Part shown: in pieces, positions 1-64,000 of the stretch | Position numbering within the stretch: the first letter of the stretch is position 1 | Layout: each line of letters starts with the position of its first letter | NCBI GenBank assembly: GCA_965203325.1 | Contig: OZ241875.1 | Span: 4,000,001 to 4,064,000, forward strand | Length of the DNA stretch: 64,000 nucleotides | From: a bacterium | GTDB lineage: Bacteria > UBA8248 | Direction of reading: 5' to 3' | Position numbers and translations under genes: made by a program | The notes under the pieces: generated by a model | What the model was told of the DNA's origin: nothing | The model's input: the letters and a program-made list of their open reading frames with translations, nothing else | Databases searched by the model: none

Positions 1-305
1 TTTCCCGGTTTCGAGAAATGGATGCCGTGCTTGCGGCAGAAACCGAGCATGAAGCGGTGTGCGTCGGTGTGGAGGCTGTTGACCTGGATGGTCTGGTGGT
101 CGCCGTACATGACGGCCGTTTTCTGCTTCACTTGGGCTAAGCCCATGGCCTCGAAGTGGAGCAGGGCGGTGGGGCCGGATGCGTCCTGCAGCAACACCTG
201 GTCGATTCGTATCTCGACTTCTTCGCCCGGCGTTCTCGCGGCGCCCGAAACCAGGTGCGCGTCGATGAGCTTTTGCGTGAGGCTGCGCGAGCCCTGCTCA
301 GCCAC
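1..305 (-). CDS. acn: Aconitate hydratase, N-terminal part (runs off window start)
   Basis: Hand translation from GTG at 305: MAEQGSRSLTQKLIDAHLV...IRIDQVLLQDASGPTALLHFEAMG...YGDHQT...HGIHFSKPG, the aconitase N-terminal pattern. Overlaps the citrate synthase stop; missing from the ORF track. Confidence 0.85.
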   Translation of the reverse strand, partial: MAEQGSRSLTQKLIDAHLVSGAARTPGEEVEIRIDQVLLQDASGPTALLHFEAMGLAQVKQKTAVMYGDHQTIQVNSLHTDAHRFMLGFCRKHGIHFSKPG

Positions 306-1434
306 GGCTTCTCATGGTCCTGTAGGGCCGCTTTCCGGGGCCGGTGTAGCGCGCCCGGGGGCGGATGAGGCGGTTGTCGGCCTGTTGCTCCAGGATGTTG
401 GCCGTCCAGCCCGCGACGCGCGACATGGCGATGATGGGAACGAACAGCTCCATGGGGATCCCCAGCCCCTGCCAGAGGGGTGCGGAGTAGAAATCCACGT
501 TCGGGATGACGCCCTTTCGGCTCTGAACCGCGTGGTCGAGCGCGCGCGCCATGTCGAACCACTTGGCGTCGCGGCCGGGCTGGTGGCACACCTCCTCGGC
601 CAACTCGATGAGCACGCTCGCGCGCGGGTCGCCGCTCTTCGTATAGACCCGGTGCCCGAAGCCCATGAACAGGCGTTTCTTCGCGAGCGCCGCCTCGACG
701 AAGGGCTCCACGTTCTCGATATCGCCGATCTCCCTCAGGGTCTCCATCACCGCCAGGCCAGCGCCCCCGTGGAGCGGGCCTTTCAGGGCGCTGATGCCCG
801 CCGTGACGGCGGAGTAGATGTCCGACATGGTGGAGGTGACGACGCGCGTCGCGAAAGTGGACGCATTGAACTCGTGCTCCGCATAGAGGACGAGGGTGGC
901 GTCGAGCGCGCGCGCGTCGAGCTTGTCGGGCGTCTCGCCCGTGATCATGTAGAGGAAATTCGCCGCATGCCCGAGTCCTCTGCGGGGGTTGAGCGGCTTG
1001 AGGCCTGCCGCGAGGCGATGCTGGGCCGCGACGATGGTGGGCATTTTCGCGGTGAGCCGGAGCGCCTTTCTGCGGTTCGCCTCGGGCGAGTCGTCTTCGG
1101 CCTCTTCGTCGAACAGCCCCTGGATGCCGACACCGCCTCTCAGCGCCGCTGTTCTCTGCGAGCCTGTGGGTATCTGTCTCAAAGCGCGCAGCATCCCGGG
1201 CGAGAGCGCGCGCTCGGCCTTCATGGCCCCGTCGAATTCCTTCAAGCGCTCTCGGGTGGGGAGTTCGCCGTGCCAGAGCAGGTAGACGATCTCCTCGAAG
1301 GTGACCTTCTTGCGCACCATCTCGGGCACGTCGTAGCCGTAATACCCCAGAATCCCGTTCACGCCGTCCAGGGAGCATATCCGCGTGTCGGCCGCGATGA
1401 CGCCCTCAAGGCCTCTGATTGGGGAGTCTTCCAT
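298..1434 (-). CDS. Citrate/2-methylcitrate synthase
   Basis: GLEGVIA, HEFNASTF, GPLHGGA, GFGHRVY and PNVDFY catalytic motifs. Confidence 0.92.
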   Translation of the reverse strand: MEDSPIRGLEGVIAADTRICSLDGVNGILGYYGYDVPEMVRKKVTFEEIVYLLWHGELPTRERLKEFDGAMKAERALSPGMLRALRQIPTGSQRTAALRGGVGIQGLFDEEAEDDSPEANRRKALRLTAKMPTIVAAQHRLAAGLKPLNPRRGLGHAANFLYMITGETPDKLDARALDATLVLYAEHEFNASTFATRVVTSTMSDIYSAVTAGISALKGPLHGGAGLAVMETLREIGDIENVEPFVEAALAKKRLFMGFGHRVYTKSGDPRASVLIELAEEVCHQPGRDAKWFDMARALDHAVQSRKGVIPNVDFYSAPLWQGLGIPMELFVPIIAMSRVAGWTANILEQQADNRLIRPRARYTGPGKRPYRTMRSRG

Positions 1435-1458
1435 AATAAGTCTCCTCTGCAGAGCGTT

Positions 1459-2433
1459 TTACTCGTAGATTTCGGGATTGGCGAGCGAGGTGACTTTCTC
1501 GCCCTCTACCGCCCGCTTGATATTATCGCACAAAAGCTTGTAGCTCTCACGCTGGACGCTTTCGGTCTGGGCGGCGTTGTGGGGCGACATGACGACGTTG
1601 GGGAATTTGTGCAAGGGATGATCTGCAGGCAACGGGTCCGGCTCGACCACGTCGAGGCCCGCGCCCGCGATTTTGCCCTCCCGGACCGCGTCCGTAAGCG
1701 CCGCTGTATCCACGTGGGGGCCGCGCGATACGTTGACGAGAGAGGCCGTCTCCTTCATCAGGTCGAATTCTCTCGCGCCGATAATGCCCGTGTTCTCGGG
1801 CGTCAGGGGCAGGGTGAGGACAAGGAAATCGACGCGCGGGAGGAGTTCGTGGAGCGTCTCCACCTCTTCCACCTCGAAGCCCTCGGGCTGGAACTTCCCC
1901 CGCGTGCGCGTATAGGCGCAGATTTCCATCTCGAAGGCGGCGGCGCGCTTCGCCAGCGCCCCCCCGATGTTCCCCAGCCCCACGATCCCAAGCGTCGCGC
2001 CCTGAAGCTGGAAGTGGAGTTTTCGTTCTCCAATCGGCCAGAGCCAGGGCCTCCTGGCCATGATGAGGGTGAGCGTCATGGCGTGTTCCGCCACGGGAAT
2101 GCAGCGCATCCAGCCGGGCGCGTTGGCGACGGGGATGCCGAGTTCGGTGGCCGCCTGCGTGTCGATGTTGTCCACGCCGGTGCCCACCTTGCCGACCACC
2201 TTGATATCCGGCCCCGCCTCCATCATCTCCCGCGTGATGGGCGCGAAGCCGGTAGTGAGCGCGCACGCGCTCTCGGCCGCCTTGAGCAGACTCGCGTCGT
2301 CGAAGGATTCCGGCTCTACGAACTCATAGCCCTCGTGCAGGTATTCCACCATGAAGGCCTTGCGGGCGGGCTGCGTTTTCGTGCGCTCATCCACGCTCAA
2401 GACGCGGTGTGCCATTTGGATGATTTCCTCCAT
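1459..2433 (-). CDS. D-isomer-specific 2-hydroxyacid dehydrogenase
   Basis: GTGVDNID, GIVGLGNIG, LVNVSRG, GLDV..PDP, SPHNAA; true start may be 2415. Confidence 0.9.
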   Translation of the reverse strand: MEEIIQMAHRVLSVDERTKTQPARKAFMVEYLHEGYEFVEPESFDDASLLKAAESACALTTGFAPITREMMEAGPDIKVVGKVGTGVDNIDTQAATELGIPVANAPGWMRCIPVAEHAMTLTLIMARRPWLWPIGERKLHFQLQGATLGIVGLGNIGGALAKRAAAFEMEICAYTRTRGKFQPEGFEVEEVETLHELLPRVDFLVLTLPLTPENTGIIGAREFDLMKETASLVNVSRGPHVDTAALTDAVREGKIAGAGLDVVEPDPLPADHPLHKFPNVVMSPHNAAQTESVQRESYKLLCDNIKRAVEGEKVTSLANPEIYE

Positions 2434-2449
2434 TGTGTCGGTGCATCAT

Positions 2450-2622
2450 GGGAATGTTGAAAAAGCTCCCTTGTCAGGGGATAAAGGCAACCCCCCCTAC
2501 CCCCCCTTGACAGGGGGGTAAAAAGCAATGCCCCCGACAAGGGGGGGTAGGGGGGGGTTGCTTTTCCAGTCGAGAGGGGTGTCCCCTCTACCCCCTGAAA
2601 AGGGGGCTTTTTCAACAACCCC
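2450..2622. mobile_element. MITE-like element with TGTTGAAAAA...TTTTTCAACA ends enclosing a family-A REP doublet
   Basis: Inverted ends at 2455 and 2608-2617; inner CAACCCCCCCTACCCCCCCTTGACAGGGGGG and its inverted copy. Confidence 0.65.
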
Positions 2623-2626
2623 GCCT

Positions 2627-3256
2627 TCATGATGGCTGGCCGAATTTCTCTTTCGCGTCCGCCATGCTCGATGTGCCGGGCCGCCAGGCGGGAGGCGGGT
2701 CGGCCTCGTCGCGCGAGAACCCATCGCGCTCGAGCCTGTCGCGGAACCACGCCTCGTTGATGCGATTGGTGTCCACGTCCATTCTGGCCAGGTCGCAGAA
2801 AATCTCGATCCCGTTTCCGCAGGGGTCGTGAAAGTAAAAGGCGCGGTTCTCGCCCAGGGTGCCGTCGCCCTCGGGGTGCGTGGGGCTGTGGACGAGGGGC
2901 CCCGCCGCGATCTTGATTCCCTTCGAGCGGATGTGCGCCGCCCAGGTTTCGAGTTCCTCTTTCGAGCCGACCTCGAAGGCCACGTGGTGGAGGCCGACCT
3001 CGGGTTTTCGCATGCCGCCCTCTTTGGGGGTCAGGCCGGCTTCTTTTGGATAGGCGATGAGGGATACCTCGTGATGGCCCTCGCCGCAGCGCATGAAGCA
3101 TATCCCCCACGGGCTGTGGGGGTTGTCGCCCGGCTCGTAGCGGTCCGAGACCCGGAGCCCCATGACGTCGCGGTAGAAGGCCACCGCCTCGTCCAAGTCG
3201 TGGACCTTGAGGCCCACGTGCTGGATGCGCCTGAGAGCGGGAGGAGCTTTGCTCAT
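2627..3256 (-). CDS. VOC (glyoxalase/extradiol dioxygenase) family protein
   Basis: IQHVGLKVHDL..AVAFYRDVMGL, GLHHVAFEV, FYFHDPCGNGIEI. Confidence 0.85.
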   Translation of the reverse strand: MSKAPPALRRIQHVGLKVHDLDEAVAFYRDVMGLRVSDRYEPGDNPHSPWGICFMRCGEGHHEVSLIAYPKEAGLTPKEGGMRKPEVGLHHVAFEVGSKEELETWAAHIRSKGIKIAAGPLVHSPTHPEGDGTLGENRAFYFHDPCGNGIEIFCDLARMDVDTNRINEAWFRDRLERDGFSRDEADPPPAWRPGTSSMADAKEKFGQPS

Positions 3257-3284
3257 GGTGCCTCCTTCTCGGGAACTGTTTGAA

Positions 3285-5753
3285 TTAAGTGGGTACCGGG
3301 TCTTCGCCGCCGCGCGTGCGCTGTAAGACGAACACCGCTGCGATGGCGATGATGCCGGCGGCGTAGGAGAGATACCTCAAGTCTCCTTCCAGCGGGGTGA
3401 TGAAGGTCACGAAATTCCCCACGGGGAGGAGGAGGCATACCGAACTGATGAACATCAGGGCCCGCTCCACGCCGTTCGCATGGCGCGTCATGAAGTTCTC
3501 CATCCACCCGGCCCAGCCGACGATGCCGATGAGACACGCCCCGAAGGTAATCGCCACCTCTGTCGTCGTGCCGCTCAAGAGGAGCGGGGTGTAGACGAAC
3601 AGGAACGGCATGATGAACAGCCACGAGGCGAGCTTCAGCGCCTGGAAGCCGGTCTGCACCGGGTCGGACACGGCGATAGCGCTCGCCGCGTAGGCGGCCA
3701 GGGCGACCGGCGGGGTAACGGCGCTCACGACGGCCACCCAGAAGCAGATGAGGTGCGCGTGAACGGTCGGCACGCCCAGGTTGGTGAGCGCGATGACGCC
3801 GAAGATGACCAGCACCACGTAGCTCGCCGTGATGGGCAGGCCCATGCCGACGATGTAGCCCGCGATGATGACCCATATGATGGTGAGCGGCAGGAGGCCG
3901 AAGCTGAACTCGGTCAACAAAATGGAGATGCGGCCCGACAGGTCGCTTTGCGTCGCGCAGGAGAGCAGGATGCCCAGCACGCACGCGATGCAGCCGATGA
4001 CGAGCGTGTTCCGCGCGCCTGCTTCGAGCGAAATCCAGGTGACCTTGACGATATCCACCACGAGTTCCCACAGCCGCCTGAAGAGAATCGGCCCCGTCTC
4101 GTATTCGGACTCTCCGGTTTCCGCCCGCATCCCGGTCGCGACGATCTCGGCGAGTTTCAGTACGATGAACGCTGTCACCGTCCAGAACAGGGCGTCTCCC
4201 CAGTTCATCCCGCGCAGCGTGTCCGCGAACCAGGAGAACGGAGCGCCGATTTGCAGGCCGAAGAAATAGGAGAAGACGCCGAAGGCGATCGAGACGTACA
4301 GGAACGGGCGGGCCGTCTGGTCTGCTGTGGGTATATTGATGTTCGAGAGCAGTTCGCAGGTCTTCAGCATCACGATGAGGCAGATGGTCTTGAAGGCCGC
4401 CAGGAACGCGGAATCGCCGATGACGAGGAAATACACCATCACGGGGATGGGCAGCAGGAAGTGGAGGCGCGGGATGATCCTGCTCCAGGGGGGCAGCTCC
4501 GAGGGGTCGACGCCGTGGAGTCCGCGCCGCACGGCACGGATGTAGACCATGTAGCCCACCGAGAGATAGTAGAGAATGGCCGGGAGCGTCGCTATCTTGA
4601 CGATGTCGAAATACGAGGTTTCGGTGAGCTGAGCGACGAGAAAGGCCCCGCCCGCCATGATGGGCGGCATGTAGGCCCCTCCCGTAGAGGCGGCGGCCTC
4701 GACCGCGCCCGCGAATTCGGAGCGGTAGCCCACCCGCTTCATGAGGGGGATGGTGAACGTGCCCGTCGTCACCACGTTGGCCACGCCGCTGCCCGAGATC
4801 ATGCCGAACAGCCCGCTCGACATGACGGCCGTAAGGCCGGGGCCGCCTGTTTTCTGGCCCGTCACCCGGTAGGTGGCGTCGATGAGGAATTCGCCCAGCC
4901 CCGTTTTTTCCAGAAAAGCGCCCAGGACGACGAAGATGACGATGTAGGTGGCGAAGACCTCGACGATGAGGCCGGTGATGCCGTCGGCCTCGAGCATCAG
5001 GAACTCGGTCACGCGGTCGAGCCCGAAGCCGTCGTGGTAGAGAAGGCCCGGCGATATCTGCGCGATGGGCTTGAAACTGTAGATCAGGAAGAAGAAGCCG
5101 ATGAACGGGATGACGGGGCCGATGACGCGCCTGGCGATGTCGAAACTCACCGCCGTCAGGAGCAGCGTGTATATCACCACCGAGGTGGGCACCGGGCCGC
5201 CGATGCGCGTGGTGAGTTCGATGTTGTAGATGTTCCACCAGATGATGGGGGCGACGGCCGAAACGATGAACAGCCAGTCCGAGAGTGTGGGGTATTCCGA
5301 TACGCGCTCTGTGGTGGCTTCAAACCGGTAGAGGAACGCGCCGAACAGACCGCCGAGCAGGGCGACCAGGTAGGTTCCCCCGACCATGAACTCACTCCAG
5401 AGCACGTCGCCGAAGAAAGCGCCCCAATACGCCCACAGGGCCAGGGTGGCGCACATGACGACGATGGCGGAAAACGAGAAGATTTCATCGAGATAGGCGA
5501 ACCCCTCCCGGACCGGCCTTTGCCTGCCCTTGTAGACGAGGATGCACAAGCTGGCGGTCGCCAGGATGTAGACGCCCTTGAAGATTTCCGAACGCGGGGG
5601 GCCGAAGAATGAGATATGAACGAAGAAGTAGGAAAACGCGACGGAAATAATCGAGACGATGACGCGCGAATAACCCCGGAGGTCGCGTGGTAGGACCATC
5701 TCGTCCGATATGAGGCCGATCTTCATCAAAAAGGGCAGGAGATTTCGGTACAT
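3285..5753 (-). CDS. TRAP transporter fused 4TM/12TM permease
   Basis: GMISGSGVANVVTTGTFTIPLMKRVGY, ASTGG..MPPIM, GMGLP.TASY, VTPPVALAAY. Confidence 0.92.
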   Translation of the reverse strand: MYRNLLPFLMKIGLISDEMVLPRDLRGYSRVIVSIISVAFSYFFVHISFFGPPRSEIFKGVYILATASLCILVYKGRQRPVREGFAYLDEIFSFSAIVVMCATLALWAYWGAFFGDVLWSEFMVGGTYLVALLGGLFGAFLYRFEATTERVSEYPTLSDWLFIVSAVAPIIWWNIYNIELTTRIGGPVPTSVVIYTLLLTAVSFDIARRVIGPVIPFIGFFFLIYSFKPIAQISPGLLYHDGFGLDRVTEFLMLEADGITGLIVEVFATYIVIFVVLGAFLEKTGLGEFLIDATYRVTGQKTGGPGLTAVMSSGLFGMISGSGVANVVTTGTFTIPLMKRVGYRSEFAGAVEAAASTGGAYMPPIMAGGAFLVAQLTETSYFDIVKIATLPAILYYLSVGYMVYIRAVRRGLHGVDPSELPPWSRIIPRLHFLLPIPVMVYFLVIGDSAFLAAFKTICLIVMLKTCELLSNINIPTADQTARPFLYVSIAFGVFSYFFGLQIGAPFSWFADTLRGMNWGDALFWTVTAFIVLKLAEIVATGMRAETGESEYETGPILFRRLWELVVDIVKVTWISLEAGARNTLVIGCIACVLGILLSCATQSDLSGRISILLTEFSFGLLPLTIIWVIIAGYIVGMGLPITASYVVLVIFGVIALTNLGVPTVHAHLICFWVAVVSAVTPPVALAAYAASAIAVSDPVQTGFQALKLASWLFIMPFLFVYTPLLLSGTTTEVAITFGACLIGIVGWAGWMENFMTRHANGVERALMFISSVCLLLPVGNFVTFITPLEGDLRYLSYAAGIIAIAAVFVLQRTRGGEDPVPT

Positions 5754-5894
5754 GGCGTCCTTACCTCGGCCCGGGCGAGCGGGCCTTGAATGGCGAGAAA
5801 AGTCGTGAAGCGAAAGAATCCCGGGGAGAAGGAGGTTTTCCCGGTTTCTCCTCCTCCCCGGGCGCGATTTCTCGCCGGATTATCGTTGCGAGAA

Positions 5895-6887
5895 TCAGAA
5901 GCCTTTCACGACCTCGTCGGGCACCTTCACGCCGCGTTCTTTCCAGTAACGCGCGGCGGCGGGGTGCACCCAGATCTTGTGCACCTTGAGGGCGTTGAAG
6001 TTGCCGCTCAGGTCACGCCAGTAGCGCGCCGTCTTGGTCAACTGCTTGAGGTTCTCGGGCGAGGCGATGACCTTGAGCATGTTGTAAACGGCGTCGTTGG
6101 ACATCTGCTTGTGGGCGATCCACCAGACGTCGTAGGCGATGGAGCGCGCCGGCGCTTTCATTCCGATGACTTCTTTCTGAACGGGAATGGTGATCGGCAC
6201 GTAGAACTTGTGAGCGCTGGTCACATTCTTCTGCTCGGCCTCGCTCAGGCTGATGTAGCGCACCGGCTTCTGGATGGAGAGCCGGGTGAGGGCCGGGATG
6301 GTGAAGGGCGCGCCGGCGGAGCAGTACACGTCGATCTGGCGGTCGCCCAGGGCGCGGCCCGAGGCGGAGAAGCCCAGGTAGCGCGGCTGAATCTTGTCGA
6401 GGAGCCCGACGGCGGCGAAGATGTTCTTGCAGTTCACGTGGCTGCCCGTTCCCTGCTTGAGCAGGTTCACCCGCTTGCCGGCCATGTCCTTGTAGGACTT
6501 GATGGGGCTGTCCGCCAGCACGGCGATGATCTGCGACTGCGCGCGGACGTTGGCGACGATGCGGAAGTCCTTGTTGGCGCCGTCTTTCTTGAACAGACCA
6601 GTGCCCGTCCAGGACTGGTACACCTGGCCCACGTGTCCCCACGAGGTGGCGAACTCGCCGAGGCTCACGCGGCGGACGTTGGCCACCGAACCGGCCGAGG
6701 GGGAATACTGGAAGTAGAACTTCCGTCCGACCTTTCGGTTCAGAAGCTGGGTTCCCGCACTGATGGAGGGGTGCCACGCGCCGCCGGAGGGGCCTCCGCC
6801 GAAGCGATAGCGTTCGGCCGCATCGACCGCGCCGAAGGTGAACGCCACGGCTGCCGCCACTGTTGCCAAGAATGCGAATTTCTTCAT
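5895..6887 (-). CDS. TAXI-family TRAP solute-binding protein
   Basis: Signal peptide MKKFAFLATVAAAVAF (ATG 6887), GGGPSGGAW, SAGSVAN, VHPAAARYWKE. Confidence 0.88.
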   Translation of the reverse strand: MKKFAFLATVAAAVAFTFGAVDAAERYRFGGGPSGGAWHPSISAGTQLLNRKVGRKFYFQYSPSAGSVANVRRVSLGEFATSWGHVGQVYQSWTGTGLFKKDGANKDFRIVANVRAQSQIIAVLADSPIKSYKDMAGKRVNLLKQGTGSHVNCKNIFAAVGLLDKIQPRYLGFSASGRALGDRQIDVYCSAGAPFTIPALTRLSIQKPVRYISLSEAEQKNVTSAHKFYVPITIPVQKEVIGMKAPARSIAYDVWWIAHKQMSNDAVYNMLKVIASPENLKQLTKTARYWRDLSGNFNALKVHKIWVHPAAARYWKERGVKVPDEVVKGF

Positions 6888-7193
6888 TACAAACTCCTTT
6901 TGATGGTGAAAACGTGCACGAAATTTTGATGATGACGCTTCATCACCACATGAACGCCTGTGTCTTTTCAGAGTTCCCCGTGAACTCAAGTCCTCTATCT
7001 TCTCATGCTATCCGTCCCGCCGTCCGCTCGGACAGGGCGTGCGATTTTGCTTGCCTGATGAGAATGCCTCATTATCTCCGCTGAAAACTCCGTGTCAAGA
7101 CCTGCGGCCGCCCGCGCGGCGGACGCGCAGGTCCGCTCCTGTGCAGATATCCCCCCCGCGCGGCTCACTCTCAAGGGGACAGTCTCCACATGC

Positions 7194-7610
7194 CTCACCC
7201 TGAGTAGCGGCGGAGCCGCGTATCGAAGGGCGCTCCCCTCGCCCATAAAGGCAACCCCCCCTACCCCCCCTTGTCAGGGGGGCAAGAAAAAGCAAAACCC
7301 TCTCAGCCCGGCGGGGGCGCATCGCCTTTTTATACCCCCTGACAAGGGTCTGTTGAAAAAGCCCGATTAACGAGGATTCGACGCGACCGTGGAGGGGGCG
7401 GTTTTTGTAGGGGACGCATAGTATGCGTCCCAGCTTTTTCGACGTCGGAACTCGGGCCGCATATATGCGGCCCCTACAATCCCTTTGGCAAGGCGGTATC
7501 CCATTGCCGGCATTGCAGGGTTTTTTAACAGCCCTGACAAGGGGGGTAGGGGGGGTTGCTCCTTTGATAAAGGTTTTTTCAACAGCCCCGAGAAAGGAGC
7601 GTTTGTATCG
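7194..7610. repeat. Cluster of REP/MITE-like repeats (families E, A, GTAG-type, TGTTGAAAAA ends)
   Basis: CTCACCCTGAGTAGCGGCGGAGCCGCGTATCGAAGGG at 7194; family-A arms at 7251 and 7531; TGTTGAAAAA 7351 with TTTTTCAACAGCCCC ending 7589. Confidence 0.7.
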
Positions 7611-7767
7611 AAGGGCGCGCTTCTGGTCGCCTCGCCGGGGGGCGGTCCCGGAAGAAAGAGCATTTTCTCCCGATGTGTGATAAGGAATAGGGGATCGGAA
7701 CAATCCATTGTCCATTTTTTGAGATAACGACGAGGCGCACGGCGCCCCAATTCGATGGGAGAAGAAG

Positions 7768-8748
7768 ATGAAGGCGATACACGTGCATGAATTCGGCGGC
7801 CCCGAAGTGATGGTGCTCGAAGACGCGGCGGACCCGGCGCCCGCGGCGGGCCAGATACTGGTGGACGTGAAGGCGGCGGGCGTGAACCCCGTGGACACCA
7901 CCTTCCGCTCGGGCGCACATCCGCTCTCGAAGAGCCTGGCGCTGCCCTGGACGCCCGGCATCGACGCGGCGGGCGACGTGACGGCCGTGGGCGAGGGCGT
8001 GAGCGGTTTCTCCCCCGGCGACAGGGTGTTCGGCGCGGCGGTGAGCGGCGCGTATGCCGAAAAGGCGCTCCTGAATCCCTTCCGCACGGCGAAACTCCCG
8101 GACAACCTCTCCTATGAGGAGGGTGCTTCCCTGCCGGTGGTCTTGTACACGGCCTACTACGCGCTGATTTACAAGGCGCAGATAAAGGCGGGCGAGACGG
8201 TGCTCATCCACGCGGGCGCGGGCGGCGTGGGCTGCATGGGGATCCAGATCGCAAAGGCGGCCGGCGCGCGCGTCATCACGACGGTGAGTTCAGAAGAAAA
8301 AGCCGCGTTTTGCCGCGATTTCGGGGCCGACGTGGTGATCAACTACCGCGAGGAGGATGTCGCCGAGCGCTGCCTGGCCGAGACCGGCGGCGTCGGGGTG
8401 GATTCGGTGATCGAGATGGTGGCGGTGGAGAATTTCGACGCCGACTGCCGGGCGGTCAAGAAATACGGCACGATCGTCGTGCTCGGCGCGGGCACCGGCA
8501 AGAACCCGGTGGGTTCGGTGAACTATCCGCCGTTTTATTCAAAGGACATCGACGTGCGCGGGTTGAGCCTGTTCAACTCCGACCCCGTGTTCCCGGAGAT
8601 GATTCGCCAGCTGGATCTGATGCTGGCCGATGGCAGGGTGCGCGCCTCGGTGGGGGAGACGATGCCGCTTGCGGATGCGCCTCGCGCCCATGACGTGCTG
8701 ATGACCGGGAAAGTCTTCGGGAAAATCGTGCTGACGATGGGCGGCTAG
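7768..8748 (+). CDS. NADPH:quinone oxidoreductase (zeta-crystallin/MDR family)
   Basis: MKAIHVHEFGGPEV, AAGVNPVD, IHAGAGGVG, GKIVL. Confidence 0.9.
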   Translation: MKAIHVHEFGGPEVMVLEDAADPAPAAGQILVDVKAAGVNPVDTTFRSGAHPLSKSLALPWTPGIDAAGDVTAVGEGVSGFSPGDRVFGAAVSGAYAEKALLNPFRTAKLPDNLSYEEGASLPVVLYTAYYALIYKAQIKAGETVLIHAGAGGVGCMGIQIAKAAGARVITTVSSEEKAAFCRDFGADVVINYREEDVAERCLAETGGVGVDSVIEMVAVENFDADCRAVKKYGTIVVLGAGTGKNPVGSVNYPPFYSKDIDVRGLSLFNSDPVFPEMIRQLDLMLADGRVRASVGETMPLADAPRAHDVLMTGKVFGKIVLTMGG

Positions 8749-8779
8749 ACGCCGTATCTCGGCCACCTGGTGAACCCAC

Positions 8780-9196
8780 ATGAATGAAGACGCGATTCAG
8801 CCGGGTATCGAGGGGACGTATGCCGTCGTCGTGGCGGATGAGCACGTGCCCATGCACCTGCGCGGCACGAACGCAGAAGTCGTGGCGACGCCCGAACTGG
8901 TGCGCTTCATGGAAAAGGCCGCCATGGACGCGCTGGCGGCCCACCTGGGGCCTGAAGAGACGAGCGTGGGGACGAAGGTATCGCTCACCCACATGGCGGG
9001 AACGCCCAAGGGGATGCGCGTGGAAGCGCGGGCGCGGCTGGTCGAGCGTGACCGCAGGCGCTGCGTCTTCGAGGTGGAGATTCACGACGAGGTGGAACTC
9101 GTCGCCCGCGGGACGAACGAGCGCTTCATCGTGCCCAAAGAGCGCAAGAATGAAAAACTGATGGAAAAGATAGGAATAGCTAATAAACGACAATAA
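8780..9196 (+). CDS. FlK-like hotdog thioesterase
   Basis: VVATPELVRFMEKAA, TSVGT.VSLTH, RGTNERFIV. Confidence 0.85.
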   Translation: MNEDAIQPGIEGTYAVVVADEHVPMHLRGTNAEVVATPELVRFMEKAAMDALAAHLGPEETSVGTKVSLTHMAGTPKGMRVEARARLVERDRRRCVFEVEIHDEVELVARGTNERFIVPKERKNEKLMEKIGIANKRQ

Positions 9197-9241
9197 AACA
9201 ATTAGATATTAGATATATTTCAACAATTTTCAAGGAAAGAT

Positions 9242-10414
9242 ATGGACGGTTTGGAAGGAATTCGGGTGCTGGACCTCACGCATTACGTGGCGGGGCCGTT
9301 CTGTACGCTGATGATGGGGGACGCGGGCGCGGACGTGGTGAAGCTCGAACCGCCCGAGGGCGACCGCGTGCGGAATTTCCCGTCCTCATTCGCCGGGGAA
9401 AGCAGGCTGTTCCTGGGCCTGAACCGCAGCAAGCGCAGCATCGCCTTGAACCTGCGGGCGGAGCAGGGCCGGGAGATCGCCAAGAGGCTCGCCGCACAGG
9501 CCGACGTGTTCGTGGAGGGCTACCGCCCCGGCGCGGTCGAGAAGTTCGGGCTCGGCGCGGACGCCCTGATGCGCGAGAACCCCCGGCTCATCTATCTCTC
9601 GGTATCCGCCTACGGGCAGGGCGGCCCCCTGCGCGAGCGGCGCGGCATCGACCCCATCATCCAGACCACGGCGGGCATTCCCGCCGAGCAGGGCGGGGGC
9701 GGCGCGCCGGAACTCGTGCAGGGTTCTTTCGTGGACTACATGACGGGCGCGCTCGCGTACGGCGCGGTGATGATGGCGCTCTACGCCCGCGAGCGCACAG
9801 GCCAAGGCCAGCGAATCGACGCGTCTCTGCTGGGCGGGGCGACGGCCATGCAGTTCGGGCGCCTCATGTGGGCGAGTGATTTGGAGCCCGTCTCGGAGGT
9901 GGAAGACGCCCTGAACGACCGCATCGCCCGCGTGTATGAGGTTTCCGACGGCTACATCTATCTTTACATGGACGTGGACGGTTTCTGGGAGAAATCCTCG
10001 GAAATTCTGGGGCTCCCCGAACTGCTCGAAGAAGAGGCCTGGCGGACCTTCCGAGGGAGGCACGATGCGCGAGGCGTCATCATCCCCCTCGTGCAGGAGG
10101 TCCTGCGCAGGGCGCCGGGCGAGGAATGGGTGCGCAGGTTCGAGGGCGAGGGCGTGCCCTGCGCGCGCGTGCGCAAGCCCACCGATCTATATGAGGACCC
10201 CCAGATGAAGGCGATGGGCTATCTCGCGCAGGCCGAGCATCCCGAATACGGGGTGTTGCAGCTCGGCGGCGTGCCCGTCAAGTTCGACAAGACGCCCGCT
10301 TCCGTGCGGAGGCCCCCGCCGGTGCTCGGCCAGCATTCCGATGAGGTGCTTGGCGAACTCGGTTTCTCGGGGGAGGAGATAGCCGTTCTCAGGAGGGAGG
10401 ACGTCGTCCGCTAG
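9242..10414 (+). CDS. CaiB/BaiF (family III) CoA-transferase
   Basis: LEGIRVLDLT..VAGP, GADVVKLEPP.GD, NRSKRS, PPVLGQHSDEVL. Confidence 0.92.
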   Translation: MDGLEGIRVLDLTHYVAGPFCTLMMGDAGADVVKLEPPEGDRVRNFPSSFAGESRLFLGLNRSKRSIALNLRAEQGREIAKRLAAQADVFVEGYRPGAVEKFGLGADALMRENPRLIYLSVSAYGQGGPLRERRGIDPIIQTTAGIPAEQGGGGAPELVQGSFVDYMTGALAYGAVMMALYARERTGQGQRIDASLLGGATAMQFGRLMWASDLEPVSEVEDALNDRIARVYEVSDGYIYLYMDVDGFWEKSSEILGLPELLEEEAWRTFRGRHDARGVIIPLVQEVLRRAPGEEWVRRFEGEGVPCARVRKPTDLYEDPQMKAMGYLAQAEHPEYGVLQLGGVPVKFDKTPASVRRPPPVLGQHSDEVLGELGFSGEEIAVLRREDVVR

Positions 10415-10550
10415 GGATTTCATATTTCGTATCGGGTGAATTGACCGCAAGATGCGCCGCGCTCGGCATTCCGCCCGAATCCAGGACAGATACATTTCCC
10501 GGCGAAACTTCTTTTGCCATTTTCATCAAACATCAAACGTGGAGAGGAAA

Positions 10551-11771
10551 ATGATTCGCAAACTACGCACCGAAAGAGACAACCAGCAGTGGATGCTCGA
10601 CCTGGCCCTGAACATGAGGGGCCGCGTCCAGAACTTCGAGCGCGACTACTTGGAAGTCCCCCAGGGCAAGCGCGCGCACAACTACCAGATGCTGCCCAAG
10701 GTCTGGCGCGAGTCCGCGGAATTTCACGAGACGCTCGGCAAGAAGGCCCAGCGAGAGGGGTTCGACGCCACGGCCACGGAGCACTACGACCACGCCATCG
10801 AGGCCTACCGCATGGCGCAGCACCCGATTTTCTATGACGACAACCCGGTGAAGATCTACCTGTGCAACAAGCTGAAGGAGATGGTCGACAGGCGCTCCGA
10901 GACGGCGTCCTACCCCATCGAGCGCGTCGAGGTGCCCTTCGACGACGGCAAGACGATCTCCTGCCTGCTGCACCTGCTTCCCGACCGGAGAAAAGCGCCC
11001 TGCATCATCTACGTGCCGGGCATGGATCAGAGTAAAGAAGTATTCCCCCACGCGCGCCACAACGTGGCGGCGGACAGGGGCTTTCACGTCATTGCGATGG
11101 ACGGGCCGGGGCAGGGCAACTCCAACATCCAGAAGATCCGCGCCGTGGGCGACAACTACGAGCGCGCGGGCGCCGCGGTGATGGACTACCTCCTCGGGCG
11201 CGAGGAGGTCGAACCCACCAAGATCGGCATCTACGGCATCAGCATGGGGAGTTTCTGGTCGCTCCGCCTGGCGAGCTACGACCACCGGGCGGCGGCGGTG
11301 GCGAGCGCGGTGGCGTGTTTTAATCCGAACAACACCATCTTCACGCAGTCCTCGCCGCGCTTCAAGCAGGTGTTCATGTACATGGCGGGCATGGACGATG
11401 AGGACGCCTTCGACGAGATGGCGCGCAACATGACCGTCAAGGGCTACATGGACAAGGTGCAGTGCCCCACACTGCTCGTGACGGGCGAGTTCGACCCGCT
11501 CTGCCCGCTCGAGGACGCGATAGAAGTGTATGAGGACTTGACCTGCAAGAAGGAGATGTGGGTGTTCGAGAACCAGTTCCACCCCCTCGTGAACCTCTCG
11601 AACCTGGGCGGCGTGGACAACCACCAGTACATTCTCGACTGGCTGCACCGCGCCCTGCTAGGCGAGAGCGTGAACGACGACCGCATCGCCTACGTCAAGG
11701 AAAACGGCGACGGCCCCTTCGGCGAGTGTGAGTGGACGCCGCCGGTCAGGCCCGGCGAGGTGTATTTCTAG
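10551..11771 (+). CDS. Alpha/beta hydrolase, 2,6-dihydroxypseudooxynicotine hydrolase/FrsA-like
   Basis: RBS GGAGAGG before ATG 10551; PGMD..KE, DGPGQG, GISMG nucleophile elbow, GEFDPL. Confidence 0.8.
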   Translation: MIRKLRTERDNQQWMLDLALNMRGRVQNFERDYLEVPQGKRAHNYQMLPKVWRESAEFHETLGKKAQREGFDATATEHYDHAIEAYRMAQHPIFYDDNPVKIYLCNKLKEMVDRRSETASYPIERVEVPFDDGKTISCLLHLLPDRRKAPCIIYVPGMDQSKEVFPHARHNVAADRGFHVIAMDGPGQGNSNIQKIRAVGDNYERAGAAVMDYLLGREEVEPTKIGIYGISMGSFWSLRLASYDHRAAAVASAVACFNPNNTIFTQSSPRFKQVFMYMAGMDDEDAFDEMARNMTVKGYMDKVQCPTLLVTGEFDPLCPLEDAIEVYEDLTCKKEMWVFENQFHPLVNLSNLGGVDNHQYILDWLHRALLGESVNDDRIAYVKENGDGPFGECEWTPPVRPGEVYF

Positions 11772-11829
11772 GGATAGCTAAAAAACGGGCGGCCGGGCGT
11801 TTTCGACACAGAGATGAGTTTTTGGAATT

Positions 11830-11978
11830 AACTCCCCCCTTGAGGGGGAGTCGAAGAGGCCAAGCCTTGGCGAAGGCCGATTCGGTGGGGGGACGGTTCT
11901 AAAAATAAAAGCTCCCCCCACCAGTTCGCTTGCGGGCTTGCGCCCTAAGCTCACTGACTCCCCCTCAAGGGGGGAGTT
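11830..11978. repeat. Family-B palindromic element (REPIN/MITE-like)
   Basis: Perfect 23-bp inverted ends AACTCCCCCCTTGAGGGGGAGTC; inner GGTGGGGG/CCCCCCACC stem; copies at 25082 and 33808. Confidence 0.8.
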
Positions 11979-12214
11979 TATCTTGCTCCCTTGCGAACAT
12001 TGCGGGAAGGATTGCGTTTTGTAGGTAGCGCTCCCTTCTTGGGAGCGCTACAGACATGCGGCCCTTGTAGTGAATGAAAAAAACAGGGTCGCATGTATGT
12101 CGGACATACATGTCCGACATACACACAAACGAATTTTTTCTTTGCGGTCCATAGGAATGGCTGTGAGAGAGCCGCGTGGTCTCAAGAACGACCCGCACGC
12201 GTGGCGTCCACTTC

Positions 12215-12892
12215 CTAGTCGATCAGATCGAGGAGGTCCTGCTGGTCATATTGGGCGTTGCGCTCCTTGACCCGGCTCAAGGGCAGCTCCCGGAAATCGA
12301 CCTCGCTCGATATGACCGGTTTTCGGCTGCGCCAGAAGGGTCCTTGACGGGGACGGCCGCGGCGCGGGTAGGCCCGGGCATAGAGGGCCGCGGCTTCGAT
12401 CTGGGCTTCCACGAGGGAGGGGTAAGCCGCGCGGACGGCGTCCACGCCGTCGCCGCCAGCGAGCATTTCGGCGATATCGTGAACGGGTATGCGGGTTCCC
12501 TTGATGCACGCTGTACCGGAAAGTACGGCCTCATCGGACGCGATCATCTTGCGCGCCCTCGCCAGCCTGGAGAGTCCTCTGCGCACTTGGCCCTTCATGG
12601 GCCGCACGTCGACGGACACGTTGTTCTCACGGGCCGTCCCGGCCTTCGGATTCTCGAGAAGATAGCGCACGAGCCGACGGCGTCCGTCGAGGGTGAGGGT
12701 GTCCGTCGTCTCGTGGGCGAGCTTGAGGCCCACCAGGCCGTCGTAAAGGATGAAGCGGGAGCCCTTTTGGCTTTCCGCAGCAGCGCCCAGAAGGCCCGAG
12801 TCGATGATGCGGTGCACCTGTTTCAGAGGTACGCCGGTGACACAGGCCGCCTCGTTCGCCGACATGGCCCGGTCCGCAATGCTAGTCGCCAT
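12215..12892 (-). CDS. DUF433-domain protein (antitoxin-like) with probable N-terminal HTH
   Basis: DEAVLSGTACIKGTRIPVHDI...YPSL...IEAAALY. Confidence 0.8.
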   Translation of the reverse strand: MATSIADRAMSANEAACVTGVPLKQVHRIIDSGLLGAAAESQKGSRFILYDGLVGLKLAHETTDTLTLDGRRRLVRYLLENPKAGTARENNVSVDVRPMKGQVRRGLSRLARARKMIASDEAVLSGTACIKGTRIPVHDIAEMLAGGDGVDAVRAAYPSLVEAQIEAAALYARAYPRRGRPRQGPFWRSRKPVISSEVDFRELPLSRVKERNAQYDQQDLLDLID

Positions 12893-13077
12893 TATCTTTC
12901 CTCCATTCTGGAAAGAATATAGCCCATCGTGGATCAAAATGCCAGCCCGCTTTCACCGTGGAGCGGTTCCGCCTGCACGGGTCAAGGGGACGCCCCTTTG
13001 CTTCCCCCATACGGGCGGCGCTTTTCGCCTGCCTGGTGTAGAATCCCGCGAAACCGGACGTTTATGGGGAGGCGCCC

Positions 13078-13602
13078 ATGTTTTCCATCGTTCTGAAAGC
13101 ACTGCTTCTCTCGCTTGCCCTCTCCGCTCCCGCCGGAGGCGCGTCCGCCGCCGGGCTTGTAAGCGAGTGCAATCCGGCGATGGTCGGCGAGTGGATTTGC
13201 GGGGAGATCCGGTACCTGAAAATATCCTTTGAGGTGGGTGAAGACGCGATTACGAGAGTGACCTTCGTAGACGCTTCGGCTTCCGGAGAGGGGCGCGGGC
13301 GCAAAACGCACACGGAAATTGCGGACGGGAAAGTCCATGCTCTTGAGAACGGCACCCGGTACGCCTCTTCGTGCAACCACAGGATCGGCCCAAGGGGCTA
13401 TAAGATTTATCGACGCGCCGCCCGGGATGAAGCCACCGGCAGGGTTTTGATCGGGGATTACATCGTTCTGGAAGACGGGCGAATGCTTATCGGCTTGTTC
13501 GGCAACGGGAAGATGGAAGGCTACGATGTCAAGAATTCCTCCAGGCCGAGCGAGCCGGACCACATCGTCGAATGCATCAGGTGCAAGAAAACCGGCTGTT
13601 GA
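13078..13602 (+). CDS. Exported hypothetical protein
   Basis: RBS GGAGG, signal-peptide-like N-terminus, several cysteines. Confidence 0.6.
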   Translation: MFSIVLKALLLSLALSAPAGGASAAGLVSECNPAMVGEWICGEIRYLKISFEVGEDAITRVTFVDASASGEGRGRKTHTEIADGKVHALENGTRYASSCNHRIGPRGYKIYRRAARDEATGRVLIGDYIVLEDGRMLIGLFGNGKMEGYDVKNSSRPSEPDHIVECIRCKKTGC

Positions 13603-13715
13603 GGCCTTGCCGGCCGGATCGATTCGGCCGTTTTGCGGCGCGGCGACTATCGCCCGGGTGAGCGCGCAAGCGGCGTGCGCCAAGTGAGTCAGCAAGTCTA
13701 ACCCTGGAGAATTTC

Positions 13716-14591
13716 TTGAACCCCTTGCTGGCTTCGTTCTTTGCGCTCGCCTCCTCAGTCCTGTTCGCCGTCTTCAGCGTCATGGCGCGAAGGTACATGC
13801 GCTACACGAGCGCCTTCACGGGCAGCCTCATCACGCTGAGCATCGGTACTGTTGTTCTGGTCGTCATCTCGGCCTTTTTCTCCCCGTGGGGGGAGCTCAC
13901 GCTGCCGGTCGCCCTGTGGTTTCTGGTCGGCGGTGCGCTCGCGCCCGGATTGGCGCAGGCGCTCATGTTCCTGAGCATCGGCTACATCGGGGTGGGCCGC
14001 GCCATGCCGCTCATCACGGTGACGCCTTTTTTCAGCACGCTCGTGGCGATGGCCTGGCTCGGCGAGCGGCCGGGCGTCGTGGTCCTGGCGGCGACGCTCT
14101 TCGTCGTCGCGGGATGCGTCCTGTTGGCGCTCAAGAGAGAAGGCGAGAAACCCTGGCGGCGGATTTTCATCCTCATGCCGATGGCCCACGCCGTCTCGTT
14201 CGCCTTCGCCGCATCCATCAGAAAACACGTGCTCGCCCTCATGCCCGAACCGCTGCTGGGGGCGACGCTTTCCTATGCGATTTCCCTTCCCGTGCTGTTC
14301 GTGTTCTATCCCTTCCTGCCCGAAAACGAGCGGCTCTCCTTCAACCGCGCGGGCGTGCTGGGCTTCGCGCTGGCGGGCTCGATTCTCACGCTTTCATTTT
14401 TTTGCCATTTCACGTCGTACCGTTACGGCGACGTGTCGATCATCGCGCCCATCGTCTATACGGCGCCGCTGTTCTCCCTGCTGCTCGCGCGGATATGGCT
14501 CAAGGGGGAAGAAGAAATTACCTGGCAGAAAACGGTGGGCGCGGTCTTGTTGTTCATCGGGATGGTGGTGATCATCTGGCAGGCGGCGTGA
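13716..14591 (+). CDS. EamA/DMT family transporter
   Basis: About 10 hydrophobic segments in two repeats; LGERPG, PLFSLLLA..WLKGEEEIT. Confidence 0.85.
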   Translation: MNPLLASFFALASSVLFAVFSVMARRYMRYTSAFTGSLITLSIGTVVLVVISAFFSPWGELTLPVALWFLVGGALAPGLAQALMFLSIGYIGVGRAMPLITVTPFFSTLVAMAWLGERPGVVVLAATLFVVAGCVLLALKREGEKPWRRIFILMPMAHAVSFAFAASIRKHVLALMPEPLLGATLSYAISLPVLFVFYPFLPENERLSFNRAGVLGFALAGSILTLSFFCHFTSYRYGDVSIIAPIVYTAPLFSLLLARIWLKGEEEITWQKTVGAVLLFIGMVVIIWQAA

Positions 14592-14604
14592 GGTGGTGGG
14601 GCGT

Positions 14605-14640
14605 GATTGTAGGGACAGGTCGCGACCTGTCCCTACAATC
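14605..14640. repeat. GTAG-type REP palindrome
   Basis: GATTGTAGGGACAGGTCGCGACCTGTCCCTACAATC between convergent genes; same core at 15879-15906. Confidence 0.8.
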
Positions 14641-14645
14641 AAAAC

Positions 14646-15621
14646 CTACTTCGCTTTATCCAGAATCCCCGTCGCCTCCAGGTCCTTTCGGAACGCGTCC
14701 TTCTCGCGCTGCGTCAGGGGCACGATGGGCGGGCGCGGCTCGCCAGCCGGCAGGCCGAGCAGCTTCGTCCATTCCTTGAGATACGCCGTCGTGCGTCCGT
14801 TCGGGCCCGTCGTGAAGTACTTCTTGCGGACCGTCCGCAGGGGTTCGAGCGAGTAGTTGATCTGCCAGGCCTTCTCCGTGTCGCCCGCCATCGCGGCTTC
14901 GTAGTAGTCGCGGATCGGCGTGTAGCCCGGCGTCTGGAAGAGATAAGGAACAGGGGAGGACATGTGCACCTGCATGCCCAGATGCAGCAGGCTCACGAGG
15001 AAGTTCTCCTCGTTCGGGTCGCAGACGACGATCTCATCCCCCACGCGGCGTCGCACCTCGCTCTGGTGTGCCATGCTCGGAACCGCGTTCTTGATGCAGC
15101 AGATGTTCTCGAGCGTACAGAGCCGCTCGATGAGTTCGGGGCTGAGCGTGGTTCCCGATTTCGGCTGGTTGAACAGCGAGAGGCCGATGTCTATCTGATC
15201 GCAGATGGTCTTGAAGTAGAGAAAAATCTCGTCGTCATCGTGCGCGCCGTAGACCGGGTTGATCATGATGGCGTAATCCGCCCCGACTTCCTCGGCGTGT
15301 TTGGTGAGTTCGACGGCTTCCTTGATGTTGATGTGCGGGGTGTGGGGGGATGGTCTGCGCGCCGCCCCGGCTCTCCTCGCAGACGATGTGCTGCACGCGC
15401 TTTCGCTCCTCGGGCGAGAGCGACCAGTACTCGCCCATCAGCCCATTGCAGAAAAACCCGTCTATCTTCAGATCGTCGATGCAGGTGCGGACGATCTTGC
15501 GAAGGCCCTCCTCGTCCAGTTCGCCCTCGGGCGTGAAGGGCGTCGTGAGCGCGGCCCAGACGCCCGTCATGTGTTCCCTGCAATACGCTTTCGCTTCCGA
15601 TTTGGTGTAATTCATGTTCAA
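14646..15621 (-). pseudogene. DHDPS/N-acetylneuraminate lyase family aldolase, +1 frameshift in a G6 run (15344-15349)
   Basis: Removing one base joins AALTTPF...NGLMGE...AQTIP to HTPHINIKEAVELTKHAEEVGADYAIMINP...IKN; may be a sequencing error. Confidence 0.8.
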
Positions 15622-15748
15622 CCCCTCTCCTCAAAGACGGTGCGGAACCAATGAAAACCCGATGGCCAGCGCGCGTTCGACCAGCGTTTTATTCTTCTGA
15701 ATATCTTTTCATCATACATCAAAATCGCGTCTGGGGCGTGTCAATTCC

Positions 15749-15906
15749 GTCGGGGCGGTTCGCGAACCGCCCCGACAATGACACTGCAATTCCTGTCTTT
15801 TCGCTCGGGCTTTGCCACTAATCGTCGTCATTCTGGCGTATGCCGGAATGACAAACGAATCACGCAATCGCCGAATGCGTAGGGACAGGTCGCGACCTGT
15901 CCCTAC
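15749..15906. repeat. Cluster of three REP-like palindromes
   Basis: GTCGGGGCGGTTCGCGAACCGCCCCGAC, CGTCATTCTGGCGTATGCCGGAATGAC, GTAGGGACAGGTCGCGACCTGTCCCTAC. Confidence 0.75.
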
Positions 15907-15942
15907 AGGGGAGCAAAGTGCCTTGCTCGGCAAGCCCTCCCG

Positions 15943-17361
15943 CTACCCGGACATCTTCCCGGCCAGGGACTCGAACGCCATCTGGAACGGCGCTTCGGGC
16001 GCGCGGAGGACGCCCGCGCCTATCTGTCCTACGCCCGGCTCGCGGTGGGCGATGCCCGTGTTGATGACGGGGTAGATGCCCGTCTCGATCACCTTGCGCA
16101 CGTCGACCCCGGTCGGCGCGCCCGCGAAATCAAGGGCGGGCAGGGTGTAATCGCGGCTCCGCGCCCAGGTGATGCCGTACATCTCGTTCGTCGCCTGAAA
16201 GGCCTCCGCCGTCGAGCCGCCCACGAACTCGACGATGGCGGGCGCCGCTGCCATCGCGAAGCCGCCGACGCCGAGCGTTTCCATGATCGCCGAATCGCCA
16301 ATGTCGGGATTGGCGTCTTCCTGCGAATAGCCCGGGAAGAACAGGCCGACGGGATTTTTCGCGGGCGCCGTGAACCACCTATCCCCCAAGCCGGCGACCC
16401 TGATGCCGAAATCCGTCCCGTTGCGCGACATGGCGTAGACCAAGGAGCTGCCCTCGACCCCCGCCATGGTGTCGAGGCTCGCCTTGGCGGCGGGCATCGC
16501 GAGGTTCAGGAAGAAGTGATCGTTGCCCGCGAGGAATTCCGCCGCGCGGGAGATCACGCCGGTGTCGCTGACAGAATCCGCGAGCCAGGGCATGAGGGTG
16601 CGGGCGACCGTGGAGGTGGCCGCGACGTTCCGGTTGTGCGCCTCATCGCCCATCTGCAGGGCGCGCGCGATCACGTTTTTGATGTCCAGCCCCTCCGGCA
16701 TGGCGCGAAGCGCCGCGCGCAGGGCGGGGGCGAGTTCGTCCGCCATCCATTTCAGGCGCGCCAGCACGTCTTCTGAATAGGCGCCATAGCGCAGCACCTT
16801 GCCCAGACCCTCGTTCAGCGTACAATAGGCCCTCCCGCCGCCGCCGAGTTCCTCAGGCGCCCGGTTTTCGATGATGCTCACCGGCATCGAGGGCGACACC
16901 ACGCCCGCCATCGGCCCCACCGACGAGTGGTGGTGGCAGGGCTCGAAGGTGATTTCTCCGCTTGCGCAGAGTTTTTCGGCCGCCTCCGCGTCCTGCGCCC
17001 AGCCTTCGAGAAGCGCCGCGCCGATCATCGCGCCCTTGAGAGGGCCGGACATTCTATCCCAGGCGATGGGAGGGCCCGCGTGCAGGAGGGTGCGCTCGCC
17101 CATGCCGGGCACCTCGTCCATGGCTGTCCCGATATCCACCCAAACGGGTCTGGCCGCCTGAAGGCGTTCGATGGCGATGTCGTTGGCCGCATCGCAAGCG
17201 GCCAGTCGGTCGAGGTGTTCGATCATGTCGGGGTCTCCTCCGGCGGGGGGGCGCCAGTCCACCTGCACCACGGGGGCGTTCTGCGCGGCCAGGCTCTCCG
17301 CGAACAGCTCCACGCCGACGTTGGCGACGCGGACGCCTTCCAGCAAGTTTTTCGCGCTCAT
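15943..17361 (-). CDS. DUF1116/YlbE family protein (oxamate carbamoyltransferase subunit AllG-like)
   Basis: VDWRPPAGGD, LLHAGPP, PCHHHSSVGPMAG, LNEGLGKVLRYGAY, MGDEAHNRN, PDIGDSAI.E, INTGIAH..PGVGQIGAG; ATG 17361 overlaps the upstream stop. Confidence 0.88.
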   Translation of the reverse strand: MSAKNLLEGVRVANVGVELFAESLAAQNAPVVQVDWRPPAGGDPDMIEHLDRLAACDAANDIAIERLQAARPVWVDIGTAMDEVPGMGERTLLHAGPPIAWDRMSGPLKGAMIGAALLEGWAQDAEAAEKLCASGEITFEPCHHHSSVGPMAGVVSPSMPVSIIENRAPEELGGGGRAYCTLNEGLGKVLRYGAYSEDVLARLKWMADELAPALRAALRAMPEGLDIKNVIARALQMGDEAHNRNVAATSTVARTLMPWLADSVSDTGVISRAAEFLAGNDHFFLNLAMPAAKASLDTMAGVEGSSLVYAMSRNGTDFGIRVAGLGDRWFTAPAKNPVGLFFPGYSQEDANPDIGDSAIMETLGVGGFAMAAAPAIVEFVGGSTAEAFQATNEMYGITWARSRDYTLPALDFAGAPTGVDVRKVIETGIYPVINTGIAHREPGVGQIGAGVLRAPEAPFQMAFESLAGKMSG

Positions 17362-18914
17362 CCGCCTAGTCCCTCGAGTGCGGCGGCAGCGGCGAGACAC
17401 GCCTCGGCGTGCGTATCCGCCACCAGGACGCCGGCCTCTCGTAACCTCGCGCGCTGCGCCTTCAGACCCTGCGGGTCGCCCTCTGTGCCCGTCACCGAGC
17501 CGATGAACAGGACACCGGGACTCGACTCCTGGGTCTCCACAATCGCCTTCGCCGCCTCTCCCGCCGGGTCTTCATGCGCGCCGAGACCCAGCACCACGTC
17601 GAAGAGCACGACCGCCGTTTCGGGGTCCCCCGCTTCCTGAACGATGCGCGCGCTTCTGGGCGCGGGGTCGATCATGGGATGGGGTTTCCCCCGCGTAAAG
17701 AGGTCGTCGCCCATGTCCACGACCGCGTGGCCTTCCGATTTCCGGGGGTCGGGCATTTGTCCGCTTATTTTATCGAGGGGCGCGTTGGAGGAAATCCCCG
17801 GAATAAATTCGCCGATTATCGCCTGCGCCTCGGCGCACAGCGTCCCGCCCGTGTAGACGCCGCGCAGGAACCGGCGGCCATGCGCGCGCGCGTGGCTCCA
17901 TCCGGCGATTCTCTCTCTCGCATCGGAGTCGAGTTCAGGAGCCGCCGGGTTGGCCCGTCCTCCGCTCAGCGAGACGGCGAGCCGCCCCGCTTCGGCGAGC
18001 GAGTCCGGCGCGTAAAGACCGAGATGCACGAGGATATCCTCGTTCCAGTCCCCGACGAAATGAACGACGGCGGGTTTTCCGCAAGTGGCCGTTGCTTCCA
18101 GTATCTTCCCCAAAGCGGCGGGTTCGGGCGGTTTTCCGAGTACGAGGAGAACCTCCGTCGCCGCATCCTCGCTCAAGGTCTCGATCGCCTGGATCATGGC
18201 GAGGCCGCCGACGGCGTCGGTGACGTCGCGCCCCCCTGTTCCCAGCGCGCAGGTGATTCCCCCGCCCGAGGCGTCGATGGCGGCCATGGCCTCCTGAATC
18301 CCCGTTCCCGCAGCGCCGACGATACCGATTCCGCCGGGACGCACCACGTTGCAGAAACCTAAGCCCACGCCTGCGATGTGCGCCGTGCCGCAGTCGGGGC
18401 CCATGACGAGCAAGCCCTTATCGCGCCCAGTTTGCTTGAGCGCCACCTCGTCTTCCACCGATACGTTGTCGCTGAAGATGAGGCAGTGGAGGCCTTTATT
18501 GAGCGCGCGTTCGGCCTCGCGGCGCACGCTCGGGCCGGGAACCGAGAAAAGGGCGAGGTTGATGAGCGGGTCTTCCCCGAGCGCCGCGTCGAGCGTGGGT
18601 GCGGAGAGGCTCGCGAGCGCTCCCGCTTCGCCGCTCGTGCGGGGAGCGGTGAGCGCCGCTTCCATGGCGGCGAGCTCTTCCTGCGCCGTCTGCGTGTCTT
18701 GCGCCTCGGCGACGAGGACGAGGTCGTTCGGGCCGGCGCCTTTCGCTTCTTGTGAGAGAAGGCCGCTCGATGCGAGTTGTTCCAGGTTCATTGGCGTGCC
18801 CATGAGGGCCGCCGCTTGCCTGATGTGAGTCTTCTCCGAGGCGGCGGCGCTGATTCGCATGAGCTTCACCGAATCGTGGTACGCGCCGCTTAAGACGCGG
18901 ACGGCCAGCGCCAT
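17358..18914 (-). CDS. fdrA: FdrA-like acyl-CoA synthetase-fold protein (AllF-like)
   Basis: YHDSVKLM, MGTPMN, FSDNV, VMGPDCGTA, GTGGRD, GGTLC.EA, DMGDD.FTRGKPHPMIDP. Confidence 0.88.
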   Translation of the reverse strand: MALAVRVLSGAYHDSVKLMRISAAASEKTHIRQAAALMGTPMNLEQLASSGLLSQEAKGAGPNDLVLVAEAQDTQTAQEELAAMEAALTAPRTSGEAGALASLSAPTLDAALGEDPLINLALFSVPGPSVRREAERALNKGLHCLIFSDNVSVEDEVALKQTGRDKGLLVMGPDCGTAHIAGVGLGFCNVVRPGGIGIVGAAGTGIQEAMAAIDASGGGITCALGTGGRDVTDAVGGLAMIQAIETLSEDAATEVLLVLGKPPEPAALGKILEATATCGKPAVVHFVGDWNEDILVHLGLYAPDSLAEAGRLAVSLSGGRANPAAPELDSDARERIAGWSHARAHGRRFLRGVYTGGTLCAEAQAIIGEFIPGISSNAPLDKISGQMPDPRKSEGHAVVDMGDDLFTRGKPHPMIDPAPRSARIVQEAGDPETAVVLFDVVLGLGAHEDPAGEAAKAIVETQESSPGVLFIGSVTGTEGDPQGLKAQRARLREAGVLVADTHAEACLAAAAALEGLGG

Positions 18915-18934
18915 ATCAATCGCTCCCCGGGAGG

Positions 18935-19654
18935 CTAGTCGTCGATGATCGCCACCGCGCGAATGGGGGAGCCCGACATGCCCCGGAACTTGATGGGCAG
19001 CACCGAGAGCTTGAACCCGTGGGACTTGGGGATCAGGTTCAGGTTGATCATGTTCTCGATGTGGCAGTAGTCCTTCTCCAGCATGACCCGGTGGGCCTCC
19101 CAGTAGCTGCGCGTCTCGTGCATCTTCCATATCGGAACGTCCCAGCCGCTCGCGTCTATCCCCATCACGCGGATGCCGTTGTCGATGAGGTAGTGGGTCG
19201 CCTCGGCGCTCATGCCGGGCTGGTTCATGGTGTAGTCGGGGTTCGTCTGCCAGTCCACGCTCGCGTCGGTGCGGATGAGCACGATGTCGAGCGGCTTGAG
19301 GGTGTAGTCGATCTTCTGGAGCGCGCCTTCCACGTCCGCCGCCGTGATGGCGTAGCCCGATTCCCTGTCGGTGAAGTCGAGGACGACGCCGTCCGAAAGA
19401 CACCATTCGAGCGGGATGCGCTCGGTCGTGAAGGCGTCGGGGTTGTTGTGCCAGGGGGAGTCGATGTGCGTGCCCGTGTGGTCGCTCATGAAGATGACGC
19501 AGTGGTTCGTCACGATGGGGGCGCCGTAGTTAATCGAGCCCGTCCGCCTTGCCACGGTGTCCCAGTCTTCATCGACGGTGAGGGAGGGGCCGGGCAGGTC
19601 CGGGTAAATCGGCATGTCCCGGTATATTTCCATGCTCAGATCGATCAATTCCAT
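18935..19654 (-). CDS. Cyclase (kynurenine formamidase-like) metal-dependent amidohydrolase
   Basis: HTGTHIDSPWH motif, GIDA..WD, HIENM.NL, GSPIRAVA. Confidence 0.88.
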   Translation of the reverse strand: MELIDLSMEIYRDMPIYPDLPGPSLTVDEDWDTVARRTGSINYGAPIVTNHCVIFMSDHTGTHIDSPWHNNPDAFTTERIPLEWCLSDGVVLDFTDRESGYAITAADVEGALQKIDYTLKPLDIVLIRTDASVDWQTNPDYTMNQPGMSAEATHYLIDNGIRVMGIDASGWDVPIWKMHETRSYWEAHRVMLEKDYCHIENMINLNLIPKSHGFKLSVLPIKFRGMSGSPIRAVAIIDD

Positions 19655-19840
19655 CTCGGAGGTCTCCTTTTGGATGAAGAAAAGAAACGATCTCCATCTT
19701 GGGTGGTCGGTTCATTAGGGGAAGCGTTTGCAATGCGCGCATTATGTATGAACCCGAAGCGGCGGGCAACGCATCGGCTTTCGTCGGGTCGTGTCCGCCC
19801 GCAAGGGGAGGGAGGGTCAAACAGCCCCCTGCATGAAAAC

Positions 19841-20103
19841 CACCCCCCCCTACCCCCCCTTGACAGGGGGGTAAAAAAGGCCGACGCCCCGGCAAATGGA
19901 GGATATGAAAAAGGCGACGCCCACCGCCGGGCCAGGGGTTTTGTTTTTTCTTGCCCCCCTGACAAGGGGGGGTAGGGGGGGTTGCCTTTATCCCCTGAGG
20001 AGGGGGAGCTTTTTCAACAGCCCCGCATCAGTCGCGATTGCCCTTCGATACAAACGCTCCTTTCTCAGTCGCGTCTGACCTTCGGCGGCTACTCAGGGTG
20101 AGG
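19841..20103. repeat. Family-A REP doublet, TTTTTCAACAGCCCC end and family-E element
   Basis: Arms at about 19842-19872 and 19955-19985; CCCTTCGATAC...CTACTCAGGGTGAG at 20041-20102. Confidence 0.7.
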
Positions 20104-20345
20104 GGTGTTGGGGACGGCTACTCGGGGTGAGGTTGATACGGCGGCTGCGCGCGACGAGGGGAACGGGCCGCAGGGAAAGGGGCTCGACGTTACATGCCGG
20201 AAACATGAAATCTGTATATTTTGAATTTGGGTATACATGAGGCATACTGGCGGAAAGCGACAAAGATAATACCTGAGTCTCCCGGGCAGCGACGCACGGA
20301 GACGGGTTTTCGCATTTTCACACCACATGCGGGGAGTGCGCCTTC

Positions 20346-21287
20346 TTGTCCCTCTTGTTCGACATATCCCTTTTCCAGCTCACGATGCTCATGATGGCCC
20401 CGCTCATCATCGCGTGCCTGGGCGAGACCATCATCGAGCGCTCGGGGATTCTGAACGTCGGCATCGAGGGGGTCGTGACGCTCGGTTCGGTGACAGGCTT
20501 TCTGCTCACCTACTACTCGGGCAGCGCGATCATCGGCTGCATCGTCGCGGCGCTCTCGGGGAGCGTCCTCACGCTGCTCCTGGCGTATTTCTCGATCACC
20601 CTGCGGGCGAACCAGATCGTCATCGGGCTGGGGATATTCGTCCTGGGGCTGGGGATATCGCCCACCATCTACCGGCTGGCGGTGGGCGTCGTGCAATCCA
20701 TCCCCCAGGTGCCGACGTTAAAGGAGATACACATCCCGCTCCTGGGGAGCATTCCCTTCATCGGCGAGATTTTCTTCGCGCAAAACGGACTGGTCTACAT
20801 GTCCTATTTCCTGGTGGCTGCGGTGAGTTTCTTCCTCTTCAAGACGCCGCTGGGTCTGAGGCTGCGCGCCTGCGGGGAGAACCCCCGTGCGGCGGACACG
20901 GTGGGGATAGACGTCGCCCGCATGCGCTACGGCGCGTGCGCCGTGGGCGGGCTGTTCCTGGGCGTGGCGGGCGCATACCTGCCGCTCGTGATCTCGGGCT
21001 CGTTCACGGACAACATCGTGAACGGAAGAGGGTGGCTCGCCCTGATGCTGGTGATATTCGGCCGCTGGGTGCCGATATGGTCGTTCGTCGGCGCGCTGCT
21101 GTTCGCCTACGTGGACGCCTTCCAGTTCAAGGTCAACGCCCTGCCGCAGTTCGCCAAGATCATTCCGCCGCAATTCCTGCTCATGCTGCCGTACGTGTTC
21201 GCCATGATAGTTCTGGTTCAGGTCGCCCGGGGGGCGGAGAGCCCCCGCGCGCTGACGAGGCCATACGACCGTGAAGCCCGGGATTGA
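20346..21287 (+). CDS. ABC transporter permease (nucleoside/BMP type)
   Basis: LGE...ERSGILNVGIEG, GLRLRACGENPRAADTVGIDV, GRGWLAL, MLPY. Confidence 0.9.
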   Translation: MSLLFDISLFQLTMLMMAPLIIACLGETIIERSGILNVGIEGVVTLGSVTGFLLTYYSGSAIIGCIVAALSGSVLTLLLAYFSITLRANQIVIGLGIFVLGLGISPTIYRLAVGVVQSIPQVPTLKEIHIPLLGSIPFIGEIFFAQNGLVYMSYFLVAAVSFFLFKTPLGLRLRACGENPRAADTVGIDVARMRYGACAVGGLFLGVAGAYLPLVISGSFTDNIVNGRGWLALMLVIFGRWVPIWSFVGALLFAYVDAFQFKVNALPQFAKIIPPQFLLMLPYVFAMIVLVQVARGAESPRALTRPYDREARD

Positions 21288-21332
21288 CCCACGTCCGGGC
21301 AATCGTGCTTTCTCATCAAGGAGGAGTGTGAA

Positions 21333-22334
21333 ATGAAAACCAAATGGACACGCCGATTGTTCTTCGCCGCCGCCGCGCTCACGGCCCTGGCGCTGGCCGT
21401 ACCCGGCCCTGCCCTCGCCGCGAAGGCGCACAAGTTCGCCATCATCCTGCCCGGACCCATCGAGGATGCGGACTACAACTTCCGGGGCTACGAGGTGGCG
21501 CAGGACGTCAAGAAGATGTTCAAGATCGAAACCTCCTACTCCGAGCGCATCTCGCCCGCGGACGCCGAGCGGGTGGCGCGCGAGTACATCTCCTCGGGCT
21601 TCACCATCATCGGCTTCCACGGCGGGCAGTACGTCCGGCTCGTGCAGAAGCTGGCCCCGAAGTTCCCCGAGGTGACTTTCATCATGGAGAGTTCGGCGAA
21701 ATTCAAGGTTCCCAAGAACGTCTGGAACATTCACCGCCACTACTTCCAGGCCTTCTATCCCTTCGGCGTGCTGGCCGGCCTCGCCACGAAGACGAACAAG
21801 GTGAGCGTTATCGCGGGCATCCCGCTCCCGGACTTCAAGGCTTCCATCAACACCATCTCGGACGCGCTCAAGGCGACCAACCCCAAGGCGGAGCTCACCT
21901 ACTCCTTCACCGGAAACCAGAACGATCCGGTCAAGGCGCGCCAGACCGCCGACGCCATGATCGCGGGCGGCGTCGACTTCATCATCAACATGGTGAACCT
22001 CGGCGTGTACGGCGTGGTCGAGGCCGCCAAGAAGTCGAAGCGCAAGGTGCTGGTCACCACGTTCTACACCGACAAGACGGACAAGGCGCCCAAGCACTTC
22101 GCCGGCACGCTGATCATCGATTTCCGGCCGCCCTACCGCAAGGCCCTGGCGGGCATCCTGAAAGGATCGCCCGGGGGATACGTGCCGATGCAGCTCGGGG
22201 TCGGGTTCGAGATCACCTCTCTGGGCAACGTATCGGCCGAGGCGATGAAGCGGACCAAGGAGGCGTATGAAAAGGTGCGCGCCGGGAAGATCAAACCCCG
22301 GCTGGAGATGAAGAAGGTCATGTTGGCGAAATAG
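21333..22334 (+). CDS. BMP-family ABC substrate-binding protein
   Basis: Signal peptide with RRLF (Tat-like), LPGPIEDADYN, FTGNQNDPVKA. Confidence 0.85.
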   Translation: MKTKWTRRLFFAAAALTALALAVPGPALAAKAHKFAIILPGPIEDADYNFRGYEVAQDVKKMFKIETSYSERISPADAERVAREYISSGFTIIGFHGGQYVRLVQKLAPKFPEVTFIMESSAKFKVPKNVWNIHRHYFQAFYPFGVLAGLATKTNKVSVIAGIPLPDFKASINTISDALKATNPKAELTYSFTGNQNDPVKARQTADAMIAGGVDFIINMVNLGVYGVVEAAKKSKRKVLVTTFYTDKTDKAPKHFAGTLIIDFRPPYRKALAGILKGSPGGYVPMQLGVGFEITSLGNVSAEAMKRTKEAYEKVRAGKIKPRLEMKKVMLAK

Positions 22335-22392
22335 GGCATGTGAGCGCCCCGCCCCAATCTTCCGGGCGGGGCGGGGCGCGAGAACGGAAGGC

Positions 22393-23943
22393 GTGATGAC
22401 GGAAAAAATGAGTTCCTGCGTCGAGATGTACGGCGTCAGCAAGTCCTTCGGGGAAGTCCGCGCCCTGGACGCGGTCGACTTCGAGGCCGCAGAGGGGGAG
22501 ATCCACGCCCTCCTGGGCGAGAACGGCGCGGGCAAGACCACGCTCATGAACATCCTGAGCGGCCTCTACCGCATGGATGAGGGGCAAATCGCGATCGAAG
22601 GGCGCGAGGTGGACATCCACTCTCCCCAGGATGCGATCGCGGTCGGCGTCGGGATGGTCCACCAGCACGTGGAGCTGATCGGCAACTTCACCGCGCTCGA
22701 GAACATCCTGCTGGGCCGCGAGGGTTCGCGCTGGCGGCTCGACGTCGAAGCCCGGCGCGGTTCGGTGGAGGAACTTGCGGCGAATTACGGCCTCTCCATC
22801 CCGCTGGATGAGGGGGTGAAGACCCTGCCTGCGGGCATCCAGCAGAAAGTGGAGATTTTGAAAGCCCTCTACCACGGCGCGGACATCCTGATCCTGGACG
22901 AGCCGACGACCATGCTGACCCCCCACGAGGTGGACGGGCTGTTCACCATCCTCAAGTCTTTCGCCAAGGGCGGGCTGACGGTCGTCTTCATCACGCACAA
23001 GATCCAGGAGGTGCTGGACAACTGCGACCGCATCACCGTGTTCCGAGGCGGGCGCAAGATCGACACCATCCCCCGCGAGGAGGCCACCCGCGAAATACTC
23101 GTCCAGATGATGATGGGCGAGCGCGGCATGCCGCCCGAGGGCGAGCGGCCGGCCGGACCCTCGGCGGCTCTGGAGGGGGGTCCCGCTCTGTCGGTGCGGG
23201 GGGTGCGCACCTCGGCGAAGTGGGGGGTGCCGCTCAAGGACGTCGCCTTCGACGTCCCCCGGGGGCTCATCGTCGGCATGGCGGGCATCTCGGGAAACGG
23301 CCAGAAGGAACTGGCGGAAGCCCTGGCCGGGTTGATCGAAACGGAAGAGGGGGAGGTTCACCTGGACGGTGAGCAAGTATCAAACCTCTCGGTGGCCGGG
23401 CGCATCGCGCGGGGGATGAGCCTCCTGCCGCAGGACAGGATAGAGGAGGGGATTCTGCCGGGCCTGAGCCTGGCGGAGAACTTCGTGCTCGGACTCCACC
23501 CCCACATCTTCAGGCGGCGCGGCGTGTTCGAGCGCGAGGCCGCCTTCGAGCTCGGCAGGAACGCGATTGCGGAATTCAACATCTTAGCTAGAAACGAGCA
23601 CGTGCCGGCCGCGCACCTCTCGGGCGGGAACATCCAGAAGACCATCGTGGCGCGCTCGGTCATGCTCGCCCACAAGACGGGCGGGAAGGTGATGATCGCG
23701 AACAACCCCACGCGCGGGCTGGACGTGATGGCCGCCTCGTTCGTGCACGGCCGGCTGCGCGAGCTTCGCGCGGGCGGGGCGGGCGTGCTGCTGATATCGG
23801 AAGACCTGGACGAGCTGTGCCTGATGAGCGACCGCATCGTCGTCATCTATGCGGGGGAGATTCTCGGCGCCTTCGACGGCCCCGAATACGACATCTACCG
23901 GATAGGCGCGCTCATGGCGGGCCACAGAGAAGAGGTTTCCTGA
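22393..23943 (+). CDS. ABC transporter ATPase (double domain)
   Basis: GENGAGKTT, ILDEPT, LSGGNIQK, PTRGLDV, ISEDLDE. Confidence 0.93.
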   Translation: MMTEKMSSCVEMYGVSKSFGEVRALDAVDFEAAEGEIHALLGENGAGKTTLMNILSGLYRMDEGQIAIEGREVDIHSPQDAIAVGVGMVHQHVELIGNFTALENILLGREGSRWRLDVEARRGSVEELAANYGLSIPLDEGVKTLPAGIQQKVEILKALYHGADILILDEPTTMLTPHEVDGLFTILKSFAKGGLTVVFITHKIQEVLDNCDRITVFRGGRKIDTIPREEATREILVQMMMGERGMPPEGERPAGPSAALEGGPALSVRGVRTSAKWGVPLKDVAFDVPRGLIVGMAGISGNGQKELAEALAGLIETEEGEVHLDGEQVSNLSVAGRIARGMSLLPQDRIEEGILPGLSLAENFVLGLHPHIFRRRGVFEREAAFELGRNAIAEFNILARNEHVPAAHLSGGNIQKTIVARSVMLAHKTGGKVMIANNPTRGLDVMAASFVHGRLRELRAGGAGVLLISEDLDELCLMSDRIVVIYAGEILGAFDGPEYDIYRIGALMAGHREEVS

Positions 23944-23944
23944 G

Positions 23945-25009
23945 ATGGCGGCGGGCGTGAGCGAGAAGAAAAAGATCGCGATGGAGTTCGCCGTCACCTA
24001 CGCGGCGGCGGGGGCGCTGGCGCTCGCCTGCGGGGCCGTCTTCATCGTCGCCTTCGGCGGCGACGTGCTCGTCGCGCTCGGCACGGTGCTTCGCTCCTCG
24101 CTCGGCACGTGGGGCGGGTTCGCGCAGACGCTCAACAAGTTCTGCCCGCTCCTGCTCGGCTCGCTCGCGGTGGCCTTCGGGATGCGGGGCGGGCACTTCA
24201 ACATCGGCGTGGACGGGCAGATCTACGCGGGCGCCATCGGCATGACGGGCACGGCCTTCGCGCTCGAGGGCATGAACCTCCCCTGGCCGGTCTTCGTGCC
24301 CCTGGGGATTCTGGGCGGAATCGCCGGCGGGTGGTTCTGGGGCTTCATCCCCGGCATCCTGCGCGTGCGTTTTCAGGTGAGCGAGATTTTCGTGACGGTG
24401 ATGCTGAACTTCGTCGCGCTCTATCTAGTGGACTACCTCGCGAACGGCCCCTGGAACGATCCGCTCGCGGGAGAGGCCATCTCGCTCCCGATCCCCGACG
24501 CCTCGGTGCTGCCCCAGGTGATGCCGAGGGCCGGCGCGCACGCGGGCTTCATCATCGCGCTGGCGGCGGCGGTCGGCATGTACTTCTTCATGACGCGCAC
24601 CATCGCCGGCTACGAGATACGCGCGGTGGGCGACAACCCCCGCGCCGCGCGCTTCGGCGGCATCAACGTCGCGCGCGTCACGCTCATCATCATGCCGACC
24701 TGCGGCGCGCTCTCGGGTCTCGCGGGGGCCATCGAGGTCTCGGGCTTCCACCAGAGCCTGTTATTGGGCATCAGCGGTGCGGAGGGCGCCCCCAACTACG
24801 GCGCGATGGCCATCCTCATCGCCGTCATCGGGCGCAACAACCCGCTCGGCGTCACGATAGCCGCCGCGGTGTTCGCCGTGCTCGTCTCGGGTTCTGATTC
24901 CTTACAGCGCAGCATCGGCCTCCCCGGCGCGGCGGTGTTCGTCTTCCAGGCGATCATCGTGCTCACGGTCGTCTTCGTGCAGGCGCGGCGGAGCATCAAG
25001 GCGGGGTAG
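23945..25009 (+). CDS. ABC transporter permease (nucleoside/BMP type)
   Basis: FNIGVDGQ, SEI..TVMLNF, GYEIRAVGDNP.AA. Confidence 0.9.
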   Translation: MAAGVSEKKKIAMEFAVTYAAAGALALACGAVFIVAFGGDVLVALGTVLRSSLGTWGGFAQTLNKFCPLLLGSLAVAFGMRGGHFNIGVDGQIYAGAIGMTGTAFALEGMNLPWPVFVPLGILGGIAGGWFWGFIPGILRVRFQVSEIFVTVMLNFVALYLVDYLANGPWNDPLAGEAISLPIPDASVLPQVMPRAGAHAGFIIALAAAVGMYFFMTRTIAGYEIRAVGDNPRAARFGGINVARVTLIIMPTCGALSGLAGAIEVSGFHQSLLLGISGAEGAPNYGAMAILIAVIGRNNPLGVTIAAAVFAVLVSGSDSLQRSIGLPGAAVFVFQAIIVLTVVFVQARRSIKAG

Positions 25010-25081
25010 GGGGGAGACCACCGCCAGCGAGATATGCAATTACTTCCCCCTTGAGGGAATTCCCCACCGACGAAAGAAGGA

Positions 25082-25327
25082 TTCACTCCCCCCTTGAGGG
25101 TCTGGCTTCCCGAGGGGAAAGCCAGACGATGAAGCCGAGCGTTTTTGCGAAGGCTGATGCGGTGGGGGGTAAAACGCGTTTTATCGCCATCCGAATTATC
25201 CCCCCCACCGATTCGCTTGCGGGCTTACGCCCTTACCTCATCGACTCCCCCTCAAGGGGGGAGTGAAGTCCATTCTACGGGGAGAGGGGTTGCGGTTTTG
25301 TAGGGGCGGTTCGCGAACCGCCCCTAC
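25082..25327. repeat. Family-B element (25082-25267) plus GTAG REP (25300-25327)
   Basis: TTCACTCCCCCCTTGAGGG...CCCTCAAGGGGGGAGTGAA; GTAGGGGCGGTTCGCGAACCGCCCCTAC. Confidence 0.75.
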
Positions 25328-25364
25328 GGGGTCGGTGGCCGGGATGACGAACGATGGCCTGCCC

Positions 25365-26468
25365 CTACACCGCCCGTACGACCGCCGCGACGGGGCCGCC
25401 GCCGGGAGGCCCCTGGTGTTCGGCACCGCCCGAGACGTAGGTCATCGTGTCGCCGACGATGGATGACACCACGGCGTTCACGACAGAGCGGGCGTGGCGC
25501 GTGTTGTTGATGTCCGAGTCATCGAGCATCGTGTGCCGCCGCCCGCGCACCAGGCCGTCGGGGGAGGCCTCGCACTTGGCGAAGACGTTCACGACGCGCG
25601 CGCGCTGCTCGGGCGCCAGCGACCACTCGAACGCGACCCCTGCGTTCACGATGGCCTCGCGCACGGCGTCGCGGTCGATGGCGTCTCCCATCACGCTGTG
25701 GCCGACGACGAGGTCGCCGCCCCAGGCCGCGCTGTTACCGATGACCATCGCCTCGTTGCACATGAGCTCGATTCCCGCCGAAGTCGAGGCGACGCCGGAT
25801 TGGAGCGACCAGTCCGCACAGATCACCTCATCGCTCAACCGGCTCTCGGCCACCTCGCCCGCCGCCAGGGCGACCCCCAGCGCCGATGCGCCGCGCGAGT
25901 AGCCCATCGATTTATACGTGTCCTCCGTGCAGACGCTCTCCCCGCGCCTGGCGGCGTCCGCCATGCGCTCGCCTGTCAAGAGCGGGCACTTCACCTGGAC
26001 GAAGTGCAGGTCTTCGGTGCTCTCGATCTGCGCCTCTTTCATGAGCCTTCGCACGAGGTTCGCCGTCGCGCGCACCTGCGCCATGCGGCCCATTTCTTCG
26101 GGCAGGAAATCCGCCGTGTGGCCCGAGGCGATGGCGAGGCGCTTGGCGCGCCCGTCGCCCGCGCCGTTCTCCGACTTCGTGAACACGGAAAAATGCGGGC
26201 ACATGACGCCTTCCGTTCCGCCGGACATGATAAGGGCGATCTGCGCCTCCACCTCCTCGCGGGTCTTGCCCATCGCGCGTGAGAAATAATCGAGCAGGAC
26301 GAAGTTGCTGAACCCGCGCGAGAAATCGTTCACGCAGCCGTTGCCCTCGGTCTTGCCCATGATGCCGACGACATCTTCCGCCCGGCATTCGCCCCCCTCG
26401 ATGAGAGCGGCCACGCCTGAGATGTCGTCGGGCGAGTCCATCGCCACGCGGAACAAGTCGGCCTGCAT
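25365..26468 (-). CDS. atzD: Ring-opening amidohydrolase, cyanuric acid hydrolase (AtzD/TrzD)-like
   Basis: GKTEGNGCVNDF, MSGGTEG, FVQVKCPLLT, STSAG, YVSGGAEHQGP; these match cyanuric acid hydrolase rather than barbiturase signatures. Confidence 0.85.
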   Translation of the reverse strand: MQADLFRVAMDSPDDISGVAALIEGGECRAEDVVGIMGKTEGNGCVNDFSRGFSNFVLLDYFSRAMGKTREEVEAQIALIMSGGTEGVMCPHFSVFTKSENGAGDGRAKRLAIASGHTADFLPEEMGRMAQVRATANLVRRLMKEAQIESTEDLHFVQVKCPLLTGERMADAARRGESVCTEDTYKSMGYSRGASALGVALAAGEVAESRLSDEVICADWSLQSGVASTSAGIELMCNEAMVIGNSAAWGGDLVVGHSVMGDAIDRDAVREAIVNAGVAFEWSLAPEQRARVVNVFAKCEASPDGLVRGRRHTMLDDSDINNTRHARSVVNAVVSSIVGDTMTYVSGGAEHQGPPGGGPVAAVVRAV

Positions 26469-26679
26469 CTTGCGTCCCCCTTTCGCAAAGGCGCGCGTCT
26501 GCGCGCTCGTGGATACCGGAATTTTTATGGGGAAAAACTAGCACCGCAGGGAGAGCCTGTGCAAAGGGTCAATCGCGACCGAGGAGGGAGCGATTGCAGG
26601 TTTTGTTGTAGCGGACAGGCCTCCGTGCCTGTCCGGGGTTGCGACCTGTCCGAAAGGGTCGCCGCTCTCGCCTTGAAAA

Positions 26680-26795
26680 CCAACCCCCCTACCCCCCCTT
26701 GTCAGGGGGGTAAGAAAAATCAAAACCCCTTCTCCGGCGGGGGCGCATCGCCTTTTTATACCCCCCTGTCAAGGGGGGGTAGGGGGGGTTGCCTT
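26680..26795. repeat. Family-A REP doublet
   Basis: CAACCCCCCTACCCCCCCTTGTCAGGGGGG...CCCCCCTGTCAAGGGGGGGTAGGGGGGGTTG; internal sequence nearly identical to the 7251-7347 copy. Confidence 0.8.
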
Positions 26796-26841
26796 TGTCC
26801 CCTGGCAAGGGGGGAGTGAATGCCTCTCACGCGGCCCATCC

Positions 26842-27804
26842 TCACCTCTTATATATACAAGTCCCCGCATCCCCGCGCAGGGCGGGCACCGCATCCTCCA
26901 AAGCCGCGATGTGCACGCGCTCGCCGCCACCCTCGAGAAAGCGGATCGCCGCCTCTATCTTGGGGCCCATGCTGCCGGGCGGGAAGTGGCCCTGGGCGTG
27001 GTATCCCTTTATCTCGTCGAGGGAGATTCTTTCCAACTCGCGCTGCTCGGGCGTCCCGAAGTGGACGGCCACCCTCGGCACGGCGGTGAGGATCATCATC
27101 GTCTCGATCCCCAGCACGTTCGCCATGAGGGCCGAGGTCAAATCCTTGTCGATGACGGCGGCCAGCCCGCGCCGCGCGCCGTCGGCTTCGCGCACGACGG
27201 GGATGCCCCCGCCGCCGCCCGCGATGACCACCGCCCCGCTTTTGGCGATCGTCTCGATGAGCGAGATGTCCACGATGTGTTTCGGCGCAGGCGAGGGAAC
27301 GACGTGCCGCCAGCCGCGTCCTGCGTCCTCGCGGAACGTCCAGCCCATCTCGCGCTCATAGCGCCTCGCCTCTTCTTCCGTGTAGGTGTAGCCCACGAAC
27401 TTGGTCGGCGCGTCGAAGGCCGGGTCCGCCGGGTCGACCTCCACCTGCGTCAGGAGACACACCACGTGGCGGGGGTCACCCGCGCGCCTGAGCGCGTTCT
27501 CGAACGCCTGCATGAGGAGATAGGCGATGCCCCCCTGGCTGTGGGCGACGCAGATGTCGAGCGTCATGGGGGTGACCTGCTCGCTCGACATCGCCTGGCG
27601 CATGAGTATCTTGCCGACGACGGGGCCGTTCCCGTGCGTGATGATGAGTTCGTTTTTGAGCTGCAAGAGGGGGAGCAGGGCACGGCCGGTCGCTGCGGCG
27701 ATGGCGGCCTGTTCCGCCGCGGTGCCGCGTATCTCGGGCGGGTGGGTCGCGTTGCCGCCGACGGCGACGAGCAGGCGGCCTGGAAGATCGGGCGGGGGAG
27801 CCAT
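26842..27804 (-). CDS. arcC: Carbamate kinase
   Basis: VAVGGNA, ITHGNGPVVG, SQGGIAY, PTKFVG, VVPSP.P, GGGGIPV, VIDKDL, GSMGPKI. Confidence 0.92.
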   Translation of the reverse strand: MAPPPDLPGRLLVAVGGNATHPPEIRGTAAEQAAIAAATGRALLPLLQLKNELIITHGNGPVVGKILMRQAMSSEQVTPMTLDICVAHSQGGIAYLLMQAFENALRRAGDPRHVVCLLTQVEVDPADPAFDAPTKFVGYTYTEEEARRYEREMGWTFREDAGRGWRHVVPSPAPKHIVDISLIETIAKSGAVVIAGGGGGIPVVREADGARRGLAAVIDKDLTSALMANVLGIETMMILTAVPRVAVHFGTPEQRELERISLDEIKGYHAQGHFPPGSMGPKIEAAIRFLEGGGERVHIAALEDAVPALRGDAGTCIYKR

Positions 27805-27972
27805 GTCGGATTCTCCCGATGAACCCCCGGCCTCGGGACGCGGTGGCATACAAGTGCAGTCGCAAGACCCGCGGCGCGCCCCGGGCCGGGAGTGACATCT
27901 TACAACAACGGCGGGGTCGGGGGGTAGGGAATTTTATGACGAATCCCTTCCACATCGATCGGGTTCGACCCC

Positions 27973-28191
27973 GCCGTCATTCCGGCGAAAGCCGGAATCC
28001 ATTTTGACTTTCCAACCAGGCGGGGTGGCCATAACCTTGTTGTTGCGCGGCGTCCGGATGCGGAATTCAGAGAATTCGCCTTTCGTTTTTGTGTTCGATT
28101 CCGATCCTCCCCGCCAGGAGTAAAGACGTCCGAACGAGGAGGAGAAAAGGCAAAGGCGAAAATGGATTCCGGCTTTCGCCGGAATGACGGC
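27973..28191. repeat. CGTC-type REP pair (33-bp perfect inverted repeat)
   Basis: GCCGTCATTCCGGCGAAAGCCGGAATCCATTTT at 27973-28005 and its reverse complement at 28159-28191. Confidence 0.85.
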
Positions 28192-28288
28192 AAGAGCGAA
28201 GGGCCGCATGAATGGGATTGTCCAAAAGCCTGGTGGGGCATTGTTTTACCCCCTCTCTCCAGTCGGAATCGACGCCGGAATGACGGCT

Positions 28289-28316
28289 GTAGGGGCGGTT
28301 CGCGAACCGCCCCTAC
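28289..28316. repeat. GTAG-type REP palindrome
   Basis: GTAGGGGCGGTTCGCGAACCGCCCCTAC, identical to 25300-25327. Confidence 0.8.
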
Positions 28317-28348
28317 GGAAACCCCACACCCTCCTTCTCCGCTCCCCC

Positions 28349-28429
28349 CAAACCCTCATTCCCCGCCCGCGTCAAACCCGCATTCATCGCTCCCGTCAAA
28401 CCCTCATTGATCAATCGCGTTTGACCCCC
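28349..28429 (+). repeat. 24-bp-period tandem repeat ending in TCGCGTTTGACCCCC
   Basis: CAAACCC(T/G)CATT at 28349, 28373 and 28397. Confidence 0.65.
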
Positions 28430-28509
28430 GCTCCCCGATAATTCATAATCGAACCATCACTGGATCATGCGACCCGTTTCAGAAGTTGCGCGCAAGTTCA
28501 AATAAAGGG

Positions 28510-28539
28510 TTGACAAAACCGGAAAACTTGCCGCACTAT
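28510..28539 (+). promoter_or_regulatory. Putative sigma70 promoter for the lipoprotein leader
   Basis: Perfect TTGACA at 28510-28515, 18-nt spacer, CACTAT at 28534-28539, in an AT-rich patch. Confidence 0.6.
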
Positions 28540-28714
28540 CATATATGTCAAGCAACAGACGTGAGCAGTAATCACAGGGCCGCCCGCTCGATGCAACACT
28601 GACCCATCCGTGAAGAACGGAGAGAGCGGGAACCCACGAGAGAACCTGCTCTCACGAATTGCCTGACAGCCCGGAAGACGACGACCCAGAAGGTTCCGGG
28701 CATAAGCAGTAAAA

Positions 28715-29379
28715 ATCACGAGGCTAGAGGACTCAACCCACGATGCAGCACGCCACAAAACCCCCTCCAGTTTCGTGATCAATAGAAGAGCAGGAAAGCG
28801 GCAGGCCCGGCGGAAGCCGGGGAAGCAGTAAATCACGAGGCCAGAGGACTCAACCCACGGCGAACCACGCCACCAATCCCCCTCCAGTCTCGTGAAGCGT
28901 AAGGCCCGGCGGCCCGCGCAGTCGGCGGCGCGCCGGGAAGAACGGCAAGCCCGGCGAAAGCCGGGAGATGAAATATCACGAGGCCAGAGGACTCAACTCA
29001 TGATGCACCACGCCACAAATCCCTCTCCAGTCTCGTGATCGATTCAAGGAAAGGCCCGGCAGGAGCCTGAAACGAAAAATTCGGCTCGGGGCCAGGAAGT
29101 TTTTTATCACGAGGCTGGAGGACTCAAACATCATGAATCCTGACCAGAATCCCACACCAGTCTCGTGGATAAGCCGGTCACCGGCCCGGGCGCGTGAGTC
29201 CGGGCCGGCGGCCGCGCGCTCCGGCCCCGGTTCGATGATTCGATGAAACGATAGAAGCCCGATAACGAAGGATAAGGAAAGTCGGAAAGTCAAAGAAAGG
29301 AGGTCAAATCCGAACACTACAGTTTTGTTGGTTGCAAAGCTCTTTAATATCACGAGACTAGGAGGACTCAAAAGTGATG
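28715..29379 (+). repeat. Array of four ~65-nt hairpin units plus a fifth half-unit that is the lipoprotein RBS
   Basis: ATCACGAG(G/A)C..GAGGACTCAA at 28715, 28832, 28975, 29106 and 29349; 3' arms CCAGT(C/T)TCGTG ending about 28779, 28896, 29039 and 29170. Confidence 0.9.
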
Positions 29380-32223
29380 AAACTTGACAGAAACAAAATC
29401 TTTTCATTCATGCTGGCGGCTGCCTTCGCGCTGACGCTGGCGGGCTGCGGTGGCGGCGGCACTGCTACTGCGCCTGACGATGATGGCGGCACGATAGTGG
29501 AGACACCTTATAGCAAAGCGGTTGCGGCAATCGCGGCAGCCGAGACGGAGGCAGATGCGCGGGCGGCGGTCACCACGGCAGTGGCCGCCGGCATCTCGGG
29601 CACGGAGCTCCAGGACCTGAACACGAAGGTCGCCGAGCGCGTGGAGGCCCTGGCCCTGATGGCCCGGATCGATGCGCAGAAGATGGCGATGATGAACGCG
29701 GCCGGCATGATCGACACGTCCGACCTGACGACTCAGGCTGCGATCAATGCGGCCGAGGCCGCCATCGCCGTGCTGAAGAGGGCGATCGCCGCCGCGGCCG
29801 ACGTCGACGACACGTCGATGTACGACGCGCAGGTGACCGCGGCCGAGACAGACGTGGCGACCGCGCAGAGCGCTCTGGACCATGCGGCCCAGACGATGGC
29901 GCTCATGAATGCCGTCGATGACCTTCAGGCAATCGACCTGGCCGACCTGTCGACAAAGGAGAAGATCGACGCCGCCCAGGGCGCCATCGACGCGCTTCAG
30001 ACGGCGCTGGACAACGCGACAGAACTGAGCGCTGCCGAGAAGACCGCGGCCATGACCGAGCTGGGGACCGCCAATCGGGCCGTGGCGAGTGCGCAGGGCA
30101 GGTACGACACCGCAGCCCAGAAGAAGGCGCTCGCCGATGCCGTTGCCACCCTGGCCGCTCTCGACCTCGACAACCTGATGACGCAGGCGCAGATCGACGC
30201 GGCCGTGGCAGCCATCACCGGGGTTAATCTGGCTCTGCAGTCGGCGACCAATCTGACCGACGCCGAGAAGCTCGACGCCACCGTCGACGTGACGGTGGCC
30301 CAGCGGAAGGTGGACCGTGCGGAGACGGCTCTCGACGAGAATGTCGGCCGGCAGCGCATGGCGCTGATGGAAGCCGGCACGGCCCTTGCCGCCATCGACC
30401 TCGACGATCTGGACACGCCGGAAAAGATCACCGCGGCCAACGATGCCGTTAACGCGCTCAAGGCGGCGCTGGACGGGGCGACCCACCTGAGCGATTCCGA
30501 AAAGGCCACGTACCAGACCCAACTGAACGAGGCCACGGAGGACGTGAGGATGGCGCAGACCGGCATGGACCGCGCCGGTCGCATGATGGCCCAGCGCACG
30601 GCGATCACGAGTGCCGTCACGATGGCCCGCACTGCGGTCGCGGGTGTGAGCGACACCTCGACCGATAGCGAGGTTGCTGCTGCGGACGCGGCGGTTGCCG
30701 CTCTCAAGAAGGCGATCGACGATGCGGTAGACCTTCCCGAAGGCGATACCGACGTTGCCAGCGCCAGGGGAACGCTCGCCACGCTCGAGCCGCAGCTAGC
30801 CGCCGCCAAGACGAGCCGCACGGCCGCGTTGGAGGAAAAGGCCAAGGCGGATCGGGCGGCCATGGCGAAAACCGGCAAGGATCTGCACGCGGCGCTGGGG
30901 CCGCCTGCTGCGGCTGACACGACCGCGCTGGACAACATCGAGGCACTAACAGCAAGCTCCTTGGTGACATCAGGGGCGACACCAGGCCTTACGATCGACG
31001 CCGTTCAAGGAGCGGGAACGCTCCACGATACTGATGCTGCCGGAAACCCAGACGCCGTGCGCCTCAATCCTGGCGATTCCGCCGGATCGTTGGGCGGTTG
31101 GGAAGGCACGAACTATGCCCGTTCCCAGGGTAGTGGTAGCGCGATGGTCACCAACGAAGCCAGGATCTACACCAACAAGGGTCCAGGGACGACCCGGCCC
31201 TTTAGCAATACAGAGACAAACGGAAAGTACTTGCTCATAACCGCATCGGGCGCGACTAAGGGTCACGTGCTGCTGGGCGATACCACTTCGGGGCAGGAAA
31301 GCCCGGTCACGCGCGCCAGTGCTCCCGCCTTCACGCACTCGGGAACACAGACTCACCAAGTGCCCGACGAGAGCGACGCATTCTACACCAGCGGCACCTA
31401 CGACGGCGCGCCTGGGCGATTCCGTTGCGTGGACACGTCTGCTACGGATCGTTGCTCCTCGACCAACGACGGCACAGGCAGGGTGAGTGCCTTGGGTGGA
31501 ACTTGGCATTTCAAGCCCGATGCCGGCGCGATGGTGATGGAGGCCGATGCCCACTACCTGTATTACGGCTGGTGGGTGAGTAAGGACGATGAGGGCAAGC
31601 CGACGGCGGCCAGCGCGTTCGTGGGTAGATTTGGGACCCCCGGTGATGACTCCGCCACTGACGATGATGGCCTCAACGCTGGATGGACCGGTGGCTTTGA
31701 CGCTCTCACCGGCGCGGCGGCTCTTACCGGTTCGGCGACCTATTCTGGCAATGCCGCCGGCAAGTTCGCCATAAGCAACCCGTTCGACGGCACCGGCAAC
31801 GGCGGTCACTTCACGGCGGACGCCGAGTTTCAGGCGAAGTTCAGTGGTTCTTCTGGCGTCGGTATATCCGGCACCATCGACAACTTCCGGCTGAACGACG
31901 GGACCGAAGACCCGGGCTGGAGCGTGTCGCTGGGGCTCAGGGGCTTTGGCACCGACGGAGCCATCGGTGCTGCCGTGGACATTCCCACGACGACTGTTAA
32001 TGAGTCAGCGGCTGGCGCCGGCACGGTCTGGACCATTGGCGGCAATTCGGCGGCGCGGTCCGGCATCTGGGGCGGCACGATGTATGAAGAGACGCCGGGT
32101 GATCCCAGTGCTACCGGACCCGGCGACGGCAGCAACATCCCGGACACGGTGACCGGAACCTTCTACTCCGAGTTCAGCACCATCGGCCGGATGGTCGGCG
32201 CGTTCGGCGCGGAGAAGCAGTAG
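29374..32223 (+). CDS. Surface lipoprotein with Ala-rich helical repeats and a C-terminal transferrin-binding-protein-like beta-barrel
   Basis: Lipobox LAGC followed by GGGG; ~77-aa repeats (IDL.DL.T...I.AA..AI.AL..AL..AT.L...EK); YLYYGWW, GSATYSGNAAG, FTADA, ISGTIDNF, terminal MVGAFGAEKQ. Confidence 0.8.
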   Translation: MMKLDRNKIFSFMLAAAFALTLAGCGGGGTATAPDDDGGTIVETPYSKAVAAIAAAETEADARAAVTTAVAAGISGTELQDLNTKVAERVEALALMARIDAQKMAMMNAAGMIDTSDLTTQAAINAAEAAIAVLKRAIAAAADVDDTSMYDAQVTAAETDVATAQSALDHAAQTMALMNAVDDLQAIDLADLSTKEKIDAAQGAIDALQTALDNATELSAAEKTAAMTELGTANRAVASAQGRYDTAAQKKALADAVATLAALDLDNLMTQAQIDAAVAAITGVNLALQSATNLTDAEKLDATVDVTVAQRKVDRAETALDENVGRQRMALMEAGTALAAIDLDDLDTPEKITAANDAVNALKAALDGATHLSDSEKATYQTQLNEATEDVRMAQTGMDRAGRMMAQRTAITSAVTMARTAVAGVSDTSTDSEVAAADAAVAALKKAIDDAVDLPEGDTDVASARGTLATLEPQLAAAKTSRTAALEEKAKADRAAMAKTGKDLHAALGPPAAADTTALDNIEALTASSLVTSGATPGLTIDAVQGAGTLHDTDAAGNPDAVRLNPGDSAGSLGGWEGTNYARSQGSGSAMVTNEARIYTNKGPGTTRPFSNTETNGKYLLITASGATKGHVLLGDTTSGQESPVTRASAPAFTHSGTQTHQVPDESDAFYTSGTYDGAPGRFRCVDTSATDRCSSTNDGTGRVSALGGTWHFKPDAGAMVMEADAHYLYYGWWVSKDDEGKPTAASAFVGRFGTPGDDSATDDDGLNAGWTGGFDALTGAAALTGSATYSGNAAGKFAISNPFDGTGNGGHFTADAEFQAKFSGSSGVGISGTIDNFRLNDGTEDPGWSVSLGLRGFGTDGAIGAAVDIPTTTVNESAAGAGTVWTIGGNSAARSGIWGGTMYEETPGDPSATGPGDGSNIPDTVTGTFYSEFSTIGRMVGAFGAEKQ

Positions 32224-32250
32224 CAGCGAAGAGCACGACGCCTACGGCTT

Positions 32251-32270
32251 CCGGGGCTTCACGGCCCCGG
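32251..32270 (+). terminator. GC hairpin just after the lipoprotein stop
   Basis: CCGGGGC-TTCACG-GCCCCGG; weak U-tract. Confidence 0.4.
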
Positions 32271-32340
32271 GGCCGGGGCGTGTTTCATAAGTTGAGAAGC
32301 AGGAAAGGGCAGGTTGCCGGGAAAGAGCGAGTGACCCTTG

Positions 32341-32446
32341 GGGGGTTACTCATTGGTTGCTCTACATCGTCGGGAGCAAATTGTACCGGCCCATGCTACA
32401 GAGTTTGAGTCCTCTCGGTTTGGGACGGGAATAATGAGTAACCCCC
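32341..32446. mobile_element. 106-bp MITE-like element with 14-bp perfect terminal inverted repeats
   Basis: GGGGGTTACTCATT (32341-32354) and AATGAGTAACCCCC (32433-32446). Confidence 0.55.
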
Positions 32447-32813
32447 AGCCAGCTTTATATTATGTTGGTTGTAGGAGGGAATAAATCAAACGCTCCCGCA
32501 TTGGTCGCGTTTGACCCCCATCCAGCTTAATACGCGGTTCGGGCGCGTTTGGCAAGCCCGGACAAATGGATGCAAAGAGGCGGCCCACGATAAGCGGGCC
32601 GTCTTTTTTTGTTTCCGCACGACCCCCCCCTACCCCCTTGAGAGGAGTCAAACGCGAGTGATGAACGAGCGTTTGCATGAACCATTGACGAGAAACACAT
32701 CGTCTTGCAAAACCTCCCTCTTCGGTCGGTTTTGACCCCTGTCAAGGGGGGGTAGGGGGGGTTGGTTTTCAGGGCGGGGGAGGGCGCGCCGAACGCGCCC
32801 GCTCGCCGCTTCG

Positions 32814-33233
32814 CTATTTATTCTTCGAGTGGTCTTGAATCATTTCTCCTGGACTGCTTCTTAAATCAACATCCGGAACAATCTGCCGAGGCTTGAACGT
32901 GATCCGGTGATGGAAGACGCTCACGTCCGCCGTGTCGAGTTGCTCCGCAAAATACGTCACATTATCGCTCAACCCCAAAAAATGTTTCTTGAAACTGTCG
33001 CTCCCCAGCTTGCATGTAACTTCGAGCTGGTTCTCCTGATCCTCAATCGAGCACCGCCCCTCGATTGTCAACATATAAGTATCCGTAATCCCGTTGTAGA
33101 ATACGATTCTCCGGTCGATCTCGAAATTGTCCGCCGACTTCGACAGATTATACGATGCGATATCCGCATCGTCCTGACACCCCGCTGCCAGAAACATCAA
33201 GAACATGGCAATGGCCAACCGCTTTATCCGCAT
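32814..33233 (-). CDS. Small lipoprotein resembling a widespread phage-associated family
   Basis: Lipobox AAGC, then ADIASYNLSKSADNFEIDRRIVFYNGITD.YMLTIEGRCS...KKHFLGLSDNVTYF; lower GC than neighbours. Confidence 0.7.
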   Translation of the reverse strand: MRIKRLAIAMFLMFLAAGCQDDADIASYNLSKSADNFEIDRRIVFYNGITDTYMLTIEGRCSIEDQENQLEVTCKLGSDSFKKHFLGLSDNVTYFAEQLDTADVSVFHHRITFKPRQIVPDVDLRSSPGEMIQDHSKNK

Positions 33234-33743
33234 GGCGTCTTTTCCCCGATGGCGTTTTCCGCACATTTTCAGTTCCCTCCCTCATTTCTCTCCTCTGGTA
33301 ACGTATTGAATCCCCATGAAAAGAGGGGCCGCGCCTCGTCAAGCGTCCAGGCGCCGCGAACCCCCCTCCTCGGGGTTATCGAAAAAGTCCTTGCGGGTCG
33401 GTCGGGATTCTATTGCAGGCGGCGGTCCTTCCCCGGGACCGCCCCACGCATACATGCGGGTCTTGTCGTGGGTGAAAAAATCAGGGTCATCTGGAACTCT
33501 CGTGGACGCCCAGTATAAGAAGGTGTTCCGCGCGTCGTCAAACATCCGCGGGGCGGGGGCGCATTTCCCCGCATTTGCCGTACTCCGTGAAATCGCGTAC
33601 TCGGGTATCGTGCGCGCGAAGCGGGGAAACGGCGATCCCTGCTCGAACCATCGGGAGCGATCGCCCCGGGGAGAGGAGGCTTTCTGATGGAATCAGGCGA
33701 GGGGGCGAGGGTGGAAGCGGCGAATCCCCCAATGCCCTTGTCA

Positions 33744-34027
33744 GGGTTGTCGAAAAACCCTGAAACTCTGGATTTGTCGTATATAACCGACCGACGAGAG
33801 AGAAAAATCACTCCCCCCTTGAGGGGGAGTCGAGGAAGCCGAGCGGTTTGTGCGAAGGCTGAATCGGTGGGGGGTAAAATGCGTCTTATCGCCACTCCGA
33901 ATTATACCCCCCACCGAATCGCTTTCGGGCTTTCGCCCTCAGCTCTTCGACTCCCCCTCAAGGGGGGAGTGAACTTCAAAAGCGTGCGCTCAATCAAAAT
34001 TGCTCCACGGGACTTTTCCAACAGCCC
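33744..34027. mobile_element. MITE-like element enclosing a family-B element (33808-33972)
   Basis: GGGTTGTCGAAAAA...TTTTCCAACAGCCC ends; inner 26-bp perfect inverted repeat TCACTCCCCCCTTGAGGGGGAGTCGA. Confidence 0.65.
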
Positions 34028-34295
34028 CTCCTCCAAGGGGTTTTTTCCCGCCGAGGGCGGCGCGCATGGATGCGGGAACGAGGCGGGAAATGAAAATAAT
34101 GATATTTCCCGTAAAATACGATAAATACCGATAAATTCCTGAAAATGTTCGAGGCGGAAACTATCATGAGTATTTGCTTTGATTCAAAGATATGCCGGGA
34201 TATAATAAAGTATTACTTTAAGAAATTATCGAAATTTATCGAATTGAAAAAGTTTTTCTGAACCCCGCATTTGCCCGCAATTGCCCGCGCGGGCC

Positions 34296-34829
34296 TCACG
34301 CCTTCTCCAGCCACACGCCGTCCTCGCCGTCGACCTCACGCACCCGTACCCGGATGCGCTCGGCGAGCGCGGTGGGCACGTTCTTTCCGATGAAGTCGGG
34401 GCGGAAGGGGAGCTCGCGGTGGCCCCGGTCGATGAGGGCGGCGAGCCATATCTTGCGCGGGCGGCCCAGCTCCATCAGGGCGTCGATGGCCGCGCGCGCG
34501 GTCCTGCCCGTGAAGAACACGTCGTCGACGAGGAACACGCCGCGGCCCGTCAGGTCGAAATCGATGAGGGTGCGCTCGAAGCCGCGCCCCTCGGCGGGGT
34601 GGCCGCCGTCGTCGCGGTGGAGCCCGATGTCGAGCGCGCCCAGGGGCGGCGAGATGCCCTCCATCTCCTCGATGTGCCCCGCAAGCCGCCGCGCGAGCGG
34701 CTCGCCCCGGGTGAGCACCCCGATGAGGGCGACGTCCGCCGCCGCCGCGCACGCCTCCACCATCTCGGAGGCTATCCTCTTGAGCGAGAGTTCGAGTTCT
34801 GGCGCCGTCATGATGGCGATTCGCGTCAT
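34296..34829 (-). CDS. pyrR: Bifunctional pyrimidine attenuation regulator/uracil phosphoribosyltransferase
   Basis: GALDIGLHRDD, LVDDVFFTGRTARAA, LIDRGHRELP.RPDFIGKNVPT. Confidence 0.92.
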   Translation of the reverse strand: MTRIAIMTAPELELSLKRIASEMVEACAAAADVALIGVLTRGEPLARRLAGHIEEMEGISPPLGALDIGLHRDDGGHPAEGRGFERTLIDFDLTGRGVFLVDDVFFTGRTARAAIDALMELGRPRKIWLAALIDRGHRELPFRPDFIGKNVPTALAERIRVRVREVDGEDGVWLEKA

Positions 34830-34895
34830 GGGGGTGTCCAGCGTCGGCGGAAAGCGGGTTCAGGCCATCCTAGCGCCGATGGGTCCGCGGATCAA

Positions 34896-36221
34896 TCAAT
34901 CGCCCGGGAGCGGAAAATGCCGCCGGGCGAAATCCCGGGCCTCCTCCTCCGTGGAGATGCGGCCTTCGAGTTGCTCGTCCTCTATCGCGGTGAGGATTTC
35001 TCCCAGCCCAGGCCCCGGCGGGTAGCCCATCGCCATGAGTTCGCGACCGTCGAGCAGGCGCGGCGGGCGCAAGCCTTCCGCGTGAATTTCCCGGAGTTTC
35101 CGCGTGCAGAATTCATGGGTCCGCAGGTTCTCGTGGCTGGCGAGGCAGTCGACGCGGTGGAGTTCGAGCAGTTCCTCGAAATACGGCTCGCGCAGGAAGC
35201 GCTTGAGGCGGCTCTCGCGCATTTTCTCGACGTGCATGAAGCGCATGTGGTTCGCGACCAGATCGCGGATTCTCGACCCCTGCGCGTTGGGCATGCGGAG
35301 CCTCCCGCAGACCTCTTCGCTCATCGCCGCGCCGACCTTGTCGTGCCCGTTGAAGCGGATCCTGTCCGTCTCGATATATGTAGCCGGTTTCCCCACGTCG
35401 TGGAGCAGTATCCCCCAGGCGAGCGTCGGCGAGGCGGAGCGTTTCTTGATACGCAGCATGGCGAGCACGTGCGTCCACACGTCGCCTTCGGGGTGAAATT
35501 CCGGCGGCTGCGCCACGCCCTTCATGGCGGCGACTTCGGGCAGGACGTGTTCCAGGAGGCCCGTGGAACCCAAGGCGGCGAAAGCGGCGTCGGCGTTTTC
35601 CCCGGTCAGTATCGCCGTCAGTTCGTCGCGTATTCTCTCGGGGCTGATTTTCCCGATGCGCCCCGCACCCGCTTTGATGGCGGCGGCGGTCGCCGGCTCG
35701 ATCGCGAAGCCGAACCTCGCCGAGAAGCGAGCCGCCCGCATCATCCGCAGGTGGTCTTCGCCGAACCTCAAGCCCGGCTCGCCGATGGCCCGGATGATTC
35801 CCTCGTCCATATCGCGCCGGCCGCCCACGTAATCAAGGAGTTGGTCGTTCGATACGTCGTAAAACATCCCGTTGATGGTGAAATCGCGCCGGTTCGCGTC
35901 GCCTTTTTCATCGGAGGGACGAACCGAGTCGGGGCGCCTCCCGTCGCCGTAGGGGCCGTCTTCGCGGAACTGCGCCACCTCGAACTCCCGGTCATCCACC
36001 CGCACGCGCACCACGCCGAACTGCGCCCCCACTGCGACGGTTTTCTCGAAGAGGCCCCCCACGGCTTCGGGCGCCGCGTCCGTGGCGATGTCCCAGTCCT
36101 TCGGCTCATGGCCGAGCAGGGCGTCCCGCACGCACCCGCCCGCCAGGAGCGCCCGGTGGCCCGAGTCTTCCAGCGTCTTGATAATGCGAATCGCCGCTTC
36201 GGGCGGCCGTATGTTCAACAT
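34896..36221 (-). CDS. cca: CCA-adding enzyme/poly(A) polymerase family with HD domain
   Basis: GGCVRD.LLG..PKDWDIAT, RRDFTIN, EDHLRMMRA.RF, HPEGDVWTH, LLHDVGKP. Confidence 0.88.
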   Translation of the reverse strand: MLNIRPPEAAIRIIKTLEDSGHRALLAGGCVRDALLGHEPKDWDIATDAAPEAVGGLFEKTVAVGAQFGVVRVRVDDREFEVAQFREDGPYGDGRRPDSVRPSDEKGDANRRDFTINGMFYDVSNDQLLDYVGGRRDMDEGIIRAIGEPGLRFGEDHLRMMRAARFSARFGFAIEPATAAAIKAGAGRIGKISPERIRDELTAILTGENADAAFAALGSTGLLEHVLPEVAAMKGVAQPPEFHPEGDVWTHVLAMLRIKKRSASPTLAWGILLHDVGKPATYIETDRIRFNGHDKVGAAMSEEVCGRLRMPNAQGSRIRDLVANHMRFMHVEKMRESRLKRFLREPYFEELLELHRVDCLASHENLRTHEFCTRKLREIHAEGLRPPRLLDGRELMAMGYPPGPGLGEILTAIEDEQLEGRISTEEEARDFARRHFPLPGD

Positions 36222-36358
36222 CGTCACCCCGCCGTGGTTGAAATGACCGAACCTCGATACTACGATAGGCCCAATTCCGGGTGCGGGCAAACCCTCGTTC
36301 GGGGAGCCGCCCGCCCGTTTCAGAGCCGCCCGCCCGCGCGTTGATTGCTGGAGGAGCA

Positions 36359-37375
36359 ATGGCGTCCCGTTTCGCGAGAATACTCGTTTTTTGCGTCGTT
36401 ATCCCGGCGTCGGTGAACCTCGCTCATGGCGCGCCCCTGGACGAGAAATCGATCGATCTCGGGCTCGAACAGGTCGCCGCGGGCGATTATTCCGCGGCGT
36501 CTGATGCGTTCGACCGGGTGATAGCGTCCGCGCCCGGGCGGCCCGAGGGATATTTTTTCAAGGCGTCCGTTTTCCACATCCTGAAAGGCCATATTCGGCG
36601 CAAAGAGTATCAGGAGATCTGGCGGGAAAACGCCGAGAAGGCGATGGCCCTCTCCGAGGCGTTGCTTGAGAAAAACCCCGAAGACACGAGAGCGCTCCTC
36701 CTCGCCGGCCTGACGGAGGGCATGCGCATCGTCGATGCGCTCGACAGCAGCAGCTATCTCACCGCGTTCCTGCGGGCCGGCGCTATGCAGAATCATCTCG
36801 AAAAAGCGGTCGAACTGGAGCCGAAACTCTATGACGCCTACTACGGGCTGGGGGTTTACCACATCCGGGGAAGCACCGAGAGTTGGGTGAGGATGTTCCG
36901 GTTCTTCATCGGCGATACGAGTGCGAAGGGCCGAAAGTATCTGCGCCGCGCGGTGGACGGGAAAGGCTGGATATCCAACTCGGCGCGGCTGGCCCTCATC
37001 TGGGCGCAGTTGCGGGCGGAGAAATTCCAGGAGGCGAGAGGGGACGTCGAATTCCTGCGTGCGCGCTATCCCAAAAACGTCTTGTACGAGGTCGCCCATG
37101 CGGAGAGCTTTTTCATCGCCGAGGATTACCCGCGTGCGCGGGCGGAATATGTGAAACTGCTGTCCCGGTTGAAGGAGCCGGAAGACGAGATTTTGAGCCT
37201 GTACCGCGAATTTTCAAAATGGCGGGTGATGCGTTGCGATTACGCATCCGGCAAACACCAGGACGTGGAGGAGGAAACCAGGGAGTTGCTCACCGAAAAA
37301 CACATGTACGCCTCCCTGATGGAGCAGATTCGTCTGGAACTGGAATCCGCGGCCGGCGTGTTGAAAGAGAAATGA
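36359..37375 (+). CDS. Exported TPR-repeat protein
   Basis: Signal-like N-terminus; LEKAVELEPKLYDAYYGLG TPR pattern. Confidence 0.75.
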   Translation: MASRFARILVFCVVIPASVNLAHGAPLDEKSIDLGLEQVAAGDYSAASDAFDRVIASAPGRPEGYFFKASVFHILKGHIRRKEYQEIWRENAEKAMALSEALLEKNPEDTRALLLAGLTEGMRIVDALDSSSYLTAFLRAGAMQNHLEKAVELEPKLYDAYYGLGVYHIRGSTESWVRMFRFFIGDTSAKGRKYLRRAVDGKGWISNSARLALIWAQLRAEKFQEARGDVEFLRARYPKNVLYEVAHAESFFIAEDYPRARAEYVKLLSRLKEPEDEILSLYREFSKWRVMRCDYASGKHQDVEEETRELLTEKHMYASLMEQIRLELESAAGVLKEK

Positions 37376-38226
37376 TGCGCTATTCGAGAGTGCGGGGCGG
37401 CCTGGTTGGTTTCCTGGTCATTTTCGCGATCTCCCTGCATGCGGGTTTCGCGTGGTCCGCTCCCGTCAGCGTGGACCTGGAACTCGTCCTGGCCGTAGAC
37501 GTTTCCGGCAGCGTGGACGAGGAGGAGGGGAGGCTCCAGCGGATGGGATACGTGAACGCCTTTCGCTCCCCTGCTGTTTTGCGCGCCATCCAATCCGGCA
37601 GGCGCAAAAGCATTGCGGTCACCTACATGGAGTGGGCGGGCTTCGATTTTCAGAGAATTATCGTGGGCTGGAAGCGGATTCACGACGGCGCGAGCGCCGA
37701 GGCGTTCGCTTACCTGCTCTCCCAGGCGCCGATAGGGGTGGGGCCCTACACGTCGATAAGCGGCGCGATAGAATTCGCGCTGCCGCTGTTCGAGAACAAC
37801 GGATTCACGAGCGAGCGCCGCACCATCGACATTTCCGGGGACGGGCCGAACAACAGCGGGGACTACGTGACGAATGCGCGGGACAGGGCGCTACGGGCCG
37901 GCGTGACGATAAACGGGCTTCCCATCGTGAACAACCGGCCGAGTCCCTGGGGAAGGAAGCCGATGCCGAACCTGGATTTGTACTACAGGAAATGCGTCAT
38001 CGGGGGCAGACGCTCTTTCCTGGTGGTCGCGAATGACTTCAAGTCTTTCGGTCGCGCCATCCGCAGGAAACTGATTCTGGAGATTGTCGGCCTGCCGGGG
38101 AGGGAGGGGCGGCAACAGGCGCATGACCGGCGCCAGCCGAAGGAAGGCCCTGTTCTGGTGTCGAGGGCCGCCCCGCCGTGTGACGCCGGCGAGAAGCGGC
38201 GCAGAAGCTGGACGGATGAGTATTAA
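37372..38226 (+). CDS. DUF1194 (VWA-like) exported protein
   Basis: VDLELVLAVDVSGSVD, TSISGAI, IDISGDGPNN, YY..CVIGG. Confidence 0.85.
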   Translation: MMRYSRVRGGLVGFLVIFAISLHAGFAWSAPVSVDLELVLAVDVSGSVDEEEGRLQRMGYVNAFRSPAVLRAIQSGRRKSIAVTYMEWAGFDFQRIIVGWKRIHDGASAEAFAYLLSQAPIGVGPYTSISGAIEFALPLFENNGFTSERRTIDISGDGPNNSGDYVTNARDRALRAGVTINGLPIVNNRPSPWGRKPMPNLDLYYRKCVIGGRRSFLVVANDFKSFGRAIRRKLILEIVGLPGREGRQQAHDRRQPKEGPVLVSRAAPPCDAGEKRRRSWTDEY

Positions 38227-38308
38227 ATTTTCACGTATGCCTGATAAAGTATGAGGCGGGATATTCCAATCGTTCGATAATTTTCGGACTGTTTCTCAAA
38301 ACCGAGGA

Positions 38309-39295
38309 GTGAAAATTCTGATGAAAGCGGTGCGCGTACATGAATTCAACATGGATGTCCCCATGCGGGTGGACGAGGTGGTAGACGCACGGCCTGCGCC
38401 CGGCGAGGTGCTGATAAAAGCCGGCGCAGTCGGCGTGAACCCGGTGGATTTGGCGATACGGGCCGCCAAGCACCCTTACGCCAAGCTGGTGACGCCCCCT
38501 TATGTTCCGGGCGCCGAGGCGGCGGGAGAGATCATCGCCCTGGGCGAGGGCGTGGAGGGTTGGCGTATCGGGCAGCGGGTGTATGGCCGCGCCATGGGCG
38601 GAAGCTACGCCGAGAACGTACGGCTCGTCGCCGACGCCACGGCGGAACTGCCCGAAGCCTACTCATACGAAGAAGGCGCCTGCATTACGGTGGCGTTCTA
38701 CACGGCCTGGAACGCGCTCGTCATCAAGGCGCAGGCGGGACCCGGTGAGACGGTGCTGGTGCAGGGCGGCGCCGGAGGCGTCGGGATGGCGGCGATTCAA
38801 CTCGCCAAGCGGCTGGGTTGCCGCGTTTTCGCGACGGTGAGTTCCGATGCGAAGGCGAAGTTCTGCAAGGAGATGGGCGCGGACGAGACGATCAACTACC
38901 GCGAGGAGGATTTCGCCGAGCGCTGCATGGAACTCACCGGCGGACGCGGCGTCGACGTCGTCGTCGAGCTTTGCGCCTGCGATAATTTCGACAAGGATTT
39001 GGACGCCATCCGCGTGGACGGGAAAATCATCGTCATCGGTACGGGCACGGGCAAGGGGCCGGGCGCAGAATTCCGGGTGCCCGCGGTCATGACGAAAGAC
39101 GCCGTGGTGCTGGGGCTGGCCGTGGTGAATCTGTTTCCGAAAATGCCGGAGCTGGTGCGCCGCTTCACGCCCCTGCTGCGCGAGGGCGCGTTCCGGATCA
39201 ACGTCGATAAGGCGTCGAGTTTCGAAGAAGCGAACGAGGCGCATGATTACGTTCTGGAGGGTCAGTTTCTGGGCAAGGTCGTCCTGGTCCCGTAG
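38309..39295 (+). CDS. NADPH:quinone oxidoreductase (MDR family)
   Basis: GVNPVD, PPYVPGAE, VQGGAGGVG, GKVVL. Confidence 0.88.
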   Translation: MKILMKAVRVHEFNMDVPMRVDEVVDARPAPGEVLIKAGAVGVNPVDLAIRAAKHPYAKLVTPPYVPGAEAAGEIIALGEGVEGWRIGQRVYGRAMGGSYAENVRLVADATAELPEAYSYEEGACITVAFYTAWNALVIKAQAGPGETVLVQGGAGGVGMAAIQLAKRLGCRVFATVSSDAKAKFCKEMGADETINYREEDFAERCMELTGGRGVDVVVELCACDNFDKDLDAIRVDGKIIVIGTGTGKGPGAEFRVPAVMTKDAVVLGLAVVNLFPKMPELVRRFTPLLREGAFRINVDKASSFEEANEAHDYVLEGQFLGKVVLVP

Positions 39296-39325
39296 CTGCA
39301 GGTCGAGGCGCGAAAGGAGAACGCG

Positions 39326-40300
39326 ATGAAAGCGGTACGAGTAACGCGGTTCGGGCTCGAGCATCCCATGGAGTTGGAGGAGGTGCCAGAGCCAGAGCCC
39401 GGGCCGGGAGAGATGCTGGTGCGGATAGCGGCGGCCGGGGTGAACCCTCTGGAAGTCGCCATTCGCTCGGGCGATCATCCGCGCGCGGGGGCGATGGCGC
39501 TGCCTTATACCTGCGGCACGGACGTCGCGGGCGAGGTGGAAGCGGTGGGCGAAGGCGTCGAGGCGTTTGCGCCGGGCGACCGGGTGTGGGGTCGCGCCTC
39601 CACCGGGGCGTACGCCGAGAAAGGGCTGCTGCCCGCCAGTTCTACGGGCAGGTTGCCGGATGCGATGTCTTCTGCGGAAGGCGCCGCGCTGCCCATCCCG
39701 CTCCTTACGGCCTGGAACGCCCTGATCGTGAAGGGAGAGGCGGCTCCGGGCGATTGCGTGCTCGTGCAGGGGGGAGCCGGCGGGGTGGGCTATCTGGCGA
39801 TCCAGCTCGCACGCACGTTAGGCTGCCGGGTGTTCACGACGGTGAGTTCCAGGGAAAAGGGGGATTTCTGTCTTGCGGGGGGCGCCGAGGCGGCCATCAA
39901 CTACCGCGACGAAGACGTACCCGAGCGCGTGATGGAACTCACTTCCGGCCGAGGCGTCGACGTCGTCGTTGAGAATGTAGGTTGTGATAATCTGCCTTCG
40001 GATCTCAAGCTCAACGCCGTCAACGGCCGGATCGTCATCGTCGGAACGGGGACGGGCAAAGGCCCGGAGGTGACGATTCCGCTGCCTGCGGCCATGGGCC
40101 GGGACGCCCGGATTCTGGCGATCTCTTCGGGCAATCTGAATCCTCTCGTGCCGGGCATATTGAGGCGTCTGGCTCCCTTGCTGGAAAGCGGCGCCATCAA
40201 GCCTCACATCGGGCGGGAACTGCCCTTGGAGCAGGCGAATGAATCGCACGAGGTTCTTTTGAGCGGAAAATTCCTGGGCAAAATCAATTTGGCGCCCTAG
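39326..40300 (+). CDS. NADPH:quinone oxidoreductase (MDR family), tandem paralog
   Basis: AAGVNPLE, VQGGAGGVG, GTGTGKGP, GKINL. Confidence 0.88.
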   Translation: MKAVRVTRFGLEHPMELEEVPEPEPGPGEMLVRIAAAGVNPLEVAIRSGDHPRAGAMALPYTCGTDVAGEVEAVGEGVEAFAPGDRVWGRASTGAYAEKGLLPASSTGRLPDAMSSAEGAALPIPLLTAWNALIVKGEAAPGDCVLVQGGAGGVGYLAIQLARTLGCRVFTTVSSREKGDFCLAGGAEAAINYRDEDVPERVMELTSGRGVDVVVENVGCDNLPSDLKLNAVNGRIVIVGTGTGKGPEVTIPLPAAMGRDARILAISSGNLNPLVPGILRRLAPLLESGAIKPHIGRELPLEQANESHEVLLSGKFLGKINLAP

Positions 40301-40336
40301 AGAGGAATCCCCGCATTTTGAGGAGGTGGATGAGAG

Positions 40337-41026
40337 ATGCTCCGGCTGGGTGATCATGAAATCGACCTGTGTTTGTTCGACGCCTACGGCACGCTGTTCG
40401 ATGTAACCGCTGCGGCGGCGGAAAAACAATCGGAGCTTGGCGATCAGTGGCAGGCGCTCTCCTCGCTCTGGCGGACCAAGCAGATTGAATACACATGGCT
40501 GAGAAGCCTGATGGGCAATCACGCGGATTTCTGGCGGGTAACGGGCGATGCGCTCGATTTCGCCATGGATACGCTGGGAATGAGTGATCCACGCCTTCGC
40601 GAAGAACTCATGATGCTCTACAAACGATTGAGCGCGTATCCCGAGGTGAAGGGCGTGCTCGCAAAGCTGCGGGAAGACGGGGTGCGGGCCGCGATTCTCT
40701 CCAACGGTTCACCTGAAATGCTGGGTAGCGCGGTAAAAAACGCCGGAATCGAAGAATATCTCGAAAACGTTCTATCCGTGGAGAGTGCCGGGATATTCAA
40801 GGTGCACCCGTCGGTCTATCAACTGGCGGTGGATCGGCTCGGCGTTCCCGCCGACAGGATTTGTTTTTTCTCATCGAACGGCTGGGATATCGCGGGCGCC
40901 TCGTATTTCGGGTACCGCGTCGTCTGGGTCAATCGTTTCGGGCAGAAAAAAGAGCGCGTCCCGCATGAAATCGACGCGGAAATCACCTCGCTCGATGAAC
41001 TGGAAAAGATATTGATCCAGAAGTGA
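40337..41026 (+). CDS. (S)-2-haloacid dehalogenase, type II
   Basis: FDAYGTLFDV, WRTKQIEYTWL, ILSNG, SSNGWD, WVNR. Confidence 0.9.
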   Translation: MLRLGDHEIDLCLFDAYGTLFDVTAAAAEKQSELGDQWQALSSLWRTKQIEYTWLRSLMGNHADFWRVTGDALDFAMDTLGMSDPRLREELMMLYKRLSAYPEVKGVLAKLREDGVRAAILSNGSPEMLGSAVKNAGIEEYLENVLSVESAGIFKVHPSVYQLAVDRLGVPADRICFFSSNGWDIAGASYFGYRVVWVNRFGQKKERVPHEIDAEITSLDELEKILIQK

Positions 41027-41030
41027 TGCC

Positions 41031-41615
41031 CTATGATACGTTCAGGGCCTTTCTGAGAGTCTGGATTCTCCCCGCATGGTCCGAATGGTTCACCGGCGGG
41101 AGTTTCTCCGTGTTCGTCACCGGCAATACGATGAAATGAGGACCCGCCTCGGTGAGTATCCGGGGCAGGGCGTCATGAAACACGTCGAGAGCATCAATGC
41201 GCTCCACCTTGCCTTTTCCCGTCGCGCCGCCGCCCTCGAAGCCCGAGGCACGCGCCAGTTCGACGAAATCGGCCCGAGGGGGGAGTTCCTGCCCGCCCAC
41301 CATCTCGTAGCTCCTGTTCTCAAGAAGAAAGACGACCAGGTTTTCGGGCGCATACCTGGCCAGCGTCACCAGCGACCCCAAGCTCATCAGTATCCCCCCG
41401 TCGCCTTTCCAGACGATGGTTTTTCGCTCGGGCCGGGCGATGGCGAGTCCCAGACCGAAATCGGCGGCGTGCCCCATGCCGAAGGCCAGAAAATCGAAAT
41501 CGAGATCGCTTTCCGAGACCAGCGGCCACTGTAGAGTGGCCGTCATCGTCATCACCACGATCTCGTTCGTTCGTCGCTCCGCAACCGCCCGGAACAGTTC
41601 CATGCGCTCTATCAA
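41031..41615 (-). CDS. TPP-binding subunit, sulfopyruvate/phosphonopyruvate decarboxylase beta-like
   Basis: MGHA..FGLGLA, GDGGILMSLG...N..YE..GGQ. Confidence 0.8.
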   Translation of the reverse strand: MIERMELFRAVAERRTNEIVVMTMTATLQWPLVSESDLDFDFLAFGMGHAADFGLGLAIARPERKTIVWKGDGGILMSLGSLVTLARYAPENLVVFLLENRSYEMVGGQELPPRADFVELARASGFEGGGATGKGKVERIDALDVFHDALPRILTEAGPHFIVLPVTNTEKLPPVNHSDHAGRIQTLRKALNVS

Positions 41616-41628
41616 GGTGTCCCGCCTT

Positions 41629-42138
41629 TCAAGGTTTGAACCCGTAGCCGGTGATGACGGCCGCCGGGTACGAAGTTTCCGCCGCCGTCTGGTCCATCAA
41701 CTCGATCGTTCCCAGATCGTCGTCCGACATGAGGTGCCAGGTCGGGATTCTCCACGCCTGAAGCAGCGGCTCCGTGAAGGTATAGGCCGAATCGATCGGC
41801 ATCTTTCCGGCCATCGCCCCGCCGTATCCCCGCCAGCCGACCATCATGCGCAAGGGCACCCTGGGTCCTGCGCCGCAGCCTCTCAGGGAGTCTCCCGCCT
41901 CCATGAGCCCCGTGTTCTGAATCACGAGCAACGGCTTGAGGCCTCCCGTCCAGAGCCCGGCTGCGATGGCGACGGATTCTCCCTCCCGGCAGGGGGTGAT
42001 CAGGTCGATTTCCGAATCGTTTTCCAGCGCATTGTATAGAAGACGGCTTTCGCTGTCCGGGATCATGAGAGCGTGCGTGAAGCCGAGTTCGTGAAGTTTC
42101 CGGACCGTTTTGCTTGCGCTTGCGCCCTTCTCGCTCAA
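41629..42138 (-). CDS. Sulfopyruvate/phosphonopyruvate decarboxylase alpha-like subunit
   Basis: IPDS, CREGES.AIAAGL, IQNTGL, GWRG; probable TTG start at 42138 after AGAGGA. Confidence 0.78.
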   Translation of the reverse strand: MSEKGASASKTVRKLHELGFTHALMIPDSESRLLYNALENDSEIDLITPCREGESVAIAAGLWTGGLKPLLVIQNTGLMEAGDSLRGCGAGPRVPLRMMVGWRGYGGAMAGKMPIDSAYTFTEPLLQAWRIPTWHLMSDDDLGTIELMDQTAAETSYPAAVITGYGFKP

Positions 42139-42349
42139 GTATTTTCCTCTCGAATTAGAATTGCATATTCTTATCTGTCGAGGGGCCATCTTCTGCGCCG
42201 CATAACGCCCAAGTCAAGAGTTCCCGGCGAAATTATCGTGCGTATTGAAACTGCGGGGATATGATAACTTCCTGGAAGTGATATGCTCGATTTGTTCGGA
42301 CGTGATGCGTTTTCCGCACATGGCGCGCTGAGAAAGAAAGGGAGCCGCG

Positions 42350-43378
42350 TTGAAACGACGACCCGTAATCGCCATGACCATGGGAGACCCGGCGGGGGTG
42401 GGGCCCGAGGTTTGCCTGAAAGCCGTCCTGGATGCGGGCGTTCAGAGAAAATGCGCCCCCCTCATCGTGGGCGACATGGCCGTGCTCAGGAAACACGCCC
42501 GGCGGATGAAGATTCCGGCGTGTCTGGCACGGGTAGCTGATGAGGCGAAACTGGCGCAACCCCAAAGCTCGGCTGCCACGCCCGTGATTGATCTCAATAG
42601 CGTCGCTCCTGAACACCGCGTTTTCGGAAAAGTCATCCCCGAATTGGGTGCGGCGGCGGGCCAATACATCGAAAAGGCCGTCTCGATGGCGCGCTCGGGC
42701 CTCGTGGATGCCGTAGCGACCGCGCCGATCAACAAGGAATCCTTACAAGCCGGGGGATACGACTACCCCGGTCATACCGAGATGCTCGCCGACCTGTGCG
42801 GCGGGGGGCGGCCCGTCATGATGCTGGCGCACCGCAAGATACGCATCGCGCACCTGTCTACCCATTGTCCCTTGCGAGTCGCGCTCCGGCGCGTGAAGAG
42901 AAAGCGAATCGTGTACGTGGCGCGTGTTCTGGAGGACGCCCTGCGCTTGCTGGACAGAAAAAAGCCCAGAATCGGCGTTGCGGGTCTCAACCCACACGCG
43001 GGCGAGGGCGGCTTGTTCGGGAGAGAAGAAGTGGAGGAAATCGCGCCCGCGGTCGCGGATTTAAGGGATATGGGCGTCGACGCACACGGCCCCGAGCCTC
43101 CGGACACGATTTTCGGGAAATTGCGCGGCGGCTACTACAGCGGCGTCGTGGCGATGTATCACGATCAGGGGCACATTCCGGGCAAGCTGATGTGCTTTCG
43201 CTTCGACTCCCAGGGACAGGCGAACGTTCGCGGCGTCAACGTGACGCTGGGTCTGCCCATCGTCAGGACCTCGGTCGAACACGGGACGGGATTCCCCATT
43301 GCCGGGCAAGGTATCGCCGACCCCTCCAGTATGGTTGATGCACTTATCCTCGCGGCGCGGATGGCTGTAAGCAACTGA
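42350..43378 (+). CDS. pdxA: 4-hydroxythreonine-4-phosphate dehydrogenase PdxA family
   Basis: TMGDPAGVGPE, TAPINK, GHTE, GLNPHAGE, MYHDQG, VN.TLGLP.VRTS.EHGT. Confidence 0.9.
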   Translation: MKRRPVIAMTMGDPAGVGPEVCLKAVLDAGVQRKCAPLIVGDMAVLRKHARRMKIPACLARVADEAKLAQPQSSAATPVIDLNSVAPEHRVFGKVIPELGAAAGQYIEKAVSMARSGLVDAVATAPINKESLQAGGYDYPGHTEMLADLCGGGRPVMMLAHRKIRIAHLSTHCPLRVALRRVKRKRIVYVARVLEDALRLLDRKKPRIGVAGLNPHAGEGGLFGREEVEEIAPAVADLRDMGVDAHGPEPPDTIFGKLRGGYYSGVVAMYHDQGHIPGKLMCFRFDSQGQANVRGVNVTLGLPIVRTSVEHGTGFPIAGQGIADPSSMVDALILAARMAVSN

Positions 43379-43512
43379 AATTAAAAGATATATTATCTTA
43401 TACTACGGCGATTTTTTTATCGAAAAACCCCGTGAATTTATCGAAATTTTCATCAATTCGATTTTCCCGCCCTTTGGAAGCGGCTCCTACGTATGCAACC
43501 CACACCTCCCCC

Positions 43513-44268
43513 TCACGATCGGCATATGGTAAGCAGGTGCACCGCTTCGGCGCCCGCTTTTTTGAGTTCGCGGGCGCAGGCCGAGGCGGTCGAGCCGGTC
43601 GTGACGACGTCGTCGACGAGGATGCAGGTGGCCGCTTCGATTTTCGGACTCGCCTTGTTTGAGCGAGCACGGAATACGCCCCGCATGTTCCGGCGCCGCT
43701 CCCTGGCGGTGAGGCCCGTCTGCGAGCGGGTCGCCTTCGCGCGTTCGAGTAAGTCCGCGTGGGGGATGCCCAGGCATTCCGCCGTCATGAGGGCGAGCAG
43801 CATCGCCTGATCGAAGCCTCTCGTCCTCCAGCGGGCGGGGTCGATGGGCACGTGCGTAACCACCACGTCGCGCGCGTCTGCATCGATTCCGAATTCCGCC
43901 GCCGCGAGCCCGGCGAGATGGGGCGCGAACTCGCGCGCGAGCTTCGTGAATCCCTGGAACTTGAAGAGGTGGACCGCTTCGCGCAGCGAGTCCTCATACG
44001 CACCGATGGCGCGGGCCATGTCGTAGTGATGCCCGTTTTCTAGGCAATCCGCGCAGACGTGGGCCGGGGAATGGGTGAGGGCGGTCAGGGAGTGAAAAGG
44101 AGTTCCGCACCTGGGGCACCAGGGGGGTTCAAAGCGCTCGAAGGCTTCCGTGCAGGGCGTGCATATCGCGTGGGGGTCGCCGATTTCCATGGAAGCCGAA
44201 CACAAGAGGCATTTCGGAGGGATGAGAAAGTCCGTCGCTGCGCCGATGAGTCTGCGGAGATAACCCAT
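43513..44268 (-). CDS. comF: ComF family protein
   Basis: Double zinc ribbon (CxxC x4), RGFDQ, ILVDDVVTTGST. Confidence 0.88.
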   Translation of the reverse strand: MGYLRRLIGAATDFLIPPKCLLCSASMEIGDPHAICTPCTEAFERFEPPWCPRCGTPFHSLTALTHSPAHVCADCLENGHHYDMARAIGAYEDSLREAVHLFKFQGFTKLAREFAPHLAGLAAAEFGIDADARDVVVTHVPIDPARWRTRGFDQAMLLALMTAECLGIPHADLLERAKATRSQTGLTARERRRNMRGVFRARSNKASPKIEAATCILVDDVVTTGSTASACARELKKAGAEAVHLLTICRS

Positions 44269-44349
44269 GATCCCTGGAAAACACTCGCTTCGGGTCCCGG
44301 GTATGAAAAAATGTGGCCCCCTCGTACGGGCCGGTTGCGGCGAGAAATA

Positions 44350-45507
44350 TTAGGATTTTCTTTTGAGTTGAACCCTTTTGCTGCCCGTACCCTCGCTCTG
44401 CGCCTCGCCCTTGCGGCGGTGGCGGATGAGTTCGGCGACGATGGCGACGCCGATCTCTCCCGGCGTGTCGGCGCCGATGTCGAGGCCGATGGGCGCATGG
44501 ACGCGCTCGATGAGTTCGCCCCTGGCGTAGCCCTTGTCCTGGAGGTGGCGATAGGTGAGCAGCACCTTGCTTTTCGAGCCTATCATCCCGATGTAGCGCG
44601 CGGCCGTCTTCATGGCCCATTCGAGGACGACCTCGTCGTTCGAGTGCCCCCGTGTGATGATGGCCAGATAGTCGGACTCGTCGACCGGTATTTTCTCGAA
44701 GATTTCGGGGAACTCGCCGACATAGAACGACTCCGCCATCGGGAAGCGCTCCTTGTTGGCGAACGAGGGCCGATCCTCGACTATCGAGACCCGGAAGCCG
44801 GCGAGATAGGCCGCCTGCGCAACGCAGAACGACACGTGCCCTCCGCCGAAAATATAGACGAGCGGCTGGCCGGATATGGGTTCGACGAAAATTTCGGTTG
44901 CGTCCGTGAGCGTCGAACGCTTTTCTCCCGCGCGCGCGGCGTCCCTGTTGAACTGCATGAGGGTGGGACTGCCGTTGCGGATGATTTGCGTGCTCTCCGC
45001 CCAGATTTCCGTTGAATAGTCGGGAATCTCGCCTACGGCGCTGCCGTCGCGCCGGAAGAGCATCTTTCTGGCCTCAGGCGCCGGGACGTCGAGGTCGCCC
45101 GGCTGAACGATGGTCGCCAGCGCAGCGCTGCCGCCCTGGTTTCTGATGCGGTTGATCTCGTCGAGCAACTCTTCCTGAAACGCCTGGAAGGGCTCCACGA
45201 GTATTTCCACCACGCCGCCGCAGATGTGGCCGCTGTCTTCGGCTTCCTGCTGGGTGAGGTCGAACCGGAGCTTTTCGGGTTCGCCCGTCTCCAATACGCT
45301 CATCGCGGTTTCCCACACTTCGGCCTCGAGGCAGCCGCCGCCGACGGTGCCCTCCGTGCTGCCGTCCTCGCGCACGAGCATCTTCGCGTCGCCGCTCATG
45401 GGCGCGGACCCCTTGCGGGCCACGACGGTGGCGAGCGCGCCGCTCTGGCCGTCTCCCTTGAGCTTCGCCATCTCTTTGAATACGTCCTTGCTCATTCCTT
45501 GCTCCAC
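44350..45507 (-). CDS. xdhC: XdhC/CoxF-family molybdenum cofactor chaperone
   Basis: LATVV..KGSAP, GTVGGGCLE, ICGG, FGGGHV, YIGMIGS, APIGLDIGA.TP.EI. Confidence 0.9.
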   Translation of the reverse strand: MEQGMSKDVFKEMAKLKGDGQSGALATVVARKGSAPMSGDAKMLVREDGSTEGTVGGGCLEAEVWETAMSVLETGEPEKLRFDLTQQEAEDSGHICGGVVEILVEPFQAFQEELLDEINRIRNQGGSAALATIVQPGDLDVPAPEARKMLFRRDGSAVGEIPDYSTEIWAESTQIIRNGSPTLMQFNRDAARAGEKRSTLTDATEIFVEPISGQPLVYIFGGGHVSFCVAQAAYLAGFRVSIVEDRPSFANKERFPMAESFYVGEFPEIFEKIPVDESDYLAIITRGHSNDEVVLEWAMKTAARYIGMIGSKSKVLLTYRHLQDKGYARGELIERVHAPIGLDIGADTPGEIGVAIVAELIRHRRKGEAQSEGTGSKRVQLKRKS

Positions 45508-45526
45508 CTACGTGAAGTGATGATCG

Positions 45527-46354
45527 CTACGCATCCGGTGCGATCCGCATGAATACTTCACATTCGTTGTTCATACAAGATGTGAAGAGGATGCCGTCCG
45601 CCGGACCATGAGGCTTTCCGGCCAACTCCCATATAGTATAGGCCGTTTTTTCGAGTTTTTCCAGCGAAGTTTCCATATCCGCCTTGTTGATGACGATCCA
45701 CTTGCGCGCGCCGGCCTCCGCCTTGTGAAAAAGACCGAAAGGGTGTGCGCACAGCTTTCCTACGGCCTCGACCGTTATCTCCTCGTCGATCTGCAGGCTG
45801 CAAATGTGCGAAAGCGCCTCGGGACGAAAGACGTGCGTCTGATTCAAGGGCGCGCCCAGCGCGTCCAGCCCCACGACGCCCAGCACGGCGTCGAGATTTT
45901 CGGGCAGTACGGGCTCATCGCGACCCGGGGCCTTGATGGGCAGTCTTCTCGCCCCGTCCGCCTCGATGAGCGTGAGGGCATTACCCAGCGTGAAGTGGGC
46001 AATTTCCGAAGGCGTAAAACCGCTCAGCTTCATGCGTTGCTCGCTCTCCAGGCCCGGAATCGGGGCTTTCCCCTCGCGGCGGCGTGCGAACCACGAGACG
46101 CCGCATGCGTCCATGTAGGGGCGGAGGTTCTTTGCGAGCGTCGCGGCGTCGCCCAGGGCGAGCCCGAGCCCTTCCTCGGGCAGCGGCGCGAAAATTTTTG
46201 TTGTCGTCGTGAGAATCGCAGGTTTTCCGGTTTGCGCATGAAACTGCCTGGCGATGGCCGTCAGCAGGCTCGTTTTTCCGCCTCCGCCGACCGCCGCGAC
46301 GCTCTGGCCAGGCCCGACCCCGAGGGAGCGGACAATGTCGTCTTCCGCTACCAA
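45527..46354 (-). CDS. yqeC: Selenium-cofactor system protein YqeC
   Basis: VGGGGKTS, LTTTTKI, LIEADGA..LPIKAP...EPV, INKAD; probable TTG start at 46354. Confidence 0.85.
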   Translation of the reverse strand: MVAEDDIVRSLGVGPGQSVAAVGGGGKTSLLTAIARQFHAQTGKPAILTTTTKIFAPLPEEGLGLALGDAATLAKNLRPYMDACGVSWFARRREGKAPIPGLESEQRMKLSGFTPSEIAHFTLGNALTLIEADGARRLPIKAPGRDEPVLPENLDAVLGVVGLDALGAPLNQTHVFRPEALSHICSLQIDEEITVEAVGKLCAHPFGLFHKAEAGARKWIVINKADMETSLEKLEKTAYTIWELAGKPHGPADGILFTSCMNNECEVFMRIAPDA

Positions 46355-48120
46355 TTGCGGCTCTCCATGCCGCCGAGCAGCTCGCGCCTCAGGATGTTCA
46401 CGAGTTCGGTGGAAAGCTGGGTGAGGTCCTGCACCACGATGTGGTTGGGGTAGATCTGCTCGACGAACGGGTCCACCACGCCGACGCCGATGACGCGGAC
46501 GCCGAGCTTCTGGAGCCGGTTCACCGTGTTCACGAGGTGGGTCGCATCCCCGTTGGGCTGGCCGTCGGAGGTGATGATGATGATTTTCTCCTCCTCGGGC
46601 CGCTGGATGAGCCTGCGGTAGGCGAAGAGCAGGTGCTCTTCGTCCCAGTTGTTGAAGCGCGGGTATATGTTGACGAGCCTGTTCTTGACCTGGGCGAAGT
46701 GATCCTCGAAACCCTTGTAGATGCGGTGCTGCAGCGGCGAGTGCCGGATGTGGCGGAACTTGAACGCGGGGATGTGGCCCAGAGCCGCCGCCATGGCGGC
46801 TTCCGAACTCTCGGTGGAATAGCCGATGACCTCGAAGGGCACGTCGAGGCGGTCGAGGGCTTCGGCGAAGAATATGGTCGCCTCCCTGGCGGCCATGTAC
46901 TTCGATTCTCGGTTCATGCTGCCGCTCTCGTCCACGAGCAGCGTGAAGCACACGTCGAGCTTCTCAGGCTCTTCTCTTCGGTGGAAGAGATGGAATTTCC
47001 CCAGCCGCTGTTTCCACAATTTCGGGAGGTTCAGCTTGCCCGAGCGGTGCGAGCCGCTGTAGCGTGTGTAGGTTCTCTCCTGGATGATCTGCATGAGCTT
47101 CCACACCAGCACCTTGATCTGGCTGCCCGCATTGTCGATGACTGCCGCGTATTCTTCGGCCTTGCCCTCGGGCGGCAACACGATGGTGCGCTCATCGGGA
47201 TGTTCGGCGGTGGGGTGGATTTCCTTCTTGTTCCCTTCGAGTTCGAACCAGGGGGCGGCCCAGTGCCCGAGCGCCGCGAGTTCCTCGGGACTCAGTTCGA
47301 CCTGCTCGCCCACGTCTTCCTCGTCGATTTCCTCGGCCGCTTCGGGGTGGAGCATCTCGAGCGCTTCGTCGTCGTCGCCCTCCAGGTTCTGGCTCTCGAT
47401 CTTCTGGAGAATTTCCTCGGGGATTTCCGATAAATCCTGATCCTCGCTCATCCGGGAGAGTTGTTCTTCGGTGAGATAGCGCTGGATGGCGTCGTAAATC
47501 TCGTTGGCGCAATCGAAGGCGGTTTTGGGGTCATCGGCGGCGCAGGCGCGGTCTACCAGCGGGATGAGCCTGTGAAAAATCTGGACGACGGCGGAATCGA
47601 ACCAGGCCGCCGGCAAGTCTCCGGGCCTGGAAGAGGGGACGCCGGGCGTTTGCCCGATCCCGGCGAGGTAGATCCCCCACTGGATCTGGAGAAACAAGGG
47701 GAGTTGCCCGCTCATCTGGTTGCGTTCGGCCGCCTCGATGGCCGGGAGGATGAAGGCGCGGAAATTCTTCTTGGTGCCGGGCAACGATTCCGCGAGGCGG
47801 TTTTCGCACCGCGCGTCCTCGAGCGTATGCCATATATGGAAAAGGCCCGGCCTCTCGCGGTTGGCGAGCGCGGCGCGCCCCGCCCAGCGGAACGTGCCGT
47901 GGATCTTGTGGGCCACCTCGATGAGCGTCATGCCCTTTTGGAATCTCAAGACATGCTCGTCGTTCAGACCGCCGCCCAGGCGCGCCAGGGTTTGTTCGGG
48001 GTCTTCGACGTGAATGGCGTCTTCGCCGTTCTTCGCCTTGGGGCCGAAGTTCAAGGCGAGGTCGTAATCGTGCGCGGTTACCTGCGCGAGCGCTTCGAGA
48101 CGGGCGCGTCGGCGTTCCAT
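46348..48120 (-). CDS. VWA-domain protein (NorD/CbbO/CobT-like AAA partner)
   Basis: LEDAR.E, acidic linker, SGKLN, LLVDESGSM MIDAS motif, ITSDGQP. Confidence 0.82.
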   Translation of the reverse strand: MERRRARLEALAQVTAHDYDLALNFGPKAKNGEDAIHVEDPEQTLARLGGGLNDEHVLRFQKGMTLIEVAHKIHGTFRWAGRAALANRERPGLFHIWHTLEDARCENRLAESLPGTKKNFRAFILPAIEAAERNQMSGQLPLFLQIQWGIYLAGIGQTPGVPSSRPGDLPAAWFDSAVVQIFHRLIPLVDRACAADDPKTAFDCANEIYDAIQRYLTEEQLSRMSEDQDLSEIPEEILQKIESQNLEGDDDEALEMLHPEAAEEIDEEDVGEQVELSPEELAALGHWAAPWFELEGNKKEIHPTAEHPDERTIVLPPEGKAEEYAAVIDNAGSQIKVLVWKLMQIIQERTYTRYSGSHRSGKLNLPKLWKQRLGKFHLFHRREEPEKLDVCFTLLVDESGSMNRESKYMAAREATIFFAEALDRLDVPFEVIGYSTESSEAAMAAALGHIPAFKFRHIRHSPLQHRIYKGFEDHFAQVKNRLVNIYPRFNNWDEEHLLFAYRRLIQRPEEEKIIIITSDGQPNGDATHLVNTVNRLQKLGVRVIGVGVVDPFVEQIYPNHIVVQDLTQLSTELVNILRRELLGGMESRNW

Positions 48121-48134
48121 GCCTCATCCCCCGG

Positions 48135-49019
48135 CTAGAAGTGGTTGTCTACGATGTCCTCGAGCACTTTGGCGTCGAAAGAGTTGACCTTGCTGAAGAT
48201 GGTCGAGACGGCGGCTTCCATGGGGTCGAACTGCGCCGCCATGCGCGCCCAGTCGATGAGGCGCCGGGTGCTGAACGTGCAGAACACCTTTTCGTTCTGC
48301 ATGGCCTCGCGCACGTCGTGGCCCACGCGCACCATGCGCTTGATGAGCTCTTCATCATTGTTGCCGCTCTGCTGCATGATGACCTCGACTTCCGCGTCGA
48401 ACGGCAGGTAGTCCATCTTCACGGTAACCGGGAAGCGGTCCAGAAGCGCCTCGTTCAGGGGCTTGGTGCCGCCGTATCTGCGGTCCTCGTGCGGGTTCAT
48501 GCTGGCGAAAAGCCTGAAGTTCGGATGCGGCTTGACGATGCGGCCGTCGTATTCCGACAAGACGATCATGCGGTCGTCGTCGAGCAGGCTGTGCAGGCAA
48601 AAGGCGATTTCGGGCAGGCACGCGTTGATCTCGTCGATGAGCAGCCAGTCGCCCGACTGCATGGCGTCGACCAGAATGCCGTTCACCCAGTAGGTGCCCT
48701 GTTCGTTGATCATCAGCTTGCCCACGAACTCGTCGACCGTGGTCATGCCGTTCAGGTTCACGCGCCGGAAGCCGTTGTTCGTCATGTGGGCGAGGTGGCG
48801 CACCGAGAGAGTCTTGCCGACGCCGGTCTCCCCGACGAGGAGAGCGGGGAGGTTCCTGCTCACCGCCCATGCGATGCGCTCGAGCGCGTCTCCCGCCGCC
48901 AGATAGAATTGCGCCGGGGGAACGAAGGAGTTCCCGTTCGTCTCGTTGATGGGGATTTCGCTGCGCCCGATCCGGTAGGTTCCGTTTTTCACCGTTTCGG
49001 TCAAGATTTCGGTAGTCAA
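48135..49019 (-). CDS. MoxR-type AAA+ ATPase (CbbQ/NorQ/CobS-like)
   Basis: GETGVGKT, LLIDEIN, HPNFRLFASMNP, LNEALLDRF, STRRL. Confidence 0.88.
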   Translation of the reverse strand: MTTEILTETVKNGTYRIGRSEIPINETNGNSFVPPAQFYLAAGDALERIAWAVSRNLPALLVGETGVGKTLSVRHLAHMTNNGFRRVNLNGMTTVDEFVGKLMINEQGTYWVNGILVDAMQSGDWLLIDEINACLPEIAFCLHSLLDDDRMIVLSEYDGRIVKPHPNFRLFASMNPHEDRRYGGTKPLNEALLDRFPVTVKMDYLPFDAEVEVIMQQSGNNDEELIKRMVRVGHDVREAMQNEKVFCTFSTRRLIDWARMAAQFDPMEAAVSTIFSKVNSFDAKVLEDIVDNHF

Positions 49020-49870
49020 TTCGCATACTCCATGGCTGAAACGCCGAACAGAAACATCATGATGGCCTCGAGCGCGCCACCTCCGATGGCGCGCGATTTA
49101 TCCGATATCGTATGGCAATGGGCGGGCTCGGCCCTCGGGTCGACGTCGCCCACCTTGAAGCCGGCAGGCACCTCGATGCCGTCTCTCAGCAGCCCCCGTA
49201 AAACGCCGTCGATGGCGGAGGTCACTTCCGCGCCGTCCACGCGGGCGACGGCCTCTCCCGCCCGCACCATGTCGCCTATCCCGGCGATGGAGGTGAATAC
49301 GCCTGCTTTGGGCGCACGCAGCAGCCGTTCGGTGGTGTAGCCGCCGATGGGGCCCGGAACGCCGGTGTTCGGTTTCGCGCCGCCTTCCAGTATGACCCTT
49401 CCCAGATCGTGTCCCCGGGAGGTCTCGACCACGGCGTGGCAATCGACGCCCGCCGTGAAGCCCGGCCCGAGGCCGACGACGACCTCCGCGTCGTCGATGC
49501 GCGTGCCGAGGTTTCGCTTCGCGAGAATCGCATCGACCACGACGGCGGGCCGGAGGTGATCGATCACCTCGGCTTGCGGGTCCACCATTACCGGAATCGA
49601 ACCCGCCTCCAGAATGGCGCGCGCTCTCTGTGCTTTCTCCGCTGGTGTCTTGCCGTCCGCCCGGGCGGAGATCAGGCCCTCCACTCTCCACTCATCCGCA
49701 TACAGACACTCGGCGAACGAGACGGTGCGCCTCACCATCGTGGGGTTTTCGATTTCGGTGATCGCGACCGGAAAACCCGCGCGGTGCAGGCGGTGCGACA
49801 CGCCGGTGGCGAGGTCGCCGCCTCCTTTGACGAGTACGAGCGTCTCGGTGATCGACTTGCGGCTGCTCAT
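49016..49870 (-). CDS. yqeB: Selenium-dependent molybdenum hydroxylase system protein YqeB
   Basis: VKGGGDLATG, VRRTVSF, VDAILAKRN, GLGPGF.AG, ET.RGH.LG, KVGDVDPR, SDKSRAIGG. Confidence 0.9.
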   Translation of the reverse strand: MSSRKSITETLVLVKGGGDLATGVSHRLHRAGFPVAITEIENPTMVRRTVSFAECLYADEWRVEGLISARADGKTPAEKAQRARAILEAGSIPVMVDPQAEVIDHLRPAVVVDAILAKRNLGTRIDDAEVVVGLGPGFTAGVDCHAVVETSRGHDLGRVILEGGAKPNTGVPGPIGGYTTERLLRAPKAGVFTSIAGIGDMVRAGEAVARVDGAEVTSAIDGVLRGLLRDGIEVPAGFKVGDVDPRAEPAHCHTISDKSRAIGGGALEAIMMFLFGVSAMEYAN

Positions 49871-49875
49871 CGCAT

Positions 49876-50268
49876 CTAGTCTTCCACGAAGGCGATCGCG
49901 TCGATCTCGATGATCCACTCGGGTTTCGCCAGGCCGCTCACGACCAGGAGCGTGCTCGCCGGGTACGGCTCGTTGAAGTAGGTCTGCCGCACCTCCATGC
50001 ATCCCGGGACATTCGCAGAGTCGGTGATATAGACGGTCAGGCGGATGATGTCCGCCATCCCGGCGCCCGCCGCTTCGAGCGCGGCCTTGATGTTCTCGTA
50101 CACCTGCCGGGTCTGGCCCCTGATGTCGTCTCCCCCGACGGTGTTCCCATCCACGTCGACCGCCACTTGGCCCGCCAGCATGATGAGATGTCCGTTCGAT
50201 ACCTTCCAGCCGGTGGAATAAGCGGCGACCGGTTTCACCTTGTCGGAGTTGATCTGTTGTTTCGCCAT
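49876..50268 (-). CDS. RidA (YjgF/YER057c) family protein
   Basis: YS, LAGQV, QTRQVYENI, PASTLL.V.GL, IEIDAIA. Confidence 0.88.
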   Translation of the reverse strand: MAKQQINSDKVKPVAAYSTGWKVSNGHLIMLAGQVAVDVDGNTVGGDDIRGQTRQVYENIKAALEAAGAGMADIIRLTVYITDSANVPGCMEVRQTYFNEPYPASTLLVVSGLAKPEWIIEIDAIAFVED

Positions 50269-50361
50269 TGGGTTCTCCCTCCCGCATCTCATCAGAAAAG
50301 AATGGTCATCTTCCCCGGAAACGGAAATCTAGCACGGGGCCGAACACGAGGCAACGCGAAC

Positions 50362-50792
50362 GGGGTTGTTGAAAAACCCCCCGCCGGGGGAGCCGCCTTT
50401 GCCTCCCTGAAAAGGGCTTGTTGAAAAATCCGGTTACGGCAGCGGGCTTCGCAGAAGGCCTGATGTCCTCATCCTGAGTAGGCGCGCAAGCGCCGTATCG
50501 AAGGATGGGGTGCATCTCTCCGGCGGGCGCGAACTTCGCCCTTCGACAGGCTCAGGACAGGCCCCTTCGATACGCGGCTTCGCCGCTACTCAGGGTGAGG
50601 CGAACGGCGGCACTGCTCGGGGCGGAGGGGCTTTTTTTAACAACCCTGAGAAGGGGGGACAGGGCGGGGATGCCTTTCAAGGCGAGAGTGGCAAGGGGGA
50701 TGCTTTTCAAGTCGAGGAGAGCGAGTGAAGCATGATTCACTCCGAACTCCCCAACTCCCCTCGTCGAACCCCCACCCCCCTTGTCAGGGGGC
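50362..50792. mobile_element. MITE-like element (50362-50646) with family-E repeats inside, followed by a family-A arm
   Basis: GGGGTTGTTGAAAAA...TTTTTAACAACCC; inner CCTGAGTAGG...TATCGAAGG and CCCTTCGATACGCGGCTTCGCCGCTACTCAGGGTGAG. Confidence 0.65.
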
Positions 50793-50952
50793 TTTTTTAG
50801 TGGCCCCGAGAGAGTGCGATTTTTCGTGAAATCGGATTTTTCGTGTGGTAGATTCTGACTGAAAATCATGACTGGAACCACCAAACCGCAGTGTGGCATG
50901 CGAATGAATTGCATGTTTCACCGAGCGGACGAGGAGAGGACCCGTGGGGAAA

Positions 50953-51543
50953 ATGCCAAAGTACGAGATAAGCGAAGTTCTAGCGAAAGTCATGGGGCGA
51001 TTTTGGTGTCACGGCTATTCTGCGACATCGATCAGAGATCTCGAGGTGGCGACGGGTCTCTTTCGAGGCAGTTTATACCACGCATTCGGCGATAAGCGTG
51101 AGATGTTCGTCCAGGCGCTCCACCATTACGACCAGCTCTATCGCAAAGCTCCCATCGAGGAACTCGAAAAGCATCCCTCGCCACGCGAGGCGGTGCTGGC
51201 CGTTTTCGAAACCGCCGCCTCCGTCGCGGTGGAGGATGGTTTGCAAAACGGCTGTCTCGAAGTCAACGCCGCCCTGGAGCTTGGGGCGCACGACGAGGGG
51301 GTGGCTTCTTTCATTGCCGACGCTTTCGCCGGCATGTCGAAGTTCTTTTTCGCTTCTATCGAGCGGGGGCAGGCGCATGGGGAGATTTGCCCCGAAGTTG
51401 CTCCGGAGCAAACGGCGAAATCTCTACTCAGTCTGTTCCTCGGTCTGAGGGTGCTGTCGTGCGTTTCTCCCGACCGGAGCTTTCTGGAATCCGTCGTCGA
51501 ACAGGCGAAAGCCCTCTTGCCGCCGCCTACCCCTGCTTCGTAG
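50953..51543 (+). CDS. TetR/AcrR family transcriptional regulator
   Basis: FW.HGYSATSI.DL...TGL.RGSLYHAFGDK, NGCL.VN. Confidence 0.88.
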   Translation: MPKYEISEVLAKVMGRFWCHGYSATSIRDLEVATGLFRGSLYHAFGDKREMFVQALHHYDQLYRKAPIEELEKHPSPREAVLAVFETAASVAVEDGLQNGCLEVNAALELGAHDEGVASFIADAFAGMSKFFFASIERGQAHGEICPEVAPEQTAKSLLSLFLGLRVLSCVSPDRSFLESVVEQAKALLPPPTPAS

Positions 51544-51590
51544 GCTTCGGGACAAGAGCAGACATCGGTTTCGCGTATCCAAAACCTCCC

Positions 51591-52670
51591 TCAACCACCA
51601 ATATCGATCTTCCGCGTGACGGAGCGCGTGGGGCCGAAGGTGGGCATGTAGCACGAATGCTTGCCGGCGCCGCCCGCCACGATGAGGAGCAAATCGTTCG
51701 GCTCGTCCAGAAGCGGGAGCTCGAAATCATCGTCGTCTTCGTGTTCGGCTATTTCCTCGCCCCATGTCTGCATCCCCCACATGGCGCCGCGCTTTAGCTG
51801 GCGCACGGGCTTACGGGCGAGTTCGAAAATCCTCCCCTTCACGTCCGCTTTCGTGAGGCCGTCTCCCGCGATGGTCGCCGCGTGCTCGGGGCCCAAGGCG
51901 AGAACCGGTTCTCCGCGCAGATAGAAGTTGTTGCTCCCCATGATGGACATCGTATCGGCGGCGGTGGCGAGAATCCCCTCCGCCGTGTGGCTCACGTGGT
52001 CGTTGATGTTGTGGGGTCCCTCGCAGCCCACGAGCGTCACGGCGCTCTCATCGGGAGAAAGGCCGCGCTCGACGTGCAGCGGCTCCCACGGGGAGGCCGA
52101 CTCGTTCTCGGCGATGCAGAACGCGTATTTCGCGGGCGAGCCTTGCGTGGCGCGGTCCAGGACGCCGGGGCTCGCGCCGCCCACGTTCAGGAGCGTCAGG
52201 CGCATCGCGCGGCCGATCGTCGCGTTCGCCCGGTTGCCGGGGGCGAAGCACCCGTACTCGGCGTTGAGACCGATTTCCTCGACGATGGGGCCGTTGACGA
52301 TGATGAGGGGCGCCACCGGATGGGTCGTCGCCTGAATCGCGTGGAGCGAGAATTCGGGTTCGAGCACCGCCCGGGCAGCCGCCTCCAGAACGGGCATGTA
52401 CGAAGGATGGCAGCCGGCCATCACGGCGTTCACGGCGAGAACTTCCACCGTGATGACGCCCTGGCGAGGCGGCATGAGGCCGATTTCCGCATCGGACGCG
52501 AGGCCTGCGCCCTCCAACATCCGGGCGACGCGCTCGGGCGTGGGGGGAACGACGGGCAGGCCGTCGCCCCAGCCTCTCGCTTCCAGGAGGCGCGCCATCG
52601 CCTCGGGCGTGTCGCGCACCTTCACGCGCTCGCTCTCGAACATCAGATTTTCCTGGGAGTGGTCGTTCAC
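51591..52670 (-). CDS. Conserved partner protein of UGSC (seleno)proteins, function unknown
   Basis: GWGDGLPVVPPT, AVNAVMAGC, IVNGP, RANATIGRA, ENE..SPW, IVAGG.GKHS. Confidence 0.75.
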   Translation of the reverse strand: MNDHSQENLMFESERVKVRDTPEAMARLLEARGWGDGLPVVPPTPERVARMLEGAGLASDAEIGLMPPRQGVITVEVLAVNAVMAGCHPSYMPVLEAAARAVLEPEFSLHAIQATTHPVAPLIIVNGPIVEEIGLNAEYGCFAPGNRANATIGRAMRLTLLNVGGASPGVLDRATQGSPAKYAFCIAENESASPWEPLHVERGLSPDESAVTLVGCEGPHNINDHVSHTAEGILATAADTMSIMGSNNFYLRGEPVLALGPEHAATIAGDGLTKADVKGRIFELARKPVRQLKRGAMWGMQTWGEEIAEHEDDDDFELPLLDEPNDLLLIVAGGAGKHSCYMPTFGPTRSVTRKIDIGG

Positions 52671-52682
52671 ATCGAAGCCCGC

Positions 52683-53291
52683 CTATGCGAAGAGCGCCTT
52701 GTGGCGCACGGTCTTGCGTGGCGGGACGTATTCGCGCTCGCGGTATTCTTGTCTGAGCGACTCCGCATCGCTCGTGAGGATGCGCCGCACCTCCTCCACC
52801 GCGCCGTCGCCCAGGGCGCGCGCTTGTTCGGGCGCGATGCCGCCGACCGGATGCGCCACGACGACTATCGGGAGGCCGGGCATTCCCAGCGCCGTTCTCT
52901 CGTTCGCGCCCAGGGCCGAAAATTCACTCGAGCAGAACGTGGCCGTCGGAACGCCCGCTTTTTCCATCTCCACCGAGTCATGGATACTCCATGACGTGCA
53001 GCTCCCTCAGTCGCCCACCGCGCAGACGGCGACGTCCACCTGTTCGAGGAATTCCTCGAGGCGATCCTCGGGCAGGGTGGGGTTCGGCTTCCCCCAACGG
53101 ACGACGTGCAGCGTCTCGTCTTCTTGCGCGAACAGCTCTTCGATCCGCTCGAGCAGGACGTCGGCGTTGGGCTTGTTGTTGTGGAAAAAACCGACTTTGA
53201 GACCCCCCAGGTCTTCGGGACGCTCCGCCAGGGGGTGGTCGCCCGCGCGGACGAAGGAGGTGGGTTGTAAGATTTCAATCGTCTGGCTCAT
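52683..53291 (-). CDS. UGSC-family selenoprotein (Sec at TGA 53007-53009)
   Basis: Track ORFs 53007-53291 and 52683-52973 are in frame: ...VCAVGD-[TGA]-GSCTSWSIHDSVEMEKAGVPT, giving a UxxC motif; NNKPNAD upstream. Confidence 0.9.
52977..52995 (-). promoter_or_regulatory. Putative bacterial SECIS hairpin
   Basis: On the mRNA strand, GUCAUGGA-GUA-UCCAUGAC is a perfect 8-bp stem starting 11 nt after the UGA. Confidence 0.7.
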
Positions 53292-53319
53292 CTCGAATCT
53301 CCGTAATGGGGATGTTGGA

Positions 53320-54485
53320 CTACAAACTCAATAAATTCTGGGCGATGACCATGCGCTGTATCTGGTTGGTTCCCTCGATGATCTGCAACTGCTTCGCGTC
53401 CCTCATGAACCGCTCGAGCGGATGGTCTTTCATGTAACCCGCGCCGCCGAGCACCTGAACCCCGTCCACGGCGGCCTTCATGGCGGCGTCGGTGGCGTAG
53501 CATTTCGCGGCGCAGATGAAATGCACGTGTTCTTTCCGGTAGCGGCCATTATCCACCATCGAGGCGGCGCGGTAAACGAGCAGACGGGCCGCCTCGGTTT
53601 CCATGAACATGTCGGCGAGCATGAACTGCACCGCCTGGTGCTGCGCGATGGGTTTGCCGAAGGCCTCGCGCTCCCTGGCGTAGTTCGAGGTGTAATCGAG
53701 ACACCCCTGCGCCAGACCCACGCCGCGCGCGCCGATGACGGGCCGCGCCTGGTTGAAGCCGAGCATGGCCGTCTTGAAGCCGAGGCCGCGCTCGCCGATC
53801 ATGTTCTCATATGGCACGCGCGCATCTTCCAGGAACACCTCACAGGTCGGAATGCCCCGCATCCCTTCTTCCGCTCATGACGCCCCACGCGGAACTCTCC
53901 CCTGGGAACGATGAAGAACGATATGCCCTTCGCCCCCAATTCGGGTTCGGTCTTCGCCGCCACGGTGATGAAATCCGCGACGCTCGAACCCGTGCAGTAG
54001 CATTTCTGGCCGTTGATGACCCACGAATCGCCGTCCCGGACCGCCCTTGTCGATATGTTCGCGGCGTCGGAACCCGCGTGCGGCTCGGTGAGCGAGAAGG
54101 CGGGCCGCAAATCGCCCCGGGCGACGCCTCCGAGATAGGTTTTTTTCTGTTCCTCGCTTCCGCCGATGGCGACGGGCCGCGTGGCGAGCAGGTGGACGGA
54201 GAAGAAAAGAGGGGAGTTCGAGCAAAAGCGCGCCATCTGCTCGATGGCGACACAGGTTTCGAGTATTCCCAGACCCGCTCCACCATAGGCTTCGGGAACG
54301 TAGAGGCCGAGCAGATCGTGGGATTTCAAGAGCTGAAAGATGTCTTCAGGGTATTCGTTGTTCTCGTCGACCGCAGCGGCGCGCGGCGCAATGTGGCGTC
54401 GGCTCAGTTCATACACCGTCTCGGCCAGCATCCGCTGGGATTCGTCAAGTTCGAACGCTCCCCCGGTATCCACCTTTCCCGTCAC
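53320..54485 (-). pseudogene. Acyl-CoA dehydrogenase with a -1 frameshift near 53863-53868
   Basis: Reads HERK-AAGGG-MRG where the adjacent paralog has HERK-ATGGGG-MRG; both halves otherwise intact. Confidence 0.8.
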
Positions 54486-54498
54486 CCCCGGATTGCCC

Positions 54499-55671
54499 CT
54501 AGAGGCCGAGCAGGTTCCGGGCGATGATCATCCGCTGTATCTGGCTCGTTCCCTCGACGATCTGGATTTGCTTGGCGTCGCGCATGAACCGCTCGAGCGG
54601 GTGGTCCTTCATGTAGCCCGCCCCGCCGAGGACCTGGATGCTGTCTATCGCGCACTTCATCGCCATGTCGGCCGCGTAGGTCTTGGCCGTCGAGAAATAC
54701 CTGGCGTTCTCCTTGCCGATCCGGCCGGCGTCCACCATCGCCGCCGCGCGGTAGACGAGCAGCCGCGCCGCCTCGATGTCCATGAACATGTCGGCGAGCA
54801 TGAACTGCACCGCCTGGTGCTGCGCGATGGGCTTGCCGAACGCCTCGCGCTCCTTGGCGTAATTGGCCGCGTAGTCGAGACACCCCTGCGCGAGACCCAC
54901 CGCGCGCGAGCCGATGGCCGGCCGCATCTGGTTGAAGCCTACCATCGCGGTCTTGAAGCCCGCGTTCAACTCGCCCACCTGGTTCTCGAGCGGGACGGCC
55001 ACGTTGTCCAAGTTGAGCATGCAGGTGGCGACCCCCCGCATCCCCATCTTGCGCTCGTGCTTGGCGATGCTGAAGCCCGGCGCGTCGGTGGGCACGATGT
55101 AGTAGGTGATCCCGCGCGTGCCCGCGTGGGGGTCGGTCTTGGCTGCGACGGTGATGAAGTCCGCCTTGTCAGGCCCCGTGCAGAAGCACTTCGTGCCGTT
55201 GATGACCCACTCATCACCCTCCTTGACGGCGCGCGTGCGGATGTTGCCGGCGTCTGAACCCGCGTGGGGTTCGGTGAGCGCGTAGGAGCCCCTGAGTTCG
55301 CCTTTCGCGAGGCCCGTCATGTAGTGGTCTTTCTGCTCCTGCGTGCCGCTTAAGTCGATGACGCGGCTCGAGAGCATGTTGAGCACGATGAACAGCGGCG
55401 AATTCGAGCAGACGCGCGCGATCTCCTCGATGGCGACGCACCCGCCCAGAAAGCCCATGCCGCCGCCCCCGTATTCTTCGGGGAAGAAGATGCCGAGCAG
55501 GCCGTATTCCTTTTGCAACTGGTAGATGTCCTCGGGGTATTCCTCGTTCTCGTCGATGTCGGCGGCCCGCGGGGCGATGTAGCGCTCCGAGAGTTCGCGC
55601 ACCGTCTGTCGGAGCATCTTCTGGGTTTCGTCGAGGTCGAATTGCAGCGTGGTTTCCGTTTGCAGGCTCAT
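54499..55671 (-). CDS. Acyl-CoA dehydrogenase
   Basis: YALTEPHAGSD, WVINGTK, REAFGKPI, QVLGGAGY, IVEGTSQIQR. Confidence 0.93.
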   Translation of the reverse strand: MSLQTETTLQFDLDETQKMLRQTVRELSERYIAPRAADIDENEEYPEDIYQLQKEYGLLGIFFPEEYGGGGMGFLGGCVAIEEIARVCSNSPLFIVLNMLSSRVIDLSGTQEQKDHYMTGLAKGELRGSYALTEPHAGSDAGNIRTRAVKEGDEWVINGTKCFCTGPDKADFITVAAKTDPHAGTRGITYYIVPTDAPGFSIAKHERKMGMRGVATCMLNLDNVAVPLENQVGELNAGFKTAMVGFNQMRPAIGSRAVGLAQGCLDYAANYAKEREAFGKPIAQHQAVQFMLADMFMDIEAARLLVYRAAAMVDAGRIGKENARYFSTAKTYAADMAMKCAIDSIQVLGGAGYMKDHPLERFMRDAKQIQIVEGTSQIQRMIIARNLLGL

Positions 55672-55795
55672 TTCATGGCTCCAGCGGTTTGATTTTAGAT
55701 GGGAATGCGATAGGCAAGTTGATAAAAACCTTATAAAAATTGTCCAATCAATAAGTTATGAGGCAAAATTGAAACAATTCCATTAAATATATGCA

Positions 55796-56056
55796 CTAAC
55801 GGTAGATGTCTTTACGGTGCCCGATGTCGAGAATGGTGATTATAGAGCCGCCCTCAAGAGCATACAAAATCCGGTAATCCCCCGAACGTATCCTGTATAC
55901 ATCCCTCGAAATCCCGCGAACTCTCGTCCCTCCATGCGTCTCGCTATCCGCCAATCTGTCAATCCTGTTCCTTATCTGTCGCTTCAGTTTTTTGGTCGGG
56001 AGTTTTTCGAGGGCATGTATCGCCCTGTCCGTATACCGAATTTCGGACGGATTCAC
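55796..56056 (-). CDS. relE: RelE/ParE family toxin
   Basis: YRIRSGDYRILY...ILDIGHRKDIYR. Confidence 0.88.
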   Translation of the reverse strand: MNPSEIRYTDRAIHALEKLPTKKLKRQIRNRIDRLADSETHGGTRVRGISRDVYRIRSGDYRILYALEGGSIITILDIGHRKDIYR

Positions 56057-56235
56057 TACTCGGTGATGCGATCAAGGGTCTCGGTTAATTCTTGTCCCGA
56101 TACGAGTTTCTCACGCCCTTTTTCGATATCTCTCAGGATTTTCTCGGCCATTTCGGCGTCGACGGCGTCTTCGAACTCTCCGGTTTCCTCGTGGTCCGCG
56201 ACATCTTCCAGATTTTTCGCGACGTTCCGACCCAT
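56056..56235 (-). CDS. Acidic antitoxin of the RelE pair
   Basis: Short acidic ORF (EFEDAVDAEMAEKIL) whose TAG overlaps the toxin GTG. Confidence 0.7.
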   Translation of the reverse strand: MGRNVAKNLEDVADHEETGEFEDAVDAEMAEKILRDIEKGREKLVSGQELTETLDRITE

Positions 56236-56442
56236 CTCGTTTCTCCTTGTCCATGGGTATTCGCAATATAATTTCACGCTTTCGCTTTGTCAATTTTGCA
56301 TTGATTTACACGAGAGGCATTTCATCCCTCTCGCAGCGATTGCGCCTCAACGCTTACGGGGGAATAATGTCCCGGATCCAATTTAGTTCGCTTAGGCGTT
56401 CGCCGAACCTCTCGACGTGCGCCCCGTTTCGATGGAGGAGTT

Positions 56443-57615
56443 TTGCGCATGGACCTCGTCATACGCGGCGGATACGTCATAGACCCCTCACAGGGTCTGG
56501 AGGGGACGATGGACGTTGAGATCGCGCGCGGCCGCGTGCGGCAGGTCGCTCCCCACATCGAGCCGAATGGCAGACAGACGCTGAACGCGCGGGGGAAAAT
56601 CGTCACCCCCGGCCTGGTCGACCTCCACTGCCATTTTTATGAGGGTTTTACGCACTACGGCGTGAATCTGGAAGCGGCCATGCTCTCGCGCGGGGTGACG
56701 ACGGCGGTGGACACCGGAAGCGCCGGCGCGCAGACGTACCCGGGTTTCCAGGAATGGTTCCTGGAGAAGGCGCGCCCGACGGTGCGCGCTTACTTGAACA
56801 TCTCTGAAGGCGGGTTGTTGATAGACGGTCTGGGCGAGAACATCGACATGCGCGCGCTGCGCGTGGACAGGGCGGTGGATTGCTACCGGAAGCACCGGAA
56901 ATACTTGATCGGGATGAAGGTGCGCTTAAGCAAGAACGTGGTGGAGCGAAGCGGCACGAAACCCCTGGACGCGGCGCTCGAAGCGGCGGAGTCTCTGAAA
57001 GTGCCCCTTATGGTGCACGTGGGCGACACGCCCTCTTCATTGCCGAGCATCCTGAAGCGTCTCCGCCCAGGCGACGTGCTCACGCACGCGTTTCACGGCC
57101 GCAGCGAGAACATACTCGACAGGCGGGGCCGGGTGCGCCGCGCGGTGTGGGAGGCGCGGGATTCGGGCGTGCTGCTCGACGTGGCGCACGGGCGATCGAG
57201 CTTCAGTTTCGAGATCATGGAGCGGGCCATGGCCCAGGGTCTGATGCCCGGAAACCTGAGCACCGACCTCCATACGCACTGCATCCACGGCCCGGTGTAT
57301 GATTTTCCCAGTCTCATGAGCAAGTTTCTGGCCTTAGGACTCCCTCTCGCCGAAGTGGTGCGGCTCAGCACGCAGACGGCCGCCGAGTGGATCGGCCTCA
57401 AGGGGAAAGTGGGGACGCTCCAAAAAGGCGCGAGAGGCGACGTCGCCGTGTTCCGGGTGAAGGAAGGCCGGTTCGTATTCGAGGACAGCATGGGGGCGCG
57501 GCGCACGGGGAGGCGGATGCTCGAGGCGACGCACGTGGTCCTGGGGGGCAGGCTGCTCAGGCCGTCCGGGAAAGAGCGGCGTAGACTCACCGAGGTATCG
57601 GTAAAACAGAAATAA
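56443..57615 (+). CDS. Amidohydrolase/deacetylase family metallohydrolase (dihydroorotase-like)
   Basis: PGLVDLHCH, GVTTAVDTGSAG, GMKVR, MVHVG, GDVLTH, DVAHG, STDLH. Confidence 0.85.
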   Translation: MRMDLVIRGGYVIDPSQGLEGTMDVEIARGRVRQVAPHIEPNGRQTLNARGKIVTPGLVDLHCHFYEGFTHYGVNLEAAMLSRGVTTAVDTGSAGAQTYPGFQEWFLEKARPTVRAYLNISEGGLLIDGLGENIDMRALRVDRAVDCYRKHRKYLIGMKVRLSKNVVERSGTKPLDAALEAAESLKVPLMVHVGDTPSSLPSILKRLRPGDVLTHAFHGRSENILDRRGRVRRAVWEARDSGVLLDVAHGRSSFSFEIMERAMAQGLMPGNLSTDLHTHCIHGPVYDFPSLMSKFLALGLPLAEVVRLSTQTAAEWIGLKGKVGTLQKGARGDVAVFRVKEGRFVFEDSMGARRTGRRMLEATHVVLGGRLLRPSGKERRRLTEVSVKQK

Positions 57616-57637
57616 TCTGAAATTCCGGTGCCGGGGG

Positions 57638-57666
57638 TTGACTCCCCGGCTTGGCAGGATTATTTT
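57638..57666 (+). promoter_or_regulatory. Possible sigma70 promoter for aroF
   Basis: TTGACT-N17-TATTTT. Confidence 0.35.
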
Positions 57667-57929
57667 ACGGCCTTGTTTTTCAGGGGAATAAAACTTTTTT
57701 TGAAAATCCAGAGGCAAGCAGAATGCGGACGACGACAAGATATTTTGGCGGATATCGCTTTTTCGGCTTTATCCCCGTCCGTCCGCGCGCCGTGATGTAG
57801 CAAACAAACGGCGGCGGGCGGACAGCCCGGCCGCCACGGACAATCGAGAAACACTCGCCGTGGGAAGCCTCACGGCGATTTTTTTTGAAGCTTGCGCTGA
57901 AAATTTCAAGAGGGAAAAGGAGATTTATC

Positions 57930-58949
57930 TTGATTATCGTGATGAAACAAGGCGCGACGGATGAGGAAATCCAGAACGCCATCGGCAGGATCAACGAACT
58001 CGGCTACAAGGAGCACGTCATCAAAGGGGTGGAGCGTACGGTGATCGGGGCCATCGGGGATGAACGGGGGAAATACATGCTGGAATCACTTGTTTCGTTG
58101 AATGGGGTGGAAAGCGCGATGCCCATTCTCAAGCCCTTCAAACTGGCGAGCGCGGAGGGAAGGCCCGAGCGCAGCCAGTTGCCGATGGGCGAGGGAGTGG
58201 AAATCGGCGGAGATCAACTCATCATCGTCGGCGGGCCGTGCTCGGTGGAGAGCAGGGAGCAGATCATGGAATCCGCCGAAGTGGTAAAGGAGGGCGGCGG
58301 CCACGTCTTAAGGGGCGGCGCCTACAAGCCGCGCACCTCGCCGTACAGTTTCCAGGGCATGGCGGAAGAGGGGCTCGCACTCCTCGCCGAGGCGCGCGAA
58401 AAGACGGGCCTTCCCATCCAGACGGAGGTCATGGACTCCGAAGACATCGACGTGTGCTGTGAATATGCGGACGTGCTGCAAATCGGCGCGCGCAACGTGC
58501 AGAACTTCTCGTTGCTGAAAAAAGTCGGCAAGACGAACAAGACCATTTTCCTGAAGCGCGGCATGTCCACGACGATTGAGGAGTTCCTGATGTCGGCCGA
58601 ATACATCATGAGCCAGGGGAACCCGAACGTCGTGCTGTGCGAGCGGGGGATACGCACCTTCGAGACGGCCACGCGCAACACGCTGGACATCAGCGCCGTG
58701 CCGGTGCTCAAGGAGCAGACGCATTTGCCGGTCGTGGTGGACCCGAGCCACGCGGCGGGCGCCTGGCGGTTCGTCGCGCCCCTGGCGAAGGCGGCCGTGG
58801 CCGTCGGGGCGGACGGCCTGATGCTGGAGATGCACCCCGAACCCGAGAGGGCGATGAGCGACGGACCGCAGTCGCTCAAACCCGAGAAGTTCGCCGCCCT
58901 CGTCGAGGAACTCAAGGTTTTCGCAGAGGCCGCCGGAAGAACGCTGTAG
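57930..58949 (+). CDS. aroF: DAHP synthase type I-beta with N-terminal regulatory domain
   Basis: [48 protein letters not shown] start after AGGAG. Confidence 0.93.
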
Positions 58950-58950
58950 C

Positions 58951-59820
58951 ATGTCCGTTCTTTTCGTGTTCGTGGACGGCCTGGGAATCGCCCCGCCTGC
59001 GCCGGGAAATCCACTCTCCCGCGTGAGGGAACCCCCGCTGGGGCTTTTATGTGGAAACGCGGCGCCGGGTTTCCGCCTCATCGAGGCGGACGCCTGCCTC
59101 GGCGTCGAGGGTATCCCCCAGAGCGCAACGGGCGGCACGGCCTTGTTCACGGGCGTGAACGCGCCCAAGGCGGTGGGCAGGCACGTCCAGGCCCTTCCGA
59201 ATACGCAACTACGCCGCATCATCTGCCAAAACGGACTCTTGCGGCGCGCACGCGAGAGAGGTGCGGCCGTCGGGTTCGCCAACACGTATACGCCTCGTTT
59301 TTTCATGCGCCGCAGAAACCGCATCCGCTCGGTGACCACGGTGATGGCCGAGAGCGCGGGAATGCGGCTGAACCGCCTCGAGGATCTCATCAAGGGAAGG
59401 GCCGTTTACCGCGACTACACGAACAAGATTATCGTCGAGCAAGGCCATGATGTCGCGACGTTGGACCCCGAGGAGGCGGGCGAACGCCTCGGAAAGCTGG
59501 CGCGAACCAAGGATTTGCTGGTCTATGAGTTTTTTCAGACCGATCACGTCGGACACCGCGGAACCGAGGAGGAGGCATTTGAGGTTCTGGCGGGCTTGAA
59601 CCGCTTCCTGCAGGCCGCGCTCCGGCACGTCGACCCGGCCGAGGATACGTTCGTTCTGAGCAGCGACCACGGCAACGTGGAGGATATGGAAACCTCCGCG
59701 CACACCAGAAATCCCGTACCCATATTGTTCTACGGGAAGGGTGCGGACACCTTGCTGTCGGATGCCGTGAATCCGAGCATCTGCCATGTAACGCCCCTGA
59801 TTCTCAGCATGATTTCGTAA
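58951..59820 (+). CDS. Alkaline-phosphatase-superfamily metalloenzyme (phosphoglycerate mutase/phosphopentomutase-like)
   Basis: FVDGLG, PQSATG, TDHVGH, SDHGNVED, HTRNPVP. Confidence 0.8.
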   Translation: MSVLFVFVDGLGIAPPAPGNPLSRVREPPLGLLCGNAAPGFRLIEADACLGVEGIPQSATGGTALFTGVNAPKAVGRHVQALPNTQLRRIICQNGLLRRARERGAAVGFANTYTPRFFMRRRNRIRSVTTVMAESAGMRLNRLEDLIKGRAVYRDYTNKIIVEQGHDVATLDPEEAGERLGKLARTKDLLVYEFFQTDHVGHRGTEEEAFEVLAGLNRFLQAALRHVDPAEDTFVLSSDHGNVEDMETSAHTRNPVPILFYGKGADTLLSDAVNPSICHVTPLILSMIS

Positions 59821-59982
59821 ATTTTTCGCAAAGATTGCCTGCTGTTTCACTCAAAGGTGGTATCCGCCCGGAAAGAGGCGGTTCCCGCTTTTCAAACATT
59901 GACTTTCGACCCGGTTATGAAATAGACTCGATCCGCATAATTCGGGTCGTTTTTGTAATATTTTGGCGAAATGGGGCGCAGG

Positions 59983-61194
59983 ATGGAGAATCTCGACCCG
60001 ACACTGATGGCGCGAATCCAAAAAGACGGCGTAGGGCCCTTCTTGCGATCTGCGCGTGAGAAAAAAGGCGTACCTCTCCGCGCGATCTCCGAGCACACCC
60101 GAATCCGAACATACTATCTGGAAAGTATTGAAAACGGCGATTTCGATAAATTGCCGACCGGACCGGTCGGTCTGGGCTTCGTTCGCGCTTTTGCGGATGC
60201 GGTGGAGGTGGACTGCCAGTCCGTCGCCGCGAGCTATAAGCGTGAAATGGCGGGCGAGGTTCCATTGGAGGGATTTGGGCTGGAGACCGAGACCCGAACC
60301 TTCTACAGCCCCGCTTCCCGGGTGAATCGATTCTCATCCGTCGCCACCTTTGCTTTCGTGTTGATTTTTCTGCTCGCCGGCGGGGGGCTCCTCTGGTTCA
60401 TGAAAGGGAGGACGGAGCAGCTTGTTCCGGTTGAATCGATTGTGGGCAGAATCAAGACCGCTGTTGCGCCCGTGGCGGAGAAGATCCCCGGCCTCAATGA
60501 AAAAGCAAAGGATGAAAATGGAACAGGGAAAGAAACCGCCGTTATCGAGAAGGAGGCTTCCGGGCAGGAGCGCTCTCCCGTCGAGGCCGTGAACCTGAAG
60601 GAGTCTCCGGTTTCAGGGGAGGGGGAAAAACCTTCTCCGGCTCAAGATGGTCTCCCGGTCCAGGAGAATTCTGTGGCTGAACAGACTCCTGCCGATCAAG
60701 AGGACCCACCGGCCCGGGCGCAGGAAAGTCCACCGGTTCAAGCGAGCGTCCAGCTTCAGGAGACTCCCCCGGTTCGTGAGAACCCATCGCCTCCGGAGAA
60801 TCCACCGGTTTCGGGAACCCCGCCGGCTCAGGCGAACCCTCCGGCCGAGCAGAAAGTCGCCCTCAACACGGCGCCGCAGGCTCAAGACACGCCCCAGGAG
60901 GAACAGCCCTCCGAGGCTCCGGCACCGGCGACTCCCGGGGAGCCCCCCATGACACTCAGGATTTTTGCGGCGGAAGACACGTGGCTTCGAATCGTGGTCG
61001 ATGCGAAAAATACGGAAGAACTCCTTTTGCTGGCGGGCAACGAGAAAGATTGGAAGGCGTCGGAAAAATTCGCCCTTACGGTGGGCAACGTGGCGGGAAC
61101 TCAGGTATCCTTGAACGGTGCGGAGGTCGCGTTGCCCCAAAATACTTCCAACGTGCTCAGGGATTTCGTCCTTACCAGGAATTCTTTGAATTAA
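59983..61194 (+). CDS. rodZ: RodZ-like protein (HTH, TM, Pro-rich linker, DUF4115)
   Basis: [27 protein letters not shown]; single [17 protein letters not shown]. Confidence 0.8.
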
Positions 61195-61285
61195 GGGTTT
61201 ATCTGAAAGTTTACATGCCGTACGTGACGCTCCGACTCATTGCATCGCCTCATGCGCATCGAGCAGAAACCAGAAATTTCACATC

Positions 61286-64000
61286 ATGAATGAATCCTTT
61301 TTATCGCTTCGGGGTCTCGACGGGGTCAGGCGGGTTCACTTGCGCGGCGCGAACGATGCGTCGGTCGCCTGGTGGCTGGCCAGGATTGCGCGCGAACACC
61401 CCGGACCCGTCGTTTACGTCGAGGAGGAGCAGCGACGCCTCGAAGTGATCAAAGCGAACATGAAGCTGTTCCTCGGCGCCTCGGGGGAGCGAAATGCGCC
61501 GGTCCTGGGTTTCCCGGCATGGGACGTGTATCCCTTCTCCCGGTTGTCTCCATCGAGTGAAATTGTCGGCGAGAGGATGTCCGCGCTGCGGTTTTTGCGC
61601 GACGGAGGACGAGGCGTCGTACTGACGAGCGTATCGGCCATGGGGACGAGGGTGCCTCCGCCCGAGCGTTTGGGCGCCGCTGTGATTCACTTGCGCGAAG
61701 GGATGGAGATCGAGCGCGACCCGTTCATCGGCTCGCTCGAATCGTTGATGTACCAAAGGCGGTCGGTGGTCGAATCCCCCGGAGAATATACCGTAAGGGG
61801 CGGTATTCTGGACTTTTTCTCCCCCCAGAACGCATACCCGACGCGCCTGGAGCTTCGCGGGGACGAAATCGATTCCCTGCGATACTTCCATCCCCAGACG
61901 CAGCGAAATCTGAACACCTTGCAAAGTGCGGACGTTTTTCCATCGAGAGAGATTGTTCTCTCGCCCGAGGAGGTGGAGAGGGGCCGCCGCGCCCTTTTGG
62001 AAGCCGATACGCCGGAAACGAGCGAGCGGGTCGAGCGCCTTCTCGAATACCTCGATGCGGACGGGCATTTTTCGGGGATGGAGGGGCTCGCGCCCATGTT
62101 CTTGTCCGACATGACGACCTTGTTCGACGTGTCGCCCGGGAGCGCGCTCTGGATTGTGAACGAAGCGGGAAACCTCGACGAAGCGATCGGGAAGCTGTGG
62201 GGCGAAGTGAACGAGGAGGCGCGTCTCGCGCCCGAGAGGGGTCTCGTTTCCTTCGCGCCCGAGCGTTTGTGGCTCGCGCCCGGGGAAATTCGCGAGGAAC
62301 TCTCCATCTGGCCGCGTCTGGAGTTCCATTCGCTGGGGCTCGACGCCGAAGATGCCGAAGCGGGTTTCGGGGCCTTGCGCGCGGAAAACATCAACCCTTT
62401 CCGGGGGCGGGTGGAGGCGTTCGTCGGTCAACTGCGCTCGTGGCGGCGGGGTGATGAAAGCGTCGTCATCGTGGCGGAGGAGAAGACCCTCGCGCTCAGG
62501 ATACAGGCGCTTTTGCGCGAGCATGAGGTGGGCGTGGAAATTTTGCCCCGAGGGGCCTCGCTCATGGATGGGCGTCACGACGTCGTTCTGGCGGAGGGGA
62601 AACTCGGCGCCGGCTTCCGGCTGCCCGATGAGCGCAGGGTGTTCTTTCGCGCGCAGGACCTGCTCGTCGGCGCTTTGGGGCGGGATTCGCGCCGTCTCCC
62701 CCGGTCGAAGCCCGGCGAGGGGTTCAAGGATTTGAGCGAAAACGACCTCGTGGTGCACGTGGAGCACGGCGTCGGCCGCTACATGGGCACGCGCGTCATC
62801 GAGCACCGCGACGGGGAGAACGAATTTCTCACCCTCCAGTATGCGGGGGGCGACAAGCTCTACGTCCCGATGGACGACGTCGAGCGCATTCACAAATATC
62901 GCGGAGGGGGAGTGGCGCCGCCGCTCGACAGGTTGGGCGGGAACCGGTGGAACAAGACGAAGAACAACGTCAAGAAATCGCTCCAGGGGATCGCTCGCGA
63001 TCTGGTGCGGCTGTATTCGGAGCGGAGCGCCGCCCGGGGGTATGCCTTTTCGGCGGAAGGCGCGTTCGATCATGAAATATCCGCCGGCTTCGGGTTCGAG
63101 GAGACGCCCGATCAGGAACAGGCGATTCGCGCCGTGCTGGAGGATATGGAGCGCGCCCGACCGATGGATCGCCTCATCTGCGGGGACGTCGGCTACGGAA
63201 AGACGGAGGTGGCGCTCAGGGCCGCCGCCCGGGCGATTTCGGCGGGCAAGCAGGTCGCCGTCATCGTGCCGACGACGCTCCTGGCGCACCAGCATTGGGA
63301 CACCTTTCGCACGCGCTTCGAATCGCTGCCGGCCCACGTGGAGATGCTCTCGCGCTTCAGGAGCAGAAAAGAGCAGACTGAAGTTGTGGAAGGGCTCTCC
63401 GCCGGGCGGGTGGACATCGTCATCGGCACCCACCGGATGTTGCAAAAAGACGTGTCGTTCCGCGATCTGGGGCTTTTGGTCATCGACGAAGAGCATCGTT
63501 TCGGCGTCTCCCACAAGGAGAAGCTCAAGAAGCTCCGCGTCAACGTGGACGTTCTCACGCTCACCGCCACGCCCATCCCCCGGACCCTGGAGATGGCGCT
63601 CTCGGGCACTCGCGATTTGAGCGTTATCGAGACGCCTCCGCGCCACCGGGTCGCGCCGCGCACGTATATATCGCGTTTCAGCGAAAAACTCATCAAGGAC
63701 GCCGTCACCAAGGAAATCGACCGGGGCGGGCAGGTGTTTTTCGTGCACAACCGGGTGCAGAGCCTCCCCGCCATGCAGCGGCTTCTGCGGAAACTCGCGC
63801 CCGACGCGCGCGTCCTGGTGGGTCACGGCCAGATGAAAGAGAGAGAACTCGAAGACGTGATGGAGCAGTTCGTGACCCGGCGGGCCGACGTGCTGCTGTG
63901 CACCACGATCATCGAAAGCGGTCTCGACATTCCCTCGGTCAACACCATCGTCATCAACCGCGCGGACACGTTCGGCATGGCGCAGCTATACCAGTTGCGC
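61286..64000 (+). CDS. mfd: Transcription-repair coupling factor (runs off window end)
   Basis: Hand translation from ATG 61286: [70 protein letters not shown]; absent from the ORF track because there is no stop in the window. Confidence 0.95.

Follow-up and report, generated by a model that had tools for sequence, protein, structure and literature searches.

A cyanuric acid hydrolase gene clustered with AllF-AllG carbamoyltransferase and carbamate kinase genes points to a predicted ATP-yielding route for cyanuric acid degradation

What becomes of an opened cyanuric acid ring when the gene for the ring-opening hydrolase lies beside genes for a carbamoyltransferase and a carbamate kinase? Triazine herbicides, melamine and chlorinated disinfectants have cyanuric acid as their common end-product, and the compound also arises by chemical oxidation of uric acid (accessible portions of PMC7948467 and PMC6219798). 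The accessible text of PMC6219798 describes two lower pathways, a biuret route (BiuH, AtzF) and a carboxybiuret route (AtzEG, AtzH, AtzF), both purely hydrolytic and without ATP formation. No non-hydrolytic lower pathway was found in the literature covered, which describes hydrolytic ones only. In E. coli, the oxamic transcarbamylase AllF-AllG-AllH (AllFGH) converts oxalurate and phosphate to oxamate and carbamoyl phosphate, the one reaction for which its activity is shown in the available part of PMC11326118, and is paired with the kinase AllK. We analysed a 64,000-nucleotide stretch of bacterial DNA (the window) in which homologues of these two systems occur together.

The initial annotation of the window had reported a cyclase-fdrA-ylbE group, a BMP ABC transporter, and a carbamate kinase gene followed by an AtzD-like gene within 12 kb. 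Open reading frames and profile searches bear this out, with every named gene between 15943 and 27804 unbroken and in that order. The genes form three blocks. On the reverse strand, a gene for a cyclase-family metal hydrolase of the kynurenine formamidase/isatin hydrolase fold (18935..19654, 239 aa, PF04199) is followed by allF (fdrA; 17358..18914, 518 aa, CoA-binding and CoA-ligase domains; NF004760, 447 bits against a cut-off of 433) and by a long form of allG (ylbE/DUF1116; 15943..17361, 472 aa; PF06545, 314 bits), which shares its first 4 bases with the end of allF. Divergent from this block, a BMP-type ABC importer is encoded on the forward strand (20346-25009), comprising permease 1 (20346..21287, PF02653), a BMP/PnrA-family substrate-binding protein (21333..22334, PF02608), a two-domain ATPase (22396..23943, PF00005 twice) and permease 2 (23945..25009, PF02653). 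Converging on the importer from the reverse strand are carbamate kinase (26842..27804, 320 aa; NF009007, 308 bits, above its cut-off of 266; TIGR00746, 333 bits, just below 358) and an atzD/trzD-type cyanuric acid hydrolase (CAH; 25365..26468, 367 aa), separated by 373 bases that contain a terminator-like repeat hairpin. This divergent and convergent arrangement rules out a single operon. The divergent intergenic region (19655..20345) carries copies of a dispersed hairpin repeat and, in a promoter scan, 4 promoter-like sites where chance alone predicts 1.9, all of them consensus matches only; one points to the cyclase.

The BMP/PnrA family comprises nucleoside and nucleobase binders. Three components of the importer have counterparts in the trzD operon of plasmid pSR8: permease 1 (40% identity), the BMP protein (29%) and the ATPase, which is the best match in the genome to that of pSR8 (39%). 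The cyclase bears an HxGTHxDxPxH motif at residue 59 and is 89-99% identical in relatives whose AllF is 69-91% identical; its nearest solved structures are distant (best E=2e-14).

The hydrolase scores well above the curated cut-offs of NF052395 (522 against 360 bits) and TIGR02714 (510 against 153). Its best PDB match is TrzD (5T13, 485 bits), with the barbiturase 5HWE at 265 bits. It shares family and active site with the CAHs (EC 3.5.2.15) TrzD, Moorella thermoacetica CAH (6BUM) and AtzD (4BVQ); its identity is 64% with pSR8 TrzD and 58% with the orthologue from Moorella mulderi. All 14 of the 14 published active-site residues are kept. Motifs common to the window protein and its PDB match in the alignment locate three Ser-Lys-Arg sets, K39/R51/S82, K160/R192/S230 and K298/R327/S346; those of CAH, in AtzD numbering, are K42/R54/S85, K162/R195/S233 and K296/R325/S344 (PMC3758960). 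CAHs (AtzD/TrzD, groups I-III) are defined by cyanurate hydrolysis and inhibition by barbiturate, and their specificity signature (R195, T321, R325, G345, G346) differs from that of barbiturases (N195, H321, K325, V345, S/A346) (PMC3758960). The window protein is CAH-type at 5/5 of these positions (R192, T323, R327, G347, G348) and carries 0/5 barbiturase residues, which rules out a barbiturase. The annotation had listed cyanurate, barbiturate, parabanate or a purine oxidation product as possible substrates; this list can be narrowed, since the signature makes barbiturate unlikely. The predicted CAH differs from TrzD and Moorella CAH in its setting, a three-block island that includes a cyclase.

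The AllF, AllG, AllH and kinase of this genome are 39%, 51%, 24% and 40% identical to E. coli AllF, AllG, AllH and AllK (PMC11326118, as far as available). Window AllF is also 39% identical to YahF, matches PDB 3DMY (E=6e-78) and retains the GPDCG and PHPMIDP motifs; window AllG is 43% identical to YahG. In its first ~55 residues, AllG resembles the domain at the C-terminus of E. coli AllF (43% to AllF 506-554); this added domain distinguishes it from E. coli AllFGH and recalls the putative YahF/YahG pair. The carbamate kinase is the only one in the genome and has the motifs GGNA, HGNGP, VIDKD and GSMGPK. A YlbF/AllH (DUF2877) gene, reported as not seen, is indeed missing from the window, but a genome-wide search found an intact copy 400 kb away (C1:3616010-3616936). 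The three genes thus do not form one operon here. The genome also carries a second allF/allG pair, which the single distant AllH may serve instead; in the relative G029, allH sits with that second pair.

The annotation had also stated that no biuret hydrolase, AtzE or allophanate hydrolase is in the window. None was found among the 45 window ORFs scanned, and all genome-wide matches lie outside it. The genome is 95.5% complete. Its four isochorismatase-family proteins score at most 117 against the BiuH cut-off of 370, the best of ~13 amidases reaches 384 bits against 426 for AtzE, and neither an AtzH (PF11533) match nor a urea carboxylase over cut-off was found. The AtzG profile (PF13318) gave zero matches here and none in control genomes either. 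A complete route through BiuH or AtzE was not found in the genome, which sets it apart from both lower pathways in the accessible text of PMC6219798, even though the first step is the same and an AtzF amidase domain is present (C1:3783150-3784361, 589 bits against a cut-off of 511). The AtzF C-terminal domain has no match in the genome and is a separate gene in the relatives L163 and L036. A full urease operon lies elsewhere. Given the AtzF amidase domain and urease, the claim that the ring is phosphorolysed "instead of being fully hydrolysed" was too strong; phosphorolysis probably takes one carbamoyl group, leaving what remains to hydrolases.

We consider it fairly probable, from gene content and context, that these genes form an island for salvaging nitrogen and energy from cyanuric acid, and probably from related oxidised-purine ring compounds as well. 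The BMP ABC system would import the ring compound, and AtzD would open cyanurate to 1-carboxybiuret, as established for its family. AllF-AllG, with the distant AllH, would then treat an acylurea as E. coli AllFGH treats oxalurate: phosphate would accept its terminal carbamoyl group, and the products would be carbamoyl phosphate and allophanate. Carboxybiuret has a half-life of ~20 min, and if it were decarboxylated first, biuret would yield carbamoyl phosphate and urea. Carbamate kinase would make ATP, ammonia and CO2, the established reaction of its family, and the nitrogen still bound would be freed by urease or by the AtzF amidase domain, which stands alone. Each ring would yield a net three molecules of ammonia and one ATP or more, without BiuH or AtzE. 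This sequence from cyanurate through phosphorolysis to ATP is, on balance, the reading we favour. Within it, our tentative choice for the acylurea attacked first is carboxybiuret; biuret is an unlikely candidate, and attack on allophanate alone is less likely still. The general scheme of the annotation (ring opening, phosphorolysis to carbamoyl phosphate, ATP) remains predicted chemistry but has good support from comparative genomics. It withstood both conditions that the annotation had named as refuting: the gene linkage is conserved, and the genome searches found no full BiuH or AtzE pathway.

Within the genus, 14 relatives have this atzD. In 12 of them it shares a contig with this allG at a distance of at most 15 kb, more than chance would give; in the remaining two they are on short separate contigs. 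Carbamate kinase accompanies this atzD in all 14, against 1/8 relatives without it. allH occurs in 22/22 genus relatives, including four without this allG, and BiuH in 0/36 family relatives. AtzF directly follows allG-kinase in L163 and allG in G024, which favours the pathway in a genome where no urea carboxylase, BiuH, AtzE or AtzH was found that could supply allophanate.

Neighbourhood analysis also found the linkage conserved in four other phyla (Bacillota, Actinomycetota, Chloroflexota and Pseudomonadota), so that an atzD, allFG(H) and kinase set is present in five. allG lies within 10 kb of atzD in 10/50 outside AtzD genomes. Two of these ten, near-copies of assayed CAHs that lie inside allFG-kinase operons, argue for the pathway: L049, ~95% identical to TrzD 5T13, and L054, ~96% identical to Moorella thermoacetica CAH 6BUM (identities read off alignments). 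Linked genomes appear to trade this set against the hydrolytic routes: AtzF occurs in 1/10 linked against 32/40 unlinked genomes, BiuH-like genes (E<=1e-60) in 3/10 against 30/40, and allH in 10/10 against 6/40, although the genomes are related and of unstated completeness, which makes the Fisher p of 8e-5 too optimistic. The three BiuH-like genes, two of them inside the cluster, count against the pathway. pSR8 carries transporter-fdrA-DUF1116-trzD-arcC-deaminase-BMP ABC-DUF2877, every window part but the cyclase, plus allH. An IS26-flanked unit (transporter-atzD-NCS2-allH-fdrA-allG-arcC-lysR) accounts for 46 of the 60 plasmid entries among the matches listed, with a DUF1116 gene ~5.3 kb away listed for 45 of the 46. 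True barbiturases occur with kinase, allHFG, CoA-transferase and carboxyltransferase genes in three separate loci (L189, with 5/5 barbiturase signature residues; L229; Embleya L238), a parallel that, by analogy, would favour the pathway.

Could the island instead combine two modules with a transporter and a kinase in common? The compound phosphorolysed by cyclase-AllF-AllG would then be a different ureido one, for example formylbiuret, oxalurate or an N-carbamoyl amino acid derived from hydantoin or creatinine, and the AtzD product would go to an unrecognised amidase and AtzF, or leak as biuret. We regard this as possible but rather doubtful. It fits the block structure of the window, in which allF-allG is joined to the cyclase and not to atzD, and the operons of sister genera, where allF-allG accompany the cyclase and an ATP-dependent hydantoinase/oxoprolinase (L024, L036, L126, L144, L147, L159-L163, L166), apparently the ancestral setting. 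Orthologues of that hydantoinase are 72-90% identical, however, and the window genus has no close copy (36-46% at best). Cyclase-allF-allG also survives loss of atzD: in G013 atzD is cleanly lost and kinase, ABC, cyclase, allF and allG are kept, and in G009 atzD and kinase are both lost and the allF-allG module is kept. Yet the kinase tracks atzD, lying directly upstream of it in 11/14 relatives. Among the best 80 metagenome allG loci, many of them short, a cyclase occurs in 28 and an AtzD-family gene in five (three clusters), and genomes of the next family (G041-G044) have BiuH-like genes and show no linkage between atzD, allG-kinase and allH; both observations weigh against the pathway. In pSR8, Moorella and the IS26 unit, by contrast, atzD lies inside an allFG-kinase operon without cyclase or hydantoinase. 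The AtzE-like amidase, below cut-off, could in principle serve the AtzD product, but it occurs in 35/36 family genomes, including those without atzD.

A natural substrate such as parabanate, opened to oxalurate, would require no new AllFGH chemistry (PMC11326118, available part), and the 51% identity to E. coli AllG, together with the PucR regulators and nucleobase permeases flanking the distant clusters, is compatible with it. We find this improbable given the intact three-fold CAH active site, the assayed near-copies in the same gene context and the coupling of AllFGH to barbiturases, whose rings cannot give oxalurate; moreover, in a quick tree E. coli AllG has the second AllG of this genome, not the window AllG, in its group (support 93). 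Oxalurate-feeding genes are distant homologues (AllC 33%, AllD ~31%), none in the cluster, and searches of the genome found neither AllE nor uricase. Compared with E. coli AllFGHK, the window lacks an allD/allE context, has allH unlinked and would be fed by a ring-opening hydrolase with carboxybiuret or biuret, not oxalurate, as predicted substrate; common to both would be the conversion of acylurea and phosphate to amide and carbamoyl phosphate, then ATP (PMC11326118, available part). It is very improbable that AllF-AllG is no carbamoyltransferase (for example, acyl-phosphate- or acyl-CoA-forming) or a decaying relic without its AllH. AllF does have CoA-ligase domains, allH is unlinked, and AllFG of E. 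coli by itself brought back no more than 7% of oxamate formation (PMC11326118, Table 3, in the available part). Against this, both genes are intact (AllG 77-96% identical in relatives), AllF has no GHAGA phosphohistidine motif, and the conserved allH adjoins this allG in L162 or this kinase in the sister genomes L138-L141 and L148.

Coupling of the opened ring to AllFGH, the reading preferred here, points to a putative third way of degrading cyanuric acid. The chances are about even that AllFGH is, more broadly, an acylurea phosphorylase behind different ring-openers: a third, ATP-yielding lower pathway behind CAH, and a replacement for ureidomalonase behind barbiturase. This would be the setting to which TrzD and Moorella CAH are native, and the IS26-flanked unit spread on enterobacterial plasmids would carry it as cargo. 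Behind CAH, carboxybiuret would give allophanate and carbamoyl phosphate; genomes without AtzF might also convert allophanate to carbamate and carbamoyl phosphate, raising the yield to as many as two ATP per ring. Should the opened ring indeed pass to AllFGH, cyanuric acid could serve microbes as a source of ATP, which would account for genomes like those of Moorella mulderi and Melaminivora CY1, with CAH but without detectable BiuH or AtzF. It would also broaden a one-substrate enzyme family first described in 2024 and supply a marker for triazine mineralisation missed by current gene lists.

We found no description of an AllFGH-linked cyanuric acid pathway in the part of the literature that was covered. 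According to the accessible part of PMC12625717, ammonia-oxidising archaea and comammox carry allFGHK close to biuH/trtA; as here, biuret-pathway genes and a BMP ABC importer adjoin it. Unlike the window genome, those genomes are without atzD, and the authors of PMC12625717 take allFGHK to degrade oxalurate in parallel with the biuret route and do not count it as part of that route. Separately, cultured strains and plasmids carry the complete gene set.

The window encodes a complete cyclase-allF-allG group, a BMP-type ABC importer and a carbamate kinase-atzD pair, all in place and unbroken, as the initial annotation had described. Genes for the cyclase (19654-18935), allF (fdrA; 18914-17358) and allG (DUF1116; 17361-15943) lie on the minus strand, with 20 bases between the first two and a 4-base overlap between the last two, and are divergent from the four importer genes (20346-25009, plus strand). 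Carbamate kinase (27804-26842) and atzD (26468-25365), both on the minus strand and separated by 373 bases (a gap that ranges from about 120 to 1070 bases in relatives), converge on the importer genes. This gene set is real, conserved and made of known families. As a combination, it predicts an ATP-yielding lower pathway for cyanuric acid that is so far undescribed and is directly testable.

The hydrolase assignment is consistent across several criteria. Against NF052395 (cut-off 360), window AtzD reaches 522 bits, and its closest solved structure is TrzD (5T13, 485 bits), compared with 265 bits for barbiturase 5HWE. Five positions are described in part of PMC3758960 as distinguishing cyanuric acid hydrolases (CAHs) from barbiturases; in the window enzyme all five are of the CAH type, and the remaining published active-site residues are also kept. 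Its closest relatives, among the best 79 loci of 262 relatives, are labelled Nitrospinota, Ca. Tectomicrobia or unnamed bacterium. The window genome (G000; a single 4.39 Mb contig, 95.5% complete) holds a second AtzD-family gene (G000:C1:3978221-3979315; L010) behind an amidohydrolase gene, and L010-type genes (42-45% match) occur in 20 of 22 genus relatives. The L010 protein has the Toblerone fold and a mixed signature (Asn195, Thr321, Arg325, Ala345). Because Asn occupies the R195 site and Ala the G345 site, its substrate is probably other than cyanurate; together with the absence of the metal Glu, these residues rule it out as a back-up CAH.

AtzD produces 1-carboxybiuret, half of which has broken down to biuret after about 20 min (sections of PMC7948467 and PMC6219798). 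According to portions of PMC11326118, E. coli AllFGH interconverts oxalurate plus phosphate and oxamate plus carbamoyl phosphate, and full activity requires all three genes. By analogy, AtzD would open cyanurate and AllFGH would move the carbamoyl group of carboxybiuret to phosphate, leaving allophanate; if biuret were the substrate instead, urea would be left for urease. Carbamate kinase would turn the carbamoyl phosphate into ATP. We consider it reasonably probable that carboxybiuret or biuret is phosphorolysed by AllFGH in this way, with ATP then formed via carbamate kinase.

The wider genome bears on this scheme. The initial annotation had noted that biuret hydrolase, AtzE, allophanate hydrolase and AllH (DUF2877) were missing from the window; genome-wide, this held for BiuH and AtzE, and an AtzF amidase domain (above cut-off) and allH were found. 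The best of four isochorismatase-family proteins is RutB-like and scores 117 on BiuH (cut-off 370). No AtzE lies above cut-off in the genome: the best amidase reaches 384 bits against 426, and this amidase is present in 35 of 36 family genomes with or without atzD. AtzH, urea carboxylase, uricase and the AtzF C-terminal domain were not found in the genome, which does encode a urease operon with its own ABC importer. For AtzG, PF13318 matched neither this genome nor any of the control genomes. The one intact allH lies 400 kb from the island, before a ketopantoate-reductase-like gene, and carbamate kinase is single-copy. A second allG (G000:C1:2954666-2957022) sits behind a cytosine-deaminase-like gene and points away from the genes of a LIV-type ABC importer. 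A second allF (G000:C1:246134-247817) is flanked by a 61-aa gene and an amidase gene. Since no other allophanate source was found in the genome, conversion of carboxybiuret to allophanate would explain the AtzF domain; it would also explain the position of atzF behind allG in relatives.

We examined 60 relatives, of which 22 belong to the same genus and 36 to the same family. The 22 genus relatives include 18 with window-type allG, 14 with window-type atzD, 15 with the kinase, 22 with allH and 19 with the AtzF domain; BiuH was found in none of the 36 family relatives at E<=1e-40. All 14 atzD-bearing genus relatives encode the kinase (directly upstream of atzD in 11) and window-type allG (within 15 kb of atzD in 12). 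The proposed linkage of AtzD to DUF1116 and carbamate kinase is thus kept within the genus, and it recurs outside the lineage. Sister genera carry a fused hydantoinase/oxoprolinase (about 1320 aa) followed by cyclase-allF-allG, often with the kinase next. At other relatives' loci, atzF and a separate C-terminal domain gene continue the allG-kinase block (L163), atzF comes after allG (G024), allH comes after the kinase (L138-L141, L148) or allH adjoins window-type allG (L162). Sister-genus neighbourhoods therefore suggest that allH, atzF and the kinase were formerly neighbours of window-type allG and that their dispersal in the genus is secondary. Two observations speak against a tight coupling: relative G029 has allH together with the second pair of allF and allG, and the next family has the island parts unlinked and possesses BiuH-like genes. 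Relative G005 contains a third cluster (L131; G005:C8:745000-764999) of allG, allF, a small gene, a second allG, a 1076-aa carbamoyl-phosphate-synthase-large-chain-like gene and a carbamate kinase gene.

Outside the lineage, 53 of the best 79 AtzD loci (of 262 relatives) led to 50 searched genomes, one Melaminivora genome contributing both L049 and L070, and L055 and L059 being left out. Ten of the 50 carry allG no more than 10 kb from atzD: Moorella mulderi, Enterococcus aquimarinus, two Bacillota MAGs, Dactylosporangium, Naasia, three Chloroflexota and Melaminivora. At two of these loci (L048, L058) only allG was seen near atzD; linked clusters typically also hold a PucR regulator, nucleobase permeases, a cytosine-deaminase-like enzyme and a ~415-aa transporter. 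All ten linked genomes encode allH, versus 6 of 40 unlinked ones, whereas AtzF (1/10 versus 32/40), a BiuH-like protein (3/10 versus 30/40) or either of them (3/10 versus 39/40) is commoner in unlinked genomes, counts that describe a tendency among non-independent kin of unstated completeness and not a statistical test. A BiuH-like gene lies within the cluster at L065 and L077, where allophanate would remain as the AllFGH substrate. Two linked hydrolases closely resemble assayed enzymes: Melaminivora L049 AtzD shares about 95% identity with crystallised TrzD, and M. mulderi AtzD about 96% with M. thermoacetica CAH.

The association also occurs on plasmids. Aminobacter SR38 plasmid pSR8 carries, in one direction, genes for a transporter, fdrA, DUF1116, trzD, arcC, a deaminase, BMP, an ATPase, two permeases and DUF2877; within the window genome, its BMP protein and permeases match the window importer best. 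The deaminase, which we take to be the ammelide deaminase TrzC, has only a cytosine-deaminase-like family assignment. A Klebsiella plasmid holds a pSR8-type block with atzF just upstream. A distinct atzD lies in the unit IS26-transporter-atzD-NCS2-allH-fdrA-allG-arcC-lysR-IS26 (L153) and accounts for 46 of the 60 listed rows of 132 plasmid records, with a DUF1116 gene listed about 5.3 kb off in 45 of the 46. These rows are copies of one element and count as one event; the IS26 flanks were read in one opened record, and the other 45 rows are near-identical atzD genes on enterobacterial plasmids. Several of these plasmids come from drains, showers and clinical samples according to their records, and we would guess that chlorinated-cyanurate disinfectants selected for their spread.

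A ~415-aa membrane protein without a Pfam or NCBIfam match at the thresholds used recurs in atzD-allFG clusters (34-80% alike; L054:4830-6065, L065:8722-9966, L068:2178-3440, L070:1337-2587, L077:5156-6409, L048:1215-2540, L049:5915-6952; also L152 and L153). Its Atlas features resemble DcuC/DctM-type transporters. In the window genome, where no such protein was found, the BMP importer takes its place, which makes the ~415-aa protein a candidate for transporting or exchanging cyanurate.

Among the best 80 of 469 metagenome allG loci, five carry an AtzD-family gene: one close window relative, a single 99.8%-alike cluster (L189, L190, L193) and L229. By sequence, the L189 enzyme is a genuine barbiturase, scoring 750 bits against 5HWE and carrying the signature N, H, K, V, S; the L229 enzyme is 81% identical to it. 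Alongside, both loci hold the kinase, allH-allF-allG, a family III CoA-transferase and a carboxyltransferase; L189 further holds a xanthine-dehydrogenase-type enzyme, an amidase, uracil phosphoribosyltransferase, NCS2 and PucR. Embleya NBC_00888 (L238) has the barbiturase-cluster genes within 25 kb, including the xanthine-dehydrogenase-type enzyme. We infer a route from uracil through barbiturate and ureidomalonate to malonamate plus carbamoyl phosphate, and L189, L229 and L238 likely represent an oxidative pyrimidine pathway without ureidomalonase. Linkage to both CAH and barbiturase indicates that AllFGH partners two ring-openers, and all that their products have in common with oxalurate is the terminal CO-NH-CO-NH2 group.

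These observations must be weighed against the main alternative, which we judge fairly unlikely, that cyclase-allF-allG acts on another ureido substrate. An ancestral hydantoinase accompanies these three genes in sister genera, the cyclase adjoins allG at 28 of the best 80 metagenome loci (of 469), and atzD has been lost independently of them: G013 lost atzD alone, and G009 lost atzD and the kinase, with the remainder of the island kept in each. G004 and G018 show no atzD at the locus, but their contigs end there. The best plasmid relative of the cyclase is 48% alike, and plasmid relatives indicated no substrate. Cyanurate phosphorolysis and use of another ureido compound may be compatible, with a broad importer and several ring-openers feeding one transcarbamylase. 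An operon of thiolase, a small gene, allH-allF-allG and cyclase recurs at L169, L173, L185 and L196 (with a xanthine-dehydrogenase-type enzyme at L169, L185 and L196); no AtzD-family gene was seen at these four loci, and the cyclase may stand in there for a ring-opener or amidase.

In quick trees without bootstrap, in which no grouping is strong, window AtzD groups with TrzD and Chloroflexota enzymes (support 87), allG-linked AtzDs are scattered over at least four positions, and window AllG groups with most CAH- and barbiturase-linked AllGs (support 86). Identity of window AllFG with YahFG was rejected: the domain split agrees, but AllG matches E. coli AllG at 51% versus 43% for YahG.

A full-text literature search, which included portions of PMC5806882, PMC4051656, PMC3364942 and PMC6557486, returned no link of atzD, trzD or barbiturase to fdrA/DUF1116/allFGH, although an earlier passing mention is possible, and fdrA and arcC are plainly visible beside trzD in NCBI annotation. 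No mention of an operon or of carbamate was found in PMC6557486, and none of FdrA, DUF1116 or carbamate kinase in PMC7948467. The nearest account, in part of PMC12625717, concerns nitrifiers without atzD in which allFGHK adjoins biuH/trtA and is interpreted as a route for degrading oxalurate.

Six RNA runs share a small proportion of words with the window. In four, contig pieces from relatives (about 86-98% alike) cover the cyclase, BMP, ATPase and permease genes, and among the RNA contigs listed for these runs allG, atzD and the kinase are each covered by single pieces; as contigs that may hold DNA, these pieces say nothing on expression level or habitat. Downstream of allG, a frameshift near 15344 interrupts a DapA-like aldolase gene (14646-15621, minus strand). 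It falls within six identical consecutive bases, where relatives' RNA contigs from two runs have one base fewer, and may reflect an assembly error or a recent slip. Dispersed hairpin repeats, terminator-like by score, occupy intergenic gaps at 19844-20007, 26684-26787, 25010-25364 and 27900-28440. A long hairpin leader (28571-29379) ahead of a 949-aa lipoprotein-like gene has no relation to the island. Genes for XdhC and YqeC, of molybdo-hydroxylase maturation, lie 17 kb from the cluster (44350-46354, minus strand).

Follow-up and report, generated by a model that had tools for sequence, protein, structure and literature searches.

Why does the leader of a lipoprotein gene carry, several times over, copies of the gene's own RBS, each folded against a complement? 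The question is raised by a 64,000-nt stretch of DNA (the window) from an uncultured lineage whose records are labelled Nitrospinota. In sequencing runs with the label sponge metagenome, 25-34% of the window's sampled words are present, a figure that reflects word sharing alone and says nothing about habitat. Upstream of a gene for a 949-aa lipoprotein (29374..32223; this and the other features below lie on the plus strand unless stated otherwise), four units of ~65 nt start at 28715, 28832, 28975 and 29106, and a fifth copy, which has the 5' arm without a 3' arm, is the RBS of the gene itself (29349-29379). This arrangement, already described in the initial annotation, was recovered by a repeat search of the window as the repeat families D1-D3 and D5, with the copy that has the 5' arm alone at 29346-29361. 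The motif ATCACGAGRCNNGAGGACTCAA matches four times in the window, where 0.01 matches were expected, and none of 100 shuffles reached four.

The units fall into two types. Unit 1 (28715..28779, type A, CM score 85.9 bits) consists of a 5' arm that copies the RBS, a loop with an AUG and an anti-RBS 3' arm with CCUCC; its hairpin is predicted at -19.2 kcal/mol, and its 3' arm would pair more strongly with the RBS (-25.6 kcal/mol) than the two arms with each other (-22.5 kcal/mol). Unit 3 (28975..29039, type A, 88.7 bits) behaves alike (-25.4 against -23.0 kcal/mol). Unit 2 (28832..28896, type A) lacks the AUG, has an inner GGCG/CGCC stem and is the strongest anti-RBS of the window: as had been proposed from the letters, its 3' arm prefers the RBS (-27.4 kcal/mol; 10 pairs, one bulged base, 5 pairs) to its own 5' arm (-22.0 kcal/mol). 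Unit 4 (29106..29168, type B) has indeed lost its anti-SD, with CCCACACCAG where CCCCCTCCAG would be expected; it shows extended GCUGG/CCAGU pairing, ends in CGUGG and favours its own arms (-24.2 against -21.0 kcal/mol for the RBS). The linkers, ~53, 79 and 67 nt long, carry the CCCGG...CCGGG stems that had been noticed before. Among species the number of units varies from 2 to 4, and in 11 of 12 genomes a type-B unit comes last. Tandem duplication of an ancestral anti-RBS/linker/RBS segment is the most likely origin of the array.

A dispersed repeat of the REP kind, scattered regardless of gene starts, would be a simple explanation, and it does not hold. A pattern search of the 4.39-Mb genome allowing up to three mismatches returned the four units and one 5'-arm-like site (C1:2479327), and a CM search of the genome at E ≤ 10 gave nothing above 18 bits besides the four units. 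The array lies 5' of the same gene in 12 of 42 genomes of the family, all belonging to one genus (12 of 51 in the phylum), always as a single locus per genome, so that in the genome and its relatives the units are limited to this one leader. A metagenome scan for added diversity brought two further contigs, each with three units next to the RBS motif; both loci have the same layout, and the scan gave no further locus. Conservation is concentrated in the arms (identity 0.85-0.95, against 0.71-0.75 in the loops), and a 21-nt RBS segment, CACGAGACTAGGAGGACTCAA, is identical in 12/12 genomes. The mature lipoproteins are 25-73% identical, with alignments that are often partial. One genome, G012, has three diverged unit-like hairpins, two of whose three folds keep the outer and inner stem (z-scores +1.0 to -0.5); considered as a source of covariation, they yielded nothing usable.

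The preference of the 3' arms for the RBS extends beyond the window. Their complementarity to it spans 15-16 bp, and in 24 of 27 type-A units the duplex of 3' arm and RBS is predicted to beat the pairing of the unit's own arms (mean -24.4 against -22.4 kcal/mol, a difference of 2 kcal/mol that excludes the entropy cost of closing a 200-650-nt loop). The same is predicted for 5 of 11 type-B units; four of the eleven have a 3' arm, CUAGUCUCGUG, that complements the RBS segment CACGAGACUAG perfectly over 11 bp and pairs with its own arm less strongly than, or just as strongly as, with the RBS. For three type-A and six type-B units the own arm is the stronger partner, which counts against competition in cis. 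In whole-leader MFE structures the RBS is paired with an upstream 3' arm in all 12 genomes (in the window, that of unit 2), folds of 600-960 nt being unreliable, and the SD is predicted to be unpaired with a probability of 0.008-0.37. None of 20 shuffles folds as well as the leader itself (z = -6.8). Pairing within units and pairing in a shifted register are close in energy (difference -16.3 to +6.3 kcal/mol), and the refolding barriers, heuristic values obtained from constrained folds, are 5.1-13.9 kcal/mol in 11 of 13 unit/genome combinations from four genomes; barriers predicted to be this low would argue against a long-lived kinetic trap. We dropped the energy needed to open the RBS as support, for it amounts to 7.3-15.3 kcal/mol here and to 7.1-11.9 kcal/mol in ten paralog leaders without an array; its magnitude is therefore not special, and only the defined pairing partner is.

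Comparative evidence for the unit stems is of a different kind. No significant covariation was found in them (81.5% of cells paired, a figure reached by 469 of 500 shuffles); the stems are too conserved for the test. The substitutions that do occur, A-U to G.U at two pairs (four rows each) and G.U to G-C in three rows, fit an RNA helix on the plus strand. By these tests the initial proposal of a switch in cis gains from the RBS preference of the 3' arms and the agreement of the twelve MFE structures, and gains nothing from covariation in the units.

The units are embedded in further elements. Farthest upstream, a promoter-like TTGACC-17 nt-CATAAT sequence (28421..28449), reported by the consensus scan with 10 of 12 matches, is a candidate distal promoter; a TTTGACC...CATAAT-like sequence is also visible in relatives' leaders. 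The palindrome GAAGTTGCGCGCAAGTTC (28482..28499, unstranded), which an inverted-repeat search found between both promoter-like sites (I2), is a candidate operator that may have a regulatory role, and an AAGTTGCGCGCAAGTT-like sequence is present in the leaders of other genomes. The TTGACA promoter of the initial annotation (28510..28542) stands as a hexamer (28510-28515) that is kept across 12 genomes; it went unreported by the consensus scan and is no textbook sigma-70 promoter, since the spacer measures 18 nt to CACTAT (28534-28539) or 21 nt to TATCAT (28537-28542). It is followed by a 5' domain (28547..28667) with a closing helix (GUCAAGC 28547-28553 / GCCUGAC 28661-28667) and an inner helix CCCGCU/AGCGGG. 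This domain is a covariation-supported structure: 92.3% of its cells are paired, which 0 of 500 shuffles matched, and the closing helix has compensatory changes at two pairs (UA 7 / CG 5; AU 6 / GC 3 / GU 2). Directly 5' of unit 1 lies a hairpin, H0 (GCCCGG...CCGGGC, 28669..28701; helix 6, 91.7% paired), and all 12 genomes have a similar hairpin ahead of their first unit. GNRA hairpins stand 5' of unit 2 (CCCGGC-GGAA-GCCGGG, 28806..28821) and unit 3 (CCCGGC-GAAA-GCCGGG, 28950..28965), and across the genomes a CCGGC-GNRA-GCCGG hairpin, whose loop occurs in five GNRA versions, stands before 14 of the 15 internal type-A units.

On the 3' side of unit 4, GC-rich nested hairpins (GCCGG/CCGGC and CCGGCCCGG/CCGGGCCGG, 29173..29231) were found by inverted-repeat search (I1) and folding, and their variable sites are concentrated in the hairpin loops. 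The next stretch (29232..29348), purine-rich and weakly structured and then running into a U-rich tract, contains a second SD-like sequence, AAGGAGGU (GGAGG at 29299-29303), and might possibly serve as a ribosome standby region; AAAGGAGGT(C/T)AA is also kept in paralog 5' UTRs. The true RBS, ATCACGAGACUAGGAGGACUCAAAAGUGAUG (29349..29379), has its SD at 29361-29365, a GUG at 29374 and an AUG at 29377. A scan placed a terminator-like hairpin, GCCCCGGGGCCGGGGC, 3' of the gene (32264..32279), and the similar CCCGGGGCCGGGG follows the gene in relatives. Contigs from an RNA library of a related strain cover 28672-28833 and 29208-29457, and one of them extends upstream into a type-B 5' arm; possibly DNA carry-over, these contigs, which cannot show RNA ends and whose gaps are uninformative, only hint at transcription of the leader.

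The product of the gene begins with MKLDRNKIFSFMLAAAFALTLAGC, a signal peptide that by the lipobox rule is that of a lipoprotein (...FALTLAGC|GGGG), and this signal peptide with its lipobox Cys is near-identical in 11/11 leader-linked genes. Behind it follow an Ala-rich N-terminal half and a TbpB-like C-terminal domain. Pfam and NCBIfam searches of the product gave no family above cut-off. The AlphaFold2 model of the last 349 aa (pLDDT 82) fits a C-terminal handle and beta-barrel as in TbpB, HpuA or fHbp, and among the top Foldseek matches listed from the PDB nearly all were TbpB, NHBA, HpuA, fHbp, hemophilin or PmSLP (best E 2.4e-4, probability ~1.0, TM only 0.2-0.44), so that the earlier label of a TbpB-like surface lipoprotein is upheld at fold level by matches to TbpB, HpuA, fHbp, NHBA and PmSLP. 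The lipoprotein is hypervariable and probably surface-exposed. The single match to Slam (PF04575; 95.5 bits, C1:1776843-1777712) adjoins a paralog and not this gene. Eleven matches to the C-terminal domain, the gene itself included, exist in the genome; the ten paralog starts that were found have a differing RBS context, TATTCAGGAGGACTCAC, and BLAST detected neither an array nor array homology in their leaders.

With about equal weight for and against, we propose from sequence and folding models that the ~830-nt region between promoter and gene could be a structured mRNA leader in which competition for pairing partners in cis would control translation. In such a leader n anti-RBS 3' arms (four in the window) would face n+1 near-identical RBS-type segments, namely n decoy 5' arms and the true RBS. 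During transcription each 3' arm would first be captured by the decoy 30 nt upstream, and as long as the local hairpins persist the RBS would be free and the gene translated. Because the true RBS is the better complement of the 3' arms, strand exchange could then move one of them onto it; the same outcome might be reached by a register shift of the whole array, in which every 3' arm moves on to the 5' arm that follows it and the final one to the RBS. Either way the SD would be masked together with its upstream bases, and translation would stop. The balance would depend on the number of copies and the strength of the arms, and a bias may come from the 5' domain, the GNRA hairpins, or some further factor or condition. 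The sequences, how well they are conserved, their confinement to this gene and the predicted pairings with their energies are what the analysis shows; that the switch operates, in which direction and on what trigger, we infer. A conserved complement of the RBS and 5' arms competing for it are present in 12 genomes, which places the leader, by its predicted function, in the general class of cis anti-RBS control by alternative pairing. Competition in cis does not account for the AUG found in 20/27 type-A loops. In an extended and decidedly unlikely version, the 5' domain would sense a ligand, protein or condition and set the state of the first unit, which would be relayed by register shift, domino-like, to the RBS ~650 nt downstream, with the GNRA hairpins organising the steps; the relay through the tandem units would follow from the n+1 RBS-type arms that stand against n anti-RBS arms, and if true it would amount to a relay or rheostat, an architecture without a described counterpart among riboregulators.

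The same array could be static: having arisen by tandem duplication, it would persist because it stabilises or protects the 5' end or permanently insulates anti-RBS sequences, with no switching and the RBS open in vivo. This rather unlikely explanation agrees with the absence of unit covariation, the variation in unit number, an RBS opening cost no greater than in paralog leaders, the formation of local hairpins first in transcription, and the known shielding of anti-RBS sequences by local structure (bioRxiv 10.1101/2025.11.27.690947). But it leaves unexplained why so many type-A 3' arms match the RBS better than their own partner, why the CUAG variant of type B fits the RBS better at the expense of its own stem, and why the arms stay ~90% identical while the protein diverges. 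Ribosomes acting on the units themselves are also to be considered, though we think this unlikely: translation would start at a freed decoy SD and AUG and run for 11-12 codons (M-x-H-A-T-K/N-P-P/S-P-V-S-stop) across the 3' arm, unwinding it, perhaps with a pause on the Pro codons that form the anti-SD; the true RBS would be opened or closed in this way, much like erm/cat attenuation or the long-range coupling of MS2 coat and replicase. In eighteen of the 27 type-A units an ATG lies 11-14 nt after GGACTC and is in frame with a stop at the end of the 3' arm (TGA, or TAA in G012 unit 2, where the in-frame TGA became TAA), all 11 type-B units have an open frame of 33-47 codons, and the diverged G012 copies retain (G/A)TG AAG AAG CGC GCC GCA AAA CCC ... 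TGA. Yet seven type-A units, which have 1-nt indels, lack the ATG, among them the window's strongest anti-RBS unit, and two more are frameshifted into 41-codon frames; variable sites in type B lie in hairpin loops and are spread over codon positions 25:23:22, with no third-position bias, and CCCCCUCC yields the Pro codons automatically. Control by a uORF peptide is not favoured, and the type-B peptide TPVSWIS, which we take to resemble the SecM arrest motif, was set aside as a SecM-like candidate given the non-coding substitution pattern.

Two readings look beyond the folded leader. The units could act as DNA, their 117-143-bp direct repeats recombining unequally so that copy number alters expression of a variable surface antigen, with the conserved leader and signal peptide serving also as an anchor for swaps of the mature part. 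The range of unit numbers would suit this, as would the presence of 11 C-terminal-domain matches in the genome and of mature parts that are unrelated or 25-73% identical behind an almost invariant signal peptide; in the relative G017, paralogs outside the leader locus are 65-66% identical to the window's C-terminal domain, and the leader-adjacent gene 36-50%. We consider it improbable, however: joints in RNA contigs, at 85% likeness, fit the arrays of relatives and reveal no copy-number variant within a population, and recombination explains neither the hairpin complementarity nor the G.U-compatible changes. It can coexist with an RNA mechanism. Cutting of the array into small RNAs, whose 3' arms would regulate this gene or paralogous lipoprotein genes in trans, had been offered in the initial annotation beside the cis switch. 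A/U-rich single-stranded stretches (AAGCAGUAAAU) separate the stable hairpins and a CCUCC anti-SD could contact any SD, but the specific complement CACGAGACU occurred at this gene only in the genome search, the RBS prefix CACGAGACT that the 3' arms match belongs to this gene and not to the paralogs, whose leaders also lack the array, the arms are self-sequestered, and a scan found no intrinsic terminator inside the array. Computation and conservation speak for the cis half of that proposal, and we regard the trans half as highly improbable.

Known families do not offer a ready identity either. Nothing reached the Rfam gathering score in the window or the 12 genomes, in agreement with the first impression that no known riboswitch, T-box or CRISPR is present; the ROSE and fourU thermometer models had no match in the same set. 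The best match, c-di-GMP-I-GGC (22.9 bits, threshold 59), fell on one linker hairpin and recurred, among the 12 genomes, at the window's locus only, other matches being miRNA-like and to palindromic repeats; we rejected a c-di-GMP-I-like aptamer, whose match came back in no other linker or genome and whose closing pairs are not conserved. A CsrA/RsmA sponge or leader, with multiple GGA sites of which the last covers the SD, was likewise rejected: in this genome, a single contig with 95.5% completeness, nothing matched PF02599, and the model did match the controls E. coli, B. subtilis and T. maritima. No Pfam family was matched by the minus-strand ORFs of the leader (28498-28836, 28976-29407), and the differences in unit number among genomes would break their frames.

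That a complementary segment can mask an RBS is textbook knowledge, and several systems share parts of the architecture. In ermC and cat attenuation and MS2 coat-replicase coupling, alternative hairpins free or mask a downstream RBS and a ribosome in an upstream frame remodels them; here too the choice of hairpin would decide whether the RBS is free, and a ribosome on a short upstream frame could remodel it, but a translated leader peptide defines the ermC/cat attenuators, whereas here 9/27 type-A units have no mini-ORF or a frameshifted one, and the substitutions in the mini-ORFs do not follow a coding pattern. In hok mRNA local co-transcriptional structures, metastable as those proposed here, later yield to a long-range pairing that silences the RBS; hok relies on single elements and 3' processing and is not known to have RBS decoys or a tandem array. 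The alphaproteobacterial cuckoo/CcsR RNAs are tandem hairpins with CCUCC-type anti-SD motifs like the present units, exposed in loops and acting in trans on many mRNAs, whereas here a stem joins the anti-SD to a copy of the RBS of a single gene, within the leader of that same gene. Close in context is the meningococcal fHbp mRNA, in which more than one anti-RBS sequence forms a thermosensor of surface lipoprotein translation (Loh et al. 2016, PMC4999090); it shares with this locus several anti-RBS sequences in one mRNA and a surface lipoprotein product, fHbp being among the top Foldseek matches. Its two anti-RBS sequences reportedly lie inside the ORF, and it is not known to have decoy RBS copies or a tandem array, whereas the arms here lie 200-650 nt upstream, each already paired with a copy of the RBS. 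Work in B. subtilis found that an anti-RBS 8-mer can repress over a distance of hundreds of nucleotides and that enclosing it in local structure neutralises it, so that distal aSD-like sequences repress by RBS pairing much as envisaged here (Gill et al., bioRxiv 10.1101/2025.11.27.690947). Those 8-mers are synthetic and natural genes are depleted of such sequences, whereas the present arms are natural, 15-16 nt long, conserved, multiplied and each provided with a dedicated shield.

Full-text literature searches and Rfam gave no description of an array of anti-RBS arms pre-paired with decoy RBS copies, and the array is probably an undescribed way of setting the amount of a protein. For RNA biologists it would be a new structured leader to probe. 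If competition in cis is true, it would be a natural strand-displacement or competition circuit, similar to a multi-input toehold design, whose output is tunable by copy number, and it would hint at unusually tight post-transcriptional control of one member of this lipoprotein family.

The four-unit array described in the initial annotation agrees with the sequence: repeat detection places the hairpin units at 28715, 28832, 28975 and 29106 of the window, the repeat families D1-D3, D5 and D8 comprise these units and the copy limited to the 5' arm at the gene start, and the 5'-arm pattern matches four times in the window against 0.01 expected matches. The loss of CCTCC from unit 4 was likewise borne out, as was the preference of the unit-2 3' arm for the true RBS (29349-29379), the predicted duplex (10 pairs, a one-base bulge and 5 pairs) reaching -27.4 kcal/mol versus -22.0 kcal/mol with its own 5' arm. 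The lipoprotein gene expected downstream is present as an ORF of 949 aa (29374-32223) whose signal peptide ends in LAGC. A convergent 150-aa gene on the minus strand (32814-33266) strongly matches Phage_VG64 (PF25682, E 2.8e-53), and at 22393-26468 ABC transporter ATPase and permease genes adjoin an AtzD/TrzD-type ring-opening amidohydrolase (PF09663, E 2.5e-148), a gene set that resembles a catabolic cluster of the cyanuric-acid or barbiturate type.

The motif is not a genome-wide repeat. In the 4.39-Mb single-contig genome it occurs at this locus only, barring one 5'-arm-like site with two mismatches, and a covariance model (CM) made from 38 units (E<=10) recovered above 18 bits only the four units. 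The lone site (ATCACGAGGCTATAGGACCCAA, C1:2479327, locus L005:1499-1534) has neither a 3' arm nor a lipoprotein gene, scores 10 bits and is probably due to chance or a relic. Exact pattern and CM agree that the array is present in 12 of the 42 genomes of the family, the window's own included, all from one genus (11 of its 22 other members, versus none of 19 genomes from eight other genera), and in 12 of the 51 genomes searched across the phylum. Every array-bearing genome has a single such locus, in which 2-4 hairpin units lead up to the RBS copy at the start of a lipoprotein gene, an association that the initial annotation proposed to check. Screening 185,579 species genomes gave 15 stretches, of which 13 belong to MAGs of this group (two of them titled 'Nitrospinota bacterium'); the other two, one match each in a Symploca and a Gaiellaceae MAG, were taken as chance. 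Two more contigs, with three units each, came from a metagenome scan. The initial view that no known riboswitch, T-box or CRISPR is present holds, and no Rfam family matched at or near its gathering score; the best match, c-di-GMP-I-GGC (22.9 bits, threshold 59), covers one linker hairpin, is absent from 11 related leaders and was dismissed. The tandem array of RBS decoys and anti-RBS hairpins is without counterpart in Rfam, and full-text literature searches yielded no account of such hairpins or of this lineage's lipoprotein leader.

The order of modules in the leader is conserved across genomes. Two promoter-like sites, TTGACC-17-CATAAT (28421-28449, consensus scan) and TTGACA at 28510 (spaced 18 nt from CACTAT or 21 nt from TATCAT), flank the palindrome GAAGTTGCGCGCAAGTTC in the promoter region. 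They are followed by a ~120-nt 5' domain with a closing helix (28547-28553/28661-28667), a hairpin (H0), one to three type-A units, each with an anti-SD (CCUCC or CUCUCC), a single type-B unit with a CGUGG end and no remaining anti-SD, nested GC-rich hairpins, a purine-rich stretch holding a second SD-like AAGGAGGU, and the true RBS with a 21-nt core, CACGAGACUAGGAGGACUCAA, that 12/12 genomes share unchanged. Covariation supports the 5' domain: 92.3% of its cells are paired, none of 500 shuffles matches its paired share or covariation score, and two closing pairs vary (UA/CG 7:5; AU/GC/GU 6:3:2), in genomes that are related and with a structure derived from the same sequences. CCGGC-GNRA-GCCGG precedes 14 of the 15 internal type-A units, and its five different loops, all GNRA, suggest that these hairpins are under selection for structure.

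Just upstream of the promoter region (28325-28420), a 24-nt tandem repeat (CAAACCCTCATTCCCCGCCCGCGT-like) is present in four overlapping copies that terminate in an inverted GTTTGAC; relatives have CGTCAAAC(G/C)CTC repeats at this position, and both are possibly transcription-factor sites. Relatives also have REP-like palindromic repeats (CCCCCTCAAGGGGGGAGTG; GGACAGGCACGGAGGCCTGTCCCTACG) ahead of their leaders, among them those at loci L006:2278-2365, L007:2789-2968 and L016:615-737, and these repeats produced spurious matches to miRNA models. At the predicted 5' end, GUCAAG (28547-28552) is complementary to CUUGAC in codons 3-5 of the gene (29383-29388) and pairs with it in the window's whole-leader minimum free energy (MFE) fold; since most relatives have ACTCAC at that place, this pairing is probably not conserved.

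Across genomes, predicted pairing energies favour the true RBS over the own 5' arm as partner of the 3' arm for 24 of the 27 type-A units (on average -24.4 versus -22.4 kcal/mol) and for 5 of the 11 type-B units; the own arm is favoured in unit 3 of the relatives G008 and G022 (both with a U-to-C change), in unit 2 of G012 and in six type-B units. In our view, the most suggestive individual sign that the 3' arms are maintained as complements of the RBS comes from four type-B units (G011, G018, G021, G026): their 3' arm is CUAGUCUCGUG, which pairs perfectly over 11 bp with the RBS segment CACGAGACUAG and weakens the own stem to G.U in three of the four. In whole-leader MFE folds the RBS is paired with an upstream 3' arm in 12/12 genomes, the partner being unit 1, 2 or 3 depending on the genome, and the equilibrium probability of an unpaired SD is 0.008-0.37. 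Opening a 32-nt stretch at the RBS costs 7.3-15.3 kcal/mol with the array versus 7.1-11.9 kcal/mol in ten array-less paralog leaders, so the magnitude is not diagnostic; in these models, the peculiarity of the array is a long, defined and conserved partner for the RBS rather than the opening cost. The intra-unit register, which leaves the RBS open, and the shifted register, with each 3' arm on the next 5' arm and the last on the RBS, lie -16.3 to +6.3 kcal/mol apart, and in G005 the shifted register equals the unconstrained MFE in energy. Heuristic barriers for a direct path that takes the RBS from open to paired, calculated in four genomes, are low in most cases (11 of 13 fall at 5.1-13.9 kcal/mol, the other two at 20.2 and 29.3), and a long-lived kinetic trap is therefore not predicted. 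Fold, register and barrier energies all derive from nearest-neighbour models on long RNAs.

We give roughly even odds to RBS accessibility being set in cis by n anti-RBS arms competing for n+1 RBS-type arms. The analysis shows the complementarity, its conservation, its confinement to a single gene and the energies predicted for it; exchange in vivo, its direction and its trigger are what we infer, and strand exchange between decoy arms and the true RBS would then determine RBS accessibility. Systems also available for comparison are the anti-RBS thermosensor of meningococcal fHbp (Loh et al. 2016), ermC/cat, MS2, hok, cuckoo RNAs and SecM. Gill et al. (2025; bioRxiv 10.1101/2025.11.27.690947) describe distal anti-RBS sequences that repress across hundreds of nt and are shielded by local structure. 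That the units form a static stabilising or insulating structure seems unlikely to us.

As to whether the unit hairpins are real RNA structures, the window's leader folds far better than its shuffles (z = -6.8; 0 of 20 as good), and conservation is higher in arms than in loops: 0.85 in the 5' arm, 0.91 in the 3' arm and 0.75 in the loop of type-A units (0.89, 0.95 and 0.71 in type B). In the unit stems, base changes on the plus strand mostly turn A-U into G.U or G.U into G-C, and covariation, suggested initially as a check, is not significant there (81.5% of 574 cells paired, equalled by 469 of 500 shuffles), the stems being too invariant for it to be detectable.

Control by ribosomes or upstream ORFs is somewhat less likely again. 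In 18 of 27 type-A units, an ATG 11-14 nt past GGACTC opens a frame whose stop codon (TGA, or TAA in unit 2 of G012) lies where the 3' arm ends, giving peptides like MQHATKPPPVS; seven of the 27 have no ATG and two are frameshifted. All 11 type-B units have an open frame of 33-47 codons, whose variable sites lie in hairpin loops and are spread 25:23:22 across codon positions. In family D8, a 28-nt alignment of unit 4 with the true start (82% alike) runs through the ATG, and the unit frames are probably relics of a duplicated gene start; if a segment of anti-RBS, linker and RBS start had been duplicated in tandem, each junction would yield a unit of the kind observed. A copy-number or cassette device acting at the DNA level, for which unit numbers that differ among species might speak, we hold to be improbable. 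Metatranscriptomic contigs of a related strain cover 28672-28833, with 3 differences, and the stretch 29208-29457, which spans the RBS; a loose end runs upstream into a type-B 5' arm. Given possible DNA carry-over, this is a weak hint that the leader is transcribed. The consensus scan found no terminator-like site on the plus strand within the leader, and processed sRNAs acting in trans appear very improbable. A CsrA mechanism was rejected because no CsrA gene was found in the genome.

No Pfam or NCBIfam model matched the lipoprotein above cut-off. Its C-terminal 349 aa have at least 288 homologues, none with a Pfam domain and the few with a source name being 'hypothetical protein'. Foldseek matches of the AlphaFold2 model of this domain (pLDDT 82) are nearly all TbpB, NHBA, HpuA, fHbp, hemophilin or Slam-dependent PmSLP (best E 2.4e-4, probability ~1.0, TM merely 0.2-0.44). 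One Slam/SlipAM homologue (PF04575, 95.5 bits; C1:1776843-1777712, L099) adjoins a lipoprotein paralog, an indication of Slam-type surface display in this lineage. The C-terminal domain has 11 matches in the genome, the gene itself included, and at least ten paralogous lipoprotein genes lie on C1 near 1411585, 2585247, 1713744, 1308141, 2673002, 1830966, 2582706, 3272551, 2766046 and 1780365; the match at C1:1409821-1410732 has an internal TAG. The ten paralog starts have almost the same signal-peptide segment, their proximal 5' UTR (AAAGGAGGTTAATC...AGGAGGACTCAC) is likewise conserved, and neither the ATCACGAGACT prefix nor the array was found at them.

In G012, the most divergent genome, three single diverged unit-like hairpins (30-32 bits; L100:271-337, L101:740-811 on the minus strand, L102:297-364) occur besides the array, 30-90 nt upstream of other lipoprotein genes. 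These encode a different lipoprotein family (MKSTKRL...AACGGGG, with Pro/Thr-rich linkers), which may mean that the unit module has a longer history and a broader distribution than the array. Genes linked to the leader have an almost invariant signal peptide, followed by mature parts of 486 to at least 1306 aa that are 25-73% identical, several pairs being unalignable. In G017, two paralogs away from the leader match the window's C-terminal domain at 65-66% identity, versus 36-50% for the gene beside the leader. From this pattern, the leader with its signal-peptide module and the mature part of the protein appear to have had different histories.

Follow-up and report, generated by a model that had tools for sequence, protein, structure and literature searches.

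The locus lies in a 64,000-nt stretch of bacterial DNA, referred to below as the window, and consists of a gene for a 949-aa lipoprotein and its leader of ~830 nt, inside which four repeat units and all of their micro-ORFs are located (Table 1). The lipoprotein has a signal peptide ending in LTLAGC, an Ala-rich middle part, and a Gly/Thr-rich C-terminal domain. Searches with the protein returned no Pfam (0 families), PDB, or NCBIfam family at threshold. The sole PDB sequence match, JetC (E 0.36), was below threshold, the NCBIfam matches were sub-threshold and covered the signal peptide only, and both were set aside.

Table 1. Features of the lipoprotein gene and its leader (coordinates are positions in the window).
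Feature	Position	Strand	Remarks
Promoter-like region	28482..28542	+	near-invariant in 11 aligned genomes
Palindrome TTGCGCGCAA	28486-28495	+	within promoter-like region
TTGACA	28510-28515	+	within promoter-like region
TATCAT	28537-28542	+	within promoter-like region
Structured 5' domain of leader	28547..28701	+	RNAalifold, 11 genomes
Conserved hairpin with loop AAGACGACGACCCAGAAGG	28669-28701	+	part of 5' domain
Unit 1 decoy-TIR hairpin	28715..28779	+	5' arm 28715-28736; micro-ORF 28743-28778, MQHATKPPPVS-stop
GNRA-tetraloop hairpin CCCGGC-GGAA-GCCGGG	28806..28821	+	precedes unit 2; repeat families D5, D7; folds
Unit 2 decoy-TIR hairpin, 'GGCG' type	28832..28896	+	no ATG; frame 28857-28895
GNRA-tetraloop hairpin, second copy	28950-28965	+	precedes unit 3
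Unit 3 decoy-TIR hairpin	28975..29039	+	micro-ORF 29000-29038, MMHHATNPSPVS-stop
T-run	29100..29105	+	directly before terminal unit 4; kept in most genomes (alignment)
Unit 4, terminal	29106..29246	+	hairpin 29106-29171; ORF 29133-29246, 37 aa
GAAAGGAGG, strong SD-like sequence	29295..29303	+	~75 nt upstream of real start; conserved in alignment
Real translation-initiation region (TIR)	29349..29379	+	ATCACGAGACTAGGAGGACTCAA, then GTG (29374), ATG (29377)
Lipoprotein gene, 949 aa	29374..32223	+	GTG 29374 / ATG 29377

The TTGACA and TATCAT of the promoter-like region are separated by a spacer of 21 nt, which is long for sigma-70. A sigma-70 scan did not have this pair (28510-28542) among its listed sites and gave TTGACC/CATAAT at 28421-28449 instead. 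The 5' domain of the leader is closed by an outer helix between GUCAAG (28547-28552) and CCUGAC (28662-28667), at which RNAalifold on 11 genomes recorded both-sided pair changes (UA to CG in four sequences, AU to GC in two). According to the repeat families and folds, a GC hairpin with a GNRA loop stands upstream of each of units 1-3. Upstream of the T-run is a weak A-tract/GC hairpin (29052-29105 with the T-run included), which folds no better than shuffled sequence (z -0.74).

An intrinsic terminator scan of 28300-29500 found 0 sites, and the promoter scan listed no sigma-70-like site next to the lipoprotein gene. TAATAT (29343-29348) was considered as an internal promoter and rejected, with no acceptable -35 visible by eye and nothing listed by the scan. 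Rfam was scanned with cmscan over 27800-29600 (E up to 10), and no family was found for the leader, the units, or the 5' domain; the best match in the array, c-di-GMP-I-GGC, reached 22.9 bits, below its gathering score of 59, and covered only a GNRA hairpin.

The last 106 nt upstream of the real TIR are unstructured, and the A-rich surroundings of GAAAGGAGG show no stable fold relative to shuffles (z +0.59). GAAAGGAGG is not followed by ATG, GTG, or TTG within 25 nt, and the first TTG lies ~31 nt downstream; we take this element to match the published STAB-SD sequence. The real TIR, when folded alone, is also locally unstructured (z +1.71). Its ATCACGAGACTAGGAGGACTCAA represents a fifth, slightly different copy of the unit 5' arm. 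A 21-mer of the real TIR (29351-29371) occurs once in its own genome, and is identical in the 12 array-bearing genomes (12/12, 0 mismatches); a search of the other 11 genomes of the genus gave no match (12/23 positive).

The 5' arm of the units, ATCACGAGGCYRGAGGACTCAA, occurs in four copies in the window, against 0 expected from 100 shuffles. The unit hairpins have predicted energies from -19.2 kcal/mol (unit 1) to -24.6 kcal/mol (unit 2), with GAGG paired to CCUC. The first-pass annotation had located a micro-ORF in units 1, 3, and 4 and an ATG-less counterpart in unit 2, and we recovered all four at the same positions with the same readings. The frame of unit 1 runs from the ATG at 28743 to a TGA at 28776-28778, and that of unit 3 from the ATG at 29000 to a TGA at 29036-29038. 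Unit 2 keeps the frame of the ATG-bearing units, starting with ACG at 28857 and ending with TGA at 28893-28895. In unit 4, TGG replaces TGA, and the frame continues through a strong GC hairpin (29173-29217); the fold of this unit and the GC hairpin together (29103-29250) has an energy of -69.3 kcal/mol.

GAGGA is separated from the ATG by 11 nt in unit 1 and by 10 nt in unit 4; unit 3 has spacings of 8 and 11 nt, and in the real gene GAGGA lies 7 nt from GTG and 10 nt from ATG. The SD-to-start offset, which had been described as the same as that of the gene, is thus similar (8-11 nt versus 7/10 nt) but not identical. The start of unit 4 shares 82% identity with the real start over 28 nt that span the SD and the start and extend past the ATG (family D6), and its first codons (ATGAATCCTGACCAGAAT) are similar to those of the gene (ATGAAACTTGACAGAAAC). 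Because the 5' arms of the units match the real TIR, and the first codons of unit 4 match those of the gene, the units appear to be diverged duplicates of the TIR and first codons, from which the ATG was inherited.

The rest of the reading frame lies in the 3' arm of each hairpin. This anti-SD arm reads CC(C/U)-(C/U)CU-CCA-GUC-UCG-UGA, and its stop codon contributes an A that pairs with the U of AUCACGAG. Since the CCUCC arm read in this frame yields the P-x-P-V-S-stop tail, the Pro codons are fully accounted for, in agreement with the earlier caveat that they may be a by-product of the C-rich arm. Each ORF runs exactly through the anti-SD arm, so the proposal that a ribosome on the micro-ORF would cover this arm is borne out by the geometry. 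Synonymous differences between units (GTT/GTC, ACA/ACC), to which attention had been drawn, are real, but the majority of the inter-unit differences change the amino acid.

In 12 genomes, all of one genus, this gene is preceded by an array of two to four units, and therefore the repeat is not a chance arrangement. A pattern search among relatives matched 11 of 61 genomes, all from this genus. A covariance model of the unit (R1), applied family-wide, was positive in 12 of 42 genomes, again all in the same genus (11/22 plus the window's own), and brought in a more divergent genome, G014. The final set contained 36 units from 11 genomes and two from G014, giving 38 units, of which 27 are non-terminal and 11 terminal. 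A pattern scan of the genomes of 185,579 species returned 30 stretches; every multi-copy match belonged to the same genome group, and the single matches in unrelated phyla are probably due to chance.

Within the window's own genome, neither the unit motif nor the real TIR nor the 3'-arm motif occurs outside this locus, apart from one half-similar site ~1.5 Mb away. A search of the rest of the genome for trans-acting copies gave no full match to the anti-TIR arm or the real TIR, and the 3'-arm motif has four other genomic sites, each with two mismatches. The stretch is present in sponge and coral metagenome runs. Two metatranscriptome runs contained contigs of the leader of a close relative; such contigs carry no information on ends, strand, or level, may derive from DNA carry-over, and are uninformative about the stretches that they leave uncovered. 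One of them, with coverage of 28992-29172 and 29204-29460, extends from unit 3 past the T-run and unit 4 as far as the signal peptide and is a weak hint of read-through, as contigs cannot prove a single transcript.

The hairpin was present in all 38 units of the 12 genomes. Standard pairs occupied 82% of 543 cells, compared with 33-57% when the 3' partner was slid by 1-3 columns, and the changes in the stem were almost all pair-preserving (A-U to G-U; G-C to G-U to A-U). Covariation in the unit hairpin did not exceed that of column shuffles (65 of 500 reached the observed score), a test that is not decisive for units so alike. Both-sided changes occurred at only two pairs, and the RNAalifold covariation term was -0.21. 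Conservation of the 22-nt 5' arm and the beginning of the loop (GGACUCAA) is much stricter than a stem would require, and both mimic the real TIR.

The micro-ORFs are kept less uniformly. Among the non-terminal units, 18 of 27 have an ATG in frame with the stop, and the peptides of these intact ORFs follow M(M)-x-H-A-[TAVE]-[KNR]-P-[SP]-P-V-S. Seven units lack the ATG: six represent one orthologous type with GGCG at the ATG position, and the seventh is unit 3 of G010, with AAG in place of the ATG of its close relative G011. In the remaining two (unit 2 of G007 and unit 2 of G022), the ATG is present but shifted by +1. Three of the ATG-less units carry one-nucleotide indels. The ATG-less unit 2 of G017 has lost its stop by a compensatory U-A to A-U swap that retains the stem pair. 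In G014, both units have intact 12-codon ORFs, one of which ends in a TAA stop through a G-to-A change that breaks the stem pair and keeps the stop.

We then have to ask which of the two layers, RNA or frame, the loop conservation reflects. Across 25 aligned non-terminal units, the identities of the three ATG columns were 0.76, 0.72, and 1.00 (mean 0.83), compared with a mean of 0.87 for the loop, and several loop positions outside the ATG were invariant. Units of the ATG-less type retain the same loop sequence, which gives 'NHATNPPPVS' when read in frame; hence, conservation of the loop is independent of translation. The minor-allele counts in the loop by codon position (22/9/26) have a coding-like distribution, although they cover only five codons and are phylogenetically non-independent. 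An excess of frame-breaking changes in the ATG-less units (4/6 of the GGCG type versus 2/21 of the others) was considered as a sign of coding selection and rejected, because the indels are located in a C5 homopolymer carried by the ATG-less type; ATG-bearing units with the same C5 run include one indel event.

The 11 terminal units behave differently from the non-terminal ones in one respect, in that an in-frame ATG is found in every one of them (11/11). The start varies between ATC-ATG, ATG-ATG, and ATG-ACG, and one in-frame ATG always remains. With TGG at the former stop in all 11, the ORFs extend to 33-47 aa. Over codons 1-28, variability at the three codon positions was 22/38/27, with position 2 the most variable; the hairpin-loop codons change freely, and one-nucleotide indels shift the distal part of the ORF in four of the 11 genomes. 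The variability at position 2 and the distal indels argue that the terminal ORF is not conserved as a protein and that at most a start is kept. G014 has no long terminal ORF of this kind.

The composition of the peptides also varies. PPP was found in four of the 18 intact non-terminal ORFs, where PSP (13) is the usual form and PST occurs once, and in none of the 11 terminal ORFs. Counted over all ATG-bearing in-frame ORFs, it amounts to 4/29, and most units read P-S-P or P-T-P. His codons number two at most per ORF, the single ones vary (H, R, L), and no micro-ORF contains a run of regulatory codons.

Taken as a claim about tandem leader peptides, the first-pass annotation was right that the frames exist and that many keep their start (18/27 non-terminal and 11/11 terminal units, 29 of 38 overall retaining an ATG), but the peptides do not appear, from these comparisons, to be conserved as proteins. 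It had named frame-breaking indels and unconserved starts or stops in homologous arrays as evidence that would count against it, and these occur in part of the units (seven without ATG and two frame-shifted, beside 18 intact). The retained ATGs, the ORFs of G014, and the 22/9/26 pattern leave room for selection on translation as such.

Each 3' arm has two potential partners, its own 5' arm and the real TIR. By in-silico energies, on which all pairing preferences given here are based, the duplex with the real TIR was the stronger one in 24 of the 27 non-terminal units (mean -24.5 kcal/mol, versus -22.4 kcal/mol with the own arm). Five of the 11 terminal 3' arms preferred the real TIR. The best complement of the real TIR was the 3' arm of unit 2, a member of the ATG-less type (-27.4 kcal/mol, versus -22.0 kcal/mol with its own arm). 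The decoys and the real TIR differ at one position, with G in the former and A in the latter; opposite it, 34 of 38 units have U, the one base able to pair with either.

In MFE folds of whole leaders, which are unreliable at these lengths (620-970 nt), 13-16 of the 17 real-TIR nucleotides were paired with an upstream 3' arm in all 12 genomes (12/12), and the arm of the ATG-less type was the one chosen in three of them (G010, G011, and G012). The probability that the real SD is paired upstream ranged from 0.45 to 1.00. In the equilibrium folds, one decoy SD was partly free (paired probability 0.44-0.75) while the real SD was paired. With the upstream sequence shuffled, the mean probability was 0.34 for G000, and none of 12 shuffles reached the observed 0.99. 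The corresponding control for G017 was weak, with a mean of 0.28 and two of 12 shuffles reaching the observed 0.66.

We propose that the array is an RNA-level decoy/anti-TIR switch in which the micro-ORFs are secondary and the peptides as such are without function; we assign this reading a probability of roughly 0.55. Each unit would be a diverged copy of the TIR of the gene (SD arm, start, and first codons) joined to a C-rich anti-TIR arm, and its start codon would have been inherited from the GTG-ATG of the gene. Selection would act on the RNA device, that is, on the hairpins rather than the peptides. The anti-TIR arm would have a choice between its own decoy arm and the real TIR, the latter being a slightly better partner. 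We infer that the local hairpins would form first, during transcription, neutralising the anti-TIR arms so that the real TIR stays accessible (ON). Capture of the real SD by one anti-TIR arm would follow at equilibrium (OFF), which is predicted to be the more stable state. The level of lipoprotein translation may thus be set by competition between the decoy TIRs and the real TIR. Because some units lack an ATG, others are frame-shifted, and the ATG columns are no better conserved than the loop, the ORFs do not seem to be the feature that is kept, and the micro-ORFs are best read as by-products of the conserved RNA architecture.

The act of translating a micro-ORF, rather than the peptide produced, might nevertheless be the signal. 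When an anti-TIR arm holds the real TIR, the decoy SD and AUG of that unit would be free and could load ribosomes; in crossing codons 7-12, which form the anti-TIR arm, these would disrupt the long-range duplex and make the real start accessible. The arrangement of the frames is suited to such an unlocking: the ORF of every ATG-bearing unit, the two frame-shifted ones included, crosses the whole 3' arm, and in 18 of 27 non-terminal units the stop falls at the last stem pair. The partly free decoy SD in the equilibrium folds points the same way, as do the ATGs kept through alternative positions in all terminal units and in both units of the divergent G014, and MS2 (PMC11339067) and mgtQ-mgtB (PMC8092293) offer precedents. 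The seven non-terminal units without ATG are difficult to accommodate, as they include the type with the strongest anti-TIR arm, the same arm that the MFE folds select in three genomes. Furthermore, G010 has lost a start that its close relative keeps, and in the locally folded state the decoy SDs are enclosed by hairpins with energies between -19 and -25 kcal/mol. We therefore regard unlocking by translation as possible but doubtful. Its wider form, a multi-copy 'decoy start site' switch that gates lipoprotein synthesis by ribosome availability through peptide-independent tandem micro-ORFs, is equally tentative.

The other explanations seem less probable still. The decoy SD-AUG sites and the startless GAAAGGAGG could serve as a stabiliser or sponge that binds the 30S subunit, a sequence-specific protein, or a small RNA, either protecting the long leader from decay from the 5' end or titrating a repressor of the real TIR. 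This would suit the TIR mimicry of the 22-nt 5' arm and GGACUCAA, stricter than a stem needs, and the conservation of the startless SD, and the STAB-SD precedent likewise concerns a long leader, from which processing yields a stable form (PMC12970973). The decoy SDs, however, are base-paired in stable hairpins, we found no candidate binding protein or small RNA, with the full-match 3'-arm motif present only at this locus, and the better fit of the 3' arms to the real TIR would be left unexplained; we consider the idea improbable. Sensing of Pro or His supply, or of EF-P, by tandem leader peptides in the style of mgtL/mgtP or a classical attenuator, as the first-pass annotation had suggested, is more improbable again. 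Unit 1 does read PPP and unit 3 HH, the Pro codons sit on the anti-SD arm, and Pro-codon leader ORFs are known from the tandem attenuators of mgtCBR (PMC3641672). Against this stand the rarity of PPP in non-terminal ORFs and its absence from terminal ones, the varying His codons with no regulatory run, the 0 intrinsic terminators, and the complete explanation of the Pro codons by the CCUCC arm; the PPP-to-PSP exchange has in effect already been sampled by natural variation. We give the least credence to a separate small RNA that would extend from the conserved promoter to the T-run before unit 4 and not belong to the lipoprotein mRNA. The structured 5' domain and the T-run with its A-tract and hairpin, kept in most genomes, would fit a transcript of this kind, but the scan found no terminator, the hairpin is no better than shuffles, the metatranscriptome contig (for which DNA carry-over is possible) passes from unit 3 into the signal peptide, and no sigma-70-like promoter was found next to the gene.

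The decoy/anti-TIR reading can be placed among known regulators of translation, with which it shares individual elements. RNA thermometers of the ROSE and fourU types are imperfect SD/anti-SD hairpins with G-U pairs and an A x C mismatch. The unit hairpins are likewise imperfect SD/anti-SD hairpins with G-U pairs and an A x C mismatch; unlike the thermometers, they have no Rfam match, hold decoy SDs rather than the SD of the gene itself, and are arrayed. The trpL, hisL, and pheL attenuators differ from this leader, which has no run of regulatory codons and in which the scan found no terminator just before the gene, and the leader ORFs of the mgtL/mgtP type, which depend on Pro codons and EF-P, differ in that consecutive proline codons are not conserved here.

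In phage MS2, the ribosome-binding site of the replicase is held by a distant complement inside the coat frame, and translation of the coat opens the replicase site (PMC11339067). In a similar way, the anti-TIR arms predicted to capture the real SD lie inside micro-ORFs, and in silico the downstream ribosome-binding site is complementary to a segment of the upstream ORFs. The present array departs from MS2 in its frames of 11-12 codons, in the two to four tandem copies, each with its own decoy copy of the target site, and in the startless units. The Salmonella mgtCBR leader contains several short ORFs (mgtM/mgtP), the translation of which is proposed to choose among stem-loops, and mgtP has Pro codons (PMC3641672); translation of mgtQ frees a sequestered ribosome-binding site, that of mgtB (PMC8092293). 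Like mgtCBR, the lipoprotein gene has a long leader with several short ORFs. Unlike it, the leader has no conserved consecutive Pro codons (4/18), no terminator that we could find, and no sequence relation, and its units repeat the TIR of the target itself.

In Bacillus thuringiensis, the STAB-SD of cry3Aa is a non-initiating SD far upstream of the gene, thought to bind the 30S subunit and stabilise the mRNA (PMC12970973). GAAAGGAGG corresponds to it in lying in a long leader with no start at a usable distance. The phylum is different, the hairpin units have no counterpart in cry3Aa, and a stabilising role here is putative. In sigma-B genes of B. subtilis, translation of a long isoform is repressed by its upstream sequence through folding, a repression that a shorter isoform evades (PMC8208050); the present locus differs in that no internal promoter was found and in that the sequestering elements are tandem TIR-mimicking repeats.

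The class of mechanism, long-range SD sequestration that is possibly relieved by translation of an upstream ORF, is therefore known, and the repeated self-mimic design would be a new variant of it. Searches of the literature and Rfam for a repeated self-mimic start-site architecture found none, and a tandem array in which a gene's start site is mimicked, every copy being accompanied by an anti-start arm, appears to be an undescribed architecture. For annotation, the locus advises caution, as RNA structure and derivation from a real start site can generate short frames with a good SD, an ATG, and a stop as by-products; before a leader peptide is called, conservation of the frame should be weighed against that of the surrounding RNA.

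If the array works as proposed, it would represent a new route to translational control by duplication of the gene's own start region, in which repeated decoy/anti-decoy modules compete with the real ribosome-binding site. The setting is an uncultured, sponge- and coral-associated lineage, in which the array may control a large, fast-evolving surface lipoprotein and could thereby matter for life in the host.

The leader ahead of the lipoprotein gene opens with a conserved, multi-helix domain of ~155 nt. Its outer helix, in which GUCAAG is paired with CCUGAC, carries pair changes on both sides in 4 and in 2 of the 11 genomes, and is followed on its 3' side by a hairpin whose loop, AAGACGACGACCCAG, is nearly invariant. 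No Rfam family matched this domain, which could serve as a sensor, of a ligand or of a protein, for the entire leader.

Upstream of the domain, TTGCGCGCAA lies immediately 5' of a conserved TTGACA, and TATCAT follows 21 nt beyond the latter. The palindrome block is present twice in G014, the most divergent of the same-genus genomes (L072, a stretch of that genome, at about 1260–1300). The palindrome looks like an operator adjoining an unusual promoter. Farther 5' lie clustered REP-like hairpin repeats, whose matches to the Bradyrhizobiaceae small RNA BjrC68 were sub-threshold (26 bits vs a gathering score of 39).

Features of the leader, the lipoprotein gene and their flanks
Feature	Window position	Strand	Remark
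REP-like hairpin repeats	27900–28410		clustered
Tandem repeat, 24-nt, 3.6 copies	28322–28408		between carbamate-kinase-like gene and leader
Palindrome, TTGACA, TATCAT	28482–28542		palindrome perfect
Leader 5' domain	28547–28701		
SD-like sequence	29295–29303		75 nt upstream of real start
Putative signal-peptide cassette	29412–29460 and beyond		
150-aa ORF	32814–33266	−	just 3' of lipoprotein gene; Pfam Phage_VG64, E 2.8e-53

Closer to the gene, a strong SD-like sequence, GAAAGGAGG, stands in an unstructured A-rich stretch and is kept in most of the 11 aligned genomes. ATG, GTG and TTG are all absent from the 25 nt that follow it, the first TTG occurring ~31 nt downstream. The arrangement is reminiscent of STAB-SD, the SD-like stabiliser of the Bacillus thuringiensis cry3Aa leader.

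Sequences resembling the tandem hairpin units of the leader were also observed outside the lipoprotein locus. In the window's own genome, about 1.5 Mb away, ATCACGAGGCTATAGGACCCAA (positions 1501–1522 of stretch L005) resembles the unit 5' arm with 2 mismatches; inspection by eye revealed no 3' arm to match it there. The site is intergenic and is also present in two same-genus genomes, G012 and G010. Contig 1 of G014 contains three weaker matches to the unit covariance model, at about 3227166, 232839 and 2488090 (E 3e-5 to 4e-4), all of them away from the locus.

Contigs from metagenomes and metatranscriptomes show the lipobox portion of the signal peptide joined to other upstream sequences, with loose ends at 29412, and followed on its 3' side by divergent sequences, with loose ends at 29460. 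The signal-peptide DNA is near-identical from one genome to another, whereas the mature lipoprotein differs strongly. These observations suggest a signal-peptide cassette common to fast-evolving lipoproteins.
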